Origin: Pseudomonas phage vB_PaeP_TUMS_P10
Length of the DNA stretch: 64,000 nucleotides
Sequence record: OM782452.1
Direction: 5' to 3' (one strand)
In this document: one piece after another, positions 1 to 64,000 of the stretch
How the letters are laid out: every line of letters begins with the position of its first letter
How positions within the stretch are numbered: position 1 is the first letter of the stretch
Made by a program: the position numbers and the translations under genes
Notes under the pieces: model-generated
The model's database searches: none
Seen by the model: only the letters and a program-made list of their open reading frames with translations
What the model was told of the DNA's origin: nothing

Positions 1-290
1 AAGTCCGGGCCGTCGGTCAGGATCTTCGCCATCCATTCCCCGCGATAGTCAGCGTCGATTACCCCACAGGTATTGCGAAGACGTACACCCATCTTGGCTC
101 CAACTCCCGAACGGGGAAGTAGCAGAGCTACGAAGCCAGGCGGGATAGCCGTAGAGAAGCCCAACGGAACGAGTTTGTCCGTGTTCATCTTGGCTTCGCC
201 GGCCTCCGGCATGTAGATATCGAAACCACCTGCGGTATCACTACCACGGGTAGGCATGATAAAGTCCTCGCACAGCGCTTTAATTTCCAT
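1..290 (-). CDS. dut: dUTPase, runs off left edge of window (3' end of gene missing)
   Basis: Reverse translation reads MEIKALCEDFIMPTRGSDTAGGFDIY...LLLPRSG...GVIDADYRGE, the classic dUTPase motifs. AAGGAG lies 6 nt upstream of the ATG at 290. Not in the ORF track because there is no stop within the window. Confidence 0.8.
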   Translation of the reverse strand, partial: MEIKALCEDFIMPTRGSDTAGGFDIYMPEAGEAKMNTDKLVPLGFSTAIPPGFVALLLPRSGVGAKMGVRLRNTCGVIDADYRGEWMAKILTDGPD

Positions 291-312
291 TTGATCTCCT
301 TTGGAGTGGATG

Positions 313-2475
313 ATGAATCAAGATAATGAGCTACCTCCCCAGGAGGTAACAGCGCCTGCCAAGTTGCAGCCGGATTGGAGCAATGCCCCAAACCTGTCGC
401 AACTGAAGCAGGACTTTGATGATGGCAAGCAAGTAGCCGAAGCCCAGATCTCCAAGATCAAGCAGTGGCTAGATTACATGCATGCCACTGGTGAAGGTAA
501 AGCCAGGGCACCGAAAGGTCGATCTCAGGTACAGCCGAAGCTGATTCGTAAGCAGGCCGAGTGGCGATACGCTTCCCTGAGTGAACCGTTCCTCTCCAGT
601 CCCAACGTGTTCAACGTTGAGCCGGTTACCTGGGAGGATGTGGAAGCTGCCCGCCAGAACCAGATGGTCCTGAACTACCAGTTCAACAACAAGTTGAACA
701 AGCAGAAGTTCATCGACACGTTCATTCGTGCAGCAGTGAACGAAGGTACTGCAATCGTCAAGACCGGCTGGGACTTCAGAACTCGTGAAGTGGAAGAGGT
801 GAAGATCACCTATGCCCTGTACGAGGACCAGTCTGCGATGCAAACCATGGAAGAGATTGCCCAGCTGAAGGCTGAGAGTCCTTCCGAATATCCTGAACTC
901 CCCGAGGAACTTCGCGTCGCTTTCGAGAACTATGAAAGTGATGGCATTCCCTACATCGCTATCCCGAATGGCAGCGAGAAAGTGAAGGTCCAGAAGACTG
1001 TAGTCAACCAACCAACCCTGAAGGTATGCGATTTCCGCAACATCGTCATCGATCCGTCTTGCAACGGTGACATGAACAAAGCGAAGTTCGTGGTTGAAAC
1101 CTTCGAAAGCTCCTATGCTGAACTGAAGGCTGATGGTCGATACAAGAACCTGGAGAAGATCAATGAACAGACCTCTGACATTCTATCCCAACCTGACTAC
1201 GCCACTGGGTCGGAGAGTGTTCGCAATTTCGACTTTGCTGACCGCTCCCGTAAAAGGCTTGTGGTTCATGAGTATTGGGGATATTACGATATTCATGGTG
1301 ACGGCGAGTTGCATTCTATTGTCGCAACTTGGGTAGGTCAGATCCTCATCCGTCTGGAACTGAACCCGTTCCCGGACGGTAAGATCCCCTATGTAGTTGC
1401 TGCATACCTGCCTGTGAAAGACAGTGTGTACGGTGACAGTGACGGATCTCTGTTGATCGACAACCAGAAGATCGTCGGTGCCATCTCTCGTGGGATGATC
1501 GACATCATGGCCCAATCGGCCAATGGTCAGGTTGGTTTCCAGAAGGGTGCATTGGATATCACCAACCGTCGGCGTTTTGAACGGGGTGAAACCTATGAGT
1601 TCAACCCAGGGAACAACCCGGCAACTGCGATCTACACCCATACCTTCCAGGAGATTCCGCGATCTGCTGAGTACATGCTGAACCAGCAGCAGCTGGAAGC
1701 GGAGTCGATGACTGGTGTGAAAGCTTTCAACACCGGCATCTCTGGCCAGGCATTGGGCGATACGGCTACTGGTATTCGCGGTGCTCTGGATGCTGCATCG
1801 AAACGGGAACTGGGCATCCTTCGTCGGCTGAGTGATTGCCTGATCGAAGTAGGTCGTCGTGTAATCGCGATGAACGCTGAGTTCCTGGATGACGAAGAAG
1901 TCATTCGGATCACCAACGAAGGGTTCGTTACTGTTCGTCGTGACGATCTTGCCGGTGAGTTCGATCTGCGGTTGAGTATCAGCACTGCTGAAGAAGACAA
2001 CGCCAAGGTTGCCGACTTGAGCTTCATGCTTCAAACCATGGGGCCGAACCTGGAATGGGGAATGAACCAGATGATTCTGGCGGAGATTGCGGAACTGAAG
2101 AAGATGCCAGACTTGGCACATCAGATTCGTAACTACCAGCCGCAACCGGATCCGATTGCTCAGCGTAAGGCCGAACTGGAAGTTGCTCTGCTGGAAGCAC
2201 AAGTTCAGGAAACTCTGGCCAAGGCACAGCAGGCTGCAAGTACTGGTTACCTCAATACCAGCAAAGCTGGCACCGAAGGTCAGAAAGCTCGTGCTCTGGG
2301 TAGTCAGGCAGACCTTGCAGATCTGGACTTCGTTGAACGTGAGTCTGGTGTAACTCAGGAACGAGAACTGGAGAAGACGAGGGTACAAGCTGATGCTCAA
2401 GCACAGGGAAGACTCTTGGATTCCATAGTCCGCCGCAATGAAGAGGCAACTGTAGCCAGGACTTCCAAACGATAA
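313..2475 (+). CDS. portal protein (N4 gp59-like)
   Basis: About 720 aa, first gene of the structural block and followed by scaffold-like and capsid genes. The ORF track starts at a TTG at 301; GGAG at 303-306 sits 6 nt before the ATG at 313. Confidence 0.6.
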
Positions 2476-2491
2476 ACTAACTATGTATATT

Positions 2492-2516
2492 AGAGCCACC
2501 CTTACCCGGTGGCTCT
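2492..2516 (+). other. 9-bp stem hairpin after portal gene (no T-run)
   Basis: AGAGCCACC-cttaccc-GGTGGCTCT. Confidence 0.3.
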
Positions 2517-2541
2517 GTCCACTTAACCAGAGAGAAATGAG

Positions 2542-2883
2542 ATGAACTCGACCATTAAAGAAATTCAAGTCAGTGTCCAGGAACTGCGGGACCACATCAA
2601 AGCAGGTGAAGCACTGGAACGTCTTCGCCGGAACAGTGACTTCCATCTCGTGGTCAGTCATGGCTATCTGGAAGAAGAAGCCATCCGACTGGTCCACAGC
2701 CGCAGCGACATGTCGAACCAAGGTCTGGCCGAAGCCAACCTTCGTGACATCGAAGCTATCTCGTCCTTCCGCGACTTCCTGATGAACCTGGCCCGTCGGG
2801 CCGAACAAGCCAAGGGCGCGCTGGAGATCTACGAGCGTGATCTGCTGGAAGCCGAGGCCGAAGCAGAAGAGGCAGGTGAATAA
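2542..2883 (+). CDS. hypothetical protein (head module)
   Basis: 113-aa ORF between the portal and scaffold-like genes with an SD-like AGAGA upstream. Confidence 0.5.
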   Translation: MNSTIKEIQVSVQELRDHIKAGEALERLRRNSDFHLVVSHGYLEEEAIRLVHSRSDMSNQGLAEANLRDIEAISSFRDFLMNLARRAEQAKGALEIYERDLLEAEAEAEEAGE

Positions 2884-2885
2884 CC

Positions 2886-4112
2886 ATGGCTGATCTCGAC
2901 TTCCTCGACATGCCGGATGACGAACTCCCCGAGTTCGAATCGGTACGCGAACAGATCGAAGAAGCGGATGCCAAAGAACCGGAGGGGCGTGAAGACGCCT
3001 CTGCTGGTTTGTCCGCTGAAGAACAAGAGCAAGCCGAACTGGAAGCTCAAGTTCAACCCGAAGACGACGATGACGAACACGTCGGCGAGCAGTTGGGTGA
3101 TGAAGATACCCCTGCTGAAGAAGAAGACCCCGCCGAGGATGAAGACGGCGAAGCTAACGAGGATGAGGCGCCAGCCGAGTCCGAAGTTACGGATGCCGGC
3201 GAATCCGAAGGCAAAGAGCAAGAGAAGGAAACCGAACAAGCAACTGCTCCTGAAGAGGATGTAGTTAAGTTCCGTGATACGATCCTTGCTCCGTTCAAAG
3301 CCAATGGTCGAGAGATCCAGGTGAAGAACGCCGAGGAGGCACAACGTCTGATGCAGATGGGTGCCAACTACAACCAGAAGATGCAGGCACTCAAGCCGCA
3401 TCTCGCTCTGCTGCGACAGTTGGAGGACGCCAACCTGGCATCTCCTGAAGCAGTGGGGCAGATCTTGGATTTGCTCAAGCACAAGAAGCCGGAAGCGATT
3501 GCTGCCCTGGCCAAAAGTGCAGGGGTAGATCCGCTGGATATCGATGAGAAGAAGGTCGAAGGCTATAAGCCCCAGGCTGTTCAAATCGATCCGGTTGCCG
3601 AGGCAATGTCGGATGCACTGGATGCTATCCAACATTCGCAACACTACACTCGTGTAGTTAACACTGCCAAGGCATTCGACTCGCAGTCCAAGAAGTGGCT
3701 TTCCGAGAACCCTGCTATTCTGGGTTATATGGAGAGTCAGATGAGTAACGGCGTATTCGATATTATCGATGCCGAAGTTGCTCGTCGTAAGATTCTGGAT
3801 CCGCGAGTTAGCAACGCCCCGTACTTGCAGGTTTACCAGCAAGTTGGTGAAGAACTTCAGAAGCAAGGAGCTTTCGCTGCTATCGAACAAGCTGCGGCCA
3901 ATGCTCAGGCAGTTAAAACTCCCGCTGCTCCTGTTAAGGTCACTACTGCTGGTGCTAAACCTGCTAGTGCGGCTGTTAATGCGCGTAAACGTGCAGCTGC
4001 TCCTACTTCTTCTTCCACTCCGCGTAAAACTCAGGCAAACTACAACCCGCTTGATATGTCGGATGAAGAGTTCGAGAAGCATTCGGCACAACACTTCAAA
4101 TATATTCACTGA
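2886..4112 (+). CDS. putative scaffolding/head-assembly protein with extremely acidic N-terminal region
   Basis: 408 aa. Positioned between portal and major capsid genes. First ~130 aa are D/E-rich low complexity, then a helical-looking region. AGGTGA RBS. Confidence 0.45.
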   Translation: MADLDFLDMPDDELPEFESVREQIEEADAKEPEGREDASAGLSAEEQEQAELEAQVQPEDDDDEHVGEQLGDEDTPAEEEDPAEDEDGEANEDEAPAESEVTDAGESEGKEQEKETEQATAPEEDVVKFRDTILAPFKANGREIQVKNAEEAQRLMQMGANYNQKMQALKPHLALLRQLEDANLASPEAVGQILDLLKHKKPEAIAALAKSAGVDPLDIDEKKVEGYKPQAVQIDPVAEAMSDALDAIQHSQHYTRVVNTAKAFDSQSKKWLSENPAILGYMESQMSNGVFDIIDAEVARRKILDPRVSNAPYLQVYQQVGEELQKQGAFAAIEQAAANAQAVKTPAAPVKVTTAGAKPASAAVNARKRAAAPTSSSTPRKTQANYNPLDMSDEEFEKHSAQHFKYIH

Positions 4113-4138
4113 ACTGCAACTGAAAGAGGAAATGAGCA

Positions 4139-5332
4139 ATGGCCGCTCCAGATCCGTACAAGCCCGGTAAGTACAACGACCCTGCGGGCGGGGTAGAGTC
4201 CAGTATCGGTCCGCAAACGCAGACTCAGTACTGGATGAAGCAAGCTCTGATCGACGCCCGTAAAGAGGCGTACTTCGGTCAGCTGGCTTCCGTCTTCGGC
4301 ATGCCGAAGCACTACGGCAAGAAGATCGTCCGCATGCACTACATCCCGCTGCTCGACGACCGCAACATCAACGACCAGGGCATCGACGCTTCCGGCGCTA
4401 CCATCGCCAACGGCAACCTCTACGGTTCCAGCCGTGACGTGGGCACCATCGTCGGCAAGATGCCGACCCTCACCGAAGTCGGCGGTCGTGTGAACCGCGT
4501 TGGCTTCAAGCGCGTTCTGCTCGAAGGCAAGCTGGAAAAGTACGGCTTCTTCCGGGAGTACACCCAGGAGTCGCTGGACTTCGATAGCGACGCAGAACTG
4601 GACATGCACGTTGGACGTGAGATGCTGAAAGGCGCCAACGAGATGACCGAAGACCTGCTCCAGATCGACCTGCTCAACAGCGCCGGCGTCGTCCGTTATC
4701 CGGGCGCAGCCACCCAGGACAGCGAAGTGGATGCCACCACGGAAGTCACCTACGACTCCCTGATGCGCCTCAACATCGACCTGGACAACAACCGCGCCCC
4801 GAAGGGCACCAAGATGATCACCGGCACCCGGATGATCGACACCCGCACCATTCCGGGATGCCGTCCGCTGTACTGCGGCAGTGAACTGATTCCGACCCTG
4901 AAAGCCATGAAGGACAACCACGGCAATCCGGCGTTCATCTCCATCGAGAAGTACGCGGCTGGCGGCAACACCTTCATCGGCGAGATCGGTGCAATCGATC
5001 AGTTCCGCATCATCATCAACCCGCAGATGATGCACTGGCAGGGCGCCGGTAAGGCAGTCGATCCGGCTGCCGACGGCTACCACGACTTCAACGACAAGTA
5101 CAGCATCTTCCCGATGCTGGTGATCTCGTCCGAGGCGTTCACCACCGTTGGTTTCCAGACCGACGGCAAGAACGTCAAGTTCAAGATCTACAACAAGAAG
5201 CCTGGCGAAGCGACCGCTGACCGCCTGGATCCTTACGGCGAAATGGGCTTCATGTCCATCAAGTGGTACTACGGCTTCATGGTGTACCGTCCCGAGTGGA
5301 TCGCGCTCATCAAGACCGTAGCCCGCCTGTAA
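4139..5332 (+). CDS. major capsid protein (N4 gp56-like)
   Basis: 397 aa downstream of the scaffold-like gene and followed by a strong intrinsic terminator. N-terminus and size fit N4-like MCP. Confidence 0.75.
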   Translation: MAAPDPYKPGKYNDPAGGVESSIGPQTQTQYWMKQALIDARKEAYFGQLASVFGMPKHYGKKIVRMHYIPLLDDRNINDQGIDASGATIANGNLYGSSRDVGTIVGKMPTLTEVGGRVNRVGFKRVLLEGKLEKYGFFREYTQESLDFDSDAELDMHVGREMLKGANEMTEDLLQIDLLNSAGVVRYPGAATQDSEVDATTEVTYDSLMRLNIDLDNNRAPKGTKMITGTRMIDTRTIPGCRPLYCGSELIPTLKAMKDNHGNPAFISIEKYAAGGNTFIGEIGAIDQFRIIINPQMMHWQGAGKAVDPAADGYHDFNDKYSIFPMLVISSEAFTTVGFQTDGKNVKFKIYNKKPGEATADRLDPYGEMGFMSIKWYYGFMVYRPEWIALIKTVARL

Positions 5333-5340
5333 GGTAGGCT

Positions 5341-5368
5341 GGAGGGGAGGGAAACCTCCCCTTTTTTA
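5341..5368 (+). terminator. rho-independent terminator after capsid gene
   Basis: GGGGAGG-GAAA-CCTCCCC hairpin followed by T6. Confidence 0.8.
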
Positions 5369-5391
5369 ACTCCGCCCAGAGGAATCAAACC

Positions 5392-6030
5392 ATGTCTCTC
5401 GACAACGCCCTGAACAACGAAGTCCAAGATCCCACCGAAGAAGATCCGGCTGCTCTGCCGCAGCGTTCCGAACTGGAAGTCCTGCAAGAGCGCGCGACCC
5501 AACTGGGTCTGAAGTTCCGTTCCAACACCGGCGTGGACAAGCTCCGTGCCATGGTCAATGCCGCCATCGAAGGCGAAACCATCGTAGACGAGGAAGAAGA
5601 AGTGTCCGAAACCGCCATCCCGCAGCCGAGCGCCCTGGCCGCTGCCGCTGAAGAAGCCGAAACCCCGAACCAGCGTAAGCGCCGCCAGCGTAACGAAGCA
5701 CGCAAGCTCGTCCGCTGCCGCATCACCTGCCACAACCCGAACAAGACCGAGTGGGAAAGCGAGATCTTCACCTTCGGTAACGATGTCGTCGGCACCCTGC
5801 GTCGCTGCGTTCCGTTCGAAACCGACTGGCACGTCGAAGCCGCCTTGCTCAACATGATCAAGGCCCGCAACTACCAGCACTTCTACAACGCCAAGGATCC
5901 GAGCACCGGCAAGACCTACCGTACCTCCAAGCAGGTACGTGAGTTCGCCATCGAGATCCTGCCGCCGCTGACCGAAGCGGAACTGGAAGACCTGCGCCAA
6001 GCACAAGCCGCTCGCGGCACGCTGGATTAA
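5392..6030 (+). CDS. virion structural protein, hypothetical
   Basis: 212 aa in the structural block with an AGAGGAA RBS. Confidence 0.5.
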   Translation: MSLDNALNNEVQDPTEEDPAALPQRSELEVLQERATQLGLKFRSNTGVDKLRAMVNAAIEGETIVDEEEEVSETAIPQPSALAAAAEEAETPNQRKRRQRNEARKLVRCRITCHNPNKTEWESEIFTFGNDVVGTLRRCVPFETDWHVEAALLNMIKARNYQHFYNAKDPSTGKTYRTSKQVREFAIEILPPLTEAELEDLRQAQAARGTLD

Positions 6031-6040
6031 GGAGTAAGCC

Positions 6041-7006
6041 ATGGCTGCCCAACCCATCACACTGAAGGACTTGACCGAGGTCAAGATCACCGGTGAAGGT
6101 GCGTTCGATCAGCTGATGCAGGCACTGCGGAATCACCTGGCTGAAGAACGTTCCAAAGGTCGAATGAAAGACCAGGAATACGGCCAGGTTCTTTCCGCTG
6201 GTATCGCAGCCATTCTTCAGAATGCTGTGGTATTCCTGCTTCAGAAGGATGAAGCGGCCAACAAGGCTGCCTTGATCGAAGCACAGATCAAGCTCACCGA
6301 GAAACAAGGTGAGTTGATCGACAAGCAGATCCTGAAGGAAGAGCATGACGCTGAACTGATTAAGGCCAAGACCAAGCTGACCCTGGAACAGGCGAAGCTG
6401 CCGGAGTCCCAGATCAAGTCTGCTGGTTTCCAAGACCTGCTGACCCAAGAGCAGACCAAGATGCCTGCTGCTCAGATCCGCAAGCTGGATGCTGAGATCA
6501 CCAGTCAAGGTTTCCAAGACCTGCAAGTGCAGGCGACCACCAAGCGGGTGGACCAGGAAACCAAGAACTTGGTATCGCAGAACTCGGTCATCCTGAAGCA
6601 AGCGGAACAGCTGACCCAGCAGATCCTGAATGCGAAACAGGAACTGCTCAACTTGGTTGCCCAGGAGTGTCTGCTGAAGGCCCAGTACGACCTGACCATG
6701 GAACAGAAGCTGAGCACCACTGCACAGACTGCACTGGTACAGCAGAAGACCAATACCGAACGAGCACAGACCGTCGCCTCCGGTACTGATCCTGATTCCG
6801 TCATCGGTCGTCAGAAGGCTCTGTACCTGGCACAGTCGGAAGGCTTCAAGCGAGACGCCGAGCAGAAGGCTGCGAAGATCCTGGTGGATTCCTGGAACGT
6901 GCGTCGTACAACTGACGAAGGCACTGTGGCTGACCAGACCAACGGCCTGTTCGACCCGAACATCGGGAGGGCTATCAACAAGCTCCTCTCTGGTGCAGGG
7001 GCGTAA
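6041..7006 (+). CDS. coiled-coil virion protein, hypothetical
   Basis: 321 aa, K/E/Q-rich heptad-like sequence, AAGGAG RBS. Confidence 0.5.
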
Positions 7007-7024
7007 GCAGTTAGGTGTACACTA

Positions 7025-7047
7025 GGGGGACTTCGGTCCCCCTTTTT
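7025..7047 (+). terminator. rho-independent terminator
   Basis: GGGGGAC-TTCG-GTCCCCC hairpin followed by T5. Confidence 0.8.
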
Positions 7048-7059
7048 CATGAGGCGAAT

Positions 7060-9279
7060 ATGGGAATCTTCAGTGTAAAAAAGAAGGTGGTAGTGAATAC
7101 CACTGTGCAACGTGTATTCGAAGAGACATCGATTCCTGATTCCCCCAAGTCGGGGATCATTAAAGGAATCATGGCTGGTGATGATCTCGTCGAATACATG
7201 CTGGAGCAGACTTCTGGAAGTCTGGGTATCCGTGCAGATGTTGGGTACAACTGGGCAAAGTCCAATGACTACTTCTGGGGTATGCCTCAGAGCAAGATCC
7301 TCAGTGGCATTGATGCACGTCAGATCGTTGCTCAAACCATCGCCAGAAGTGAAGGTCCGATCACTACCTACTACAACAATTACGGGGCACTGAACTCCAT
7401 TCATTGGGCCTACACTGAGTGCATCCGTCTGTGGCAATGGAACCCAACCACCAACAGGCTTCCTGGTTTGGAAGCCGGGCGTGGACAGGTGTTCCTATAT
7501 GACGCAGTACCCTACTATTCTCAGGACACCCTGGATTGGAATAAGGATGTATTCACCCTTGGTTTGTTGGAGAACTGGGGCTTCAGCCCATTGTCTGGTG
7601 TGACTCCCTCTCGGCCCTACAACACAGTTGGAGGCATGGGGCAGTATGCAAACCAGAGTCCTTACAAGCAGTCCGCTGATGGGACAGACTATGTGCTGAT
7701 TACCTATGAGTGGAAAGACGCTAATGGGATTATCCAGAAGGGTACTCATCGCCTAAACATGACCATGGACCTGGAAGCTGACTACCATCAAGTTAGGTTC
7801 CGTCGTAATAACGGCACTGTAGGTTTCTTCACCTACAAGCAAGGAAGCGGTACTTACCCTGACATTGACGGTGTGTTCACCATCAAGTATGAAGCCGCTG
7901 GCACTTATTACCCATGGGCGTATTTCCACTTCAACAAGTTGCCGGCTCAGGCACAGGGTGCTAAAGCATTCTGGGACTGTAAGAAGTGGTGCCGCTATCT
8001 GGGTGCTGACTATGAGAAGTTGATGGACACCGTGCAGTTGGACCCCAACTTGCAAGATGTTCAGCAATCCATCCTGTTCATGGGAGTCAACCCAGGATCC
8101 GAAGAACAGTACGATCAGAACTATCTGTTCGAGTACTGTGCCTGGCTTTACCACAATGGAATCAGGCAACGGCAGAAAGCACAGGGTTTGCCAGACAAGT
8201 TCGGCGACTACTCCAATGCCTTGGACCAGGTGATTACCATTCAGGATAAGCACTTTGGAATGGACTTCAGTTATTCCGGTATCAAGTTCGAACGTAAGAC
8301 TGGCAAGGTAGCTCCAGTCGGGAAGTTCACAGGTAAGCAGCTGACCGCAGAGAATAGCTCTGGATTGCTGTCCACTATCCAACCTGCTTACCGGTATCAG
8401 AAGCAAGTGCTGGATGCTGTGTACGAAGAGGTGACTATCTTCAACCCTCAGTTGCACTACCGGGTTACTCATAAGAAGGGTCACGTAGCTGGTCCAGGAG
8501 CTAAGGAACTACTGTTCCCCCTGGACAAAGCTATTGTGGATCAGCTGTCTGTGAGGGGTAAGGAGAAGTTGCTCGCTCGTGCTTTGCATATGTGCGTGAA
8601 CACGTTGACCATTATCAAGGCGCCCTGGTACTCCAGTAACTTCTTCAAGATCATCCTGATTGCAGTAGCTATTGTGGTGACTGTGTTCACTCTCGGACAA
8701 GCATGGCAAACCATTATGGCAGCAGCTGCACTTGGTGCTACCGCATTGGCCATCACTGTCCTACAGATGATCGTCACTGCTATCGCTATCGACTACGGTG
8801 TGAAGTTGTTTGTGAAGACCGTAGGTGCTGAACTTGGTCTTCTGGCTGCTGTTCTCCTCATGGCTGTAAGTGCTTACGGTATGAGTACCGAAGCCACTTG
8901 GAGTGAGAACTTGATGGCCATCAGTTCGAACATGGCCAAGACTGCTTCCCAGGACTTCCAAGCTGAGATGGCTCAGCTGATGAAAGACATCTCCGCAGAG
9001 TTGGCTACTTTCGATGATATGATGGCGGAACTGGACGATACTGCTAAGGAACTTGGTTTGGGTAAAACCCCACTCCTTGGTCCGCTGGACGTAATGCACA
9101 TGTCCCCAGCAATCATCCCAGGGGAAACCCCAGGAGACTTCTTCCAGCGAACGATTCATACTGGCAACATAGGGGCGGCTAGCTTGGATGTGGCACAGCA
9201 CTTCGTTGCAACCAAGCTCACCCTCCCTGAGATCAACGAAACCATCAACGAGGTGAATGGCTATGGCGTATCCGTATAG
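7060..9279 (+). CDS. large virion protein with C-terminal transmembrane helices (possible ejection/injection protein)
   Basis: The ORF-track start at 7015 lies inside the terminator hairpin. GAGG plus the ATG at 7060 is the likely start. About 739 aa with hydrophobic helices near residues 540-610. Confidence 0.5.
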   Translation: MGIFSVKKKVVVNTTVQRVFEETSIPDSPKSGIIKGIMAGDDLVEYMLEQTSGSLGIRADVGYNWAKSNDYFWGMPQSKILSGIDARQIVAQTIARSEGPITTYYNNYGALNSIHWAYTECIRLWQWNPTTNRLPGLEAGRGQVFLYDAVPYYSQDTLDWNKDVFTLGLLENWGFSPLSGVTPSRPYNTVGGMGQYANQSPYKQSADGTDYVLITYEWKDANGIIQKGTHRLNMTMDLEADYHQVRFRRNNGTVGFFTYKQGSGTYPDIDGVFTIKYEAAGTYYPWAYFHFNKLPAQAQGAKAFWDCKKWCRYLGADYEKLMDTVQLDPNLQDVQQSILFMGVNPGSEEQYDQNYLFEYCAWLYHNGIRQRQKAQGLPDKFGDYSNALDQVITIQDKHFGMDFSYSGIKFERKTGKVAPVGKFTGKQLTAENSSGLLSTIQPAYRYQKQVLDAVYEEVTIFNPQLHYRVTHKKGHVAGPGAKELLFPLDKAIVDQLSVRGKEKLLARALHMCVNTLTIIKAPWYSSNFFKIILIAVAIVVTVFTLGQAWQTIMAAAALGATALAITVLQMIVTAIAIDYGVKLFVKTVGAELGLLAAVLLMAVSAYGMSTEATWSENLMAISSNMAKTASQDFQAEMAQLMKDISAELATFDDMMAELDDTAKELGLGKTPLLGPLDVMHMSPAIIPGETPGDFFQRTIHTGNIGAASLDVAQHFVATKLTLPEINETINEVNGYGVSV

Positions 9280-9733
9280 CAACAACCCCTTCGGAGTCGA
9301 GTTGGACCTGTCCACTCTTGGCTCCTTTGGTTTGGGTGGACCCCAGACCAACATTCAGATGCCGAGCATTAATGTCGGTGCTGACGCTGCTCCTGCTCAA
9401 GGTCTGGCGAATCTCATGTCTGGCTTCGGTGGGTTCTTCAACCAAGAATCCATGTTCGGGGGTGTCTCCGAATCCGGTGCCCGTACCGGTGGCTGGGTGA
9501 TGCCCGCACTCGGTATCGGTCAAGCACTCTTGGGTATGCAAGCTGGTAAACGCCAGGAGAAGTTTGCACGAGATCAGTTGGCAGAGAGCCGTCGCCAGTT
9601 CGACCTGAACTTCGGTGCTCAACGCCAATCCATCAATACCCAACTGGAGGACCGTCAACGTGCTCGGGTAGCTTCCAACCCCGGTGCGTATGAGTCCGTA
9701 GACAAGTACATGGAACGGAATCGGATTCGCTAA
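9257..9733 (+). CDS. hypothetical Gly-rich virion protein
   Basis: 158 aa, GAGGTGA RBS, overlaps the upstream gene end. Confidence 0.45.
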   Translation: MAMAYPYSNNPFGVELDLSTLGSFGLGGPQTNIQMPSINVGADAAPAQGLANLMSGFGGFFNQESMFGGVSESGARTGGWVMPALGIGQALLGMQAGKRQEKFARDQLAESRRQFDLNFGAQRQSINTQLEDRQRARVASNPGAYESVDKYMERNRIR

Positions 9734-11295
9734 TGCCGCCTATCACTTGGCGTAACATTGGAACCACGGTAAGCCCCGGCAGTGCTCGTTCGCTGACTGC
9801 CGGGACTACTGGTGTCCAATCTGCATTGGCTTCGCTCGGCGATATCATCAAGCAACAGCAAGAGATGGCCGTGGCGAATGCTGGTGTACAGCGTGAAGCC
9901 AACACGCAAAACTACCTGGACCAGGTTGCTTCGGCTGACCTGAGCCAACTCCAAGATCCTGATTTCGTCGCTGGTTTGGCGGGGCAACGTGATGCCATGG
10001 GCATGCGTTTGGACCGTGCCGCAACCCGTGATGCGATCCTCAACCGCAGGCAAGCCCTGCAAAAGGACACTGTTGCTCAACAGGCATTCGCCGATCAGCA
10101 GGCTGAAGTAGATCAGCGGGGAATCGTAGATGAACTACGGACCCTGGCTGCTCAAGGCCGTGGCCGTGATGTAGATGCCATCCTGGCTGAACGTCAGTTG
10201 ATCAACGAGGGCGAGATCCGTAAGGAACTGGCGGGTGTCCAAGACAACCTGATGCAACGTCAGTACCGGGCAGCCGGTGAACAACGTGCTCAGGCTGCTG
10301 CGGACCGTGCTGCTGAAGCTCACCAGTTGTCCATGACTGCTAGTCGGGAGAACTTGGCGTACCAGCGTGATCTGCGTCAGGACGCAGCACGCGAACGGAA
10401 TGACAACAAGCTGGCCGACAGTGCAGTAATGGAGATCTCCAACCAGTTCCGGGAAAGCCGGGAAACGGCCAATGCTCTGTTGCGGGATATCGGCAAAGAG
10501 CAGGGTCTTCCTACTGACGACACTGGTTTGCCGGATGTATCCCGTATGGATCCGGACCAAGAAGCCAGCTACCGAGAGGCAGTTCAGTCCTCTGGTTTGT
10601 CGGCCAACTTGTCGGCGACGAACGAGAAGCAAGCCTTGGTCAAGACCCTACGTGAGTCTGGTGCTTCGCCGTCTGCTATTCAGCGAGCCACGAAGCAACT
10701 GGACATCATGCAAGGCATGGATGCACTGGCACCTGAAGATGCTGTAAAGGCGGAGAACCAGGTGACTGCGGTCAATGCTGAGTTGGATCGAATCCAGAAG
10801 CAGATGACCCGCAACTACGAGACCGAGGTTGCTCGTAACCCGTTCATCGAACCGAGCAAGACTCCGCTGGAAGACGTTACGAAGACGGTGGAGAAACTGG
10901 GCAAAGCTGGTATGCCTGAATCGGAACGGCGTCTGGTTGCGGATACTCTGGTCGAATGGTCCACCAACGGTATGACTACCGATGGCGGTCAAAAGATCGT
11001 AGTTCCTTCCCAGTTGATCGCCGCTGCTGCTGCATCTACCGATGCCGATTCCTGGATCCGGAACGATGCGAAGAGTTACCTCAAGAACCTACAAAGTCTC
11101 TTGGGTAACAAGGGTATGGAGCAAATGGCCAAGGATGCAGATTCCGTGCGGTCGGACTTCCTCAAGGAGATGACCAAACTGGAAAATGACAAACTGGGTA
11201 ATGCCTATAGAGTAATCAACTCGGCAAAGGCCAAAAAGGGTGTTAGTATCAACCCCAATGACACCGTTGATCGATTGCTCAAAAGGAATTTCTGA
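9733..11295 (+). CDS. hypothetical coiled-coil virion protein
   Basis: 520 aa, Q/A/R/E-rich, TAATG overlap with the upstream gene. Confidence 0.45.
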   Translation: MPPITWRNIGTTVSPGSARSLTAGTTGVQSALASLGDIIKQQQEMAVANAGVQREANTQNYLDQVASADLSQLQDPDFVAGLAGQRDAMGMRLDRAATRDAILNRRQALQKDTVAQQAFADQQAEVDQRGIVDELRTLAAQGRGRDVDAILAERQLINEGEIRKELAGVQDNLMQRQYRAAGEQRAQAAADRAAEAHQLSMTASRENLAYQRDLRQDAARERNDNKLADSAVMEISNQFRESRETANALLRDIGKEQGLPTDDTGLPDVSRMDPDQEASYREAVQSSGLSANLSATNEKQALVKTLRESGASPSAIQRATKQLDIMQGMDALAPEDAVKAENQVTAVNAELDRIQKQMTRNYETEVARNPFIEPSKTPLEDVTKTVEKLGKAGMPESERRLVADTLVEWSTNGMTTDGGQKIVVPSQLIAAAAASTDADSWIRNDAKSYLKNLQSLLGNKGMEQMAKDADSVRSDFLKEMTKLENDKLGNAYRVINSAKAKKGVSINPNDTVDRLLKRNF

Positions 11296-14200
11296 TGGCT
11301 GACTTTGATCTCGATTCTTTCCTGGATGCGAGATTGGACGCGGAGGCTGGTACTGCACCAGCCTTCGATCCTTCTGCATTCGCTGATTTTGGCAACACCT
11401 TCCCCATGAAGGGAACCCAAAAGCAGTTCAACATCTACGAGATGGCAGAACAGAAGCGCCGGAACATCGAAGAGTCCTTGGTAGGCAAGCTGGGCATCAC
11501 TCCCGGTGCTACCGGTACTGGCCCAATCAACCTGGCTGCTTCCCTGGCTTCGGGTACTTCCCGTGTAGCCGGTCAACTGGTCAACCTGCCCCTGAACTTC
11601 GCTGCTCAGATGGGTCAAGCTGGTGTTTCCGAAGAAGCCATTCAGGCTTACAACCGGGAGATCACTGGTAACCCGCTGGAAGGTGACGATGCCATCCTGA
11701 ACCAGATCGCTGCTGGTGAAGACGGTGTTCAGCAAACCATGCGTGATCGCCTGATTGGTGTTCAGGGTCTTCGTGACGCCGGTAAGGCAGTACAGGACTT
11801 CTTCGACATCTCTTCGATTGTCGATACCACTGACCGTGACGCCATGAGTCGCGACATTGCTGAGCGTACCCAACAGGGTGTAGCTCTGCTGCGTGAATCT
11901 GGTGACCAACTGGAACGTGGTCAGATCCTGGATGCTCTGCTGTCCGGTGCTGCTGGTGCAACTCAGACCGTAGCCGGTGCTGTTGCTGGCACTGCCACCA
12001 ACCCCTCTGCTGTCACTGAGTACACCGTAGAGAACGCGCCTCAACTGGCAGCTGCTGCTGTGTCGGCACCTCTGGGTGTGGCCACCAACGTGGGCTACGC
12101 CGCTGATGAACTTCGTGAAGGCTATCGCGAATACGCTGAAGCCAACGATGGTCAACTGCCGGACCAAGAAGATCGCCTGAAGATGGGTGCCTTCGCTGCT
12201 TCCCTGGCAATGGCTGAACAAGTCGGCGACCTGAGCATGCTGCGGGGTATCCGTGGTGAGGCTGGTTTGCTCCGCTCGACTCTTTCCTCCAGTGCCCGTG
12301 AAGGTGTAACCGAAGGCTATCAAACCTACGGTGAAGCCCAGGTTCGACTGGACGATGCGAGCATCGAAGAGATCGTAGAAGGTGCAGCCATCGGTGCAGC
12401 TGTCGGTGGTTCCCTGAACATCGCTGGCCGTGCTGTACGTGGTGCATCCGGTGCCAAGTCCAAGGCTGAACAAGCCATCACTGACCGGGAAGCTGTAGCC
12501 ACTGCCCGTGAGACTGGTGACATTGCTGACCTGACCAACATCGAGTCGGAGAACTACAACCCGGCTGGTGCGGTGAGTGTGCTGCATGAGCAAGTCCTGA
12601 AGAACGACACTCCCGAAGTGCGTGAATCTGTCATTGCCCAGGCTGACACCATCGAACAGGAACTGGCTAAGCAGATCTCGGATATCGAAAGTGTCCAGGC
12701 TCTGGCCAGTGAAGAAGGTGTTGCTCGTCTGGTTGCTGCACGGGAACAACGTGAAGCTCAACTGGAACAAGCCACCCCGGAAGAGCGTACTCAGCTGGAA
12801 GCTCAGATCGAGTCGATCCGTAACCTGGAAGAAGAGGCTGCTGCCTACACTCCCGAACTGCGTGCTCAGGATGATGCAGAACTCAAGGATCTGAACCAAC
12901 GTCTGAAGGCTACTCGTGAAGCGATCCAGCGTCTGCATACCGATGCTGCGCCTACTGCTCCCGAGGTAGAAGAACTGGTTGCCCAGGCACCTACTTCTCC
13001 GGAAGCTGCTGAGCGTGTGATCACCCTGACCATGACCAACCCGGACAGTCTGAGCAACGAGCAGATTGCTTCCATAGTTTCGGACGAGTCCAATGGCTTG
13101 TCCCCGGAATACCGCACTGCACTCCGCAGCTTCGCTCAAGCCAAGGAAGCCATGGATGAACTGAAGGGTTTGTCCGGTGTTCGTACCGATATCGAAGTCG
13201 GTGGTGATGGTTTCAAGGGCATCCCTCAATACCGCAATGCTGTGCGTATGGCCCTGTCCAACGGGAACATCGAAGCTGCTACTGCTCAGGTAGACCAGCT
13301 GCGTGCCTTCGCAGATACCCGCCTGTCCAAGTTCGCTGCAATCAGCGATGCCTTCGACAAGGTGCAGGGTACCCAGGACTTCATCAACATCATCCCGAAC
13401 CAGGAAACTGGTGTGTGGGAAGTTGCTCCTGAAGGCATGACTCCCCGTCAGGTTCAGTCGGCCAAAGGGCTGCGTGTATTCGCCGGTTCTCAGAAGCTGC
13501 GTGATGCTGTAGCCATGGAAGCTACTGCCCTGGCACGTACTGCTGAATCCCTGCAAGCACTGATCAACGCCGGTCCTCTGACCAACGCTGTACAGGTTGC
13601 TCAAGAGCAAACCATTGCCCAGGAACAAGAAGTTGCTCCTGTAGCTGAAGAGGTGACCCCGGTAGCAGAGCCTACCGCTCAGGTATCCGAAGAGGCTGTT
13701 GCCCAGGAAGCTGAGACGGTCCAGGCGGAACCTGTTCCCGAGGTCGAAACTGGTGAACTGACTGCAATCCGTGAGGGTGCAGAAGTTCGTGGTAAGCCGC
13801 TGGCAAGCCAGGACTATCAGGACACCAACCTTGTTGGTGCGTTCTTCCAGCAATCGCCGGCCAAGCAAGAAGGTGACACCAAGAAGCCGCTGGCTTCGGT
13901 GAAGGACTTCGCTACTGCTGTCCGTACTGGTTCTGCCAAGCTGGCTGAGTTCGCTGGTGTTGAGTCCTTCACTGGTCAGCAACAGTCTGCCCTGAAGAAC
14001 TTCATGGGCTTCCAGCGTATGGCCAAGCCTCTGGTTGAAGCCAACCTGAAACAGTACGTCTCCAAGTCTGGCGATGCCAGCCGTTATCGTTTCCGGGACT
14101 ATGCTCAGTTCCTGGTGAACGCTGATGGCTCCCTTGATGAGAACGTCAGCACTGCTATCGCCTACGCTGCCTACGATTGGATCAACGATGCAGCTTCCAA

Positions 14201-17200
14201 CCTGGTGAACTCCGATGCAGGCATCAATGCCATTCTCGGTAAAGACGTCAGTGCCGAAGTATCTCCGGCTGCTTACGCTGCTCTGGCCACTGTTGGTGTT
14301 CGTCAGGCAACTGCTGCTGCTCAGCTGGGTGCCAAGGTACGAGAAGTCCTTGGTTTGGAAGTACTCCCCAATGCTCCTGTGAACGAGCAAGCCCGTCTCG
14401 AAGCATCCCTGGGTGAGCATGCTCTGCACCTGCTGGTGAAGAGTGGTGCTGCCAAGATCACCGCTATCAGTGATGCTCAGCTGAAGAACCTGATGGGTTC
14501 CCAGGAGAAGCCCAACGCGAAAGTCCAGCACTACTTCCTGACTCCGGTCAGCGAACGTGTGGACGGCAAGCTCCAGGCTGGTCCGCTGGCTCGCCGTGTG
14601 CGTGAAGCTACCATGGGAAGCCAGTCGATCCTGAACAAGCTGTTCGGTACGACTCCTGCCATGATCGAGCCGAGTTTCGAACCCATCGACTTCAAGCAGC
14701 GTAACGCCAAGCGTACTCAGCAGCCGATTAGTTCGGAGCAAGCACGCATCTTGGATAAGGCCGCGAAGCAAGCTCACACTCTGCGTCCTGAGATGTGGCA
14801 GGTATGGGGTAATCTCAGCCCTGAAGCTCTGGCTACCATTGCTGGTGCTGCCGATCTGGAAGGAACCAAGGTTCACAAGGCAAACCGTGCCGGTCTGCAA
14901 GCCAAGTCGGATGGACTGGTTCGCCAGATTCAGAACTTCGGTGACTTCTTCAACCGAATCAACGAAGTGTCCGATCTGGGTACTGAACAGCCTCTGTACT
15001 TCGACCGCTCTGTATGGAAGCCTCAGCGTGTTGGTTTGACCAGCAACCTGATCAACCCGCAGACCTCGAAGATCCACCGTCACATGCTGAAGATGGAAGG
15101 CTGGGAATCCGAGGTCAAACTCGATTCGAAAGCTGACCTGGACAACTTCAAGCTTCGCGTACTGGAGTCCTTCGGCAAGAAGACTGAAGCCACCAACACC
15201 GACAAGGTACTGGCCAAGTACGATGCTACTGTGAACACCCCGGCAATTCAGGGTGGTGTAGCTGCACTGGCTGAGATCCTCCGTGGTGATGCAAGCGATA
15301 CGGTCGCCAACGAATCGGCGATTCTGGCTGCTGTTGCTGAAGCTGGTGAGAACTTCTTCAGCCTGGATGGTTTGGTAGCTCTGGCTCAAGAGAAGATCGC
15401 CCGTGAAGACGGTGCTGCTTCCTTCAAGACCACTCTGCTGGGTGAAGTGGACGGCGTAACCAACGGTCCGATGCTGTCGCTGCTCATGTCCGGTGCCAAG
15501 GGTTTCGAAACCCTGAACCAGGGTGGCTTCTTTAGCCAGACCGATGGTTTCCAGCAGTTCAACGACTTCCACGCTGAAGCCGGTAACCTGGACCTGTACG
15601 AAGGCACCATCAAAGCTGTCCTGGATATCCTGGGCAACAACCCGCTGCTGTCCGCTATCGAAGCCATCACTGGTGAACTGAGCACGGATGACGGCAACGT
15701 ATCGTCCAAGGGCCGTAAGGTAATCAAGCAGCCCCTGACCGCAATGATGTTTGGTTCGAACACCAAGACTGCGGTAGACGGTATGGCTGATGGCTTCATC
15801 GAAACCATCTACAGCAAGATCGAAGACGCTGCCAATGCCAATGATCTGGACTCTCTGCGTAAGACCATCAATGCTGTAAACCAGCTGATGATCGGCACCA
15901 ATGCACAGAAGTGGCCGACCGACATGGGCTTCGAAGCTGCCCTGGATACCACCTTTGATGCCCGTCAGGTAGCTGCTCTGAAGAACAGCTTCTACCAACT
16001 GCTGGGCAAGAAAGTGGAAGAGGCACTGAACGACACTTATGCTGAGTTCATCAGCCGTCGTGATGTCATCAACAAGACCGCCAACATGGCGTTCCAGATG
16101 TACGAAGCTGCCTTCCAAGCCAAGCGTGAGCAGATGCTGAAGACTGCTGACCTGCCTCGTGGCAAGGATGGCCAGCCGTACACCGACTTGACCCGTGAGC
16201 AAATCGAGCAGATCCGCAAGGAACTGAAGCCGATGGAACCGATCCTGCACACTGCTTTCTCGAAAGCCAGTGGTGAACTGGATGCCGGTATGCTCATGGC
16301 CAAGACCCGTCGTGAACTCAACGACACTCCGCTGTACCGCAGTGAAGTTCACTTCGCTGAACCGCTGGAGTTCCTGGATAGCGACGGTCGCAAACGTGCG
16401 GTCAACTCGATGAAAGCCAGTGGCATGACCACGGTCAACGAAGGTCCGGGTGTAGCTCCGTTCATCACGGCTACCCACGCACTGGACTCCTTCATCAGCC
16501 ACAATGCCTTGGATGGTGCCAGCGTCCTGAACATCCACGATGCTCACGGTACTGGTTTGTCCGACATGGCAGAAGCTGGCCGCCGTCTGAACGAAGCTAC
16601 CTTCAAGGCTATGCTGGGTTACTCGGCTGCAAGCGAGATGGTTGACACCTTCGAACGTACTCTGGCTGGCTTCAACAATCTGATGACCGATCCCGAAGCT
16701 GCTGCTGTCATGGCTCCCATGATGCAGAAGTACCTGGAAAGCCAGAAGGCTACTGTTGGCCAACAGCTGGAAGCGATCCGCCGTGTGGCTGAAGCCGCTG
16801 ACACCGACAAGCTCACCATGCTGAGCGAGATGGCTGCCGTCGGCCAGTACGCTACCGAAGGTGGTAGCTACCTGGTAACCGATGCTGACCGCAAGGCTGC
16901 TCAGGATGCCCTGAAACAGGTAGGCAAGTTCAACGAGGAAGCCGAGATCTGGGCTGAGAACGTTGATGCCAATCTGGAAGTCATGGCTTCGGAAGCCAAG
17001 GCAGGTAAGGCCAAGCCTCTGTCTTCGGATTCCGTCCAGACTCTGGCTCCGGCTACCAGCCTGAACACCATGGACCGCGTTATCCGCGAATCCAATGGCC
17101 AGCTGCGGGAAGACCTCCAGCAGGTAGCTTCGGTCATGGAAAACCAGAACATTCCTCTGGCTTCGGCCAAAGAAGTTCTTCCGGAAGACCGTGCAGCTGC

Positions 17201-20200
17201 TGTGGTGGCCACCATCAATGAAAGCACCCGTAGCCTGAAGTCGGTATGGGGCGAACTCGGTCAGGCTGTAACTCCTTCGGAGCAAGACCTCGTTGAGTTC
17301 CTGTCGAGCGAAGGTGTGACTGCACGCAACCTGTCCCAGTACCTGGAGCAACGTACCCAGGATGGCTTCACCAAGAAGCTACTGGCTGCCCTGAGCCGAC
17401 TGACCCGTGAAGATCTGCCGGTGATTATAGTCACCCCCCAGACCGGTCCGGACGGTGCGCTGGGAGAAGGCGTGAGCAAAGCACGCGGTTGGTATGCAAG
17501 TAAGGGCAACTTCGACGCTATCTACGTCAAGTCCCCTGACTTCGTGGAGTCGGGTATCACTGAAGAGTTTCTGGTTCATGAACTGCTCCATACCGTTACT
17601 GGTCGGGTGATTCAACGTGAACTGGATGCCAAGGCCAAAGACCCGAGCCACAACACTGCTGCAAGCCGCATGGTTGACGAACTGGAAGAGATTCGTTCGA
17701 AGGCTCAGGACTTCCTGAATGCCAATGGAACTCTGTCTTCGAAGTACGCCAATGCTGTGCAGGACGTACACGAACTGGTTTCCTGGGGTATGACCAACAA
17801 GGGTTTCCAAGAGGAAGTTCTGAAGGGTCTGGAACTCCCGGCCAAGGGACGTGACAAGGGCTTCACTGCTGGTCTGCGTCGCTTCATCAGTGCCCTTACT
17901 GGTTTGGTCTTCCGTGGTGAGAACACCCCGTCGAATCAGAACGCCATGGGTCTGCTTATCAGCAATACCGCTGGTTTGTTCGCCGAAGCTCAAGCCATGA
18001 TGGCCAAGAAGGACACCATGACTCTGCGTTACGAAGATGCCGTAGACAGCGTGAACCGCATGTCCACCAAGCAAATCTTCAATGCACTGGCTTCGAACCG
18101 GGACAGCAGTGTTGCTCACCAGAACCGTCTGGCTGATGCCCTGGACAACATTGTTGCGGCCCTACATGGACCGATGGGTGCCCTGCGTACTCGCGTCATG
18201 GAAGGCCAGGCTCTGACCAACACCGATGTTGTGATCAAAGCCATGAACACCAACACCATGCCGTTTGCATCGGAAGCTCTGTCGTCCGCCTTCGTGGTCA
18301 GCGATCAAGAAGCCTTCGTGCTGGAGCAGGTAGAGGCCACCATCGACACCGCTCTGAACGGTAACGAGGGTCTGTTCATCCGTGGTTCTCTGGAGAACCT
18401 GTGGCGTGAGGCTCGCGATACCCTGTCGGCTCGTGACTTCCACCAGGGTGACTGGACTCAAGCCAGCCAGCAGGAGAAGGCCATTGCTCAAGAGAAGTAC
18501 GACTTCCTGTTCAAGGTCCAGGCATCTGCTGCTGGTAAGAACAGCTTCCTGGCTCGCTTTGCTGGTTTGGCCATCGGCAGTGAAGAAGTGTTCAATGCCC
18601 TGGGCTTCCGATCGAAGAGCACTGAGCGTGCGCTTGCTGGCATGACCCTAAGCCAGAAGGTGATGGAACTGTTCCGTCGTCTGCTGACCCGTCTGGGCCG
18701 TCTGCACGACAAGACCTCTCCGGGTGAACTGGCGAACAACCGCTTGGTTACCCTGCTGGATCGTCTGGTCGATATCGAGGCTAAGCGTCGTGGTCGGTTT
18801 GCCGAGCGCAAGCTGGGTGCCCTGGATCAAGTCGAACAAGCCATGGGTAACATGGGTGAGTCCCTGCGGAACACCATAGAGCAAGCCTCGCAGAGCACCT
18901 TCTTCACGAACAACAACAGCCCGTTCATCCGTGCTGCTGGTTCGCTGATTGAGACGACCATGGCTGGTCGTGTGGATGGTGTACTGGAAGGCATCAGCCG
19001 ACTGCGTGACGATGCATTCCGTAAGCCGCGTGGTGTGCTTATGGGTGTGCTGGATGAGATGCGTGGCGTCACCGATCTGATGACTGCTGCACACAGCCTG
19101 TTCAAGCAAGCCAAGTCCAACGAGATGGAGCGTAAGCAGCACATCGAGTACACCGTTGCTCAGGTGAACGCTTCCTTCAAGGATGGCGGTGAGTACCTGA
19201 CCAACAAGGACAAGGCTGCACTGACCAAGGTATTCCTGCGGACCAACATGTCTGCACTGCTGGATACCTATGGTTTCGACGGTCTGCGTCAACTGCTGAA
19301 CAACGACAGTGAACTGCGTAAAGAGCGCAGCCAGCTGGAGACTCAGTTGCTTGGTTTGAAGAACGGTGCCTACTACCTTCGCTCGGTGAAGGATCTAGCC
19401 TACAACCGTGCTATCGGCGGTAACGTAAGCCCGAACCTGATGCTGAACACTCAGAACATTGCTGATCTGATTGGGACCAAGAAGGCTCTGTCGGTCAGCA
19501 AGTCTGAAGCCAAGGCTGCCAAGGAAGTAATGGATCTCCTGTTGCCGATGTTTACCTTCGAGTACACCAGTCATGAAGACAAGGTTGCTGCTCGTGAGGT
19601 TCTGCGTACTGAAGCTGCACGCGGAAAGGACAACGGCGTAGAGATGATCCTGAAGCTGCACAAAGGTCTGCAAGATCGTTCGAAGTCCTTCCTGTTCGAA
19701 GGTACTGAGCGTCTGATGATCGATGGCTACACCCCTGACATCTTCGACAACAAGATCGAAGTGCTGGCAGTGGATGCAACCGATCTGGACTACTTCCTGA
19801 AGCGTGGTTACACCCGTGCAGGTAACGTCCAAGAAGACAAAGCAGCTGGTCTGTCCGCTGGTAAGGTACTGGTATCCCGCCGTGGTAGTGGTCAGGTAGG
19901 TTTGCTGACTGGTGCTATGAGCTACACCGGTATGCAAGCCAAGGGTTCCCGTGTTGAGCGCTCTGCTGTGAACATGCTGAGCAACAATCCGGGTACTGCG
20001 AAGAACACCATCGGAACCATCCGCAAGAACATTGCAGACTCGGTTGATGAGATGTTCACCACCGATGCTACCTACGATCCGCGTAAAGCACAGGCACAAC
20101 GTGTTGCTCCTGTACTGGATCCGAATGGAATCATTGTTGATTACCGGTACATGATGACTGAGCACAACCGTGACAGTCTCCTGAACCGCGACAACTCCAT

Positions 20201-21506
20201 GGACCAGGTACTGGGTACTCTGGCTGGTCAGATCGTGGACAAGGTGTCTTCGCATCAGCAGAACGTGGACGTAGTTCGTTCCATGTACGAGCAGTTCCGT
20301 GAGGACTACTCCAACCGCCCGAGCAGCTACATCAAAGTAGGCAAGGACAGCACTGAACCTCACTTGCAGGAACTCTACAACCTGTTGCCCTATGCAACTA
20401 AGCGTGAGATCCGCAATGTGTGGAAGTCGGACAACATGATGATCCCGGCTGACCAACTGAACATGATCATGGGTTACCGTAAGGCATCCGTAACTGGTCC
20501 GTTTGGTTTGGATCCGCAGGAACGTAACGTTGCCCAGCAGGTTCTGGTAACTGTAGCTGAAGCAATCCTGGGTCCGAAGGCTGCACTGCGTCTTGGCCGT
20601 GCTGAAGACGTGATTCAGGAACTGGTACGTGAAGCCAAGGACATTCTGGTTGTGAAGAACATCTTCACTCTGGTGGGCAACATCGTATCGAACATGACGT
20701 TGCTGGCTTGGAGCGGTGTTGGTATTGCCGATGCAGTACGTGCGCATGCAACTGGCATTAAGGGTGCCTTGCAGTATCGGGCAGACAACAAGCGTCTGAT
20801 CCAACTGGTGCAAGCCAAGGAAATTGGGTATGTGCCGGAAGGCGTTGCGTCGATTGACGATGAGATTGTTGTGCTGCGTGATCGCATTGCACGTAACCCC
20901 ATCAAGCCGTTGATTGACGCTGGTCTGATGCCGACCATTGTGGAAGACGTTGAAGCTGATGACAGTCAATACAGCTACAAGTCTTTGCTGCAACAGAAGA
21001 CCGAACGAGTAACCAGTAAGCTTCCGAAACTGGTGCGTGATGCGGCTAAGTTCGTGTACGTGGCTCATGACACGTCCATGTACAAGTTCCTGTCGCAAAC
21101 CACTCAGCTGAGTGACTTGGTTGCCCGTTACACTCTGTACGAGCATCTGATCAACCGCGCTCGTGATCCGCTGAGCAAGGCTGATGCACTGAAGCAAGCA
21201 GAAGAAAGCTTCGTGAATTACGACATCCCATCCCATCGGATGGTCCAGTATCTCAACGACACTGGTTTGTTGATGTTCACCAAGTACTATCTGCGGATTC
21301 AGAAGGTGATTGCACGACTGGTCAAAGAGAAGCCTGCCCGTGGTCTGGCACTGGTAGTGGCCAACCATTTCGTCAGTGGTTTGCAATCTGTGATGGACAG
21401 CAGCTGGATTAACCGGATTGGGCACAACCCATTCCAGAGTGGTCCGTTTGCTTTCCCGAGCAGTCTGAGTGAACTGCCTGCGATCAAAGGTTTGTTCAAC
21501 CTTTAA
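11295..21506 (+). CDS. virion-encapsidated RNA polymerase (N4 gp50-like vRNAP)
   Basis: 3403-aa single ORF. Central region carries T7-like motif B (RKVIKQPLTAMMFGS, ~nt 15715) and motif C (NIHDAHGT, ~nt 16531). AAGGAA RBS. Giant size and position match N4-like vRNAP. Confidence 0.85.
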   Translation: MADFDLDSFLDARLDAEAGTAPAFDPSAFADFGNTFPMKGTQKQFNIYEMAEQKRRNIEESLVGKLGITPGATGTGPINLAASLASGTSRVAGQLVNLPLNFAAQMGQAGVSEEAIQAYNREITGNPLEGDDAILNQIAAGEDGVQQTMRDRLIGVQGLRDAGKAVQDFFDISSIVDTTDRDAMSRDIAERTQQGVALLRESGDQLERGQILDALLSGAAGATQTVAGAVAGTATNPSAVTEYTVENAPQLAAAAVSAPLGVATNVGYAADELREGYREYAEANDGQLPDQEDRLKMGAFAASLAMAEQVGDLSMLRGIRGEAGLLRSTLSSSAREGVTEGYQTYGEAQVRLDDASIEEIVEGAAIGAAVGGSLNIAGRAVRGASGAKSKAEQAITDREAVATARETGDIADLTNIESENYNPAGAVSVLHEQVLKNDTPEVRESVIAQADTIEQELAKQISDIESVQALASEEGVARLVAAREQREAQLEQATPEERTQLEAQIESIRNLEEEAAAYTPELRAQDDAELKDLNQRLKATREAIQRLHTDAAPTAPEVEELVAQAPTSPEAAERVITLTMTNPDSLSNEQIASIVSDESNGLSPEYRTALRSFAQAKEAMDELKGLSGVRTDIEVGGDGFKGIPQYRNAVRMALSNGNIEAATAQVDQLRAFADTRLSKFAAISDAFDKVQGTQDFINIIPNQETGVWEVAPEGMTPRQVQSAKGLRVFAGSQKLRDAVAMEATALARTAESLQALINAGPLTNAVQVAQEQTIAQEQEVAPVAEEVTPVAEPTAQVSEEAVAQEAETVQAEPVPEVETGELTAIREGAEVRGKPLASQDYQDTNLVGAFFQQSPAKQEGDTKKPLASVKDFATAVRTGSAKLAEFAGVESFTGQQQSALKNFMGFQRMAKPLVEANLKQYVSKSGDASRYRFRDYAQFLVNADGSLDENVSTAIAYAAYDWINDAASNLVNSDAGINAILGKDVSAEVSPAAYAALATVGVRQATAAAQLGAKVREVLGLEVLPNAPVNEQARLEASLGEHALHLLVKSGAAKITAISDAQLKNLMGSQEKPNAKVQHYFLTPVSERVDGKLQAGPLARRVREATMGSQSILNKLFGTTPAMIEPSFEPIDFKQRNAKRTQQPISSEQARILDKAAKQAHTLRPEMWQVWGNLSPEALATIAGAADLEGTKVHKANRAGLQAKSDGLVRQIQNFGDFFNRINEVSDLGTEQPLYFDRSVWKPQRVGLTSNLINPQTSKIHRHMLKMEGWESEVKLDSKADLDNFKLRVLESFGKKTEATNTDKVLAKYDATVNTPAIQGGVAALAEILRGDASDTVANESAILAAVAEAGENFFSLDGLVALAQEKIAREDGAASFKTTLLGEVDGVTNGPMLSLLMSGAKGFETLNQGGFFSQTDGFQQFNDFHAEAGNLDLYEGTIKAVLDILGNNPLLSAIEAITGELSTDDGNVSSKGRKVIKQPLTAMMFGSNTKTAVDGMADGFIETIYSKIEDAANANDLDSLRKTINAVNQLMIGTNAQKWPTDMGFEAALDTTFDARQVAALKNSFYQLLGKKVEEALNDTYAEFISRRDVINKTANMAFQMYEAAFQAKREQMLKTADLPRGKDGQPYTDLTREQIEQIRKELKPMEPILHTAFSKASGELDAGMLMAKTRRELNDTPLYRSEVHFAEPLEFLDSDGRKRAVNSMKASGMTTVNEGPGVAPFITATHALDSFISHNALDGASVLNIHDAHGTGLSDMAEAGRRLNEATFKAMLGYSAASEMVDTFERTLAGFNNLMTDPEAAAVMAPMMQKYLESQKATVGQQLEAIRRVAEAADTDKLTMLSEMAAVGQYATEGGSYLVTDADRKAAQDALKQVGKFNEEAEIWAENVDANLEVMASEAKAGKAKPLSSDSVQTLAPATSLNTMDRVIRESNGQLREDLQQVASVMENQNIPLASAKEVLPEDRAAAVVATINESTRSLKSVWGELGQAVTPSEQDLVEFLSSEGVTARNLSQYLEQRTQDGFTKKLLAALSRLTREDLPVIIVTPQTGPDGALGEGVSKARGWYASKGNFDAIYVKSPDFVESGITEEFLVHELLHTVTGRVIQRELDAKAKDPSHNTAASRMVDELEEIRSKAQDFLNANGTLSSKYANAVQDVHELVSWGMTNKGFQEEVLKGLELPAKGRDKGFTAGLRRFISALTGLVFRGENTPSNQNAMGLLISNTAGLFAEAQAMMAKKDTMTLRYEDAVDSVNRMSTKQIFNALASNRDSSVAHQNRLADALDNIVAALHGPMGALRTRVMEGQALTNTDVVIKAMNTNTMPFASEALSSAFVVSDQEAFVLEQVEATIDTALNGNEGLFIRGSLENLWREARDTLSARDFHQGDWTQASQQEKAIAQEKYDFLFKVQASAAGKNSFLARFAGLAIGSEEVFNALGFRSKSTERALAGMTLSQKVMELFRRLLTRLGRLHDKTSPGELANNRLVTLLDRLVDIEAKRRGRFAERKLGALDQVEQAMGNMGESLRNTIEQASQSTFFTNNNSPFIRAAGSLIETTMAGRVDGVLEGISRLRDDAFRKPRGVLMGVLDEMRGVTDLMTAAHSLFKQAKSNEMERKQHIEYTVAQVNASFKDGGEYLTNKDKAALTKVFLRTNMSALLDTYGFDGLRQLLNNDSELRKERSQLETQLLGLKNGAYYLRSVKDLAYNRAIGGNVSPNLMLNTQNIADLIGTKKALSVSKSEAKAAKEVMDLLLPMFTFEYTSHEDKVAAREVLRTEAARGKDNGVEMILKLHKGLQDRSKSFLFEGTERLMIDGYTPDIFDNKIEVLAVDATDLDYFLKRGYTRAGNVQEDKAAGLSAGKVLVSRRGSGQVGLLTGAMSYTGMQAKGSRVERSAVNMLSNNPGTAKNTIGTIRKNIADSVDEMFTTDATYDPRKAQAQRVAPVLDPNGIIVDYRYMMTEHNRDSLLNRDNSMDQVLGTLAGQIVDKVSSHQQNVDVVRSMYEQFREDYSNRPSSYIKVGKDSTEPHLQELYNLLPYATKREIRNVWKSDNMMIPADQLNMIMGYRKASVTGPFGLDPQERNVAQQVLVTVAEAILGPKAALRLGRAEDVIQELVREAKDILVVKNIFTLVGNIVSNMTLLAWSGVGIADAVRAHATGIKGALQYRADNKRLIQLVQAKEIGYVPEGVASIDDEIVVLRDRIARNPIKPLIDAGLMPTIVEDVEADDSQYSYKSLLQQKTERVTSKLPKLVRDAAKFVYVAHDTSMYKFLSQTTQLSDLVARYTLYEHLINRARDPLSKADALKQAEESFVNYDIPSHRMVQYLNDTGLLMFTKYYLRIQKVIARLVKEKPARGLALVVANHFVSGLQSVMDSSWINRIGHNPFQSGPFAFPSSLSELPAIKGLFNL

Positions 21507-21512
21507 AGAAGA

Positions 21513-21540
21513 AGGGGAGCTAATGCTCCCCTTTCTTTTT
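21513..21540. terminator. bidirectional intrinsic terminator between convergent vRNAP and minus-strand block
   Basis: AGGGGAGC-TAAT-GCTCCCCT hairpin with a T-rich run on both strands. Confidence 0.75.
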
Positions 21541-21717
21541 GAATGCGTTTGCCAGGATCTCCCAGAAGAGGACTCCTATCAAACAGAGGACTATGGCTAC
21601 TGCAAACAGGAATCCAATGATCCTGAAGACCCATGAGGCAACGTAAACGACGAATGCCCCTCCTACGATCATGCCGAAGAAGAGGCAGACGCCGACGAAT
21701 ACCTTTAGGGCATCCAT
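21520..21717 (-). CDS. small membrane protein
   Basis: 65 aa with two hydrophobic helices, AGGAGG RBS. Confidence 0.5.
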   Translation of the reverse strand: MDALKVFVGVCLFFGMIVGGAFVVYVASWVFRIIGFLFAVAIVLCLIGVLFWEILANAFKKKGEH

Positions 21718-21729
21718 CGGGCCTCCTGG

Positions 21730-22074
21730 TTAACGCTGAGCCATGAGTGGCATGCCTTGCTGCATCACTTCCATCATGTGCCCCTGGTCGCCGGCAGCGG
21801 ATGCACGGGACATGAGGAACGGGATGTTGAGGTTCTGCGGGTAGTGACCGATGTCACTGCGGCAGAGGATGCCGCCCGGCATGGAGAAGGCGTAGTAGTA
21901 GGGCAGTTCGTGGGCCAGGCAAGCCTTGTCCAGTTTCTCCAGAAGTTCGGTGACTTCCTGCGGCAACTGGTTGGGGAATTCCAGGTTCGCACGGGTGTGC
22001 TGCTTCTTGTCCACGGCGATAGCCTGGACAACATCACCTACGCCGAAACGGTCATGGGGCAGACGATCACTCAC
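21730..22074 (-). CDS. hypothetical protein
   Basis: 114-aa ORF. GTG start at 22074 with a weak RBS, so the start is uncertain. Confidence 0.35.
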   Translation of the reverse strand: MSDRLPHDRFGVGDVVQAIAVDKKQHTRANLEFPNQLPQEVTELLEKLDKACLAHELPYYYAFSMPGGILCRSDIGHYPQNLNIPFLMSRASAAGDQGHMMEVMQQGMPLMAQR

Positions 22075-22267
22075 TGGCTTTACTCGTCACTTCTTTCAGG
22101 TGATCGACGACCAGGGTGGTGTCCATCTTGGCGACTTCGACCAGGCCGGCGGTGATGGCGTCGAGGGCGGTTTCCATGTTCTTGCGGCTAATGCCGCTCA
22201 GACTGCCGTTGGTCAGGATGTTGGCCAGACTCTGGGCGGATTCCAAGAGTGCATTGGTATGTTCCAT
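22067..22267 (-). CDS. hypothetical protein (start re-assigned)
   Basis: The ORF-track start at 22396 lies inside a 12-bp stem hairpin. AAGGAG sits 7 nt before the ATG at 22267, giving a 66-aa product. Confidence 0.45.
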   Translation of the reverse strand: MEHTNALLESAQSLANILTNGSLSGISRKNMETALDAITAGLVEVAKMDTTLVVDHLKEVTSKASE

Positions 22268-22304
22268 GGGGAACTCCTTGGTTTGAATATTTCGGGGTAA
22301 GGGT

Positions 22305-22669
22305 GGAGTGCTCTGGTCTGGACCCCGTTGCGGGGCGTGGGGAGGACCGTTCACAACGGGCCAGAGCACTCCCTTATGTCTACGAAACATAGACATAAGA
22401 AAGCCAGCATGAAGCTGGCTATCTTGAAAGGGTGGGTGAACTCAGAGGCTAGGAGACAGGAAGTTCTACGAGGGGATTCCTCTGGTTCACCATTGACTGT
22501 GGCTGTATGTCGTTGGTTGTTGCTGTGTGTGATCACTATGCTATCTATGGCACTGCAAGTCAACAGTAAAAAGAGTCCTACAAGCCAAACCATTACGAGA
22601 ACTGGCTAAAAAGAGAATGAGTTCAGGGAACTCTTGTAGGACTAAGGCTAGGTATTCACTCTTTTTACT
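22305..22669. other. hairpin-dense noncoding region (five long perfect or near-perfect stems): candidate RNA processing/regulatory or structured RNA
   Basis: Stems: 22305-22316/22361-22372 (12 bp, enclosing two 5-bp/3-nt-loop mini-hairpins); 22373-22399 (10-bp palindrome); 22402-22420 (7 bp); 22435-22491 (13 bp with 1-nt bulge); 22565-22584/22633-22669 (12+8 bp). Confidence 0.5.
22381..22420 (-). terminator. terminator-like hairpin on minus strand
   Basis: On the minus strand, AGCCAGC-UUCAU-GCUGGCU is followed by UUCUUAUGUCUAUGUUU. Confidence 0.4.
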
Positions 22670-23063
22670 GGGGACTCAAGTCCTGGGGAGGATCTTGGTT
22701 TTCACGCATGCTGGAACCAGCAATGCGACCATTGCGGAAGTCCACCGCATCTACCGAGTTTTCGGGATACGGATTTTCGCCTTGTTCCCCCAGGAGGCCG
22801 ACACGTACACCGTGCAGGTAGGCAGCCGTGGCATCCATACCGGGACGGTAGGGGGGATTGAACTCCGCATCTGTGGAGAGGCCGAGTTCGGATACGGCCA
22901 GCAGGATTGCGTCTTGGTGGACACCGCCTTTGACCTTGATTTCTGCGATCAGCGGAGCGGTGAAGCCAATGACTACATCCTTGGCTGAGTAGACCGTGGA
23001 GGTGAACTGGAGGCCGCCACCGGTGTGGGTAACGAAGGACAGCAGGTATCGATTTTTCTTCAT
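22665..23063 (-). CDS. hypothetical protein
   Basis: 132 aa, AGGGGA RBS. Confidence 0.5.
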   Translation of the reverse strand: MKKNRYLLSFVTHTGGGLQFTSTVYSAKDVVIGFTAPLIAEIKVKGGVHQDAILLAVSELGLSTDAEFNPPYRPGMDATAAYLHGVRVGLLGEQGENPYPENSVDAVDFRNGRIAGSSMRENQDPPQDLSPQ

Positions 23064-23083
23064 GGTTTCCCCTTGGGAAGAAC

Positions 23084-23101
23084 CCCCGGCGAACCGGGGG
23101 C
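23084..23101 (-). other. intergenic GC hairpin with UUCG loop (attenuator/terminator-like)
   Basis: CCCCCGG-CGAA-CCGGGGG on the plus strand; the minus-strand loop reads UUCG. Confidence 0.4.
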
Positions 23102-23108
23102 GTGTCGC

Positions 23109-23498
23109 TTAACCGCCGAACAGGCCGGCTGCCGACTTGGGCGCTTCTTGTGCGGGTGCTTCAGCTTGAGCCGGGATCTCCTCGACCGGATTGGCTTCCG
23201 GTTCGGCGGAGGTTGCCGGTGCAGCCTGCGCCTCGGAGGCGGCCTTGAAGTTGCCCAGGTCTTCGGTGACGACTTTCTTCTCGCGCTTCGGCTTTTCGAC
23301 CGGAACTTCTTTCGCCGCCGGTGCTTCTTCGGCGACTGCCGGCTCTTCGCCCAGCGAAACTTCGGCGGTGACGTTGCTGCCGCCCTTGCGGGTGACCGAG
23401 AAGGAGACGTGGGTGTTGGCATCTACCGGCAGGCCACGAGCGGCCAGACCGTCGGTCAGCATCTTGACGATATCGTTTTGGTTCAGAGTGATGATCAT
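23109..23498 (-). CDS. hypothetical protein with A/P/E/K-rich C-terminal tail ending ...PKSAAGLFGG
   Basis: 129 aa, AAGGAA RBS. Compact N-terminal domain followed by a low-complexity tail. Confidence 0.5.
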   Translation of the reverse strand: MIITLNQNDIVKMLTDGLAARGLPVDANTHVSFSVTRKGGSNVTAEVSLGEEPAVAEEAPAAKEVPVEKPKREKKVVTEDLGNFKAASEAQAAPATSAEPEANPVEEIPAQAEAPAQEAPKSAAGLFGG

Positions 23499-23508
23499 GG
23501 ATCGTTCC

Positions 23509-24063
23509 TTATGAGAGCAGCTTGAGCAGCTGCTGGAAAGTGGGGTCTTTCAAGCCAACCTCAGCAGCGGCAATAGCATCTGCTATGTGCTCTGCTTTGC
23601 TGGCGACTACCCGTCCGTTCTGTCGAGGCCAGTTCAGTCCGGGGTGTTTCTTCGTGGCCCACTCAATCATTTCCTGCTTGCTGGCCGTTGATGAATTGCA
23701 CGCATGCACCTTCAGCTTGGCAGCAGTGACAGGAAAGAATGGGTAGCCCAGCGCACGCATGTACGCCAGTAGGCCAATGCACACGCCGTAGCTCTTCATA
23801 GCGTCAGCCGATTGGGAACCAACGGGGACTTCTACGAAGATGGCTTTGGCATGGGGAGCAAGTTCAATCAGACGCTCGGCAATCGGCTCGACACGTAGGA
23901 GGTCTGCCGAGTTGACGCGAATCTGCTTGTCCTTGCTTTTACTGGTTTGGATGACCTCGACATGCTTGAACTCAATCAAGCCAGTGGAGGTATCCAGGTT
24001 GCCGCAGGCTATGCCCCAATTACTGAGGCTGGGATCCATGCCCAAGATGTTGATCTTAGGCAT
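23509..24063 (-). CDS. RuvC-like Holliday junction resolvase
   Basis: N-terminal INILGMDPSLSNWGIA resembles the RuvC catalytic Asp region. C-terminal HIADAIAAAE resembles the RuvC HxxDAxxIA motif. 184 aa. Confidence 0.55.
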   Translation of the reverse strand: MPKINILGMDPSLSNWGIACGNLDTSTGLIEFKHVEVIQTSKSKDKQIRVNSADLLRVEPIAERLIELAPHAKAIFVEVPVGSQSADAMKSYGVCIGLLAYMRALGYPFFPVTAAKLKVHACNSSTASKQEMIEWATKKHPGLNWPRQNGRVVASKAEHIADAIAAAEVGLKDPTFQQLLKLLS

Positions 24064-24426
24064 TTACTCGTCCCCGCCGAGGATCTTCAACTGCTGCCGG
24101 AGGCGAAGGATCTCGTCTCTCAGCTTCTTGGTTTCTTGATAGGCAAACCAGGAAGTTCCTTTGGCGTAGCTGGCGGTGATGGTCTTGATCTGTTCAGGTG
24201 TAAGGACGGTTAACTGTACGTCCGACTTGGGTTCAACGAACATTGAGCCGTTGTCCCAATCGAAGCCAGGAACCACACTGACTACATCCACAGCTGGCCT
24301 CGCCCCACACATACCGGGGCGAAGCACAGGGATACGCAGTGTATGGTCCAGCAACCTTTCGCGTTCATCCCCCTCGCAGGAATCGACCATGCGATTGAGG
24401 GATTCAAGCAGTTCCCGGACCTTCAT
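24064..24426 (-). CDS. hypothetical protein
   Basis: 120-aa ORF whose stop overlaps the downstream start (TAAATG). Confidence 0.45.
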   Translation of the reverse strand: MKVRELLESLNRMVDSCEGDERERLLDHTLRIPVLRPGMCGARPAVDVVSVVPGFDWDNGSMFVEPKSDVQLTVLTPEQIKTITASYAKGTSWFAYQETKKLRDEILRLRQQLKILGGDE

Positions 24427-24429
24427 GGC

Positions 24430-25167
24430 TTAGTCGCCGAAGAGGCTGCTGGCCTTGGGTTGGGAACCGCCACCGGCAGCACCGGGACGGCCAGCAGTTG
24501 CGCCTTTCACTTCCTTGAACTGGTCCTTGACGTTGCCAGCCCACTTGGCGATCCACTCGTTGTAGAAGCCGGCTTCGCGCTTGCCCGCACGGGCTTCGGC
24601 CAGGGTGACCTTGTACTCGGCGTGGAATACCTTATCCACCTCGTTCGTCTCGCGAACTTCGTTGGTGTCGCGGTAAACGCCGTCTTCGCCTTTCACGCCC
24701 TTGTTCTTCTTCACCTTCAGGATGCCCAGGCATACCTTGGTGCCGATCAGGGAGGTGGCCACCGGTACTACGGTCGGCTTCTTCTCCTTGGCCGCCGAGT
24801 CCCAGAGCAGGAGGGTTTTGTCCTCGAAGGTCTGGTCCTTGAAGCCCTTCTCGTTGGCCATCATGCAGATGGCGTTGGCGATCTCGTAGCCCTTGAGATA
24901 GTGCTTCTCGCCGTCTTTATCGACCCAGTACGGCTTGCACTCTTTCGCCTTGCCGGTGGTGACGTAGAAGGTTTCGCTGTAGGTGCGGCCAGTTGCGGCG
25001 TGCTCGAATTCGAAGGCCAAGCCCTTGGCCCCGGTCGAGGAGGTCAGGCCGTAGGCCACCTTGATGGTCAGGTCGTAAGCGTTGGAGTCGAAGAGGCTAG
25101 CGCCGCCGAGGCTGTCGCCGGATTCCTGGATGTTGCCTTCGTCTTGTACGTCGTTGAAAAAGCTCAT
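24430..25167 (-). CDS. putative ssDNA-binding protein (by position and C-terminal tail ...QPKASSLFGD)
   Basis: 245 aa, AGGAG RBS. Adjacent to ATPase, primase and exonuclease genes. Gly-rich linker plus short C-terminal tail as in SSB proteins. Assignment is tentative. Confidence 0.3.
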   Translation of the reverse strand: MSFFNDVQDEGNIQESGDSLGGASLFDSNAYDLTIKVAYGLTSSTGAKGLAFEFEHAATGRTYSETFYVTTGKAKECKPYWVDKDGEKHYLKGYEIANAICMMANEKGFKDQTFEDKTLLLWDSAAKEKKPTVVPVATSLIGTKVCLGILKVKKNKGVKGEDGVYRDTNEVRETNEVDKVFHAEYKVTLAEARAGKREAGFYNEWIAKWAGNVKDQFKEVKGATAGRPGAAGGGSQPKASSLFGD

Positions 25168-25181
25168 GAATATCTCCTATT

Positions 25182-25919
25182 TCAGCCCGCGTAGTATTCG
25201 CGGAGACGCTGCATTACAAGCTGAGCGTCGTTGTTGATGAAAGTCTCACAGGTTTCCCACATGTCCATGGGGCCACGGATCCTTTCACCGATGGTTTCCT
25301 TGGTGATCATGGTCTGGAAGACATGCTTGAAACCAAGCGACTCTTCCAGTGGCGAAACGGTCAACAGCTTGTTGCCGTCACGGTACGGTTCCAGTTCACG
25401 CAAGGACATCTTCTTGGTACTGATGACCAAGGAGAAGTACGATTCGATGCCGTTGTTCTTCAAGGCGCCTTTCACCGGTACACACGATTCCATCATCATC
25501 CGGGCATCGTTGTAGACCGACTTGGTGTGACCCAAGAAGATCACGTTCGCCGACGAGCGAGCCACGTAATCCTGCATCAGGTTCTTGAAGTACTGCTGGT
25601 AGTTGCCCCACGCCTTCTGGGTGTCCGGGGATCCCAGAACGCATTGGGATTCGTACATGTCCATCAGGTACGTCAGCGTGTCGATGACGATGGTGTGGCC
25701 TTCCAGCTTGCCGTTCTCCAGTGCATCGAAGGCTTCGTACACATGGTCGGGGTGGGTGATGGTGAAGCTCTTGAACTTGTTGCGGAACGGCAACTTCTTG
25801 CCTGCTTCGCAGTTCAGGTAGATAACCCCTTCGGGGTTTTCCAAGTTCTTGAGGCTCAGCGACTTACCGGTAGCGGATTCGCCAGAGATCAAGAACAAGT
25901 TGTCGTTGACTTGAGTCAT
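25182..25919 (-). CDS. P-loop ATPase (replication/recombination-associated)
   Basis: Walker A GESATGKS. AGAGGTG RBS supports the ATG at 25919 (the ORF track uses a GTG at 25925). Confidence 0.55.
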   Translation of the reverse strand: MTQVNDNLFLISGESATGKSLSLKNLENPEGVIYLNCEAGKKLPFRNKFKSFTITHPDHVYEAFDALENGKLEGHTIVIDTLTYLMDMYESQCVLGSPDTQKAWGNYQQYFKNLMQDYVARSSANVIFLGHTKSVYNDARMMMESCVPVKGALKNNGIESYFSLVISTKKMSLRELEPYRDGNKLLTVSPLEESLGFKHVFQTMITKETIGERIRGPMDMWETCETFINNDAQLVMQRLREYYAG

Positions 25920-25933
25920 AGACACCTCTGTAG

Positions 25934-25962
25934 TTAATCGAAAGAGCCGCTGGAAGCGGCCC
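25934..25962 (-). terminator. intrinsic terminator (minus strand)
   Basis: GCCGC-loop-GCGGC hairpin followed by CUCUUUCGAUU on the minus strand. Confidence 0.45.
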
Positions 25963-25967
25963 TATCT

Positions 25968-28106
25968 TCAAACCCCGAGCTTCTTCTGCACCGTGATGAG
26001 AACGGTCGTCAGCAGTTCGGTTTCGTCCAGGCTGTCCTGCATCTTGGCGTTCAAACCAAGTACCCGATTCTTGATGGTGTCGTAGCCGAAGCCGTTCTCC
26101 ACCAGGATCATGGCGAAGCGAAGGAGCATGTTGTTGCGGTTGCCGTCGCCGGAGTTGTTGATCACCCAGCGCTCCAACCGATCCATATCGCTCTGGTCCT
26201 GGAGACGGCTACGACGTTCTTCATCCTTGCTGGTTCGCGGGATGAAAGGCAGTGCGTCATAGAGTTCGCCGTCCAGTACCTCGACAGTGCCTTCGTGGGT
26301 CAACCACTTCTTGCAGCGGTGGCTGCATTGGGGATCGACTTCGAAGGGCAAGGAATCGACCAAGGCGTTGTAGAACTCCTTGTATTCCTTGGCATCGAAC
26401 TTCAGGTGATAGTTCAACGGAAGCACGATGCGGAAGTGCGGATCACTGTCAGTGTGCGACTTGGTGGTGTAGAGGATCGCCTTGTAGCCGTCGAGGAACT
26501 GCTTGGCCAATTCCAGCTTGCAGGTGCCATCGATATCGAGGACTACCATGTTGAAGCCAGGAATCGCATTCTCCTCGTTGCGGTAACCGCCAGCGAGGTG
26601 GTGTGCAATCCAGTGAAGGCCAGGCATGCCGACCAGCTTCGCCATGTTTTCCCAGGTCACCTTGTCGTTGTAATACCCTTCCGTCATTTCACGGGAGTAG
26701 GACACGATAAGGTCGTTACCCTTGATATCAGTGGCTTTCAGCGATTCGCCTCGGATGAAGTCTACGTTGTCACGAATCGACTTCTTGATGATCACGTTGT
26801 TCTTGTAGCCCCATGCGGTGGCCAACAGGATCAACTCTTCCCGCTGACTCTTGGAACCCCGGAAGAACGGGAGATCCTCGATCAGATCGGTGTAGTTCAT
26901 CTCGCGATTGGTGTTGGCCAGGTACTTCGCCAACTTGACGTAGGTACGGTCCCGACTCAGTAGCATCTTGAATGCTTCGCCAGACTCTTCTGCCAGCTTA
27001 ACCGCTGCATAGAAGTGGTCTTGTGTCAGGACCGGACTGTCGTCAACGAAGGCATACGCACCAGCCAACTTGAGTGCCTTGAAGTAACGGTGAGTGATCT
27101 CCGCCTTTCTGGTTTCCTCGTGTTCGCCGAGTTCGGCTGCTTCAGCTTCGCACTTCAGCTTGTACTCAATGATGAGTAGTGCTGTGTCCTTGTCCATTGT
27201 CAGAACCTTCCGCATGTTGGAAGGATCCGCAAGGGTTTCCAACTTTTCGCTGAGGTCGTCGATGAACTGGACGGTGTTGTTGCTGGTCATGAGGTCGTAA
27301 ACCTCATCCGGGGTCATGGCAACCTTCTTCTGGTCGCCACCGAGTCCGAAGAAGGACCGGCGAGCGTAACCAGTTTCCAACATGGAGTTGAACTCCTCTT
27401 CCGTCTTGCTGCCGTTGAGCAGCTTGGTCGGAGTACCGAACAACATCATGTTGGTAGGCGTCTTGCCTCGGATTTCCTCGCCTCGCACGTTGTCCTGCGT
27501 GTTCTTCACCAGCTTTTGCTTGATGGCGCCCACGTCGTAGAGTTCGAGGAAGGTGTTCAACACTTCGATCTGACCCGTAAGGTTCGAGCCGATTTCGTCG
27601 ATCACCAGGTTCACTGCACCGGCATTTGCCATGAGCAGTTTGTGCCGCATCTGCTTCACAGCAGGCGGCGTACCGGAGTCAAAGGTATAAACCAGTGGCC
27701 CCAGTTGGTTGAACTCCTTCTGGACTCGCAGGAGTTCTTCGCTTTCGTCACAGTCCTTACGACTGGACCGTTCGAAAGCCAGCTTCTGAAGGTTGACTTC
27801 AGCCGCCGCATCGAAGCTTTCCATGAAGCGCTCACGGAAAGGACCAGTGATCTGTTCCTCCATGATGTTCGTGGAAAAGCCTTTACCCGCGCCCGAAGGC
27901 ATCAGGTTGATGGCGTACATGTTGACAGGGATTACCCCACGATCATGCGTCTTGATAGAGCAACGCATTTGAGCGGCCATCATGGAGAAGTGGAACCCTA
28001 CGAGAACCCGGAAGAAGAGGTGATTCTTCGACTGGGTTTTCTCGCAGAGAATCTCGACGATGCGCTCGGATGTGGGGTGATGCTTCATCTGATCCAATGA
28101 AAGCAT
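25968..28106 (-). CDS. DNA primase-like protein (prim-pol/primase C-terminal-like, N4 gp43-like position)
   Basis: 712 aa. MVVLDIDG acidic motif and the ILYTTKSHTDSDPHFRIVLPL region resemble primase-polymerase domains. AGGAG RBS. Confidence 0.45.
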   Translation of the reverse strand: MLSLDQMKHHPTSERIVEILCEKTQSKNHLFFRVLVGFHFSMMAAQMRCSIKTHDRGVIPVNMYAINLMPSGAGKGFSTNIMEEQITGPFRERFMESFDAAAEVNLQKLAFERSSRKDCDESEELLRVQKEFNQLGPLVYTFDSGTPPAVKQMRHKLLMANAGAVNLVIDEIGSNLTGQIEVLNTFLELYDVGAIKQKLVKNTQDNVRGEEIRGKTPTNMMLFGTPTKLLNGSKTEEEFNSMLETGYARRSFFGLGGDQKKVAMTPDEVYDLMTSNNTVQFIDDLSEKLETLADPSNMRKVLTMDKDTALLIIEYKLKCEAEAAELGEHEETRKAEITHRYFKALKLAGAYAFVDDSPVLTQDHFYAAVKLAEESGEAFKMLLSRDRTYVKLAKYLANTNREMNYTDLIEDLPFFRGSKSQREELILLATAWGYKNNVIIKKSIRDNVDFIRGESLKATDIKGNDLIVSYSREMTEGYYNDKVTWENMAKLVGMPGLHWIAHHLAGGYRNEENAIPGFNMVVLDIDGTCKLELAKQFLDGYKAILYTTKSHTDSDPHFRIVLPLNYHLKFDAKEYKEFYNALVDSLPFEVDPQCSHRCKKWLTHEGTVEVLDGELYDALPFIPRTSKDEERRSRLQDQSDMDRLERWVINNSGDGNRNNMLLRFAMILVENGFGYDTIKNRVLGLNAKMQDSLDETELLTTVLITVQKKLGV

Positions 28107-28115
28107 TACTCACTC

Positions 28116-29132
28116 CTAGATGATGAGATCGCCTGAAGCGATCAAGGCGTCTTTCTGCTTGCACACAGTGAAAGCAGGGCAGTAGGCACAGGCTTTAACC
28201 TGTCCAGGGATGGTCTTGACTACCCCGACGTTGCCGTCTTCACGCAGACGTACCAAGGCTTCGGCTTCAGTGTCGAAGTTCTTGGTGCTTCGTGCTCCGC
28301 GTTCCGTGGCTTTGGCCGGGTTCTTATAGTACTTATAGACCGGATCCGACCGCCATAGCTCTTCGTCCGAACACATGGGCAGATCGTCTTCATCCGCGTC
28401 GATCAAATCGATCAACGTCTTCACCCGGTTCCGCACCCACAGCTCTGTTTCCCGAAGGGACATGAGCTTGAATTCCTTGGCTTGAATCCTGGATTGCGGG
28501 TACTTCTCCGGTTGCTGCCTGGCCATTGCTTTCTGCCAGTCGGTGAAGATGAAGTTGATGAGCATCGTGTCCTTGGTCACCAGTTCGGGATTGAGCCAGC
28601 GATACAGGGATCCTTGCAGGATGTAGTCCTTGTCCTTGCTGCCCATGGTGTAGCTGTAGACAGTGGTGGACTTGATGTCCTCTACCCGGCCATCGCCAAC
28701 GAAGTCGAACTTGCCGGAGATGTTGATCCCCATGAACTCCCGCTTGGTCCGCTGCTCCATGTACACAGGGATGGCCTTACCACCCTTGGCATTGGAGTTG
28801 AAGGCTTCCAGTTCTTCCTTGGTGGGATTCACCAGAACGCGTTCACGGATGGCCTTGGGGTAGCCCAGCAAAGCCAGGGCAGTGTCATGGTTTGTGGTCC
28901 ACGCCTTCTCGACGGAATCGTGAAAGGCATTACCCATGGCACTGTTGATGCGGTTGGCCACATCTTCTACCTTGGCTTCCTCGGATACCCGACGAGCCAG
29001 GATGGTTTGCTTGATCGGGCGAAGCATCGTCGTCACAGACAAACCAGCCTCGGAATAGTCGTAGTAGTCCGATGCCAGCCAGACGGCCATAGACAGGGGA
29101 ATCCCCGTCTCATTGGTATAGCGAGCGGCCAT
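28116..29132 (-). CDS. PD-(D/E)XK exonuclease with C-terminal Cys cluster (Cas4/RecB-like)
   Basis: GKFDFVGDGRVEDIKST matches the D...(D/E)xK core. C-terminal CAYCPAFTVCK cysteines. 338 aa. Confidence 0.55.
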   Translation of the reverse strand: MAARYTNETGIPLSMAVWLASDYYDYSEAGLSVTTMLRPIKQTILARRVSEEAKVEDVANRINSAMGNAFHDSVEKAWTTNHDTALALLGYPKAIRERVLVNPTKEELEAFNSNAKGGKAIPVYMEQRTKREFMGINISGKFDFVGDGRVEDIKSTTVYSYTMGSKDKDYILQGSLYRWLNPELVTKDTMLINFIFTDWQKAMARQQPEKYPQSRIQAKEFKLMSLRETELWVRNRVKTLIDLIDADEDDLPMCSDEELWRSDPVYKYYKNPAKATERGARSTKNFDTEAEALVRLREDGNVGVVKTIPGQVKACAYCPAFTVCKQKDALIASGDLII

Positions 29133-29135
29133 GGT

Positions 29136-29534
29136 TTAACCCTCGGGGTTGTCTTCCAACCAGCGGTTCAGGGAATCCCTGGCTTCCCTTACGTCCTGGT
29201 GCATCGACTTGCCGCCGCTGCGCTGGCCCAGGTTGAGCAGCTTCTTGCGTGCATGGTCGATGGCACCGGAGTTGTCGCAGGTGATCGGGAACAGGGTGTT
29301 CAGCCGGTACACGTCAAGCCAGGTCCACTCCTTGGGGATATCCCGACGGTAGCGGTTCTTCGGATCCACCTTGGGCTTGGTGTCCTTGGCTGCCGCTTTC
29401 ACGTATTCCTTGGGCAAGCCTACGATGGACACTCCGTAGACCGATCCCATGGAGGACATCTTGTAGAGTTCCCGGCAGAGGCCGCAGGTGGCTGTGGTGC
29501 TGTGATGGTTGTTGCACAGGGGGTGTTTGGTCAT
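29136..29534 (-). CDS. hypothetical protein (Cys/His-rich N-terminus)
   Basis: 132 aa with N-terminal CNNHHSTTATCGLC. Confidence 0.4.
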   Translation of the reverse strand: MTKHPLCNNHHSTTATCGLCRELYKMSSMGSVYGVSIVGLPKEYVKAAAKDTKPKVDPKNRYRRDIPKEWTWLDVYRLNTLFPITCDNSGAIDHARKKLLNLGQRSGGKSMHQDVREARDSLNRWLEDNPEG

Positions 29535-29956
29535 AGGGACTCCTTCTGTTTGTTGAGGTGGAAGATGGCTAGCTTAGCAGCAGCCATGTAGCGACGGGCT
29601 TGCCGGCTGTCCAGGGACATACCGGAAGCCAGCAGGTCTGTGCTCAGTTGAGGCTCCTTCAGGAGGCTGAACAGGCGCATGGCCGATAACGGCTTCTGGG
29701 AGCCTTCTGCGAGCGAAGCGATGCCCACGAGGACATCCTCTACCACCGGATCAACAAACATGTTGTCGAGGCCCTGGAGGCGCTTTGCATGAGGGTTCTG
29801 TACCCAACGGGTACGAGGGCCGCCGATGGCGTTCTTGTTCAAGCCATGGAAGCGAATGGTATCTGTGCTTGCCTTACCCAGGGAAGCCTTGAGGTTGGGC
29901 ATGCTGTCGATGGGGAAATCGATGACGGGAATGTCGGCTGCGGTCAGCTTTTTCAT
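29531..29956 (-). CDS. hypothetical protein
   Basis: 141-aa first gene of the leftward block, AGAGG RBS. Confidence 0.45.
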   Translation of the reverse strand: MKKLTAADIPVIDFPIDSMPNLKASLGKASTDTIRFHGLNKNAIGGPRTRWVQNPHAKRLQGLDNMFVDPVVEDVLVGIASLAEGSQKPLSAMRLFSLLKEPQLSTDLLASGMSLDSRQARRYMAAAKLAIFHLNKQKESL

Positions 29957-30010
29957 GGGTAAAACCTCTGGTTAAAAAATGATCACGAAACGGTCTTATA
30001 TATAAAGGGG

Positions 30011-30307
30011 TCCACCCTCCCCCTCTTGAATTTACATTCAAGCCCCCGGAGGGGGCCGGGAGTCGGGTGGACCCTGGGAAGGTCTCTCCCCTGACCTTCT
30101 CCCCCTACCCTGAGACGGGGTAGTGTCAAGGGGGATCGGCGCCAGCCGCACGCCCCCGCAGACACGGATCCCGTCGAGGGGTAGGGATATTGATTTACCT
30201 ATACCCCTATACCCTACCGGAGTCCGTGTCTCCCACTCGGGCTTCGCTGCGCTCACCGCTCGGGGGACACTACCCCGGTAGGGTATAGGGGGGAGGAGGG
30301 GGAGAGG
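30011..30307. repeat. GC-rich nested inverted-repeat region between divergent gene blocks
   Basis: Nested inverted-repeat pairs: 30011-30025/30288-30307 (C-rich/G-rich); 30104-30128/30266-30291 (12-bp perfect core cggggtagtgtc/gacactaccccg); 30158-30170/30219-30233; inner 30176-30188/30201-30220, which also carries a tataccc direct repeat. Local hairpins at 30076-30097 and 30104-30124. Confidence 0.7.
30042..30056 (+). promoter_or_regulatory. GCCCCC-GGA-GGGGGC mini-hairpin (6-bp stem, GGA loop)
   Basis: Perfect palindrome with the same GGA loop as the 54426 and 55463 palindromes. Confidence 0.3.
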
Positions 30308-30338
30308 GTTATACTGGGTAAAACAGGAGGACTTCCTA

Positions 30339-31613
30339 ATGGTAGACGTATGTAATCTGAACGGTACTGAGTGTGGTACTGGTTCTTGGAAAGGCCCGAA
30401 ACCGGGTGACCCGAACATGAACAATCTACTCCTGACGGCTACTCCGGCCTTCGGGGGTATCGATATCAACTGGACATGGCCTACGCTTAACCCAGCTGCG
30501 GTCAGTCAAACTATCCTCTGGAGAAGTATCACTCCGAATTTCAACGTAGCTACACGAGTAGCGGTTGTTCAGGGTAACTTCTACTTTGACAGGGTAGATG
30601 TCGAGATCAACTTGGATACCAGGTACTACTACTGGATTCAGATGCTCTCTATCAACGGTACTGAGGGTGAAGTCATCGGTCCGGCGAGTGCAACTGCACG
30701 ACCGCTCATTGGACAGATGATGGATATCCTTTCTGGTCAAATTGATGCTGGTGCTCTTGCACAGAACCTTCGTACTGAGATCGATCAGATCCAACTGAAC
30801 AAGTTGGGGATCACTCAGGAAGAACTTCTGCGTGCCCAGAATGACCAAGGTCTTGCTGTTCGCATCTCTGAGCTTGGTGCAAAGACTGACGATGCACTGG
30901 CACTTCTCCAAGAAGAAGTACGGATTCGTACTGATGCTGATGGTGCTCTGGTACACACGGTTAACACCATGTATGCCGACTTCAACGGGAACATTGCAGC
31001 CATCCAAACCGAGCAACAGGCTCTTGCTACCCAGGTCAGTTCACTGGCTTCGTCGGTAACGACACTGAACTCTACTGTGAACGGCAACTCTGCCTCCGGG
31101 CAGATTGGTTTGGTGACCAAGGTTACCCAGCAGGAAGGGAAGATGGCTGTCATGGAGTCTCAGTACTTCGTGAAGCTCCAGGCAGGCAATCTGGTTGGTG
31201 GTTTCGGTCTGTACAACCAGGGACAGACTATCGAGGCTGGTTTCGATGTGGATAGGTTCTGGGTTGGCCGGGCCAACGTTAAACGGAAGCCATTTATCAT
31301 CGATAACAACATCGTCTACATTGACGAGGGTGCCATCAACAAACTCACCTTCGACAAGTTGAGGGCACAGGATGGAAGTCTTATCGTTCAGAACGGTAAG
31401 ATTCAGGCTAAGTACCTTGAAGCAGACCAGATTGACGTTAGCAACATCCAATCCAAGAACTGGGTGTCGGAACGTCAAGGTTGGAGGTTCTGGGACAACG
31501 GTACTTACGAGCTTAACGGTACTGCCACTTCTGGCCGTACAGTCATCAAAGGCGGAGCTACACGAGTCTATGATGCTGCTGGTGTTCTCCGCGTAATCAT
31601 GGGGGTTTGGTAA
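30339..31613 (+). CDS. tail fiber protein
   Basis: 424 aa. N-terminal fibronectin-III-like region. Central coiled segment. C-terminal ...[18 protein letters not shown] resembles phage tail-fiber C-terminal domains. AGGAGG RBS. Confidence 0.55.
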
Positions 31614-31928
31614 ATGCCAGCCGGACTACAGACATTCACTTCCAATGGGGCACTCTGGTTTGACATGACTGAGAGGCTCTGTCAGGTCTACACATCTTTC
31701 TCTACCGGAACTACTTCCGGTAGCTTCACTATCCCGGTCGGGTCAGGGACTCCATGGTTGGTCACAGTAGCTGACTCCAACCGTGTAGTGATTGACCAGT
31801 ACCGGACGGTAGCTATTTACCCGACACCAGACCTGAGTTATGACCCGGCTACTCGTACAGTCTCCTGGTTTTTCACAGGAGTTAACGTGGGTCGTCAGCC
31901 ACTTCGGGTTATTGTGGGGTACTTCTAA
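31614..31928 (+). CDS. small tail-associated protein, paralogous N-terminus with next gene
   Basis: Starts MPAGLQTFTSNG; the next gene starts MPAGFQVYSLNG. 104 aa. Confidence 0.45.
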   Translation: MPAGLQTFTSNGALWFDMTERLCQVYTSFSTGTTSGSFTIPVGSGTPWLVTVADSNRVVIDQYRTVAIYPTPDLSYDPATRTVSWFFTGVNVGRQPLRVIVGYF

Positions 31929-32641
31929 TGCCTGCTGGTTTTCAAGTCTATTCCTTGAACGGAAACGTACTCATGGCCACCTCTGATTACAGCAACATGG
32001 CCTATCAGAGGACAGTTCGTCTCCCTTCCAGGAATTACCCGTTCATTCACAACATCGATGTGGTCGGTGAGTACCCTGTTATTGTTCTTAAACAGACTTA
32101 TCACCCTAGTGGCTATGTCTTTCGTGTGGCTGAGGTGAACAGACAGAAGATCAATGCAACTACTTGGCGTATTGGCTTGTGTACAGAGATGTTCCCTGAT
32201 AACTCAGCCTGGGCGGACATTCTGATTTTCGGCTCTGCTGCTGATATGTCTGTAAGCCAGAATGCTGGAGTACAAGTTTTCAAGGCAGACGGTAAGTTGG
32301 CCTTCAGTGATCGACTTCCGTACTTGAGAGTTCACAGTACCCTCCAAGTACCTAACTACGGTAAAGGGAGTTACGAATTCACTGTACCAGCCAACTGTGG
32401 AATCATGGTTACCACCACCTCCCGGATGGGTAAGAGGGGTATTGCAGGTCACGGTGGTGAACCGGGGGAAGTATTTGCTCTAGCTGAGGGGTTGAGCTTA
32501 CTTACCGGGGGTCGTGGTTCTATAGCCATGCAATCCATTGGTGTAACCAGTGAGATGTCTACTTCCAACTGGGAAAACGTATACGGGGGAGGTCCACCAA
32601 TGCTTGTGTTTGTCGATCTCAGTAAATTGGTATACTCCTGA
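31928..32641 (+). CDS. tail-associated protein, hypothetical
   Basis: 237 aa sharing the MPAGxQ N-terminus with the upstream gene. Confidence 0.45.
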   Translation: MPAGFQVYSLNGNVLMATSDYSNMAYQRTVRLPSRNYPFIHNIDVVGEYPVIVLKQTYHPSGYVFRVAEVNRQKINATTWRIGLCTEMFPDNSAWADILIFGSAADMSVSQNAGVQVFKADGKLAFSDRLPYLRVHSTLQVPNYGKGSYEFTVPANCGIMVTTTSRMGKRGIAGHGGEPGEVFALAEGLSLLTGGRGSIAMQSIGVTSEMSTSNWENVYGGGPPMLVFVDLSKLVYS

Positions 32642-32664
32642 CTCCCTTCGAAGAGGATACAACC

Positions 32665-35600
32665 ATGACCACCAAGGTGATCTTCACCTTCCATAACCCG
32701 GATGGTAGTCCACAGGCCGGAAAAGAGTTTTCCGTCCGACTGACCCGTCCGGGTATGAACGATGCGGATGACTGCATCGTCCTACCTGAAAGCTATGACA
32801 TGACCACGGATGCTCAAGGTCAGTTCACGATGGATCTGGAGGCAGCTACTTCGGCATACCGGGTTTCCGTAGTGGATGACGACTCGTTCGAGGATGATCC
32901 GTGCATTCGCACGTCGTTCACTTTCTACGTGCCGGACTCCCCCACTCCCGTTCATGTACAGGAACTGATCCTGCTGCCTCCGCCCACGTCTCTGCCGTGG
33001 GACGAGGAAGCCATGAACAAGATCACCCAAGCTGTCGTAGATGCACGCGAGGCCCGTGACGAAGCCGAAGGTCATGCTGATCGTGCCGAAGAGCAGGTAG
33101 ATCTGGCCAAAGCCGAGGTCGTTAAAGCCCAAGCTGAAGTCGTCAAGGCCAAGGATGAGGTGACCAAGGCACAGGCTGAAGTAGCTAAAGCTGCCCAGCA
33201 GGTTGAGCTTGCAAAGGTTGAAGTAGGTAAGGCGGGAGCCTCTGCTGCTGCGGCCAAGGTCAGCGAAACCAATGCCGCGAATTCCGCTGCTGGTTCTGCT
33301 GCTTCGGCGACTGCTGCGACCAACCAAGCCAACCGTGCGAAGACGGAAGCTGATCGTGCCGAATCCCTGGCAAACCAAGTTGCCGAGAAGGTAGAAGGCG
33401 GCAACCTACCTGCACTGGTAGGAATGAACGAAACCTTCACCTACGAAGGCGGCGAGGATCATTACAACTGGACCCGAACCGGTCCGGTGAATGTGTCTCA
33501 GCACACTGGTTTCATTCGGATTTCCAAAACCGATGCCTCCGGTTCCCGTGCTTTCATTCGAAAGTCTGTCGAGTTCCCGGATGGGCACTGGATCACCTAC
33601 TTCCGGGTGAAGACCCAGACGGGTACTGCTGCACAGAACAACTCGGCCCAGATCCGGTTCCTCTCTGCCGATGGCAAGGACTACACGGTTTACTTCAACA
33701 TCAATGCCAATGGCTTGGTGGAACCGAACACCATCCATATGCAAGGTAGCGAGGGTGGGGCACGTAATGCCGCCACCATGTTCACTGGCTTGAATACCGA
33801 AGCCTGGATGGACATGGCAGTAAAGTTCGATGCCGTGAACCGCCACATTGAACTCTTCCGCCGTATGCCCAATGGCACCTGGCAGAAGGGTGGCGGTCGC
33901 TTGATGGTGGACACGATCAAGCCTGCGATCATCGAGATCTCTTCCATGCCTGTCGCACCCAATGGGTGGTGGATGGACGTGGACTTCATCACGGTTTGCC
34001 GACCGAACCTCATCTGCTACGGCGACAGCATTGCTGCCGGTCAGAACGAGTACGGGGTAACCCGAGGTACTGCGGATTACCACAACAACCGTAACTGGGC
34101 AGGAACCTGGTTTGGCCAGTCCAGCCTGTATGCCACCAACCGGAACAACCTGGTTCTGGTCCAGGGTGTAGAGGGCCGGCGTACCTGGCAGTATCTGGAT
34201 AGCCTGGGTGAGATCGAGAACTCCGGTGTGAAAGTGGTGTTCCTGCATGCAAGCACGAACGACCACAAAGACGCCACCATGACCATGGCCAAGCGTACTT
34301 CGGACACCCAAGCCATCGTGGACCGACTGCATGCTGTCGGTGCTCAGGTGGTTCTGTTCAATGCCATGCAAGGCACCAAGTTGTTCAACGATTCGTTGGC
34401 CGAAGGGGTGACCAAGCTCAAGGCGTACACCGATCAGTGGTGGTCCGAGGAACTGCATAAGGTCACTGGTTTGGGACAGGTTCTGGACATCGCCCGTGTG
34501 GTAGGCAAGGACGGTTACTTCGACCCTGCTATCGCTGCGGATGACGGTCTGCACCTGACTGCTGCATCTGCGAAGAAGATCGCCGACAAGCTGGGGCAGT
34601 TCTACTCGAACTCCACTTCCATCAATGGTTTGGCTCCTCTGGAAAGCCCTGCGTTTACCGGTATTCCTACCGTTCCAACGCAGACTCCTTTCCTGCCTTA
34701 CGGCAAGCAGATCGCCAACACCGAGTACGTCATTACCTTCATTCAGGACTGGACCAGTAACTACGGTTACGGTGACCTGACGATGCGTAACAAGACCGGT
34801 GCTCAGATGGCAGCTGGTGGTGTTCGTAGTGGTTACTACTACGTTCCTGGGGATTCTTCTAACCCCCTACCGGGAAACATCTATGCATTCGTGCATCACA
34901 TGTCCTACGACAACAACAAGGGTTGGGAACTCTGGAACCAATGCTATTCCGACCGCATGTACATGCGTTATTCGAACAACCAGGGTGTCTGGCAAACTCC
35001 GGTGGAGGTGGTCACTGAGAAGTGGATGGATCGCAATAGCTTCATGACCCCACGGGTTACTGCGTTCAACCGTTTGCCCGTGGCTTCTGCTGCCGGTTAT
35101 GAAGGGGTTGTCCCCCTGCAAGCTGGGTCCAGTGGTGCATGGCGTAACTTGAACGCCGGTTCTGCCGGGATCGGGTTGCTGGGTGCTGCTACGGTCGAGA
35201 ATGCGTTGAACTACATCGGTGGTACTCCGAAGACGATGACCAGTCTGCGGTCCTACAGCGATGCCAACGCCATCCCGAATGAGTGTGGCTTCTACGGTGT
35301 TGGGATTGCACCCTGGGCGAACTTGCCTCCAGGTGTAACCTCCATCAACCCGGTGGGTTCTACCATCTACCATCAGGTTTACGATGCCAGCACTGCTACG
35401 CAGATCTTCATTCCTCGTACTTCGGATATCTGCTATTTCCGCCGTAAGGCTGCGAACGTCTGGAGTCCTTGGGTACGCTATCTGACCGATAAGCAGTTGG
35501 TAGGCACCACTACCAACAGCAGCACCGGGGAACCGAACGGTGCCATCATGGAAAGCGGTACAACTGCCAATGGCTGGTACATCCGATTCGCTGATGGGAC

Positions 35601-35856
35601 TCAAATGGCAGGTGCAAGAACTGAACCTGGTCTGCCCGCTGGCGCCAATGTGATACAGTTGCCTGCCTCTTTCGTGTCTGGCTTCAATACCGCAGTAACC
35701 TGCAACTGGATCCCCTCTTCCAACTGGCCTACCAACGCTGGCCAAGGGGTTCGGGGGGCTTACCTGAATAGTGGTAGCACTGTTTCTTTTGCTACTGCTC
35801 AGGCAGCTGGGGCTAACGACACTATCATGATCATGGCCGTAGGGAGATGGTACTGA
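32665..35856 (+). CDS. tailspike/tail fiber with SGNH (GDSL) esterase domain
   Basis: 1063 aa. Long A/K/E coiled-coil at residues ~130-230. GDSL block I CYGDSIAAG (~nt 34020). Block V DDGLHLT (~nt 34540). GAGGA RBS. Confidence 0.6.
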   Translation: MTTKVIFTFHNPDGSPQAGKEFSVRLTRPGMNDADDCIVLPESYDMTTDAQGQFTMDLEAATSAYRVSVVDDDSFEDDPCIRTSFTFYVPDSPTPVHVQELILLPPPTSLPWDEEAMNKITQAVVDAREARDEAEGHADRAEEQVDLAKAEVVKAQAEVVKAKDEVTKAQAEVAKAAQQVELAKVEVGKAGASAAAAKVSETNAANSAAGSAASATAATNQANRAKTEADRAESLANQVAEKVEGGNLPALVGMNETFTYEGGEDHYNWTRTGPVNVSQHTGFIRISKTDASGSRAFIRKSVEFPDGHWITYFRVKTQTGTAAQNNSAQIRFLSADGKDYTVYFNINANGLVEPNTIHMQGSEGGARNAATMFTGLNTEAWMDMAVKFDAVNRHIELFRRMPNGTWQKGGGRLMVDTIKPAIIEISSMPVAPNGWWMDVDFITVCRPNLICYGDSIAAGQNEYGVTRGTADYHNNRNWAGTWFGQSSLYATNRNNLVLVQGVEGRRTWQYLDSLGEIENSGVKVVFLHASTNDHKDATMTMAKRTSDTQAIVDRLHAVGAQVVLFNAMQGTKLFNDSLAEGVTKLKAYTDQWWSEELHKVTGLGQVLDIARVVGKDGYFDPAIAADDGLHLTAASAKKIADKLGQFYSNSTSINGLAPLESPAFTGIPTVPTQTPFLPYGKQIANTEYVITFIQDWTSNYGYGDLTMRNKTGAQMAAGGVRSGYYYVPGDSSNPLPGNIYAFVHHMSYDNNKGWELWNQCYSDRMYMRYSNNQGVWQTPVEVVTEKWMDRNSFMTPRVTAFNRLPVASAAGYEGVVPLQAGSSGAWRNLNAGSAGIGLLGAATVENALNYIGGTPKTMTSLRSYSDANAIPNECGFYGVGIAPWANLPPGVTSINPVGSTIYHQVYDASTATQIFIPRTSDICYFRRKAANVWSPWVRYLTDKQLVGTTTNSSTGEPNGAIMESGTTANGWYIRFADGTQMAGARTEPGLPAGANVIQLPASFVSGFNTAVTCNWIPSSNWPTNAGQGVRGAYLNSGSTVSFATAQAAGANDTIMIMAVGRWY

Positions 35857-36158
35857 TGCACATCAAGCTGAGTCCGCTCGTAGTCCTTCCTGGGGACTCG
35901 ACCGAAATGACTGTCCAGGTATCCGGGGATTCCGTGACAGTATCGGGAGTCGAATATGACTTCTCACAGTTGCCGGAAGGTGGTTACCTTCCAGCAACGG
36001 CTGTTAAGGGTGGCCCCTTCTCTGGTGGTATTACCAGAGAAGGGGGGGATATCCATCTCACACTGGTATTCCCTATCCGAGGGGACTTCAGTGAAGAGGC
36101 CAAATTCCCCAAGCCGGTCTATATCGAAAAAGATGGAATCGTGGAGTTGCCCCAATGA
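35856..36158 (+). CDS. hypothetical protein
   Basis: TGATG overlap with the tailspike stop; about 100 aa. Confidence 0.4.
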   Translation: MHIKLSPLVVLPGDSTEMTVQVSGDSVTVSGVEYDFSQLPEGGYLPATAVKGGPFSGGITREGGDIHLTLVFPIRGDFSEEAKFPKPVYIEKDGIVELPQ

Positions 36159-36391
36159 TCGACTGGAGCAAGATGAAGACAGCAGAGGAGCTTATCGAAG
36201 AGCGGTTTAAGCAGGAGTACGATGCTGTACTGGCTAATCGTGCTGAGGCTTACCGCATGGAGAGCGATCCGCTCAAGACCGAGGCCGAGTTCGATGCCAT
36301 CAAAGGTGGCACCGAACCGGACTATTCTCTTTGGCTTGCCAAAGTGGAAGAAATCAAAGAACGCTACCCACTACCGGAGGAACCGAAATGA
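36155..36391 (+). CDS. hypothetical protein
   Basis: 78 aa, ATGA overlap with the upstream gene. Confidence 0.4.
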   Translation: MIDWSKMKTAEELIEERFKQEYDAVLANRAEAYRMESDPLKTEAEFDAIKGGTEPDYSLWLAKVEEIKERYPLPEEPK

Positions 36392-36912
36392 CTTTCCAAC
36401 TCGTGCATGAAAAGGTGATCCCCGCCACGATGGCCATGCTGCCCAGTAACATGGACAGCCCTGCTGCCCGTGTGGCTCTACTGGCCATCGGAGGGCAGGA
36501 ATCTCGCTTCGCTTCTCGGCGTCAGCTGATCATGTCGATCAACTCCGAGGGTCGCAAGGTTCTGCTGCCACTCGGGCCTGCGAAGGGGTTCTGGCAGTTC
36601 GAGAAGGGTGGGGCAGTCAAAGGACTGCTCAACTACCACAACGCTGTTACCCGTGAGCGAGTGCATCGCTTCGTGGAAGCCTGTGGTGTGAAGCCCGTCG
36701 AAGAGGCCGTATGGAGTGCCCTGGAACATGATGATGTTCTGGCTTGCGGCCTTGCCCGTCTGCTCCTGTGGACCGACCCCAGGGCATTACCTGCTGTAGG
36801 CGAGAAGGCCAAGCTGTGGGACGTGTACATCTCACAGTGGCGTCCGGGCAAACCTCATCCCGAAAGCTGGGATGACTGCTACAAGAAAGCAGTCAAGGCG
36901 GTGACCGCATGA
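36388..36912 (+). CDS. putative endolysin (lytic transglycosylase/SLT-like, GQESRF motif)
   Basis: GGAGG sits 6 nt before the ATG at 36388. LLAIGGQESRFASRRQ resembles the SLT catalytic E-S motif. Sits immediately upstream of Rz/Rz1. Confidence 0.45.
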   Translation: MTFQLVHEKVIPATMAMLPSNMDSPAARVALLAIGGQESRFASRRQLIMSINSEGRKVLLPLGPAKGFWQFEKGGAVKGLLNYHNAVTRERVHRFVEACGVKPVEEAVWSALEHDDVLACGLARLLLWTDPRALPAVGEKAKLWDVYISQWRPGKPHPESWDDCYKKAVKAVTA

Positions 36913-37409
36913 CGATCACCCCCCGGATGCTCCGATGGTTTGGCGAAGCACTGCTGATCCTCGTCCTCTGCTGGTGGGCCTACTCCCAAGGAGTAGGCAA
37001 AACCAATGAGGCTTGGGAAAGCCGAATGGAGGCCGCCCAAAAGGCGGCTGACGAAAACACAAAATCAATTGAGCAAAGCATGCTCAACGCAATCGAAGAG
37101 GTGAAGAAAGATGCAGATGAGCAACTGGCTGCTCAAGCTACCCGCATTGCTGCTGCTGATGCTCAGTCTCGCAGCCTGCGGGTCCAGGTCTCCGGTCTAC
37201 GTGACCAACTCATTGCCGAAGGTGCCTCCGCTGGACGTGAGCGCCATGCAAGCAACTCCGCCGCTGTGGTGCTCGCCGAACTGTACGGAAGCTGTGTTGC
37301 AGATCGACAAGAACTCGCAGCGGCGTTTGACCGAAGCCATGCAGCAGGATTGACCTGCCAGAAGAGCTATGCGATAGTTCGTTCCGTGGGGTCCGCTCCT
37401 TCCCCATAG
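36909..37409 (+). CDS. Rz-like i-spanin
   Basis: N-terminal TM helix, then coiled-coil, 166 aa, with an o-spanin ORF embedded in the +1 frame. Confidence 0.65.
   Translation: MTITPRMLRWFGEALLILVLCWWAYSQGVGKTNEAWESRMEAAQKAADENTKSIEQSMLNAIEEVKKDADEQLAAQATRIAAADAQSRSLRVQVSGLRDQLIAEGASAGRERHASNSAAVVLAELYGSCVADRQELAAAFDRSHAAGLTCQKSYAIVRSVGSAPSP
37111..37353 (+). CDS. Rz1-like o-spanin lipoprotein embedded within Rz
   Basis: Signal peptide plus lipobox LAAC. Pro-rich mature part. GAGGTG RBS. Confidence 0.65.
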   Translation: MQMSNWLLKLPALLLLMLSLAACGSRSPVYVTNSLPKVPPLDVSAMQATPPLWCSPNCTEAVLQIDKNSQRRLTEAMQQD

Positions 37410-37426
37410 GTTTCATCCAACCGTAA

Positions 37427-37465
37427 CCCCCTACAGGCTTGTCGCTACCTGTAGGGGGTTTTTTT
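37427..37465 (+). terminator. intrinsic terminator after lysis cassette
   Basis: 11-bp stem CCCCCTACAGG/CCTGTAGGGGG followed by T7. Confidence 0.8.
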
Positions 37466-38045
37466 ATACCTGGTCGAAGGGATCCCACTCGGTTCCGATG
37501 GGACCACCCTGCACCTGCTGGAGGTTGGCAGGGATCACCGACTGGTTCTTGAAGGGTTCCCAGGCATCTTCCTCGTTACGGGTCAGTTGACCGGTCAGTT
37601 GGAGCTTGGTGATGTCTTCGTCGGTTAGCGAGTCAGTCCAAGCCATACCAGAGATAGCAGTCTTGTAGGCATGCTCCGAGTGATGCATATGCAAACGCTT
37701 CCGTCGACGAAAACTGTTGAGCGCTGCTTCGATGGTGGGCCAAGCCTTTCGACCGCCGTTCTCGCTCACCCAGAACGCCTCGCAATGCTGCTTCAAGTAG
37801 GCCAGAGTGGCTTTCTTGTCGAAGTCACATTGCAACTCACAACCACCAACGCGAGCAGCGTCCCTCTGCTTCACAAACCAGCAACCAGTAGGGGTTCGCA
37901 GGAAACCTACGAACTTCTGTAGCTGGAGATGGTGGTTGTACTTGTTGGTGCCGATCTGGACGATGTGATTGACCACCTTGTAGTAGATGGGCATGGACGA
38001 GATGTTCGTGATGATCTCAAACGATTTCTTCTTGCTGCGAGACAT
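37464..38045 (-). CDS. hypothetical protein
   Basis: 193 aa, GGAGG RBS. Confidence 0.5.
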   Translation of the reverse strand: MSRSKKKSFEIITNISSMPIYYKVVNHIVQIGTNKYNHHLQLQKFVGFLRTPTGCWFVKQRDAARVGGCELQCDFDKKATLAYLKQHCEAFWVSENGGRKAWPTIEAALNSFRRRKRLHMHHSEHAYKTAISGMAWTDSLTDEDITKLQLTGQLTRNEEDAWEPFKNQSVIPANLQQVQGGPIGTEWDPFDQV

Positions 38046-38262
38046 AGTAGTCCTCCATGGCTTGGAAGTTGTTGCAGAAACCCTCCACGATCTCAGCGGA
38101 CAGGTCCGCAGGGAAGTAGTGAATGAGGGCTTCTGCTTTGAGAATAGAATCGCCTTGGCACAGGGCGGATACCTCGATCCCTTCCTGTTTCATGGCTTCA
38201 AAGAAAACACCTAACCGTTCTACGGCATCGGTGTTGAATACAACGGTGTACGACTGTTTCAT
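38017..38262 (-). CDS. hypothetical protein
   Basis: 81 aa, GGAG RBS. Confidence 0.45.
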   Translation of the reverse strand: MKQSYTVVFNTDAVERLGVFFEAMKQEGIEVSALCQGDSILKAEALIHYFPADLSAEIVEGFCNNFQAMEDYYVSQQEEIV

Positions 38263-38275
38263 GATGGAACTCCAG

Positions 38276-38303
38276 ACAATAAAAAACCCCTCCGAAGAGG
38301 GGT
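38276..38303 (-). terminator. intrinsic terminator (minus strand)
   Basis: ACCCCTC-UUCG-GAGGGGU followed by U6 on the minus strand. Confidence 0.75.
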
Positions 38304-38313
38304 TCTGTCTTTC

Positions 38314-38652
38314 CTAGATGGAGTCAGGGATTTGGAATTTATCCTTCACCTTGAACTCGATCCACTGGAACAATCTTCCGCCCAAGTGGGCTGAGAATGC
38401 TACGCAGATCGGCATGGTTGCCCATCGTGGAAGTTCTTCTTGATAGATCGGATATAGGTCATAGACCAGGTAGCCGATAAGCATGGCCGCCCCCATCTCC
38501 GAAACCACCCAGAAGAAGTTTAGTGGATGGCCCTTAGCCAACCGAGAAGCCAGCGAGATCAAGCCACTGATGAGGCTGATCAACACTGCACCGAGTAAAC
38601 CCCACAAATCAGGGTTGCTTTTCCAAGGCATTGGACTCTCCAGCAAGTTCAC
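38314..38652 (-). CDS. membrane protein (holin candidate)
   Basis: 112 aa with about 3 TM helices. Confidence 0.4.
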   Translation of the reverse strand: MNLLESPMPWKSNPDLWGLLGAVLISLISGLISLASRLAKGHPLNFFWVVSEMGAAMLIGYLVYDLYPIYQEELPRWATMPICVAFSAHLGGRLFQWIEFKVKDKFQIPDSI

Positions 38653-38724
38653 TGCTCAGTAGCAGCCATTTGCCATAATAAAGCAATCCTGAGTTGATTA
38701 CACGGGTACTAAACGGTTAGTTGA

Positions 38725-38949
38725 CTAACGGGAACGCGTCTTAGTGTAGATCACCATTGTGAGTGCCACGATGAACAACAGCGGCCAGATGATGATGCAT
38801 ACACCGAAGTTCGCGAACACCATCATCAGGCGTTGGGCTGGGGGTTTCCCGATGAACTGAGCCATCGTCGGCGGACTTTCGAACATGTCTGCTATCTCAT
38901 AGAGGAACCAGCAGACGCCCAATACCAAATAGATTTCCCAGTAGCTCAT
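38725..38949 (-). CDS. small membrane protein (holin candidate)
   Basis: 74 aa with 2 TM helices and an AGAGG RBS. Confidence 0.4.
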   Translation of the reverse strand: MSYWEIYLVLGVCWFLYEIADMFESPPTMAQFIGKPPAQRLMMVFANFGVCIIIWPLLFIVALTMVIYTKTRSR

Positions 38950-38958
38950 AGATACCTC

Positions 38959-38985
38959 TGTGAGAAAGGGGGAGTTACCTCCCCC
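38959..38985 (-). terminator. terminator-like hairpin after rIIB-like gene
   Basis: GGGGGAG-GUAA-CUCCCCC then UUUCUCACA on the minus strand. Confidence 0.5.
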
Positions 38986-38992
38986 GATGTGG

Positions 38993-40534
38993 TTAGGATT
39001 CCAGGGTACGCTTCAGTCGCTTTTCAGCGTCTTCCGGCATTCCCAGAACAACCCAGCCCTTCTTCTTGGCCTTCTTGAAGTCCAGGCAGGCTTGTGCAGC
39101 AGCCTTGTCCTTCGGGTTCTTCATGAAGGTGGCGAAGAGGGCGGCGCCTTGCTCGGCCAGGGTCTGCTTACCTTTCGGAGCAGCTTCCTTGACCGCCGGA
39201 GCCTCGGCCTTCTTGGTTTCAGCCTTGGCCTTGGAGGCAACCTCGTGAGCTACCGCCTTGGCATCGACGGCATCTGCCTTGAGGCTGGTTTCGATCTCGG
39301 TGTCGATGGCCTTGGCTTCGCCCGCGCCTTCCAGGTTGTTGGCCTTCAGCTGCTTCTTGTCGAAGCCCTGATTGCCCATCTTGGTGACGCGGATGTTGGT
39401 GCCCTTGTGGCCACCGATCTCGACACGCTCCAGTACGCCAACATGATCGCCGGCGATTGCCTTGGCCAGGATCTTGGCGCAGGTCGGATCGTCGGTCATC
39501 GGTTGGTTACGCTGGAGCTTCTTGCGAGCTTCGTCCGGCAACTCGAACAGGATGTGGTAGCCACATACCCGCATCTTGTTGGCGTCGTACTCCGGCACGG
39601 CGATCACGTCTTCCGGGGCTACCTTACCGAGGACGCAAACGTCCCCGCTGAAGGTGCCCAGGTACTGACGACGGGCGACGTGCAGGCCATTGGAGCACTC
39701 GTTGCGGCGGTTGGGATCCACCAGGGACTTGTCCATGAAGACATGGCTACCGACACGTTGCGGAACCTTGCCGGTGTGGCAATCCACGAAGTGACCGGCA
39801 CTGGTGCGACGCAGCAGCTTGTAGATGATGATGGAGCCATCATCCGCAATCGGCAGGTCACCACGCTGCATGAACTTCATCAGGTCGTCCTTGGAGTGCT
39901 GACGCTCATGGCTTACGCTGGCGACGCGCTCCAGGAACTTCTGGAGTCCCTTGGCACTGGACTTGCCCTTGGATACCGCAACCACCTGGGTGGCCAGCTT
40001 CTGGGCGTCAGCCACCACCTTGCCATCGACGACGGCGACCACGGTGTCGGCACTGGTTTCGCTCAGGGTCAGGTCGGAAGAGACCGCAGGACGTGCGTTC
40101 GACAGGATTTCATCGACAGCGGAAGCGAGCTTCTCGTCCTTGATTTCAACCTTCTCGACGGCCAGGGGAGCAGACGCAGCGTCCACCTTAACCGCGCCAG
40201 CGGTGAAGGGTTGGACCGGAGTCTGCGGTTCCTGGCTGTCATCGCCGATACCCAGCGCAGCCTTCACCTTCTCCTTCGCCACACGGAAGAAGCGAACCAG
40301 TCCGTTGGACTTCTTCTCGACTTCTTCGAAGTGGTTGATGACGTTGGCCACCTTGTCGAGGTCGATCATCACCTCGGCACCGGGAGCACCCAGGCGAGGA
40401 ACGAGGAAGTCCACGGCAGGTTTCAGCCGTGCATCTCCTTGCGGGATGCGGACGGTTTCGGTCGTGCCCTTGAGGTACAGGGTCAGGTTCTTTTCGTCGA
40501 GGATTGCACCTACGACGCAGATTTCTTTTGACAT
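38993..40534 (-). CDS. rIIB-like protein
   Basis: 513 aa immediately downstream of the rIIA-like gene, AAGGAG RBS. Called from adjacency and size only. Confidence 0.4.
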   Translation of the reverse strand: MSKEICVVGAILDEKNLTLYLKGTTETVRIPQGDARLKPAVDFLVPRLGAPGAEVMIDLDKVANVINHFEEVEKKSNGLVRFFRVAKEKVKAALGIGDDSQEPQTPVQPFTAGAVKVDAASAPLAVEKVEIKDEKLASAVDEILSNARPAVSSDLTLSETSADTVVAVVDGKVVADAQKLATQVVAVSKGKSSAKGLQKFLERVASVSHERQHSKDDLMKFMQRGDLPIADDGSIIIYKLLRRTSAGHFVDCHTGKVPQRVGSHVFMDKSLVDPNRRNECSNGLHVARRQYLGTFSGDVCVLGKVAPEDVIAVPEYDANKMRVCGYHILFELPDEARKKLQRNQPMTDDPTCAKILAKAIAGDHVGVLERVEIGGHKGTNIRVTKMGNQGFDKKQLKANNLEGAGEAKAIDTEIETSLKADAVDAKAVAHEVASKAKAETKKAEAPAVKEAAPKGKQTLAEQGAALFATFMKNPKDKAAAQACLDFKKAKKKGWVVLGMPEDAEKRLKRTLES

Positions 40535-43032
40535 TGCTTACTCCTTTTCAGCATGTTTTGAAGCATATGGAAGGTTTCTTCCTTCGTTTCCGCCTGCTTG
40601 AGGAACTTGGTGGTCGAGTTCGAGCAAAGCAGGTTGAACATTGGGTAGTCCTTGATCAAGGTCACCAACTCCCGAACCTTTGTAGAAGGCGAGGCGGTAT
40701 CCAAGAACTCACAAGCACTCTCCAACTCCTTGTGGGCAGTGGAATACCGACGCAGGCTATCCCGATAGACACACAGCAGTTTCCATTTAGCCAACAACTC
40801 CGGAGACAGTTCCGTCTTGAAGCCGAGTGCAGTCCTCCACTCATTGGTTTCGAGAAGGTACTTGCAGATGTTGAACCCGGAATTGTACTCATCGTCCGGT
40901 TCGAATACCCGCTGAGCCGCTGCCCACGAAGAACCCATGTACTTCAACAGGATCTTCTTGTTGGTACGCACGAACTTCAGCATCTCCGCGTGTACATACT
41001 CCTCCAGGGTAGGCAGGCCCATGGCGACGAATTTCTTCTCGTCATGGATGCTGTGGGCGACTGCAACCCGGTCACCCCATACCTTCAGGACATGAACAGC
41101 AACCGCAGCGCGGAAACCAGGAAGTTCAGTCCGGGCATGGTAGGTGTTGGACTTGGAGAAGAGGTACGAGAAGGCCACGGGATTGTCAGTACGGTGTTCT
41201 GTACCGGTCTTGGCCAACTCCTGGCTGAAGTAGTCAGAAGCACGGGCGGTACTCAGGGTAGCGTAGCCGTCCATCTTCACCTTCTTGGCTTTGACCCGTT
41301 CAGCAGGCGGGATGTACTCGATTTCCTTGGTCAGGTCGAGGACAGCAACGTTCTCCAACGAATTGAAGTGGTTGCGGACCTCGGCCAAGGTCTTCGCACT
41401 ACGGGGAGTCACATACGTGAAGAAGTGAGTACGAACCCCCTTCTTGAAGTAATCCCCGTGCAGCGGGTGCTTGGCGATGCGTTCTTCGACGTTCTTGCTG
41501 CTGTGGGTGAGAACCACGATCCGTTCCTGGAAAGCATACAGAAGCAACGGCTGGATCGGATGGAACTCGGGAAGTGCAGTAGTACACAGCCAGTCCGAGT
41601 TATTAGCGATGGTAGTCATCTCCCGCAGGTGGGTAATAACGAACCGACGGGACTGCACCGGACCCATGAGCATGTCCTTCATGAAGATCTTGCGGAAGGC
41701 AGCAGACACATAGCTTCGGATGCTGTCAGCAGGACGCTCTGGCGGGCACTTGCGGTGCAGTCGAATCAGTTGACCCAGGAGAACCTGGTCTACATCCGGG
41801 CACTTGCGAAGCATACTCAACCGGTTAACCCGATCCTTGACCAGAATGGACTTTCCATTGGGCAGGCGCTTCACGACATCCGGACCCCGGAACGAGAAGA
41901 GCCAGAGGGCATGACCGGCTGCTGTGAGGATGGTATCCCCGATGATGTCCCCTGGTTTCAGGAACTCGTTCAGGGAAGCCTGGTTTACAGCAGAGAGGAC
42001 ACCTTGTTGCATGAGCCGGCTCCACTGCTCACAAGCCAATGCCTGCTCGTTGTTGTGCTTCAGCACCTGCAACATGGCCGCGTTGAGGTTGTGCTTCATG
42101 TAGGAGTCGAACTTCTCCAACAAACTATGAAGAGTCTTCTTGGTTGTGGGAACCATCGAGAGGGATTCCCGGCTGGGAGTCACTTCAATGGTGTTCGGCT
42201 GAGCCTTCAGCACCAGCACGGAGGTGTAGTCACCGGACAGGCGAATCCAGTCCTTGCAATCCTCGTACAGGTGCTCATAGTCCTCGTGATCCGCAACCGG
42301 GTAGATCACGTTGCCATACAGTACACAGATGGCGCCGGGCAAGTTGTCCGCGTACTGACCGCGAGCAATGAGGAAGCCGTTCTTGGCTTCTTCGATGGGT
42401 AAGGTAGGAACTACCTGACCGGAGATCTCCGCCAGCATGCCGCCATTGCGGATAACCCGGCGTGCGTTGTTCAGCATGGTATTCCGGCTTACCTGGTTTC
42501 CATCCAAGGGGATGGACACCTTCAGTCCTGGATTGTCGCAAGGAATGGAAAGCATCGGAGTGATGGTCGGCAAGCCATTACGCTCAGCGGAAGACTTGCT
42601 GATTCGGTAGATGGTACGGATACCCCCGTTGGAGGATTCCACCTGGAAAGAATCTACCAGGGCGAAGGGAGACTTACAGCCCAGGCCGAAGCCACCGGTG
42701 ACTTCCGAGTTCTTCTGCTTGGTGGAACCACCCAGGGTTCCATAGTGGTCGCCCATCTTGTCCTTGGGGATGCCCTTACCGAAGTCTTCTACGACGAACT
42801 CATTGTCCTCGGAGAAGTAGACCTTGATCGGCGTGTGCTTATTCCCCGCTTCGATGTGGGCATCCCAGGCGTTGCACAGGACTTCACGTACTACAGCCAT
42901 GGGCTTATCGGAGTACAAGGTATCCGACAGCATGTGGAAGAAGGCCGCGTCAGCATTGACCTTCATCTGGATCTTTTCTTCGCCGCCAATGACAGCATGA
43001 GTGATCCGATCACTCGTATGAGTTACTTGCAT
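40510..43032 (-). CDS. rIIA-like protein with GHKL/HATPase_c domain
   Basis: N-box REVLCNAWDA and G-rich boxes in the first ~150 aa. 840 aa. AAGGAG RBS. Confidence 0.6.
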   Translation of the reverse strand: MQVTHTSDRITHAVIGGEEKIQMKVNADAAFFHMLSDTLYSDKPMAVVREVLCNAWDAHIEAGNKHTPIKVYFSEDNEFVVEDFGKGIPKDKMGDHYGTLGGSTKQKNSEVTGGFGLGCKSPFALVDSFQVESSNGGIRTIYRISKSSAERNGLPTITPMLSIPCDNPGLKVSIPLDGNQVSRNTMLNNARRVIRNGGMLAEISGQVVPTLPIEEAKNGFLIARGQYADNLPGAICVLYGNVIYPVADHEDYEHLYEDCKDWIRLSGDYTSVLVLKAQPNTIEVTPSRESLSMVPTTKKTLHSLLEKFDSYMKHNLNAAMLQVLKHNNEQALACEQWSRLMQQGVLSAVNQASLNEFLKPGDIIGDTILTAAGHALWLFSFRGPDVVKRLPNGKSILVKDRVNRLSMLRKCPDVDQVLLGQLIRLHRKCPPERPADSIRSYVSAAFRKIFMKDMLMGPVQSRRFVITHLREMTTIANNSDWLCTTALPEFHPIQPLLLYAFQERIVVLTHSSKNVEERIAKHPLHGDYFKKGVRTHFFTYVTPRSAKTLAEVRNHFNSLENVAVLDLTKEIEYIPPAERVKAKKVKMDGYATLSTARASDYFSQELAKTGTEHRTDNPVAFSYLFSKSNTYHARTELPGFRAAVAVHVLKVWGDRVAVAHSIHDEKKFVAMGLPTLEEYVHAEMLKFVRTNKKILLKYMGSSWAAAQRVFEPDDEYNSGFNICKYLLETNEWRTALGFKTELSPELLAKWKLLCVYRDSLRRYSTAHKELESACEFLDTASPSTKVRELVTLIKDYPMFNLLCSNSTTKFLKQAETKEETFHMLQNMLKRSKQCQKKSAS

Positions 43033-43035
43033 GGT

Positions 43036-43329
43036 TTACTCCTTGGGTTTGCGGACACGTTTCTTCTTCACCGGAGCAATTGGCTTCGGTGGATACAACG
43101 ACAGCAGTTTCTTTCTGGCATTACGGGATAACGAAGCGGTGACACTACGGAAGAGATCGTACTCTTCCATGGTCACCTGCTTGAAATGTGGGGGTACTGG
43201 GCCTTGGCCCATTACCCAGGTATGCGTCATGCGGGATTCCTCATGAACGAAGAAGTACCGCCCGTTAACTGGTGCATGCCCGTACTTGCCGGGGGTCCAC
43301 GTAGGTTTCTTGGCAGTCTTCTTCGCCAT
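43036..43329 (-). CDS. hypothetical basic protein
   Basis: 97 aa, K/R-rich at both ends. Confidence 0.4.
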   Translation of the reverse strand: MAKKTAKKPTWTPGKYGHAPVNGRYFFVHEESRMTHTWVMGQGPVPPHFKQVTMEEYDLFRSVTASLSRNARKKLLSLYPPKPIAPVKKKRVRKPKE

Positions 43330-43336
43330 GATTCAT

Positions 43337-43531
43337 TTACTCCTTATGAAACACATACATTCCCTTGATGTCCGTGCCCAGCACGTAACCTTTAGGGACG
43401 TTCGGTTTTCCATAGACCGCCTTGCCGGAAGCGATGGCATGCTCAGCAGCATCCACACTCCCAAAGTGGCGGACCATATGGAGGAAGGAAGCCCAATAGG
43501 ACTTCCGGTCTTCAGTCTTTGAGGATCGCAT
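43337..43531 (-). CDS. hypothetical protein
   Basis: 64-aa ORF. Confidence 0.35.
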   Translation of the reverse strand: MRSSKTEDRKSYWASFLHMVRHFGSVDAAEHAIASGKAVYGKPNVPKGYVLGTDIKGMYVFHKE

Positions 43532-44024
43532 CGGTTAACCCCTTGCTTCCGTGTCTACGGATGTGATGAATCACTGAATCCCAGGAGAAGCACTTGATGT
43601 GGCCTTGCATCAGGTTGAAAGCCGCCAGTTCATCATGTGCTGTCTCGTAGAAGAGAGCGCTTACCCCGTGGGTAATCAGCATCTCGGTACACTTGACGCA
43701 GGGAGATCGAGTGATCCACAAATGACTATCTTCCAAAGGAACTCCTGACCTGGAAGCCCAAGCCAGAATGTTATGTTCCGCATGGATTACGCCGGAGGGC
43801 GTGGTCTTGTGCCGCTGTTCTGTACTCAGCCAAGGCCCACGCTCACAGCAGTTGTCTTCACCAGGAAGCGTTCCATTCCAGCCGGTGAACAGTGCCCCGG
43901 TCTTGGTGACCAGCACACCACCCACTACATGCCTTTTGGCTTTAGACTGGTTGGCCGCATTCCTGGCTATCGACATGTACAGGTCGCAATACTTCATCGA
44001 CCTGGGTTCCGGCTTCTTCGCCAT
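43512..44024 (-). CDS. dCMP deaminase
   Basis: HAEHNIL...SPCVKCTEMLI matches the zinc-binding motifs. GAGGA sits 7 nt before the ATG at 44024 (the ORF-track start at 44105 is probably an extension). Confidence 0.75.
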   Translation of the reverse strand: MAKKPEPRSMKYCDLYMSIARNAANQSKAKRHVVGGVLVTKTGALFTGWNGTLPGEDNCCERGPWLSTEQRHKTTPSGVIHAEHNILAWASRSGVPLEDSHLWITRSPCVKCTEMLITHGVSALFYETAHDELAAFNLMQGHIKCFSWDSVIHHIRRHGSKGLTDAILKD

Positions 44025-44153
44025 GCTTGATTCCTCGTGCAAAGTCGCAGGCAGCCCAGAGGCCACCACATTCATGTACGAGGACACCATCACGCCGGAC
44101 CTCAATGACGCCTTGCGTAACGGTGATCTCGTGGTTGTTGACCCAACAGGTGC

Positions 44154-46781
44154 TCACTTCTTCTCCTTCAATGCGGCTGCGTGTGCAGTACATTGCTCTT
44201 GAAGCCGCTCAACAGTTATTGGGTAATCCAAAGTGCAGGCATGTGCCCACGACGGCCAGAAGAGATCCAGATTCGCACCGATCTTTACTTGATCATGCGC
44301 AATAGCGGGATCTTCCTGCCAGGACATCTCTTCACAGAGATTATTGTTGACCCATGCCACACACTCAGGATCATCAGGGAACAGCACATAGATGGCGTCA
44401 TGGATCAACGCCACAATGTGAATCTCTTCCCGCCACTTACTTGCCAGTACACGCTTACGGAAAGCTACTGCTGCCCGATTGTTCAGCAAGCCCCAGGACT
44501 GACCGGACACTGCGTTTCCAGCGCTCCGAGATTCAGCTGCTGCCTGCTTAGGCGTGACTTTCAAGTTCAGCATGGTGTTGCCGAGCAGGGGTGTGCGTAG
44601 CTTCAGGCCGAAAGCCAGCTGTACATACCCCTGTTTTGTTGCCTTGTTGATCTCAGAGGCCACCCACTGACGGCTTGCGTCGTAGAGTTTGTGGTAGTTC
44701 TCTTCGATCTTCTTGGCTTCCTCTTCCGAGAAGCCGACGTTCTTCACAAGCCCCGCTGCACTACCACCATACTGGAGCAGGAAGTGCGGAGCCTTTGCAT
44801 CACCCCGTAGACCGGGATACTTTTGCTGGATTGAGTTGATGGACTCGACAGTATCGACGATGCCCACACATTTCTCAGGCCAGAACGCAAAGGTACGCAT
44901 TGAGTGTCCGTCGTACCCATCTGTGTACACTTTGATCTTGTTGGGATCTCGTGTTAACAGAGCATTGATCCGGTCCTCCAGTGCTGCGAAGTCGGCACCT
45001 CCGAAGAGATAGCCTTTAGCTGCCATGAAGATGGACTTGATCAACTTACCGTAGGCTGAACCAGACGGAAGGTTCTGCATGTTGGGATCCGACGAACTCA
45101 GCCGACCGGAGATCGTGCCACCAAGGTTGAATGAGCCATGGAGGTACAACATCCCATCAGCTTTCAGTCTTCCCGCCTTGAAGGCTGGTATGAAAGCAGA
45201 AAGGATCTTCTGTACACGATCCAGGTCAATCATTGCTTGGAGCAGACCCTTGAAGGATGCTCCAGCAGGGTGGCGTATGAGCTTTGTCAGCTCATCTCCT
45301 CCGGTTGCCGGCTGGCCAGTAGGTGTTTTGTCCAGGACAGGCAAACCAATGACCTTATGAAGCAGCAATGCCTTCTGAGGACCACTTCCAGGGTTGAACT
45401 CGATGTGACTGAAGTCATCAATCGTTTTCTGGATGGTTTTCAGGGTGGCATTCTTCTTCACCATGGCTTCTTCACGCAGCAACAGAGTTGTCCGGTGAAC
45501 CATGGGATCCTGCATGATGGTATTGAAGTAACCATCTCGCAGTTTGGTCAGTTCGGTTTCCACTTCAGCCAGTCGTTTGGGGCACATGGGCATCCCTACC
45601 AGTTCGGTATGGATGATCATCTCCTGGCTTTCCATGAACAGGCCGTGATACAGCTGGTCTTGTTTCTCGGCGACCATCACAGGGTAGTACTTGTTCCACA
45701 CGTACATCGTGGTAACCGCATCGACTGCGTTGTACTCCATCAGTTGATCCAACGGGATCTTCCTGATGTCCTTGATGTCATCGCCTTGGGACCAATCCCC
45801 GGCATGTTCCTGTCCTAGGTCTTTCAAGCTATAGCTTGGGGAAGACGTGCTGTTCAGTGCGAGGTATGCAACTACTTTCGTGTCCTGCATACCCCTGCAC
45901 ATGATCTCCAACCCCCGCAGCATCCCGACCTTATCCAGGTCGTGTGCCATGTACAGTTGGTAGATCAGTACCTTCACGTCGAAGTTCGCCTTGTGGTAGA
46001 TCAGCTGGCCTTTGTACTGCTCAAAGAACCAACGCAGTACATCCCGCATTGGCTCATTGGTTTCACAGTACCCGTGTAGACCATCTACCGGATCCGCCAA
46101 CGCTTGGTAGTCCACTTGGATTTGCACCGCATCATGCTGTGACCAAGCGAAACCAATGGTGGCGATACCTGAGTCGAACATGCTCAGACTGAACCCCTCG
46201 ATATCGCAGGTTAACTCCGGCTTATCGAGTAGCTTGCTCAGCTGGTCCTTCGCTTTAGCTACCTCGTCTCGGTACACATAAGTCACGTCCCGGAGCAGGT
46301 CTTCGCCAACAGGCACGTACCTACCGCTTGCGTGATCTACTATCACTTTCAGGCCGATTTCCAATTTGTCCCGTTTACCGGGATCGAAGATCAGAACCTG
46401 GTAGTTCAGGCCGTACACCACCTTGAAGTCTTCGTAGCCTGGCCAGACGCAATCAAGTACGTTGCCCCAGTTGGCCTCTGTCTTCTGCTTGGTCAGTGCT
46501 TTGAAATAGGTGGCATCAGCACAGTAGATATACCGAGTCTTCAGGTCTTTCAGTGTGGGGAGCAACTCATCTTGCAGATACTCCTTCACACGTTTGGCGG
46601 ATACCTTGCCCCTGGCTTCATAAGCCAGAGAGATGGCAATCACGTCCGAGTTCTGCACCCCGAGTTGCTTCAGCGGAGGCAGATAGTTCCTTTCCAGTTC
46701 GTGCTTCCGAAGGGCATCCTCCTTAAGGAGAATGGCCACCGGATACCTTTCCTGGGCATCAGTGAACTGAACATACTTCAT
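44154..46781 (-). CDS. DNA polymerase, family A (N4 gp39-like)
   Basis: 875 aa. Motif B-like RGDAKAPHFLLQYGGS. Motif C-like LIHDAIYV. GGAGG RBS. Confidence 0.8.
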   Translation of the reverse strand: MKYVQFTDAQERYPVAILLKEDALRKHELERNYLPPLKQLGVQNSDVIAISLAYEARGKVSAKRVKEYLQDELLPTLKDLKTRYIYCADATYFKALTKQKTEANWGNVLDCVWPGYEDFKVVYGLNYQVLIFDPGKRDKLEIGLKVIVDHASGRYVPVGEDLLRDVTYVYRDEVAKAKDQLSKLLDKPELTCDIEGFSLSMFDSGIATIGFAWSQHDAVQIQVDYQALADPVDGLHGYCETNEPMRDVLRWFFEQYKGQLIYHKANFDVKVLIYQLYMAHDLDKVGMLRGLEIMCRGMQDTKVVAYLALNSTSSPSYSLKDLGQEHAGDWSQGDDIKDIRKIPLDQLMEYNAVDAVTTMYVWNKYYPVMVAEKQDQLYHGLFMESQEMIIHTELVGMPMCPKRLAEVETELTKLRDGYFNTIMQDPMVHRTTLLLREEAMVKKNATLKTIQKTIDDFSHIEFNPGSGPQKALLLHKVIGLPVLDKTPTGQPATGGDELTKLIRHPAGASFKGLLQAMIDLDRVQKILSAFIPAFKAGRLKADGMLYLHGSFNLGGTISGRLSSSDPNMQNLPSGSAYGKLIKSIFMAAKGYLFGGADFAALEDRINALLTRDPNKIKVYTDGYDGHSMRTFAFWPEKCVGIVDTVESINSIQQKYPGLRGDAKAPHFLLQYGGSAAGLVKNVGFSEEEAKKIEENYHKLYDASRQWVASEINKATKQGYVQLAFGLKLRTPLLGNTMLNLKVTPKQAAAESRSAGNAVSGQSWGLLNNRAAVAFRKRVLASKWREEIHIVALIHDAIYVLFPDDPECVAWVNNNLCEEMSWQEDPAIAHDQVKIGANLDLFWPSWAHACTLDYPITVERLQEQCTAHAAALKEKK

Positions 46782-46785
46782 TGGT

Positions 46786-47322
46786 TTAATCCTCCGACAG
46801 GAACAGGTTGGAGGTAACCCTTTTCAGCATGGTTTCGTAGTGGGGTTGATAGGCGCCAAGACTGTCTCCAGCTGCCTGGAAGCTCAGACCTTCCATTGGA
46901 ATTTCCAAAGCTTCATAGACGCTGGAGATGTTCTTTCGTAAACCATCCGGGATGCACTTCAGGTAGTCCCGGAAGTCGTCAGACTTGTTCAGGACGTGGC
47001 TGATGTACATACCAACTTGGGTTTGCTCATCCACAAGGATGGGATCCCACTGGTTTAGCAGAGCCTCGTACTCCGGAAGCAACTGCTTGGAAGCTCGCGG
47101 AACTACCTCCGAGGAACGAAGGTTTGTCTTGACTCCCGGAACCGCCAACAACCGTGCGCGGACGCGCACGCAGAGAATTGAATCACCGCGAATAGCAGCA
47201 TCTCTCTGCAACAGCTGTAGCAACTGGTTGTGGTAGACCCTCTCCGGTTTCTCGTACAAGCCCCGGAGAATGGCCGTCTTCAGGAGTGATTTGAACCGGA
47301 TCTGATTGGCCCTGCTCATCAC
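46786..47322 (-). CDS. hypothetical protein
   Basis: 178-aa ORF. Confidence 0.45.
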   Translation of the reverse strand: MMSRANQIRFKSLLKTAILRGLYEKPERVYHNQLLQLLQRDAAIRGDSILCVRVRARLLAVPGVKTNLRSSEVVPRASKQLLPEYEALLNQWDPILVDEQTQVGMYISHVLNKSDDFRDYLKCIPDGLRKNISSVYEALEIPMEGLSFQAAGDSLGAYQPHYETMLKRVTSNLFLSED

Positions 47323-48569
47323 ATGTCCCCCGTCATGATTACCCCTTTCCTGGCCCTGCTGAAAGCAACGTACAAGGCACGGGCCAGTTGATTGGGATGG
47401 TGGATCTTCTTACAGATGTCATCCAAATCAATGAACACCCAGTCGAAGGTAGAGCCTTGCGACTTGGTTACCGTGCAGGCGAAGGATGGCCGCAGGTCAA
47501 TCACGAACCCCCCCATATCATGGAGAGTGTCGTAGTCATCCTGCTTACGAGCCAGTGACAGCCGTGCCTTGTAGTCCACACGGGACTTGGGCAGGAAGTA
47601 GCAGCCCTTGCTTCCCCTCAAGTTCACGAGGTAACCCTCGATATCGAACTCGATGGTCTCTTTCAGGCCGGCGATCATCACTTCCTGACCGGTGCTGAGG
47701 GTTTCCTTCCGGTTGATCACAGCCTCGTTGACCAACATGCGTTGGCCTTCCATCGGTCTGCTGGTCCCGTAGATTTCCTGAGACATGTAGTTGTTCATGT
47801 TGATCACAGCCACATTGGTATGGGCCAGGATCTTCACGTTACCCCAGGTATCAGGATCCTTGAACGCATCCTTGGCCAGTTCTTGCCACTGGTTTCGAGG
47901 CAGGTGCTGCAACTGGTCCCCGTCCAACTTGATCTTGGGCCAGGGACCACCGAACACAGTAGAACGGAGGGCAGTACACAGTTCAGCCAAGGGGCCAGTA
48001 GCCTGACGCTTGACCTCGGTCAGTTCGATGATCAACTTACTGGCTTCGAAAGCCGGCATGTAGTGCGAACCAACCGGGGTCAACTGGCCATTGTCGCCGA
48101 TGAACAGGATCTTGCAGTTGATGGTCTGCTTGTAGATCAAGCCCAGCAGGCGTTGGTCGATGTGACTGGCTTCGTCGATGATGATCAGGGCATTCTCTAC
48201 GGGTACAGCATTGCCCTTGAGCGCCAATTCAGACTTGCCGGTCTTCAGGTTCTTACGAACCGTGGCACCGATGAGTGAATGGATGGTGGAGACTGGGTAA
48301 CCGGACTCCTTCGACAGGTGAGACAGAGCCTCACAAGCCTGGTGAGTGGTGGCCGTCAGATGTACGTCCCGAGGGACGTAGGATTCATCCACGATCTTGC
48401 ACAGGCGGTCGTACTTGGGCAGTACACTGAGGATATGCTGCACCAGAGTAGACTTACCGGTGCCAGCCCAGCCGGTGAGTAGAAGGATGGGTTCGAGACT
48501 CATGTAAAACTTAGCAAAGAGTTCAAACCCATCCTTCTGGCCTTGAGTCAGTTCTTCAAAATCGACCAT
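47319..48569 (-). CDS. Dda/RecD-like SF1 DNA helicase
   Basis: Walker A GWAGTGKST. Motif VI-like VTKSQGSTFDWVFI and YVAFSRARKGV. Confidence 0.65.
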   Translation of the reverse strand: MVDFEELTQGQKDGFELFAKFYMSLEPILLLTGWAGTGKSTLVQHILSVLPKYDRLCKIVDESYVPRDVHLTATTHQACEALSHLSKESGYPVSTIHSLIGATVRKNLKTGKSELALKGNAVPVENALIIIDEASHIDQRLLGLIYKQTINCKILFIGDNGQLTPVGSHYMPAFEASKLIIELTEVKRQATGPLAELCTALRSTVFGGPWPKIKLDGDQLQHLPRNQWQELAKDAFKDPDTWGNVKILAHTNVAVINMNNYMSQEIYGTSRPMEGQRMLVNEAVINRKETLSTGQEVMIAGLKETIEFDIEGYLVNLRGSKGCYFLPKSRVDYKARLSLARKQDDYDTLHDMGGFVIDLRPSFACTVTKSQGSTFDWVFIDLDDICKKIHHPNQLARALYVAFSRARKGVIMTGDM

Positions 48570-49775
48570 CTAGACCTCAAAATGAGTCACTTGTCCGAAG
48601 TCGATCTTGAAGCTGGGATTGCCATGGATCATCCACAGGATAGGTACACCTGGGTTGCGATCCGGGGCACGCCAGAAACCGCCATCGGTGAATACCACCA
48701 CGGCAGTAGGCTTGTGCTTCTCGACGTAGGCCAAGACAGGGTTGATGTCAGTGCCACCGCGACCCTCAAGCTTCGCTTTCAGCAGATCCTTGGTACTGCG
48801 GATCTTGGTGACGTTCATGATCTCGGTGTCGAAAGTCAGCATGTGCATGCTCTCAGGCTTCAGCTTCTTCAGGACACCGTTGAACTCGGAGATGTACCGC
48901 TTGACCTCCTCGTCCGTCACAGAGCCGGACAGGTCGAAGCAGAAGAGGATATCTCCGACTGCCTTGCCCTTCAGGCTCGGTAGATAGTACCGACTTGCGG
49001 TACGCCGGTTGGGCCGTTCCCAGGTGAAGCCACGCTTGTTGAAGCGGGTGAAGAACCGTTGCAACTTGGCAGCCAAGGGCAGCTTGGGTTGCAGCAGGTT
49101 GTCCAAGAAGACGGTCACGTCACCAGGGATGGAACCGGCTTGACCGGCCTGGCGAGCAGCAGTGGCAGCGGCTACGATGATGTCGGTCATCTCACCTTCG
49201 TCCTGACCATCTTCCCCTTTACCGGGACGCAGGTCGTCCATGGGATCGCCATTGGGATCGAATAACGAATCGCCACTGCCTTCGCCTTCACCGCCCTTAC
49301 CGTTCTGCTTGGCTTCTTCGAGCAGGGCTTGATAGACCTCTTCGGTCGTCATGCCCTTGTACTTGTCGTCCTGGCACCACTTGCATTCCCTGCCGTTCTT
49401 GTCCTTCCAGATCAACGGAGCGAAGTTGGATTCCTTCAACTCTTGGTTGATCACGAAGTCGCCGGCGATGTTCCACAAGGTACACATGCCGCCACCGGGA
49501 GTCTTCACGATGGCTTTGCGGTGTTCCATTCGCTGGGCATGGAGACGGACGATGTGCCCGATCTCATGTGCCAGCAGGGTTTCCTGCTGAGCCTTGGTCA
49601 AACCAGAGAAGAACTCCAGGTTGATGCCCATCTTGGTCCCTTGGACGTAAGCGGTGGGCATCTCGTCGTCTTGGTGATACCGAAGACGCATTGCAACGTT
49701 GGCCAGGAAGACCGAATTGGGCCGTTCCATGAGCCGGATCTTGGCTTTCGAAACCATCTCATTGAAGCTACTCAT
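48570..49775 (-). CDS. HExxH metallopeptidase-like plus vWA domain protein
   Basis: HEIGH motif. C-terminal MIDAS-like DLSGS. 401 aa. Sits two genes downstream of the MoxR-like ATPase gene. Confidence 0.55.
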   Translation of the reverse strand: MSSFNEMVSKAKIRLMERPNSVFLANVAMRLRYHQDDEMPTAYVQGTKMGINLEFFSGLTKAQQETLLAHEIGHIVRLHAQRMEHRKAIVKTPGGGMCTLWNIAGDFVINQELKESNFAPLIWKDKNGRECKWCQDDKYKGMTTEEVYQALLEEAKQNGKGGEGEGSGDSLFDPNGDPMDDLRPGKGEDGQDEGEMTDIIVAAATAARQAGQAGSIPGDVTVFLDNLLQPKLPLAAKLQRFFTRFNKRGFTWERPNRRTASRYYLPSLKGKAVGDILFCFDLSGSVTDEEVKRYISEFNGVLKKLKPESMHMLTFDTEIMNVTKIRSTKDLLKAKLEGRGGTDINPVLAYVEKHKPTAVVVFTDGGFWRAPDRNPGVPILWMIHGNPSFKIDFGQVTHFEV

Positions 49776-49776
49776 T

Positions 49777-50238
49777 TCAGTCTCCCGTGATGAGTTTGGT
49801 CATCCGCCAGAGTTTCCCCAGGCGGTACTGTTCCATGAACCTGTAGTTACTGGTTTGGTGTTTCATACCCCAAGCCAGACCCCGAATAGTGGCCTCCCCC
49901 AAGGACAGCTTCTTCCGGTACTTGAGCAGAGATGCTGCTTCGTAGGTGGATTCCGGGGTATCCGAAGACAGCACCCGGTACAACTCCACCTCTTCCGTAG
50001 CACTCTTGAAGTAGACGACTCCCACATCCACCAGAGTGACCGTGCCTACTTGATGGGGAAATAGCCCAACTACATGAGCTATCCCCGCATCTCGCAGGTG
50101 GTGTCTGTTGATGGAGAAACGGTCGTAATATTCATAGATATTCCAACCTTCGAACTCCCCCAATGGTTTGTAGGGGGCGTCCTCGAACACCTCATCTGCG
50201 GAAACCTCCGGAGGCACCACAAGGTAGTAGTTGCCCAT
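49777..50238 (-). CDS. hypothetical protein
   Basis: 153 aa, AAGGAGG RBS. Confidence 0.45.
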   Translation of the reverse strand: MGNYYLVVPPEVSADEVFEDAPYKPLGEFEGWNIYEYYDRFSINRHHLRDAGIAHVVGLFPHQVGTVTLVDVGVVYFKSATEEVELYRVLSSDTPESTYEAASLLKYRKKLSLGEATIRGLAWGMKHQTSNYRFMEQYRLGKLWRMTKLITGD

Positions 50239-50255
50239 TTGATGCCTCCTTTGGC

Positions 50256-51326
50256 TTAGAGCAGTTTGTCGGCGTTGGCCATCATCCAGTTGGAGATGGC
50301 CGGCACGGAGATCAGACCGGCACCACGGCGCTTGACTGCCCCTTTCAGAGCAACAACACGGTAGTCAGCCGGCAGGCGGTTGATGTACTTGAGCAGTTGC
50401 TCCGCGTTCTCGGCATCCATGATCTCGCCGATAGCGCCGCAGATTGCACACAGCAGACCGGGGTTGTCTTCCGGCACCGATACGGTTTCCGGGTTGTTGA
50501 TCAAGTCCTCGGCCTTCGGTACGGACTCGTAGTAGTCCACGAATGCCTTGAAGGTAACCACGTTACCCATGCCGATGGCACCGGCCAGAGCAACACGGTT
50601 TTCCATGCTGTTCAGGATGGTGTGGACTTGGCCGTTGGAGTCGGAAACCATGTCGCTGATGAGGGCGTTGGCGAACTCCCAGGTACGAGGTGCTGCGTAG
50701 ATCTGGCCCTCGTTGGCCGGGTCGAAGGTGTAGAAGGCGTTCGGCTGGAACTCCAGATAGGAGGTGATGACGCTGCTGTAGCCGTTCGGCAGAGCGACGT
50801 TGTTCAGCCAGGACTTCAGGTCGTGCTCGACGTACAGGTGTACGAAGCGGCTGATGAGCGCCGAGGACAGCGGGTTGACGATGGCACCGTCGGTTTCCAG
50901 GTTACCGGCAGCGACGATGGCCACCGAAGGATGCAGGTTCTTGTGGCCGACCATGCGGTCCAGGACCAGCTTGTACGCCGCTGCTTGACGGGTATCGTCC
51001 GCCGAGTTGATCTCGTCCAGGAACAGCAGCCAGCCGTTGTAGCCTGCCGGGATCTTGTCCCCTTCGAGGGGGAGGTGATCGAAGGTCTTGAAGGTGGCAC
51101 GGTCACCGGCCAGGTCCGGCAGACCCTTCAGGTCGGTGGGGTCGCACTGAGACAGGCGTTCGTCGATCACCAGCAGGTTGAACTCCTTGGCCAGGTTCTT
51201 GACCAGGGCGGACTTGCCGATTGCCGGCGAACCGTGAAGCATGGGGACCAGGCCGCACTTGAGGTAGCGACGCAGGATGTTGCCGGCCTTGAAGATGGAT
51301 ACTTTCTGAGTTTCGTCGAAGTGCAT
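50256..51326 (-). CDS. MoxR-like AAA+ ATPase
   Basis: Walker A GSPAIGKS. Walker B LLFLDEIN. 356 aa. Confidence 0.6.
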   Translation of the reverse strand: MHFDETQKVSIFKAGNILRRYLKCGLVPMLHGSPAIGKSALVKNLAKEFNLLVIDERLSQCDPTDLKGLPDLAGDRATFKTFDHLPLEGDKIPAGYNGWLLFLDEINSADDTRQAAAYKLVLDRMVGHKNLHPSVAIVAAGNLETDGAIVNPLSSALISRFVHLYVEHDLKSWLNNVALPNGYSSVITSYLEFQPNAFYTFDPANEGQIYAAPRTWEFANALISDMVSDSNGQVHTILNSMENRVALAGAIGMGNVVTFKAFVDYYESVPKAEDLINNPETVSVPEDNPGLLCAICGAIGEIMDAENAEQLLKYINRLPADYRVVALKGAVKRRGAGLISVPAISNWMMANADKLL

Positions 51327-51360
51327 GATGTTCTCCAGATTGAACAGTGATTGGTTTCAG

Positions 51361-52203
51361 TTAACGGGTTGCTGCGCCACGGGAGAAGTCCAGCGGCTGC
51401 TTGTGGGGTGAACGGGCCGGTCGCTTCTGCGAAGGCTTCTTGGCCTGGAAGCCACCTTCGATGAAGTACTGGTGAACCAGGGTGTTGATGAACCGAACGC
51501 CCAGGGTGTTGCTGTCGTAGCCTTGCTTGATGGCTTCGGCAATGGCCTTGCGGGCCGTGTCGCGCTTCACGGAAGAGAACAGTTCGAGGTAACCCTCCAT
51601 CAGCGCCGAGCGATTGAGCAGGCCCAGGAGATCGTCTAGGGTCGGCTTCTCCAGATGGAAGTGCAGAGGCACACGGCCCAGGAACTCGTTCTTAACGCCG
51701 ACCGAACGCAGGTCGTCGAGGTTGTGCATGTCCACGCCATTGAAGGCGCCGGCGAAGATGAAGAGGACTTTGCCCACGTTCACTTCTTGGTACTTGCCGT
51801 AGTCGCCGTAGACCTTGGTGATATCCGATTCCAGCATCTTCAGGAATTCATTCTGAACCCCCGCAGTGCTTTCATGGGCCAGGTCCGAGTTGGAATTGCC
51901 GGCGATCAACAGCTTGTCGAACTCATCGGCGAACACAACCGTGGGAACGCCGGAGAATCCTTTAACAGCGGCCATCTCTTTGGCCAGACTGTTACCTGAC
52001 AAGCCTTCTTTCGTCAGCTGAGCACAGTTGATCTCGACGAAGGGCAGTTCGAGTTCTTCTGCGATGGCTTGAACGGTGTACGACTTACCCGCACCACTGG
52101 AACCAGTGAGGATGAAGTGCGGTCGCACGGTTCCGATGGACTCCATGTGTACCGTCATGCATCGACGGATGGATTCGATTGCACTTGCATTGATGTTGGT
52201 CAT
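51361..52203 (-). CDS. AAA+ ATPase (second)
   Basis: Walker A GSSGAGKS. Walker B VVFADEFD. GGAG sits 6 nt before the ATG at 52203 (the ORF track extends to 52281). Confidence 0.5.
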   Translation of the reverse strand: MTNINASAIESIRRCMTVHMESIGTVRPHFILTGSSGAGKSYTVQAIAEELELPFVEINCAQLTKEGLSGNSLAKEMAAVKGFSGVPTVVFADEFDKLLIAGNSNSDLAHESTAGVQNEFLKMLESDITKVYGDYGKYQEVNVGKVLFIFAGAFNGVDMHNLDDLRSVGVKNEFLGRVPLHFHLEKPTLDDLLGLLNRSALMEGYLELFSSVKRDTARKAIAEAIKQGYDSNTLGVRFINTLVHQYFIEGGFQAKKPSQKRPARSPHKQPLDFSRGAATR

Positions 52204-52385
52204 TACAAACTCCTGTAGACTTAGGTTTCTTTCATTAGAGAGGGACACACAATGGCTGCACCAGAATTCAAACTGATGCACTGAAAACTATTCACCTGAT
52301 ACTGTTGATTGGTTATATCTAACTACCCATGGCGAGAATCCGTCGGGTGTTATCGAACTGGTGGACTTCGGTTACGGCAATGACT

Positions 52386-52583
52386 TCAACATGCCCCCTG
52401 AGCCGGAGGCGACTCGCGAAGAGTCTTGAGTAGGGTATTGTGGTAGCCCATTAATGCTCGCATGAAGTCGTGATGGTTGCCCTCGGGAAGCAAGAGCCTT
52501 GCTTCTTCGAGGGCTTCTTTCGTTGTGGTGTAGGTTGGGTACAGCACCTGGGCTACAGGCCGTACTTCTTGAAACTGGCTCAT
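52386..52583 (-). CDS. hypothetical protein
   Basis: 65 aa, AAGGAGG RBS. Confidence 0.4.
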   Translation of the reverse strand: MSQFQEVRPVAQVLYPTYTTTKEALEEARLLLPEGNHHDFMRALMGYHNTLLKTLRESPPAQGAC

Positions 52584-52602
52584 GTAGCCTCCTTGGTTTC
52601 AG

Positions 52603-53061
52603 TTACTTGAAAGCCGCCCGGACCTTGGCCAAGGAGGTAGATGCCTCCTTCATGCTGGTCAGTATTTGGGCGATATGGTTCGGGTGTGTTTCCGGGGAGA
52701 TCCCAAGGGTTTCAGTGACCGCCTTCTTGAAAACCAGCAGGTCATTGCGCTCTGCCGTCAGGTTAATGATCTCTTCCTCCCTTCGTTTCAGTTCTTCTTG
52801 TAGAACCTGGTCACTCGCCAGGAGCATGTCCCTTTCTTCTACCACGGCCACGAATCCCTCACGTACCTCGGCCATCTCACCCAGGGTGAGGGTAGCAGAC
52901 TGTGTTTCGCTTTCCTGGGAAGGGGCGGAAACCTTTTCGATGGCAGAGTGGCTTCTCTGCCTGTACACCTTCATCGTTGTCTTGCCATCTTCCAGGTTGG
53001 AGATCCGGTAATGCATCTGGATCAGGGCCTCGTAGATCTCAGCGATCTTGTTGCTGTCCAT
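52603..53061 (-). CDS. hypothetical coiled-coil protein
   Basis: 152 aa, GAGGAA RBS. Confidence 0.45.
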   Translation of the reverse strand: MDSNKIAEIYEALIQMHYRISNLEDGKTTMKVYRQRSHSAIEKVSAPSQESETQSATLTLGEMAEVREGFVAVVEERDMLLASDQVLQEELKRREEEIINLTAERNDLLVFKKAVTETLGISPETHPNHIAQILTSMKEASTSLAKVRAAFK

Positions 53062-53662
53062 ACGTTTTCCTCAGTAAGGTTGAGGGGAAGCTACCAATGT
53101 GGTCCCCTCGAATGTCGTTGAGATGCACGAAGCGGTATTCACGCCCCCATGCATCCGTGTTGATGTCACCGTTGACGCCGTAGACGTAGCCGGTGCGTAC
53201 CTTGTTCGAACCCGAGTTCAGACCCGCAGGGATCTTCACCGGGCAGCCGTACTTCATCTTCGCCGCCTCGTAGGCATTGATACCCGCTTTGTGATAAGCC
53301 ATGTACAGAAGCTCACCTTGCCGGCGACTGCACTGGATGATGGGATGTTCATCCAGCACACGAAGACGCAGGTAATAGTTCGGGCCGGTCTGGGCAACAC
53401 CGATCACGAATCGGGTATTCACCAGATGGCCACGGGTTACCTCCACGAACTTCGGAAGCCCTTGCTTCAGGGTAGCTATGGACTCCCGAGAGTAGACTGC
53501 GGTGTACAGCTTGAAGTTGTGGATGAACTGGACATCGAGCATCTTGTTGTCTGCCCGAATGTCCACGATGTTTGCTACAGGTTGGTCGAACTTACCCAGA
53601 CCCAGGGTTTCGAGGTCCAGGGTCTTGATCTCGTCCTCCCAAACCAAGGGAAGTCTGGCCAT
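53039..53662 (-). CDS. hypothetical protein
   Basis: 207-aa ORF. Confidence 0.45.
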   Translation of the reverse strand: MARLPLVWEDEIKTLDLETLGLGKFDQPVANIVDIRADNKMLDVQFIHNFKLYTAVYSRESIATLKQGLPKFVEVTRGHLVNTRFVIGVAQTGPNYYLRLRVLDEHPIIQCSRRQGELLYMAYHKAGINAYEAAKMKYGCPVKIPAGLNSGSNKVRTGYVYGVNGDINTDAWGREYRFVHLNDIRGDHIGSFPSTLLRKTYGQQQDR

Positions 53663-53665
53663 TGG

Positions 53666-54133
53666 TTATACCTTCTTGGCTTGGAGCGCCACGTTGGTAG
53701 CAGCCATTACGAACTGCTCATGGTTACGCTGGGTTGGCACCCGCTGAGCCGTGGTGTGGGCGTTCTTCAGGGTGTTGACCAGAGACATGAGACTGACCAT
53801 ATCTTCGGTCAGCGGCTTCTTGGCTTGAGCTTCCTGCACATAGCGATCACGCTCGGCCACCACGTCCTTCAGTTGCTCGGACAGTTCCTTGTTGGCTTCC
53901 ATGACACGACGACTCAGGCGCTCGGCAGACTTGAGCTTGCGCTCCAGTTCTTCCACCTTTTCCTGCGCCTGCTGTGCCCGGCCATAGGCCAGGTGAACTC
54001 GGTCAGCGAGACTGTCTCGCTCGTCCTGGGCATCGTGGAAGCGGTGGCGCATCTGCTTCAGCAGGTCTTCCAGCACACGGATCTCGCGTGCTTGCTGGTA
54101 CTGGTTCAGGAAGGGGATGAATACTTTGATCAT
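53666..54133 (-). CDS. hypothetical coiled-coil protein
   Basis: AAGGAG sits before the ATG at 54133 (the ORF track extends to 54217). Confidence 0.4.
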   Translation of the reverse strand: MIKVFIPFLNQYQQAREIRVLEDLLKQMRHRFHDAQDERDSLADRVHLAYGRAQQAQEKVEELERKLKSAERLSRRVMEANKELSEQLKDVVAERDRYVQEAQAKKPLTEDMVSLMSLVNTLKNAHTTAQRVPTQRNHEQFVMAATNVALQAKKV

Positions 54134-54143
54134 GGGGTACTCC

Positions 54144-54362
54144 TTACTTGGTTTGGTTGAGTTTCTGGACTTCTTCGTAGATCCCGTACAGGACAAACCA
54201 GAGTCCGAAGGAGGCACCTACAGCGAGGGCGCCACCCAGTGCGAACAGCAGGCCGAAGATTTCACCTCCCAGCTGATTGCCGACAATGGCAGCGATGATC
54301 ACCATCACAATGCCGATCACCGCAGCGGAACGATCCAAAAACAGAAGGTAGGATTTGCGCAT
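54144..54362 (-). CDS. small membrane protein
   Basis: 72 aa with 2 TM helices and an AGGAG RBS. Confidence 0.45.
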   Translation of the reverse strand: MRKSYLLFLDRSAAVIGIVMVIIAAIVGNQLGGEIFGLLFALGGALAVGASFGLWFVLYGIYEEVQKLNQTK

Positions 54363-54425
54363 ATCTCTTTGCTCCTAAAAAAGAAAAAGAAAACTATCTA
54401 ATCGAAATGAATTAAGCAGCATGAA

Positions 54426-54442
54426 AGCGTTCGGAGAACGCT
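54426..54442 (+). promoter_or_regulatory. AGCGTTC-GGA-GAACGCT perfect palindrome (copy 1), N4-type hairpin-promoter-like
   Basis: 7-bp stem with a 3-nt GGA loop. The 15-nt core GCGTTCGGAGAACGC is identical to the copy at 55464-55478. Lies 1 nt past the stop of gene 54444-54629. Confidence 0.35.
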
Positions 54443-54443
54443 A

Positions 54444-54629
54444 TTAAGGTATAACGGATTGAAAATCCATCTTAATAAACCTGTAACGGGCATCGGCATA
54501 GTCTTTTCCGCTTAAACCAGGTAATTCTATTTCAGCCAATGCACGGAATAACTCTGTGTAGGTGTAAGTCCTCCCCTTCATTCTTTCATGTATCATCTTA
54601 ATTGCTGCATCTGACACCATGTGAATCAA
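54444..54629 (-). CDS. hypothetical small protein (AT-rich cassette)
   Basis: 61-aa ORF. Region GC is about 40% against about 55% elsewhere. Confidence 0.35.
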   Translation of the reverse strand: MIHMVSDAAIKMIHERMKGRTYTYTELFRALAEIELPGLSGKDYADARYRFIKMDFQSVIP

Positions 54630-54822
54630 CCTCTGCGTTGAAGATGGAGTCCAAGTCCAAAGCTAAATGAACCTTCTCCATGGTTTCCGCTCCAGGCAAC
54701 TCCTTGAAAAAGAAGTCTGTACTGTCAAAGAAGTGCCAGGAATCACGATCAACAACACCCACTAAGGCTAAGCGGGCTTTCAACTGTTGGGTTATTACGA
54801 GATTACTGTCTTGCATAAGCAA
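54598..54822 (-). CDS. hypothetical small protein (AT-rich cassette)
   Basis: 74-aa ORF overlapping its neighbours. Confidence 0.3.
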   Translation of the reverse strand: MLMQDSNLVITQQLKARLALVGVVDRDSWHFFDSTDFFFKELPGAETMEKVHLALDLDSIFNAEVDSHGVRCSN

Positions 54823-54991
54823 TCTCCTCTGCTGCCTCCATGAAACTACCGTTTACAGTACGGCCAAGTTCACCCATAGCACCTATCACGTAACCCCATT
54901 TATCTAGTATCTTTTCCTTGAAATACTTAGAAGACAGTTCATCAAGGTGGAGATACAAGATAGCCTTACCTAGTTCCTCGTTCATGATCAA
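54803..54991 (-). CDS. hypothetical small protein (AT-rich cassette)
   Basis: 62-aa ORF. Confidence 0.3.
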   Translation of the reverse strand: MIMNEELGKAILYLHLDELSSKYFKEKILDKWGYVIGAMGELGRTVNGSFMEAAEEIAYARQ

Positions 54992-55236
54992 ACCTTCGTA
55001 TAAAATTCCCGTTCGGCCCTTCGCAGTATACGAACGGTTTTAGGTAGTTGTTTGAGGATGTTGTCCGATACTCCAACGAAGTAAGACACACCACCCCAGT
55101 CACCCTCCTTGGCATGCTTATCCATCAACAAGCCAGAGTAGTGCCACTCGACTGATACACGAACCAACTTAAGACCAGTTACTGCTTCCATCAAATTGCT
55201 CCCATTAACTTTTGTTGGTGATAGTGCTCCAGCCAA
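54988..55236 (-). CDS. hypothetical small protein (AT-rich cassette)
   Basis: 82-aa ORF. Confidence 0.3.
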   Translation of the reverse strand: MAGALSPTKVNGSNLMEAVTGLKLVRVSVEWHYSGLLMDKHAKEGDWGGVSYFVGVSDNILKQLPKTVRILRRAEREFYTKV

Positions 55237-55385
55237 CCACCTAGAAACCTAGGGTGGCGAACTCCCGGTAGGTTTTTTCGGATAATTTCTAAATATGCAT
55301 GCTGCATAAAAGTGTGTGGCTTTAGACTGTCTATCCCAGACTCACTCTCTAACAATAAAATTAAAGCTTCTTGCTCCGGAACCAC
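55191..55385 (-). CDS. hypothetical small protein (AT-rich cassette)
   Basis: AAGGAGG sits 8 nt before a GTG at 55385. The ORF-track start at 55412 is a TTG with no RBS. Confidence 0.3.
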   Translation of the reverse strand: MVPEQEALILLLESESGIDSLKPHTFMQHAYLEIIRKNLPGVRHPRFLGGWLEHYHQQKLMGAI

Positions 55386-55410
55386 AGTGAAACCCTCCTT
55401 GAGATTACTC

Positions 55411-55443
55411 AAAAAAAGGATGCCTTCCCCTTTTCAGGGGAAG
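55411..55443 (-). terminator. terminator-like hairpin with U7 (minus strand)
   Basis: CTTCCCC-loop-GGGGAAG hairpin, then GCAUCC, then U7 on the minus strand. Confidence 0.45.
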
Positions 55444-55462
55444 ACAAGATCCAACTCAATGT

Positions 55463-55479
55463 AGCGTTCGGAGAACGCC
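55463..55479 (+). promoter_or_regulatory. AGCGTTC-GGA-GAACGCC palindrome (copy 2)
   Basis: Identical 15-nt core to 54428-54442. Lies 9 nt past the stop of the RNAP II large-subunit gene. Confidence 0.35.
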
Positions 55480-55486
55480 CTATCAG

Positions 55487-56731
55487 TTAAGACAGGGCAT
55501 ACTCACTATCACGGATGAGTTCAGACAGGTTGTGACAGGCACCTTCATACTGCACGTAGCTACCGGTGATCTGGTGGAAGATGTCATTGAGGATGTTACT
55601 GTCAGCCATCTCGGCGAAGATGTTGATGTAGTGCTGACGCATCTCGTTGCAGTAGTTGGGGTGGCACTTGAACTCATCGTGTACCGTCACCAGAGGGAAC
55701 GGCTTGTGGGCCAGCATGCTGACGCACAGATCCTTCAGTGCCTCCAGGTGATCGGTCTCCATGGCTTGCACAGAGTGCGTGTTAACGAAGGGTAGGATGA
55801 CAGCATCCACCATGTTGGTACGGTTGTAGAGGTCAATGTAGATCTTCACCTTCTCATCCTTGGTTTCAACCAGATCCACATCGTACAGAACGACACGACG
55901 CATCAGTTCATCACTGATGGTTTCGTAAGCGAACTCGGTTACCACGGGATCGTAGTTGCAGCGACGATGCATGGAACGCAGAACGTAAGCATCGATACTG
56001 TGGATGATGTTGGCAGCATTCTTCACGCTGCGTTCTTCACCGCAGACCACCTTGTAGGCGTATTCGAAGGTAGCACCGTCCATCTCATCGACTTCGATGC
56101 GGGTTTCCTTCATGGATACCGACTTGACCCGAGCATGGTAGTTGTCGGGCAGTACCCACTCATGCACCTCTTGGTAAGCCTGGTGGCTGTGAATCAGATC
56201 GGACAGCATCTCGTTCGGAATCGGGCACACTGCCTGGATGCCTTCGTAGAAAGCTTCCAGTTCAGGGGTTTCTTCACCGAACAGCTTCTTCGGCTCAGCC
56301 TTCGAACCATAGAGATGGGTCATGGTGGCCTTCTTGATATCCGAACGCTTGATATCACCTACCGAAGCACCCATAGCAGTGGATGCAGCGGTGGTAACCA
56401 AGCTGTAAGCATCCTGACGGAAGCCAGTGTTGACCAGATTGGTAGCACGAGCACCGTCAATGCAACCGCCAAGGGCAGACATGATCTGCATGCCCGAGCA
56501 GCAAGCATCCAAGCCAACCAAGTGACCAGAGGGAATGCCCTTCTGTGCTTCACGGATGGCTTGAACAGCTTTGTAGTACTGAGGTGCGGTCTTCTCTTCG
56601 CACTCCAGTTCTTCAAGCTCGTCGAAGTGATCCATTACCCACTGGATACGTTGCTCGAACAGGAGCTTGTCATGGCCGAACTGGTTTGCTGCATCAATGC
56701 ACAGATATTCGAATCCGGTGTAACGCTTCAT
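55487..56731 (-). CDS. T7-like RNA polymerase large subunit (N4 RNAP II gp16-like)
   Basis: Motif A-like LDACCSGMQ. Motif B-like KKATMTHLYGSK. Motif C-like VTVHDEF. GGAG RBS before the ATG at 56731. Confidence 0.75.
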   Translation of the reverse strand: MKRYTGFEYLCIDAANQFGHDKLLFEQRIQWVMDHFDELEELECEEKTAPQYYKAVQAIREAQKGIPSGHLVGLDACCSGMQIMSALGGCIDGARATNLVNTGFRQDAYSLVTTAASTAMGASVGDIKRSDIKKATMTHLYGSKAEPKKLFGEETPELEAFYEGIQAVCPIPNEMLSDLIHSHQAYQEVHEWVLPDNYHARVKSVSMKETRIEVDEMDGATFEYAYKVVCGEERSVKNAANIIHSIDAYVLRSMHRRCNYDPVVTEFAYETISDELMRRVVLYDVDLVETKDEKVKIYIDLYNRTNMVDAVILPFVNTHSVQAMETDHLEALKDLCVSMLAHKPFPLVTVHDEFKCHPNYCNEMRQHYINIFAEMADSNILNDIFHQITGSYVQYEGACHNLSELIRDSEYALS

Positions 56732-56810
56732 GGTGTAACTCCTATCGCAGTTGGTACTGAACACACTTAAAAGGAACCTCCCTCAGCCGAAGCCAAGGGA
56801 GGCGCAGGTA

Positions 56811-57134
56811 TTACTCGGCTTGCATGTTGGCGATGTTCTCGATGGTCAGCGTCTTCATCAGACGGACCTCCTTCGGAACCGAATGCCATACATCCGGCGC
56901 ACCGATGGTCGGCGGATCAACGAACGCATGGTCGAAGGTGACTGCGTTGTCCTTCTTCTTGTCCAGGAAGCCCCAGAACCAGCGCTTGGCTTGCAGATCG
57001 AAGTTCCAGATGCCTTCCAGTTCGGGATTGCTTTCCAGGAACTTGGAGATCTTGCCGTCCAGGATCAGCTTGCACTCCATCTGGCCGCTTTCGTTGGTGA
57101 AGAAGATCAGGTCGCCGTTTTCGTAGTTGCTCAT
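56811..57134 (-). CDS. hypothetical protein between the two RNAP II subunit genes
   Basis: 107 aa, GAGGA RBS, ATGA overlap with the upstream gene. Confidence 0.45.
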   Translation of the reverse strand: MSNYENGDLIFFTNESGQMECKLILDGKISKFLESNPELEGIWNFDLQAKRWFWGFLDKKKDNAVTFDHAFVDPPTIGAPDVWHSVPKEVRLMKTLTIENIANMQAE

Positions 57135-58066
57135 TTGGTAATCCTCAGATGTTGGGGTACGCCAGTGACCTCTTCCTTGTTGTAGAGGTCGATCATGGCT
57201 TTCTTGTAGGACGCACCTTGGGTCGATATGTGATAACCCTGTGCGTACAACCGTCCACGCTTGTCTACCTTGTGCAGCAGGTAGAACTTGTTGCCTTGTT
57301 GCACCATGAGCTTGTACATCTCATGGCTTTCAGTCTTGAACCGCATCCAATCATCCTGTTGATCTCTGTTCTCCAGGCGCTTGTTCGGTTCTTCCTCGAT
57401 GGTGCTGAGGAATTCAGTGTTAAGACACAACTCAACACTGTTCACCAGGTTCAGAACATCCAGACAGATGTCTCCACCATGGTGATTGTCATTCAGGATC
57501 AGACTCTCAGCCTCACAAGTGAGACGAAGCTTCTGCTTGTTGCTGGTCAAGGTGGCAGGAGCACAAACCATGGGTGGTAAGTACTGCGATCTCTCAACGA
57601 AGCGCATCAGATCTTCAGGTAGCTCGATGTTGGACACAACCTTCCAGCTACCGAAGCGTTCATTCTGCTCCAAGTTGTACAGATCTAGCTCACAGAGCAC
57701 CGCAACCATCTCAGCGATGGTTTTGATGCTGTCAGCCTTGTCATCAAAGCCAAGTACATGAGCCAGTTTCGCAGTGAAGCTGCTAAACAACTCAGGAACC
57801 TGACAGTACAGCGATGCAACTGCTACCTCAGTGGTGATGTGACCCAGGTCAAGGTTACGAACTGTCTCCATTCGGAGGTTCTTGGACTCATAACCGTGGT
57901 CCGTGTTGGCGTACTCTTCCAGAAGAGCAACACCAGCAGACAGAACCTCAGTCCAGTCCTCATCTTGTTGGAGAAACTTACGCAGATACCCGTCAATGTG
58001 CGCCCGTGCAAAGCGGTACTCATTGGCGCGTTGCATATCCTCCGGGAGCATGTGAGTTGGGTGCAT
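57131..58066 (-). CDS. T7-like RNA polymerase N-terminal subunit (N4 RNAP II gp15-like)
   Basis: NKFYLLHKVDKRGRLYAQGYHISTQG aligns to T7 RNAP NKFANHKAIWFPYNMDWRGRVYAVSMFNPQG. 311 aa. Confidence 0.65.
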   Translation of the reverse strand: MHPTHMLPEDMQRANEYRFARAHIDGYLRKFLQQDEDWTEVLSAGVALLEEYANTDHGYESKNLRMETVRNLDLGHITTEVAVASLYCQVPELFSSFTAKLAHVLGFDDKADSIKTIAEMVAVLCELDLYNLEQNERFGSWKVVSNIELPEDLMRFVERSQYLPPMVCAPATLTSNKQKLRLTCEAESLILNDNHHGGDICLDVLNLVNSVELCLNTEFLSTIEEEPNKRLENRDQQDDWMRFKTESHEMYKLMVQQGNKFYLLHKVDKRGRLYAQGYHISTQGASYKKAMIDLYNKEEVTGVPQHLRITK

Positions 58067-58110
58067 AACAGATCCTTAACGATGACTATCTATAGGCGGC
58101 AGAACCGCCC

Positions 58111-58551
58111 TTACGGGCGGCTCCAGAACGTGATGTTGTCAGGGCACATTTCCACCGGCCCCTTCACGAGGAAGTACGGCACATCCGTACCGGGCATCTC
58201 GACGTGATAGGAATGGTCCGGGTTCGCATTGGCCAGGTTGGTTAGCATACGCAAACCAGTACCGACACAGTTCAGGTCCGTGGGATCCTGGAACCGACGG
58301 CAGGTCTGCAACACGCCAATCTTTCCACTGGCTTGAACGCCGAAGATCCCATGGTTTCCCCCGTTCTTCAGGATGAAACCACCGATGGCTGAAGCCAGGC
58401 CGGCTTCCGGGAACCGTTGCAGCAGTTCAGCTGCCATGCCCTTGTTCAAGACGGCGTTGCCCGATGCACTGACAGTGCTGCTCAGACATACGATGAAGTG
58501 GTCAGCACTCTCGAATGCTTCCCACATGTTCCCTACTTCGAATTTGGCCAT
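58111..58551 (-). CDS. hypothetical protein (weak macro-domain-like pattern)
   Basis: 146 aa. The IVC-SS--SASGNAV-NKGMAAEL segment is loosely macro-like. Assignment is tentative. Confidence 0.25.
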   Translation of the reverse strand: MAKFEVGNMWEAFESADHFIVCLSSTVSASGNAVLNKGMAAELLQRFPEAGLASAIGGFILKNGGNHGIFGVQASGKIGVLQTCRRFQDPTDLNCVGTGLRMLTNLANANPDHSYHVEMPGTDVPYFLVKGPVEMCPDNITFWSRP

Positions 58552-58802
58552 TAGATCAGTGCTCCTATGGGCAGGTCGATGCTACAGCAGTCGCTGGTTT
58601 CAGCCGTCAGTAGCAGTTTGTTGTGCTCTGGCACATACACCAGATTCCAGCGGTGACCTTCGTCTTGGTCGATCACACGCATACGCTTGGTCAGATGACG
58701 AAGCGCGATCTCACGCATTGCTTCAACGACGTTCTCGCCGTCAGCGATGAACAAGCCATCGCTATCGCGGATCACAATCTTCTTCAGGTAGGTGCGAGTC
58801 AT
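58551..58802 (-). CDS. hypothetical protein
   Basis: 83-aa ORF. Confidence 0.4.
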   Translation of the reverse strand: MTRTYLKKIVIRDSDGLFIADGENVVEAMREIALRHLTKRMRVIDQDEGHRWNLVYVPEHNKLLLTAETSDCCSIDLPIGALI

Positions 58803-58873
58803 CTAATAGTCCTTTCAGAAATGAGTGTTTGTAGTTCAGCTTTTCTTTCCAGTACTTCTGCTGCATATCCCAG

Positions 58874-59050
58874 TTATGCATTGCCCGAGCATGCCGGCTC
58901 TTCTGTGCCCTCGTCGTAATCCTCGTAGAATGGCCCGTCATCTAAGTCTCCCAACTGGAGGTTTGGATTGGACAAACCCTCCTTCGTGTACTTGTCGTGT
59001 AGTGACCAGAGCAGAAGCCAGGCTTCCTCAACTGTATCGTCCTCTGCCAT
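58874..59050 (-). CDS. small acidic hypothetical protein
   Basis: 58 aa, TGATG overlap with the upstream ORF. Not in the ORF track. Confidence 0.3.
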   Translation of the reverse strand: MAEDDTVEEAWLLLWSLHDKYTKEGLSNPNLQLGDLDDGPFYEDYDEGTEEPACSGNA

Positions 59051-59274
59051 CAGCGGTGACCCCCGTACTTATTACGCGGCCCCATTCCTTCATGGTTTGT
59101 CTCGTGGGACTTCTTGGGCTTACTGGGCCTTATACTCCAGCCATCATCGAAGATGATCTGGGTGGGACTGAACGGATCACGGATGAGATCCTCCTTCCGT
59201 TTCTTCTTGCGAAGAGCTTCGTCATGCCTCAGTTCTTCAAGCAACACCTCAATACTGGGTATGTGGTCATGCAT
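59050..59274 (-). CDS. hypothetical basic protein
   Basis: 74 aa, GGAG RBS. Confidence 0.4.
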   Translation of the reverse strand: MHDHIPSIEVLLEELRHDEALRKKKRKEDLIRDPFSPTQIIFDDGWSIRPSKPKKSHETNHEGMGPRNKYGGHR

Positions 59275-59356
59275 ATAGTCAGGTCTCCAAAACCATGGGT
59301 TAGCACATGGTTTTCCTCGCCGAAAACTTCCGAATTCGGCGATTTACTTTATGGGT

Positions 59357-59585
59357 TCAGATTCGAGTGGCCCGAGTGTTCCCACTCTTGGTTCCGCAGA
59401 GGTGAGAAAGGCCAGAACCGATACTACAAAGTCCGGCGCCGACAGCATCAGAGACAGACGCAACCTCAGTACGAGGAAGATGATCAGTACCCTGCTGAAG
59501 CAGAGCCATTGCAGCAGCAACGGAATCGGCATTACGTTCACGGGAAGCCTTCGAGTCGATGTAGATGGGCTTGGGATGTTTCATG
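59357..59585 (-). CDS. hypothetical protein
   Basis: AAGGAG sits 8 nt before the ATG at 59585. Confidence 0.4.
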
Positions 59586-59605
59586 GTGGAACTCCTTACA
59601 GTCTG

Positions 59606-59650
59606 ACGGATAGCACAAAGAACACGCCCAACCCCCAAGAGGAGGTTGGG
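59606..59650 (-). terminator. terminator-like hairpin
   Basis: 8-bp stem GCCCAACC/GGTTGGGC followed by a U-rich GUGUUCUUUGUG on the minus strand. Confidence 0.35.
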
Positions 59651-59657
59651 CATGGTG

Positions 59658-59958
59658 TTACAGGTCGAGCGCTCGCTCTTCCTCGCTGCGGGTGACACCC
59701 AGCTTGATGATCAGCCGGCTGACCAGCTTCTTGCAGCGCTCGGCGTAAGCGGTTTCGCTCAGCGGCTTGCCCTTGTCGTCCACGGTCAGGAACTCTTGCA
59801 GCTGCATGTGCAGTGCATCGTCCGCACGCAGGCCGAGGCTTACCAGACGAACGTCCTTGCCGTCACGGGTCGGGAAGTGGAAGTTCAGGTAGGCCGAAGC
59901 GCCCTTGTTATCGGTGGCTTGGGTGTTGCGAGCTTGGTTCTTCTTGACGAGTGCCATG
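59658..59958 (-). CDS. hypothetical protein
   Basis: GGAG sits 7 nt before the ATG at 59958; 99 aa. Confidence 0.45.
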
Positions 59959-60084
59959 GTATTTCTCCAGATAGTCATGTGATTGAATGTCGGCGATTGT
60001 TGCCATTCCACAGGCGTAGCCTGCTCTTGATCTTGCCTTTCAAGACCGTAGGTCTGGGTAACCCAAATGAGAATCGTTCAGGAT

Positions 60085-60270
60085 TTATGGGACTATAAAT
60101 AGCACGATAATCCCAACGGCCACCATTGCCAGCAGGTGGCTTGCTACAGCCAGTACGCCCAACCAGATCCACCACAGCCATCCCCAAGGACGCTTAGGCT
60201 CCATACGAGAGACCCAGAAGGTGACCGCTGCGAAGACCAGGAACAGCCAGACCAGTTGAAGGATCAGCAT
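60085..60270 (-). CDS. small membrane protein
   Basis: 61 aa with 2 TM helices and W-rich. Confidence 0.4.
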   Translation of the reverse strand: MLILQLVWLFLVFAAVTFWVSRMEPKRPWGWLWWIWLGVLAVASHLLAMVAVGIIVLFIVP

Positions 60271-60273
60271 GGT

Positions 60274-60558
60274 TTAGGCTCCGATATACAGGTTGAAGAC
60301 GAAGATGAAGACAGCACCACACATGATGCCAAGAGCCAAGGCACAGCCAAGCTCAGCATCATTTCGGTCAGCGATGAACTTGGACCGGTGCATGTACAGG
60401 CCAGCACGGTAGTCGTTCTCCGCCTTGCGGAACTTGACCCGCTCTTTCACCAGCCAGTACCAAGCCGAACCAAAGATGAAACCACAGATGATTGCCAACA
60501 TGATGAACTCTCCAGTAATAGGTGTATCAGCAGCAGGACTCCCCATGCTGCCATCCAT
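60274..60558 (-). CDS. membrane protein
   Basis: 94 aa with 2 TM helices. Confidence 0.4.
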   Translation of the reverse strand: MDGSMGSPAADTPITGEFIMLAIICGFIFGSAWYWLVKERVKFRKAENDYRAGLYMHRSKFIADRNDAELGCALALGIMCGAVFIFVFNLYIGA

Positions 60559-60561
60559 TTC

Positions 60562-60798
60562 TCATTCGTCACTGAGCAGCAGCGCAGCCAGACGGTGACG
60601 CTCCCCCGGCTCTTTTACGTGAACCCACTGCTCTCCACGTAGCTCGAAGAACATCCAAGGGATCTTTGCAGCAGTGGGATTCTGTGCCAGCAGCATGTCT
60701 CCTGGTTTGAAGACATCTGCCCAAGGACCAGCAATCAATTTTGGTCCCAGCAGTTCACCGTCAGCACGGTGAAGGTAGTACTGAGTCTGCTTGCTCAT
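60562..60798 (-). CDS. hypothetical protein
   Basis: GGGAGG sits 6 nt before the ATG at 60798. Confidence 0.4.
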   Translation of the reverse strand: MSKQTQYYLHRADGELLGPKLIAGPWADVFKPGDMLLAQNPTAAKIPWMFFELRGEQWVHVKEPGERHRLAALLLSDE

Positions 60799-60902
60799 GC
60801 ACAGCCTCCCAGGTGGATCACGATCATCGCTACACCAACGGTTACACCGAGGTAGGCAGCGAACACAGCAGCCAACATGCCAACCATTCTTACAAAGCTC
60901 AT
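60795..60902 (-). CDS. small membrane peptide (35 aa)
   Basis: AGGAG sits 6 nt before the ATG; MSFVRMVGMLAAVFAAYLGVTVGVAMIVIHLGGCA. Confidence 0.3.
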   Translation of the reverse strand: MSFVRMVGMLAAVFAAYLGVTVGVAMIVIHLGGCA

Positions 60903-60905
60903 CTG

Positions 60906-61136
60906 TCACTCCTTCAATAGCATGACCGCCAAGGCTTGATCCTTGGTCGGTTCGTAAGAGATCAACTGGTTTTTCGTGTACAGAGACCAGTACTCCGCAT
61001 ATCTGTCTGTACTGGTGAAGTGGAAGGTGGCGTACACGACATCACCTTCCTTTAGCTCAGGTATCTCAGGGAAGACGCCGAGAACGACGCCATCCCTGAA
61101 CACCACACGCTTGTCCGTGCTCATTACCCTTCCCAA
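60906..61136 (-). CDS. hypothetical protein
   Basis: 76-aa ORF. Confidence 0.4.
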   Translation of the reverse strand: MGRVMSTDKRVVFRDGVVLGVFPEIPELKEGDVVYATFHFTSTDRYAEYWSLYTKNQLISYEPTKDQALAVMLLKE

Positions 61137-61372
61137 GGGTCGAAGTCGATTTCGCCTTCTTCCCCTACCAGAGTGATGCAGGACACCAGTCCTTCACAGC
61201 CTCGCACAGCGTGCTGAACCCGCTCGATAGCGCCTTCGTCGCTCAGGCAGTAGAAGTCCTCTTCGTGCTCAGTACCGCACTCATCGATCCAGGACAGGTT
61301 GTAGGACTTGATCAGAGCAGCGTGGATCTTGGCAGCATGGGCAGAGCACTTGCGGAGGAAAGTCAGATTCAT
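61124..61372 (-). CDS. hypothetical protein
   Basis: 82-aa ORF. Confidence 0.4.
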   Translation of the reverse strand: MNLTFLRKCSAHAAKIHAALIKSYNLSWIDECGTEHEEDFYCLSDEGAIERVQHAVRGCEGLVSCITLVGEEGEIDFDPWEG

Positions 61373-61385
61373 GGTTTGGTTCCTT

Positions 61386-61499
61386 GGTTTGAATTAGCGG
61401 GTGAATACCCAGGTGATCAGGGACATGAAGATGATGATGGCCAGTGGCATCAGGATGAGCATAGCCACCACCTTCAGGAGAAGCATCAGTTCCATACCT
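61386..61499 (-). CDS. small membrane peptide (37 aa)
   Basis: GAGGTAGG sits before the ATG; MELMLLLKVVAMLILMPLAIIIFMSLITWVFTR. Confidence 0.3.
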
Positions 61500-61502
61500 A
61501 CC

Positions 61503-61709
61503 TCACATGACCAGTACAACGTAAGCCGAGGCCAGGAAGATGGCACTGAGCAAGCCCCAATGCACCTGCTTGTAGGCGTACTTGAGCTTACGGAACAGCC
61601 GTTTATCGCCGAACAAGCGGATGGCCTCCTTATAGATCCACACTTCGTAAAGTCCCTGCACTATCAGGATCAGAGAGACACCGAAGCCGACCAGAAAGAT
61701 CTTGGTCAT
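61503..61709 (-). CDS. small membrane protein
   Basis: 68 aa with 2 TM helices. Confidence 0.4.
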   Translation of the reverse strand: MTKIFLVGFGVSLILIVQGLYEVWIYKEAIRLFGDKRLFRKLKYAYKQVHWGLLSAIFLASAYVVLVM

Positions 61710-61726
61710 TGTCTTACTCCTTGGTT

Positions 61727-62029
61727 TCAGAAAGAGAGGTAGATGGGTTTGGTACGGAAGCGAGCAGTAGGCTTGTGGGCCAACTCATCTCCGAAGAAGT
61801 TGGACTTGGCTGCCCAAACCCAATGGTCGAGGTTCAGGACACGACGTGCAGTGATGAGCGAGCGTACGTGCATAGCATCTTCACGACGCCCGAACATCTG
61901 CTCATGGATCAGCATCTGACGCTCTTTACCCTTGATGAGGGTAAGGCAAATGCGGTAACCCTCCAGCTTGCCTTTGGTGGGCATCACTCTAATGAGGAAC
62001 AGCTGGTTATCAAGGGAGAACGTGGTCAT
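61727..62029 (-). CDS. hypothetical protein
   Basis: 100-aa ORF. Confidence 0.4.
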   Translation of the reverse strand: MTTFSLDNQLFLIRVMPTKGKLEGYRICLTLIKGKERQMLIHEQMFGRREDAMHVRSLITARRVLNLDHWVWAAKSNFFGDELAHKPTARFRTKPIYLSF

Positions 62030-62031
62030 GG

Positions 62032-62340
62032 TTATCTCCTTCTGGTCAGGTCAAAGTAGTGCCACAGGTAGTAGTTGCACCAGTAGTTACGGAACAGTTC
62101 GTTGGTACGCAGAAGCTGAGGTAGATCACGCAGACTCGGGTGATTCTTCAACAGGTAGTAGAGGATGGATCCACCACCCTTCATGTGTGCATTGATCCAA
62201 TCCTCGAAGCGATCCAGGTCATGCCTGATGATCTTGTTCTCGAACACCAGCCGCTCCAATCGGAGGCACATGTTCTGGAAGTTGCTCGTGGCATGTGCCT
62301 CTTGCATACCCAGGTAGATCAGTTCAGCTATTGGCTTCAT
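62032..62340 (-). CDS. hypothetical protein, paralog of the adjacent gene (C-terminal WCNxYxWxYxDL motif)
   Basis: AAGGAG sits 7 nt before the ATG at 62340. C-terminal NYWCNYYLWHYFDL. Confidence 0.45.
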   Translation of the reverse strand: MKPIAELIYLGMQEAHATSNFQNMCLRLERLVFENKIIRHDLDRFEDWINAHMKGGGSILYYLLKNHPSLRDLPQLLRTNELFRNYWCNYYLWHYFDLTRRR

Positions 62341-62635
62341 GGTTTTGCTCCTTGCAGAGATCGTAGTAAGCCCAAACGTAGAAGTTGCACCACATGTTTC
62401 GCCCACCCCACCACAGATAGCGAGGATGGCACGAACGCAGGTAGTCACTGACGTAGCAGTAGTTACCGAGGATCTTGTATATCCACCGACGGAACTCATT
62501 ACTGTGAACAACGGTGAGTACACCACCACTCCATGCCTGCGCGGAGACATGGATACACATGGAGTTCAACTTGCCCGTCTTCAGGGCCATCTCCATTCCT
62601 GCACGGATGGCTTCCTTCAAGAGTTTGGTATCCAT
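62324..62635 (-). CDS. hypothetical protein, tandem paralog
   Basis: C-terminal NMWCNFYVWAYYDL, shared GM(E/Q)xA and NxMC motifs. Confidence 0.45.
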   Translation of the reverse strand: MDTKLLKEAIRAGMEMALKTGKLNSMCIHVSAQAWSGGVLTVVHSNEFRRWIYKILGNYCYVSDYLRSCHPRYLWWGGRNMWCNFYVWAYYDLCKEQNHEANS

Positions 62636-62636
62636 G

Positions 62637-62969
62637 TCAGAGCACCACCTTCACATGAGTGGCATAGCCTTCACCTTCAAGGGTGACGGTGGCTTGTGCC
62701 AATAGATTGGAGATGGTTTCTGCATTCCATACCTGACGGTTGCAGTCCAAGTCCCAGAAGCTGATGGATACGTCGAACAGAGTCTCGTATCCGAAGCCCA
62801 CTATCACAGCGAAGGCTTCTTCAACGGTGTTGAACTTGAAGGTCTGTGCCTCACCACAGTGGATGAGGTCAAGGGTAATCAGATCTTCAGGACAGATGGA
62901 TGTGATGTCCATGGTGTTACTCCTCGATCTGAATGGATTGAGTGCCAATGTCACCGAAGCCAGAGGCAT
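62637..62969 (-). CDS. hypothetical protein
   Basis: 110-aa ORF. Confidence 0.4.
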   Translation of the reverse strand: MPLASVTLALNPFRSRSNTMDITSICPEDLITLDLIHCGEAQTFKFNTVEEAFAVIVGFGYETLFDVSISFWDLDCNRQVWNAETISNLLAQATVTLEGEGYATHVKVVL

Positions 62970-63195
62970 CGATAGGCTCTACCTCAGATTCCAGGTACTT
63001 GTCGTGGTATGCCTTGTAGTCAGCATCCCAGTAGTCGAAGACAGCACGTACTGTCTCCATCGATTGAACAGGACTGAAGCCACAACGGATGAGCAGATCA
63101 CGCACGTCTGGTCCTTCAGGATGGAAACCACAACCCCACCAATGTGCAGCTGCTTGACGGAGGTTCACGTTACGGAAGAGGTACTTGTTACGCAT
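62917..63195 (-). CDS. hypothetical protein
   Basis: 92-aa ORF. Confidence 0.4.
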   Translation of the reverse strand: MRNKYLFRNVNLRQAAAHWWGCGFHPEGPDVRDLLIRCGFSPVQSMETVRAVFDYWDADYKAYHDKYLESEVEPIDASGFGDIGTQSIQIEE

Positions 63196-63584
63196 GGTAG
63201 ATACCTATAGAGGACTATGAAGTAATGATCAGGCATGAAGCCATACCAACTGCGTAGCAGAAGTGGGTGGGAATAGTGATGGAGTATCAGGTGTATATCG
63301 TATTGAATGTGAGGGTATGGAAGAATGTAGGTGTGGGAACCTTGCAGCTAGTGTGCAGACTCATTGCAGTACACAGTCACTCAAACCTCTCACCATTTTC
63401 CCTATAAGCAGATTTAAGAAGAGGGAAAGGTTACTTCCTACAACCAACTGTCCAAAGGGAGAAGAGAGAACGGCAGAGGAGTATCAGGAAGAAGGGAGTA
63501 GTGTGTGCTCTTGATCTTGATGTGTGCTCTATGTGTGCTTGAAAAGGTAAGCCCCACTCCAGTGAAGGAGTGAGGCAGAGAGGA
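63196..63584. promoter_or_regulatory. 390-bp noncoding region with direct repeats and hairpins (likely promoter/regulatory region of the leftward early block)
   Basis: No ORF of 60 aa or more. GGAGTATCAGG occurs twice (63283, 63479). TGTGTGCT occurs three times (63515-63540). Hairpin CACTCC-n6-GGAGTG at ~63556-63573. Confidence 0.4.
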
Positions 63585-63854
63585 TTAACCTTTAGTACCA
63601 GTTACACGCTTGGTACGACGCTCGGATTGGATCTCGGCAATGTCATCGGCGATGTTCAGGTCACGTACCAGTTGAGCATGAGCAGCACGAGACTCGACAC
63701 GACGACGGTCACGGGAAGCTTCAGCATTCTCGTTGAAGAACTCAGATTCATCCTTGGCATAGCGAGACATGTTCTCAGCAGCCTCAGCAAGGTTGGTAGC
63801 ACCACGGAACAGTGCAGCGAAGAAAGCGAAGAAGGCGTTGAATGCAGCGATCAT
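63585..63854 (-). CDS. hypothetical protein
   Basis: 89 aa with a hydrophobic N-terminus. Confidence 0.4.
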   Translation of the reverse strand: MIAAFNAFFAFFAALFRGATNLAEAAENMSRYAKDESEFFNENAEASRDRRRVESRAAHAQLVRDLNIADDIAEIQSERRTKRVTGTKG

Positions 63855-64000
63855 GAGGAATACTCCAGAGTAGTAGAAGGTAGGTGGTTCGGACGATCAT
63901 CCACACCAAGGCCGAAGGCCAGCAGAGGTGAGCAAGCGCGGAAAACTCAATCTGGGAACACCACCGGGGGGGAGTACCGGATTTGGGGATGCCGTTACTG

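Follow-up and report, generated by a model that had tools for sequence, protein, structure and literature searches.

Candidate GGA-loop hairpin promoters of Pseudomonas phage vB_PaeP_TUMS_P10 and their LUZ7 orthologues

Genes and hairpins of the window

The stretch of DNA analysed here (the window) comprises 64,000 nt of the genome of Pseudomonas phage vB_PaeP_TUMS_P10 (OM782452.1). Judged by its sequence, the window represents an N4-like Pseudomonas phage of the KPP21-like Luzseptimavirus species, a species distinct from LUZ7. A 4-kb segment around the hairpins described below shares 97–98% nucleotide identity with phages Ka3, Ka4, PJNP053, PA152, AM.P2 and KPP21, and about 90% with LUZ7. Matches to all relatives are reverse-oriented; thus, the window starts at approximately LUZ7 position 64,000 and runs down to the left genome end, its minus strand carrying the early and middle genes. 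The local gene map was set by tblastn with LUZ7 proteins (Table 1). It includes the genes for both subunits of RNA polymerase II (RNAPII) and for Drc, the ssDNA-binding cofactor of RNAPII (PMC7145618). On the plus strand lies the gene for the 3403-aa virion RNA polymerase (vRNAP), which the initial annotation had rightly recognized. When the full-length protein is used as a phmmer query, its alignment to N4 vRNAP spans only N4 residues 1146–1708 and 1935–2099 of the polymerase region, and stops short of the −11 recognition element and the specificity loop, while a central fragment gave no match against PDB at 1e-5. The promoter-recognition residues of N4 mini-vRNAP are W129, R119, K114, D901 and R904.

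Table 1. Genes, hairpins and terminator elements of the window, with their LUZ7 counterparts; start positions are predicted from the LUZ7 matches
Feature	Position	Strand	Basis and LUZ7 counterpart
vRNAP gene (3403 aa)	11295-21506	+	N4 vRNAP PDB chains, E = 9e-58
Sak4-like gene	25188-25919	-	tblastn with LUZ7 proteins
GGA-loop hairpin	25946-25960	-	PM3 (middle, 11,259 RPM); match 25988-25939, 50/50; predicted start G 25939
Primase gene	25968-28106	-	tblastn with LUZ7 proteins
orf60-like gene	29531-29956	-	tblastn with LUZ7 proteins
Compound palindrome around the PM2-equivalent hairpin, outer 10-bp stem GGGUCCACCC/GGGUGGACCC	30008-30074	-	RNA fold -46.5 kcal/mol, z = -3.7
GGA-loop hairpin	30042-30056	-	PM2 (middle; confirmed by primer extension); match 30078-30035, 44/44; predicted start G 30035
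Tail fibre gene	30339-31613	+	tblastn with LUZ7 proteins
Hairpin GTGCGC-GTCC-GCGCAC, 4-nt loop	47154-47169	-	PM1 (middle); equivalent start site 47146
orf29-like ORF	54144-54362	-	tblastn with LUZ7 proteins
GGA-loop hairpin	54426-54442	-	PE8 (early, 1111 RPM); match 54446-54420, 27/27; predicted start G 54420
Intrinsic terminator, 11-bp stem, 4-nt loop, U7	55411-55446	-	T12; 50-mer match 47/47; terminator scan; RNA fold
GGA-loop hairpin	55464-55478	-	PE7 (early, 197 RPM); match 55506-55457, 47/50; predicted start G 55457
RNAPII large subunit gene (N4 gp16-like)	55487-56731	-	95.4% identity to LUZ7 gp22
RNAPII small subunit gene (N4 gp15-like)	57131-58066	-	98.7% identity to LUZ7 gp20; annotation of relatives
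Drc gene	59658-59957	-	100% aa identity to LUZ7 gp14
Hairpin, template CAGGC-GTA-GCCTG	60011-60023	-	PE5; in tandem with PE4 (60011-60055), upstream of Drc gene
Hairpin, template AGACC-GTA-GGTCT	60043-60055	-	PE4; in tandem with PE5, upstream of Drc gene
Early hairpin, template CTGC-GTA-GCAG	63250-63260	-	PE3; LUZ7 match
Far-left early hairpin, template GGCC-GAA-GGCC	63910-63920	-	PE1; LUZ7 match

The window carries four perfect hairpins with a GGA loop and a stem of 6 bp or more, all of them intergenic and all with GGA on the plus (template) strand. Three had been reported before and are present as placed, except that the second, given as 55463-55479 (A-GCGTTC-GGA-GAACGC-C), pairs only over 55464-55478 (6 bp), its outer A and C being unpaired. 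The hairpin at 54426-54442 reads A-GCGTTC-GGA-GAACGC-T on the plus strand (7 bp counting the outer A:T pair), and that at 30042-30056 reads GCCCCC-GGA-GGGGGC (6-bp stem). The fourth, overlooked initially, is GCCGCT-GGA-AGCGGC in the gap between the primase and Sak4-like genes. As had been noted, both GCGTTC copies are located just past stop codons: that of the orf28-like gene (54444-54446) is 1 nt from the first hairpin and that of the RNAPII large subunit gene (55487-55489) 8 nt from the second.

If perfect hairpins with stems of 6 bp or longer and 3-nt loops are counted, the window contains 39, compared to 17.9 ± 4.0 over 300 dinucleotide shuffles. The most frequent loop among them is GGA, which occurs four times against 0.28 expected; no shuffle reached four, and if any loop triplet is allowed, 3 of the 300 gave some triplet at least four times. 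None of the perfect hairpins of this size in the window carries TCC on the plus strand, so the GGA class is strand-specific. A template C is found exactly 14 nt away in all four perfect GGA hairpins versus one of seven imperfect ones; the latter, at 51246, has a mismatch and lies inside the ATPase gene, and was rejected. The relaxed scan for imperfect GGA hairpins in the window yielded no convincing additional promoter. In DNA folding, 54426-54442 gave −6.6 kcal/mol (z = −3.3), while with the nearest-neighbour model 30042-30056 did not fold better than its shuffled GC-rich surroundings (z = −0.7); this model cannot separate template and nontemplate strands because the GNA mini-hairpin bonus lies outside it. 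An Rfam scan of the whole window gave no match.

Correspondence to the promoters and terminators of LUZ7

The transcriptome of LUZ7 was characterized by ONT-cappable-seq, which mapped 5′-triphosphate-enriched start sites and 3′ ends genome-wide (Putzeys 2022, PMC9163698). Table S2 of the preprint (bioRxiv 10.1101/2022.03.18.484859) gives each start site with 50 upstream nt, and its other supplementary tables list termination sites and transcription units from full-length reads. We BLASTed the upstream 50-mers, which run up to and include the start site, against the window and found that the four GGA-loop hairpins coincide with PE7, PE8, PM2 and PM3 (LUZ7 start sites 8259, 9543, 35273 and 39375, respectively). 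The hairpin, the loop and the initiation region are identical, with matches from 27/27 to 50/50, and the three differences among the 50 positions of PE7 fall outside the hairpin. The four hairpins are thus orthologues of published LUZ7 promoters and hence already known; the finding is not new, since these promoters have been experimentally mapped. The functional evidence for the hairpins of the window is that carried over from LUZ7. Because they are nearly identical to the 50 nt upstream of the mapped PE8, PE7 and PM2 sites, the GGA-loop hairpins are very probably promoters, as had been proposed from the palindromes themselves. We read them as DNA hairpin promoters of the N4-type three-polymerase programme, as mapped in LUZ7 (probability of roughly 0.85).

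At all four hairpins the predicted start lies 14 nt from the loop centre (54434, 55471 and 30049 for the PE8, PE7 and PM2 equivalents, respectively), and not about 11 nt away as initially expected; the base 11 nt from the loop centre of the first hairpin, 54423, would give C in the RNA. Transcription from the PE8 equivalent would begin at 54420, drive the orf29-like operon and leave a 5′UTR of 58 nt up to the ATG at 54362, while hairpin 30042-30056 is predicted to drive the operon leading from orf60 to the primase and Sak4 genes. In LUZ7, full-length reads extend from PE7 over orf23-30, from PE8 over orf29-33 and from PM2 over orf60-64. This coverage of the downstream genes agrees with the earlier proposal that the plus strand serves as template for leftward transcription into minus-strand genes.

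Both GCGTTC hairpins display the features given for the early class of LUZ7 (stem of at least 4 bp, conserved 3-nt loop, G start 13–14 nt from the centre), and 30042-30056 and 25946-25960 those of the middle class (GC-rich stem, 6 bp or longer, 3–4-nt loop, about 15 bp before the G start). Yet, the two ‘early’ hairpins also agree with the middle class in stem length, loop and spacing. PE7 and PE8 are weak in LUZ7 compared to PE1 (46,374 RPM). Their equivalents lie 8.2–9.5 kb from the left end (early in LUZ7), and the equivalent of 30042-30056 lies at 35 kb (middle). The flanking genes (RNAPII large subunit, orf29, orf60, primase, Sak4) and the orientation of promoter and gene are the same in both phages. 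In contrast, the cassette of small ORFs between the two GCGTTC hairpins is largely replaced in the window (28–51% aa identity): nucleotide homology to LUZ7 ends at 55383 and restarts at 54446, 4 nt ahead of the PE8 hairpin.

Besides the GGA-loop hairpins, the window contains counterparts of PE1-PE6, PE9 and PM1, as well as of the terminators that accompany the hairpins in LUZ7, i.e., T12, T37 and T41. The far-left starts are predicted at about 63902, 63242, 60037 and 60004. The initial annotation had pointed to a hairpin with U7 following one GCGTTC copy as a hint of a terminator. This element exists (hairpin 55446-55421, T-run to 55411, equivalent termination site 55415), but it is the separate, weak terminator T12 (6–20% efficiency in LUZ7) and does not offer another way to read the GGA hairpin; the terminator scan, too, picks 55411-55446 and not the GGA hairpins. 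The 3′ side of the compound palindrome around the PM2-equivalent hairpin ends at the T37 equivalent, at 30004 (match 49/50). In turn, the PM3-equivalent hairpin, as RNA, is the orthologue of the intrinsic terminator T41 (match 50/50), whose termination site in LUZ7 sits 1 nt ahead of the PM3 start. A GC-rich stem with a U-run and 3′ ends mapped in LUZ7 is found only at the T12 and T41 equivalents. For annotation, the comparison with the experimentally mapped LUZ7 adds four hairpin promoters with predicted starts, another five promoters of the early or middle stage and the equivalents of three terminators. It also illustrates that true hairpin promoters used by single-subunit phage RNA polymerases can be recognized from sequence alone.

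Conservation in other genera and comparison with N4

We found hairpins at the same four loci in Litunavirus. In phages YH6, Pae575P-3 and PASB7, the gap after the RNAPII large subunit gene (the PE7 site) holds GCGTCT-TCC-AGACGC versus GCGTTC-TCC-GAACGC in the window, i.e., two compensatory base-pair swaps, followed at the T12 position by a terminator hairpin and T-run of unlike sequence. In YH6, the hairpin before the orf29 orthologue (PE8 site) reads AGCGTAC-TCC-GTACGCT, with one flipped pair, that before the orf60 orthologue (PM2 site) GCCCCT-TCC-AGGGGC, with a compensated closing pair, and that in the primase/Sak4 gap (PM3 site) GGGTGCC-TCC-GGCACCC, with a nearly wholly different stem. Stems therefore covary between Luzseptimavirus and Litunavirus at 4/4 orthologous loci around an invariant TCC/GGA loop. 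Among the 11 hairpins compared, the loop never changes and double changes affect all six stem pairs; the 100% pairing in this comparison arises partly by construction, because the hairpins were picked for being perfect. Conservation in relatives, put forward initially as a check of the promoter proposal, is thus observed together with compensatory stem changes.

Similar hairpins are found in phages of other genera. In Presley, CATGTGC-TAC-GCACATG lies at the far left, and the first gaps downstream of its RNAPII genes contain AAGGCAC-TCC-GTGCCTT and GGGAAC-TCC-GTTCCC; in 98PfluR60PP, CTGCAC-TCC-GTGCAG follows the RNAPII gene; and Nepra possesses ATA-loop hairpins before the RNAPII genes and ACGCAC-TCC-GTGCGT after them. 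Litunavirus, Presleyvirus, Littlefixvirus and Cbunavirus all show a spatial division, with TAC or ATA loops before the RNAPII genes and TCC loops in the first gaps beyond them. When IMG/VR was scanned with a conserved 16-mer from the end of the RNAPII gene, 45 loci matched, mostly by chance; no new diversity was gained, since the relevant loci came only from known N4-like Pseudomonas phages.

Two readings would deny the hairpins a promoter role. As short 6-bp palindromes arise randomly, some 18 times per shuffled window, one may regard them as chance structures without function, which we consider next to impossible given the excess of GGA loops on one strand and in intergenic positions only, the exact matches to mapped LUZ7 promoters, the compensatory changes in another genus and the survival of the PE8 hairpin at the edge of an otherwise diverged cassette. 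That they act mainly as RNA, as terminators or processing sites at gene ends, also seems very improbable, although their positions would suit such a role (all lie 1–8 nt past a stop codon or in an intergenic gap), several TCC-loop hairpins of YH6 are followed by T-rich tracts, and the PM3 hairpin is T41, a predicted intrinsic terminator of 54–68% efficiency whose 3′ end falls 1 nt before the PM3 5′ end. However, the termination sites listed for LUZ7 include none at the PE7, PE8 or PM2 hairpins, which also answers the suggestion that 3′ ends might map to the three hairpins instead. Moreover, the LUZ7 start sites stem from a 5′-triphosphate-enriched library, the terminator scan and Rfam pass over the GGA hairpins themselves, and a strand-specific GNA loop is a feature of DNA rather than RNA.

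The promoter reading draws on the N4 model. Promoters of N4 vRNAP are hairpins extruded by supercoiling, with a 5′-G-R-A-3′ loop on the template strand and a C:G closing pair; the enzyme contacts −11R, −10G, −8G and +1C, and initiation is counted from the loop (PMC4496689). In the N4 genome we located GTTGC-TTC-GCAAC, AAGAAGC-TCC-GCTTCTT and AAGCTGC-TCC-GCAGCTT; in all three, G occupies precisely +11 and the nontemplate strand reads GC-TYC-GC. The hairpins of the window resemble P1-P3 of N4 in that a template-strand inverted repeat forms a 5–7-bp stem with a 3-nt loop, in the T-rich spacer and in initiation with G. All three hairpins noted initially have a template G-R-A loop with the C:G closing pair, and the loop of N4 P2 and P3 is also GGA; 25946-25960, by contrast, closes its loop with T:A. 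The N4-type architecture proposed at the outset therefore stands as regards stem, loop and closing pair, but not for two other determinants: −8G (N4 core GC-GGA-GC) is replaced by T in GCGT-T-C and C in GCCC-C-C, and the distance between loop centre and start is 14 nt here versus exactly 11 nt in N4. N4 transcripts begin with GG, unlike those from the GGA hairpins. Furthermore, N4 possesses no more than three of these promoters, all located at the RNAPII genes or upstream of them, whereas the GGA hairpins occur after these genes and deep in the middle region. The hairpins would work like N4 promoters without following all of the N4 sequence rules.

The loop itself has a counterpart in the DNA mini-hairpin d(GCGNAGC) described by Hirao and colleagues. 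This fold is formed only by GNA triloops, and N4 mini-vRNAP binds GCGGAGC with a KD of 2 nM (PMC13037366). The template C-GGA-G of 54426-54442, 55464-55478 and 30042-30056 corresponds to it, with a GNA triloop whose sheared G:A pair stacks on a C:G closing pair; 25946-25960 differs by its T:A closing pair. Such a GNA triloop accounts for the non-equivalence of the palindrome's two strands, and a strand asymmetry is predicted between d(GCGTTCGGAGAACGC) and its complement.

By analogy with N4, each inverted repeat would be extruded as a cruciform, the template (+) strand hairpin being capped by the 5′-GGA-3′ triloop and, in three of four cases, closed by C:G to give a very stable C-GNA-G mini-hairpin. 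A single-subunit RNA polymerase of the phage would bind this hairpin and initiate with GTP on the template C 14 nt 5′ of the loop centre, transcribing leftward. Beginning in the early stage, the PE8 and PE7 equivalents would start transcription anew immediately past the RNAPII genes, and the PM2 and PM3 equivalents would act as middle-stage promoters of replication-gene operons.

The polymerase of the GGA-loop class

The LUZ7 authors relied on the time at which a site is first detected to assign PE sites to vRNAP and PM sites to RNAPII (PMC9163698), and the identity of the polymerase (vRNAP or RNAPII-Drc) is deduced from timing only. Drc binds RNAPII and ssDNA, and the paper describing it maps no promoter (PMC7145618). 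In the literature searched, no in vitro transcription from these hairpins is reported, and hairpins at middle promoters of N4-like phages appear only in the 2022 LUZ7 paper; neither a terminator-sourcing paper (PMC10204088) nor the 2026 N4 structure paper (PMC13434306) deals with these elements. We give about even odds to the published division, with vRNAP acting at PE7/PE8 and RNAPII-Drc at PM2/PM3. The initial proposal that 30042-30056 is a vRNAP promoter is at variance with it, since this hairpin is the equivalent of the middle-stage PM2, which the LUZ7 authors credit to RNAPII. For the GCGTTC hairpins, use by vRNAP has detection at 5 min in LUZ7 as its sole basis, and their architecture groups with the middle promoters; the caveat that they may be ‘RNAP II-related sites’ was apt.

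A tentative alternative, which we think more doubtful than probable, is that all GGA-loop hairpins constitute one RNAPII-Drc class, in which case PE7 and PE8 would be the earliest of the middle promoters and not promoters of vRNAP. In architecture, PE7 and PE8 agree with PM2, PM3 and PM4 in all respects and differ from the strong far-left PE1, PE3, PE4 and PE5: the nontemplate loop is TCC versus TAC or TTC, the stem 6–7 bp versus 4–5 bp, and the transcript begins with G and a non-G versus GG, while the outer stem is GC...GC followed by T in PE7, PE8 and PM2-PM4. Starts lie 14 nt from the loop centre versus 12–13 nt in the far-left early promoters; a 1-nt difference falls within the error of nanopore start-site calls, and 13 versus 14 nt was rejected as a class divider on its own. 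PE7 and PE8 also lie directly downstream of the RNAPII genes, and the same spatial split in four other genera favours a distinct class, possibly of RNAPII. If RNAPII reads them all, PE7 and PE8 would fire first because they are 8–10 kb from the genome end that enters first, and the stepwise, transcription-dependent genome entry of N4-type phages (PMC3715699) could account for the timing. Against this, PE7 and PE8 were placed in the early class by the LUZ7 authors; a non-hairpin ‘satellite’ start (PE9) accompanies PE8 about 95 nt downstream, as satellites do for PE1 and PE5, and this behaviour is described for early promoters; GGA is the canonical loop of the vRNAP promoters P2 and P3; and N4 RNAPII promoters are not hairpins (PMC4496689). 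The opposite assignment, in which vRNAP uses all of the hairpins including 30042-30056 and ‘middle’ timing reflects late DNA entry only, is unlikely. It would fit the P2/P3 core formed by the template GGA loop and C:G pair, the homogeneity of the class and the fact that RNAPII use of PM2-PM4 was derived from timing in the source paper. Yet, PM2 and PM3, located 35–39 kb from the left end, are not detected before the middle stage, N4 injects only about four vRNAP molecules, its promoters being regarded as restricted to the left end (PMC4496689), and the −8G and 11-nt determinants are absent.

The middle promoters read by N4 RNAPII serve orthologous replication genes and depend on an orthologous heterodimeric polymerase with a ssDNA-binding cofactor. 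However, in N4 these gp2- and gp1-dependent promoters are AT-rich motifs that start with T and have no hairpin, whereas those of the LUZ7 type consist of GC-rich hairpins with a GGA loop, initiate with G and employ Drc and not gp2 as cofactor. Which polymerase reads the GGA class is of wider interest, as an identical architecture is labelled ‘early’ or ‘middle’ purely by timing. Settling it would define the promoter specificity of RNAPII-Drc, a minimal T7-like polymerase that could serve as an orthogonal expression system in Pseudomonas.

The retention of GGA-loop hairpins after RNAPII genes over several genera deserves attention as well. It is conceivable, albeit speculative, that the GGA class is family-wide, separate from the far-left early promoters with GTA/GAA loops, and served by a single polymerase, of which RNAPII together with its ssDNA-binding cofactor would be the most interesting candidate. 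The RNAPII promoter of non-N4 Schitoviridae would then be a C-GGA-G mini-hairpin in the first gaps after the RNAPII genes; C-GGA-G hairpins after these genes are found in Luzseptimavirus, Litunavirus, Presleyvirus, Littlefixvirus and Cbunavirus.

Predicted transcription stop and start sites at the middle hairpins

We found that the hairpin in the gap between the primase and Sak4-like genes (25946-25960) matches two mapped LUZ7 sites, the middle promoter PM3, the strongest of this class in LUZ7 (start equivalent 25939), and the intrinsic terminator T41. Since T41 and PM3 coincide on it, a single hairpin seems both to terminate upstream transcripts and to initiate new ones. The mapped T41 3' end lies 1 nt ahead of the PM3 start, and a 3' end abutting a 5' end in this way would also be a mark of RNA cleavage.

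The equivalent of middle promoter PM2 is enclosed in a 67-nt compound palindrome (30008-30074) with an outer stem of 10 bp, whose RNA fold reaches -46.5 kcal/mol (z = -3.7) and whose end coincides with the LUZ7 termination site T37. The palindrome also holds a second hairpin, the final loop base of which is the predicted start, 30035; conservation of this hairpin in the litunavirus YH6 is not obvious. Luzseptimavirus and Litunavirus have nearly the same 5'UTR in front of the orf60-like gene (TTATATATAAGAC..TTTCGTGATCATTTTTTAACCAG; 29957-30003, about 38010-38073 in YH6), whereas upstream of the promoter hairpin preceding this gene the sequences have diverged and an indel is present.

Hairpins and palindromes in the window and in related phages
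Feature	Position	Sequence	Location
Fourth GGA-loop hairpin	25946-25960	GCCGCT-GGA-AGCGGC	primase/Sak4-like gap
Second hairpin	30025-30042	CTTGAAT-TTAC-ATTCAAG	30008-30074 palindrome
GNA-loop palindrome, T:A closing pair	54456-54468	GGATT-GAA-AATCC	orf28-like gene 3' end
Far-left early hairpins	63910-63920, 63250-63260, 60043-60055, 60011-60023		window
Presley hairpins	1181, 10174, 12687		
98PfluR60PP hairpin	4484		
Nepra hairpins	743, 1107, 5785, 7051		
YH6 hairpins	4803, 5062, 11505, 11746, 14540, 37983, 42089		

The cassette between the GCGTTC hairpins

The two identical GCGTTC hairpins, equivalents of early promoters PE8 and PE7, flank a small-ORF cassette of ~940 bp (54446-55383) that is largely replaced relative to LUZ7, with 28-51% amino-acid identity and no nucleotide homology across it. 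LUZ7 homology picks up again exactly 4 nt ahead of the 54426-54442 hairpin, which indicates, as judged from sequence comparison, that the promoter hairpins mark a mosaic boundary. In YH6, a gene block is likewise bracketed by two identical copies of AGCGTAC-TCC-GTACGCT (11746 and 14540). The GNA-loop palindrome, which precedes the 54426-54442 hairpin by 28 nt, is located in a stretch lacking LUZ7 conservation and is probably due to chance.

Loop types and proposed recognition by the virion RNA polymerase

In five Schitoviridae genera, far-left early-region hairpins carry nontemplate TAC, TTC or ATA loops, and perfect TCC-loop hairpins occupy the first intergenic gaps past the gene for the large subunit of the heterodimeric polymerase RNAPII. 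N4 differs from these genera, as no such TCC-loop hairpin follows its RNAPII gene gp16. When the full-length protein was queried against the N4 virion RNA polymerase (vRNAP), the promoter-recognition segments of the LUZ7-like and N4 enzymes gave no sequence alignment. The N4 vRNAP requires a purine at the loop centre (-11 A/G; PMC4496689), yet a template GTA loop, i.e., a central pyrimidine, caps three of the window's four early hairpins in the far-left region; thus, the vRNAP of LUZ7-like phages would have to recognise the loop in a different manner from that of N4.
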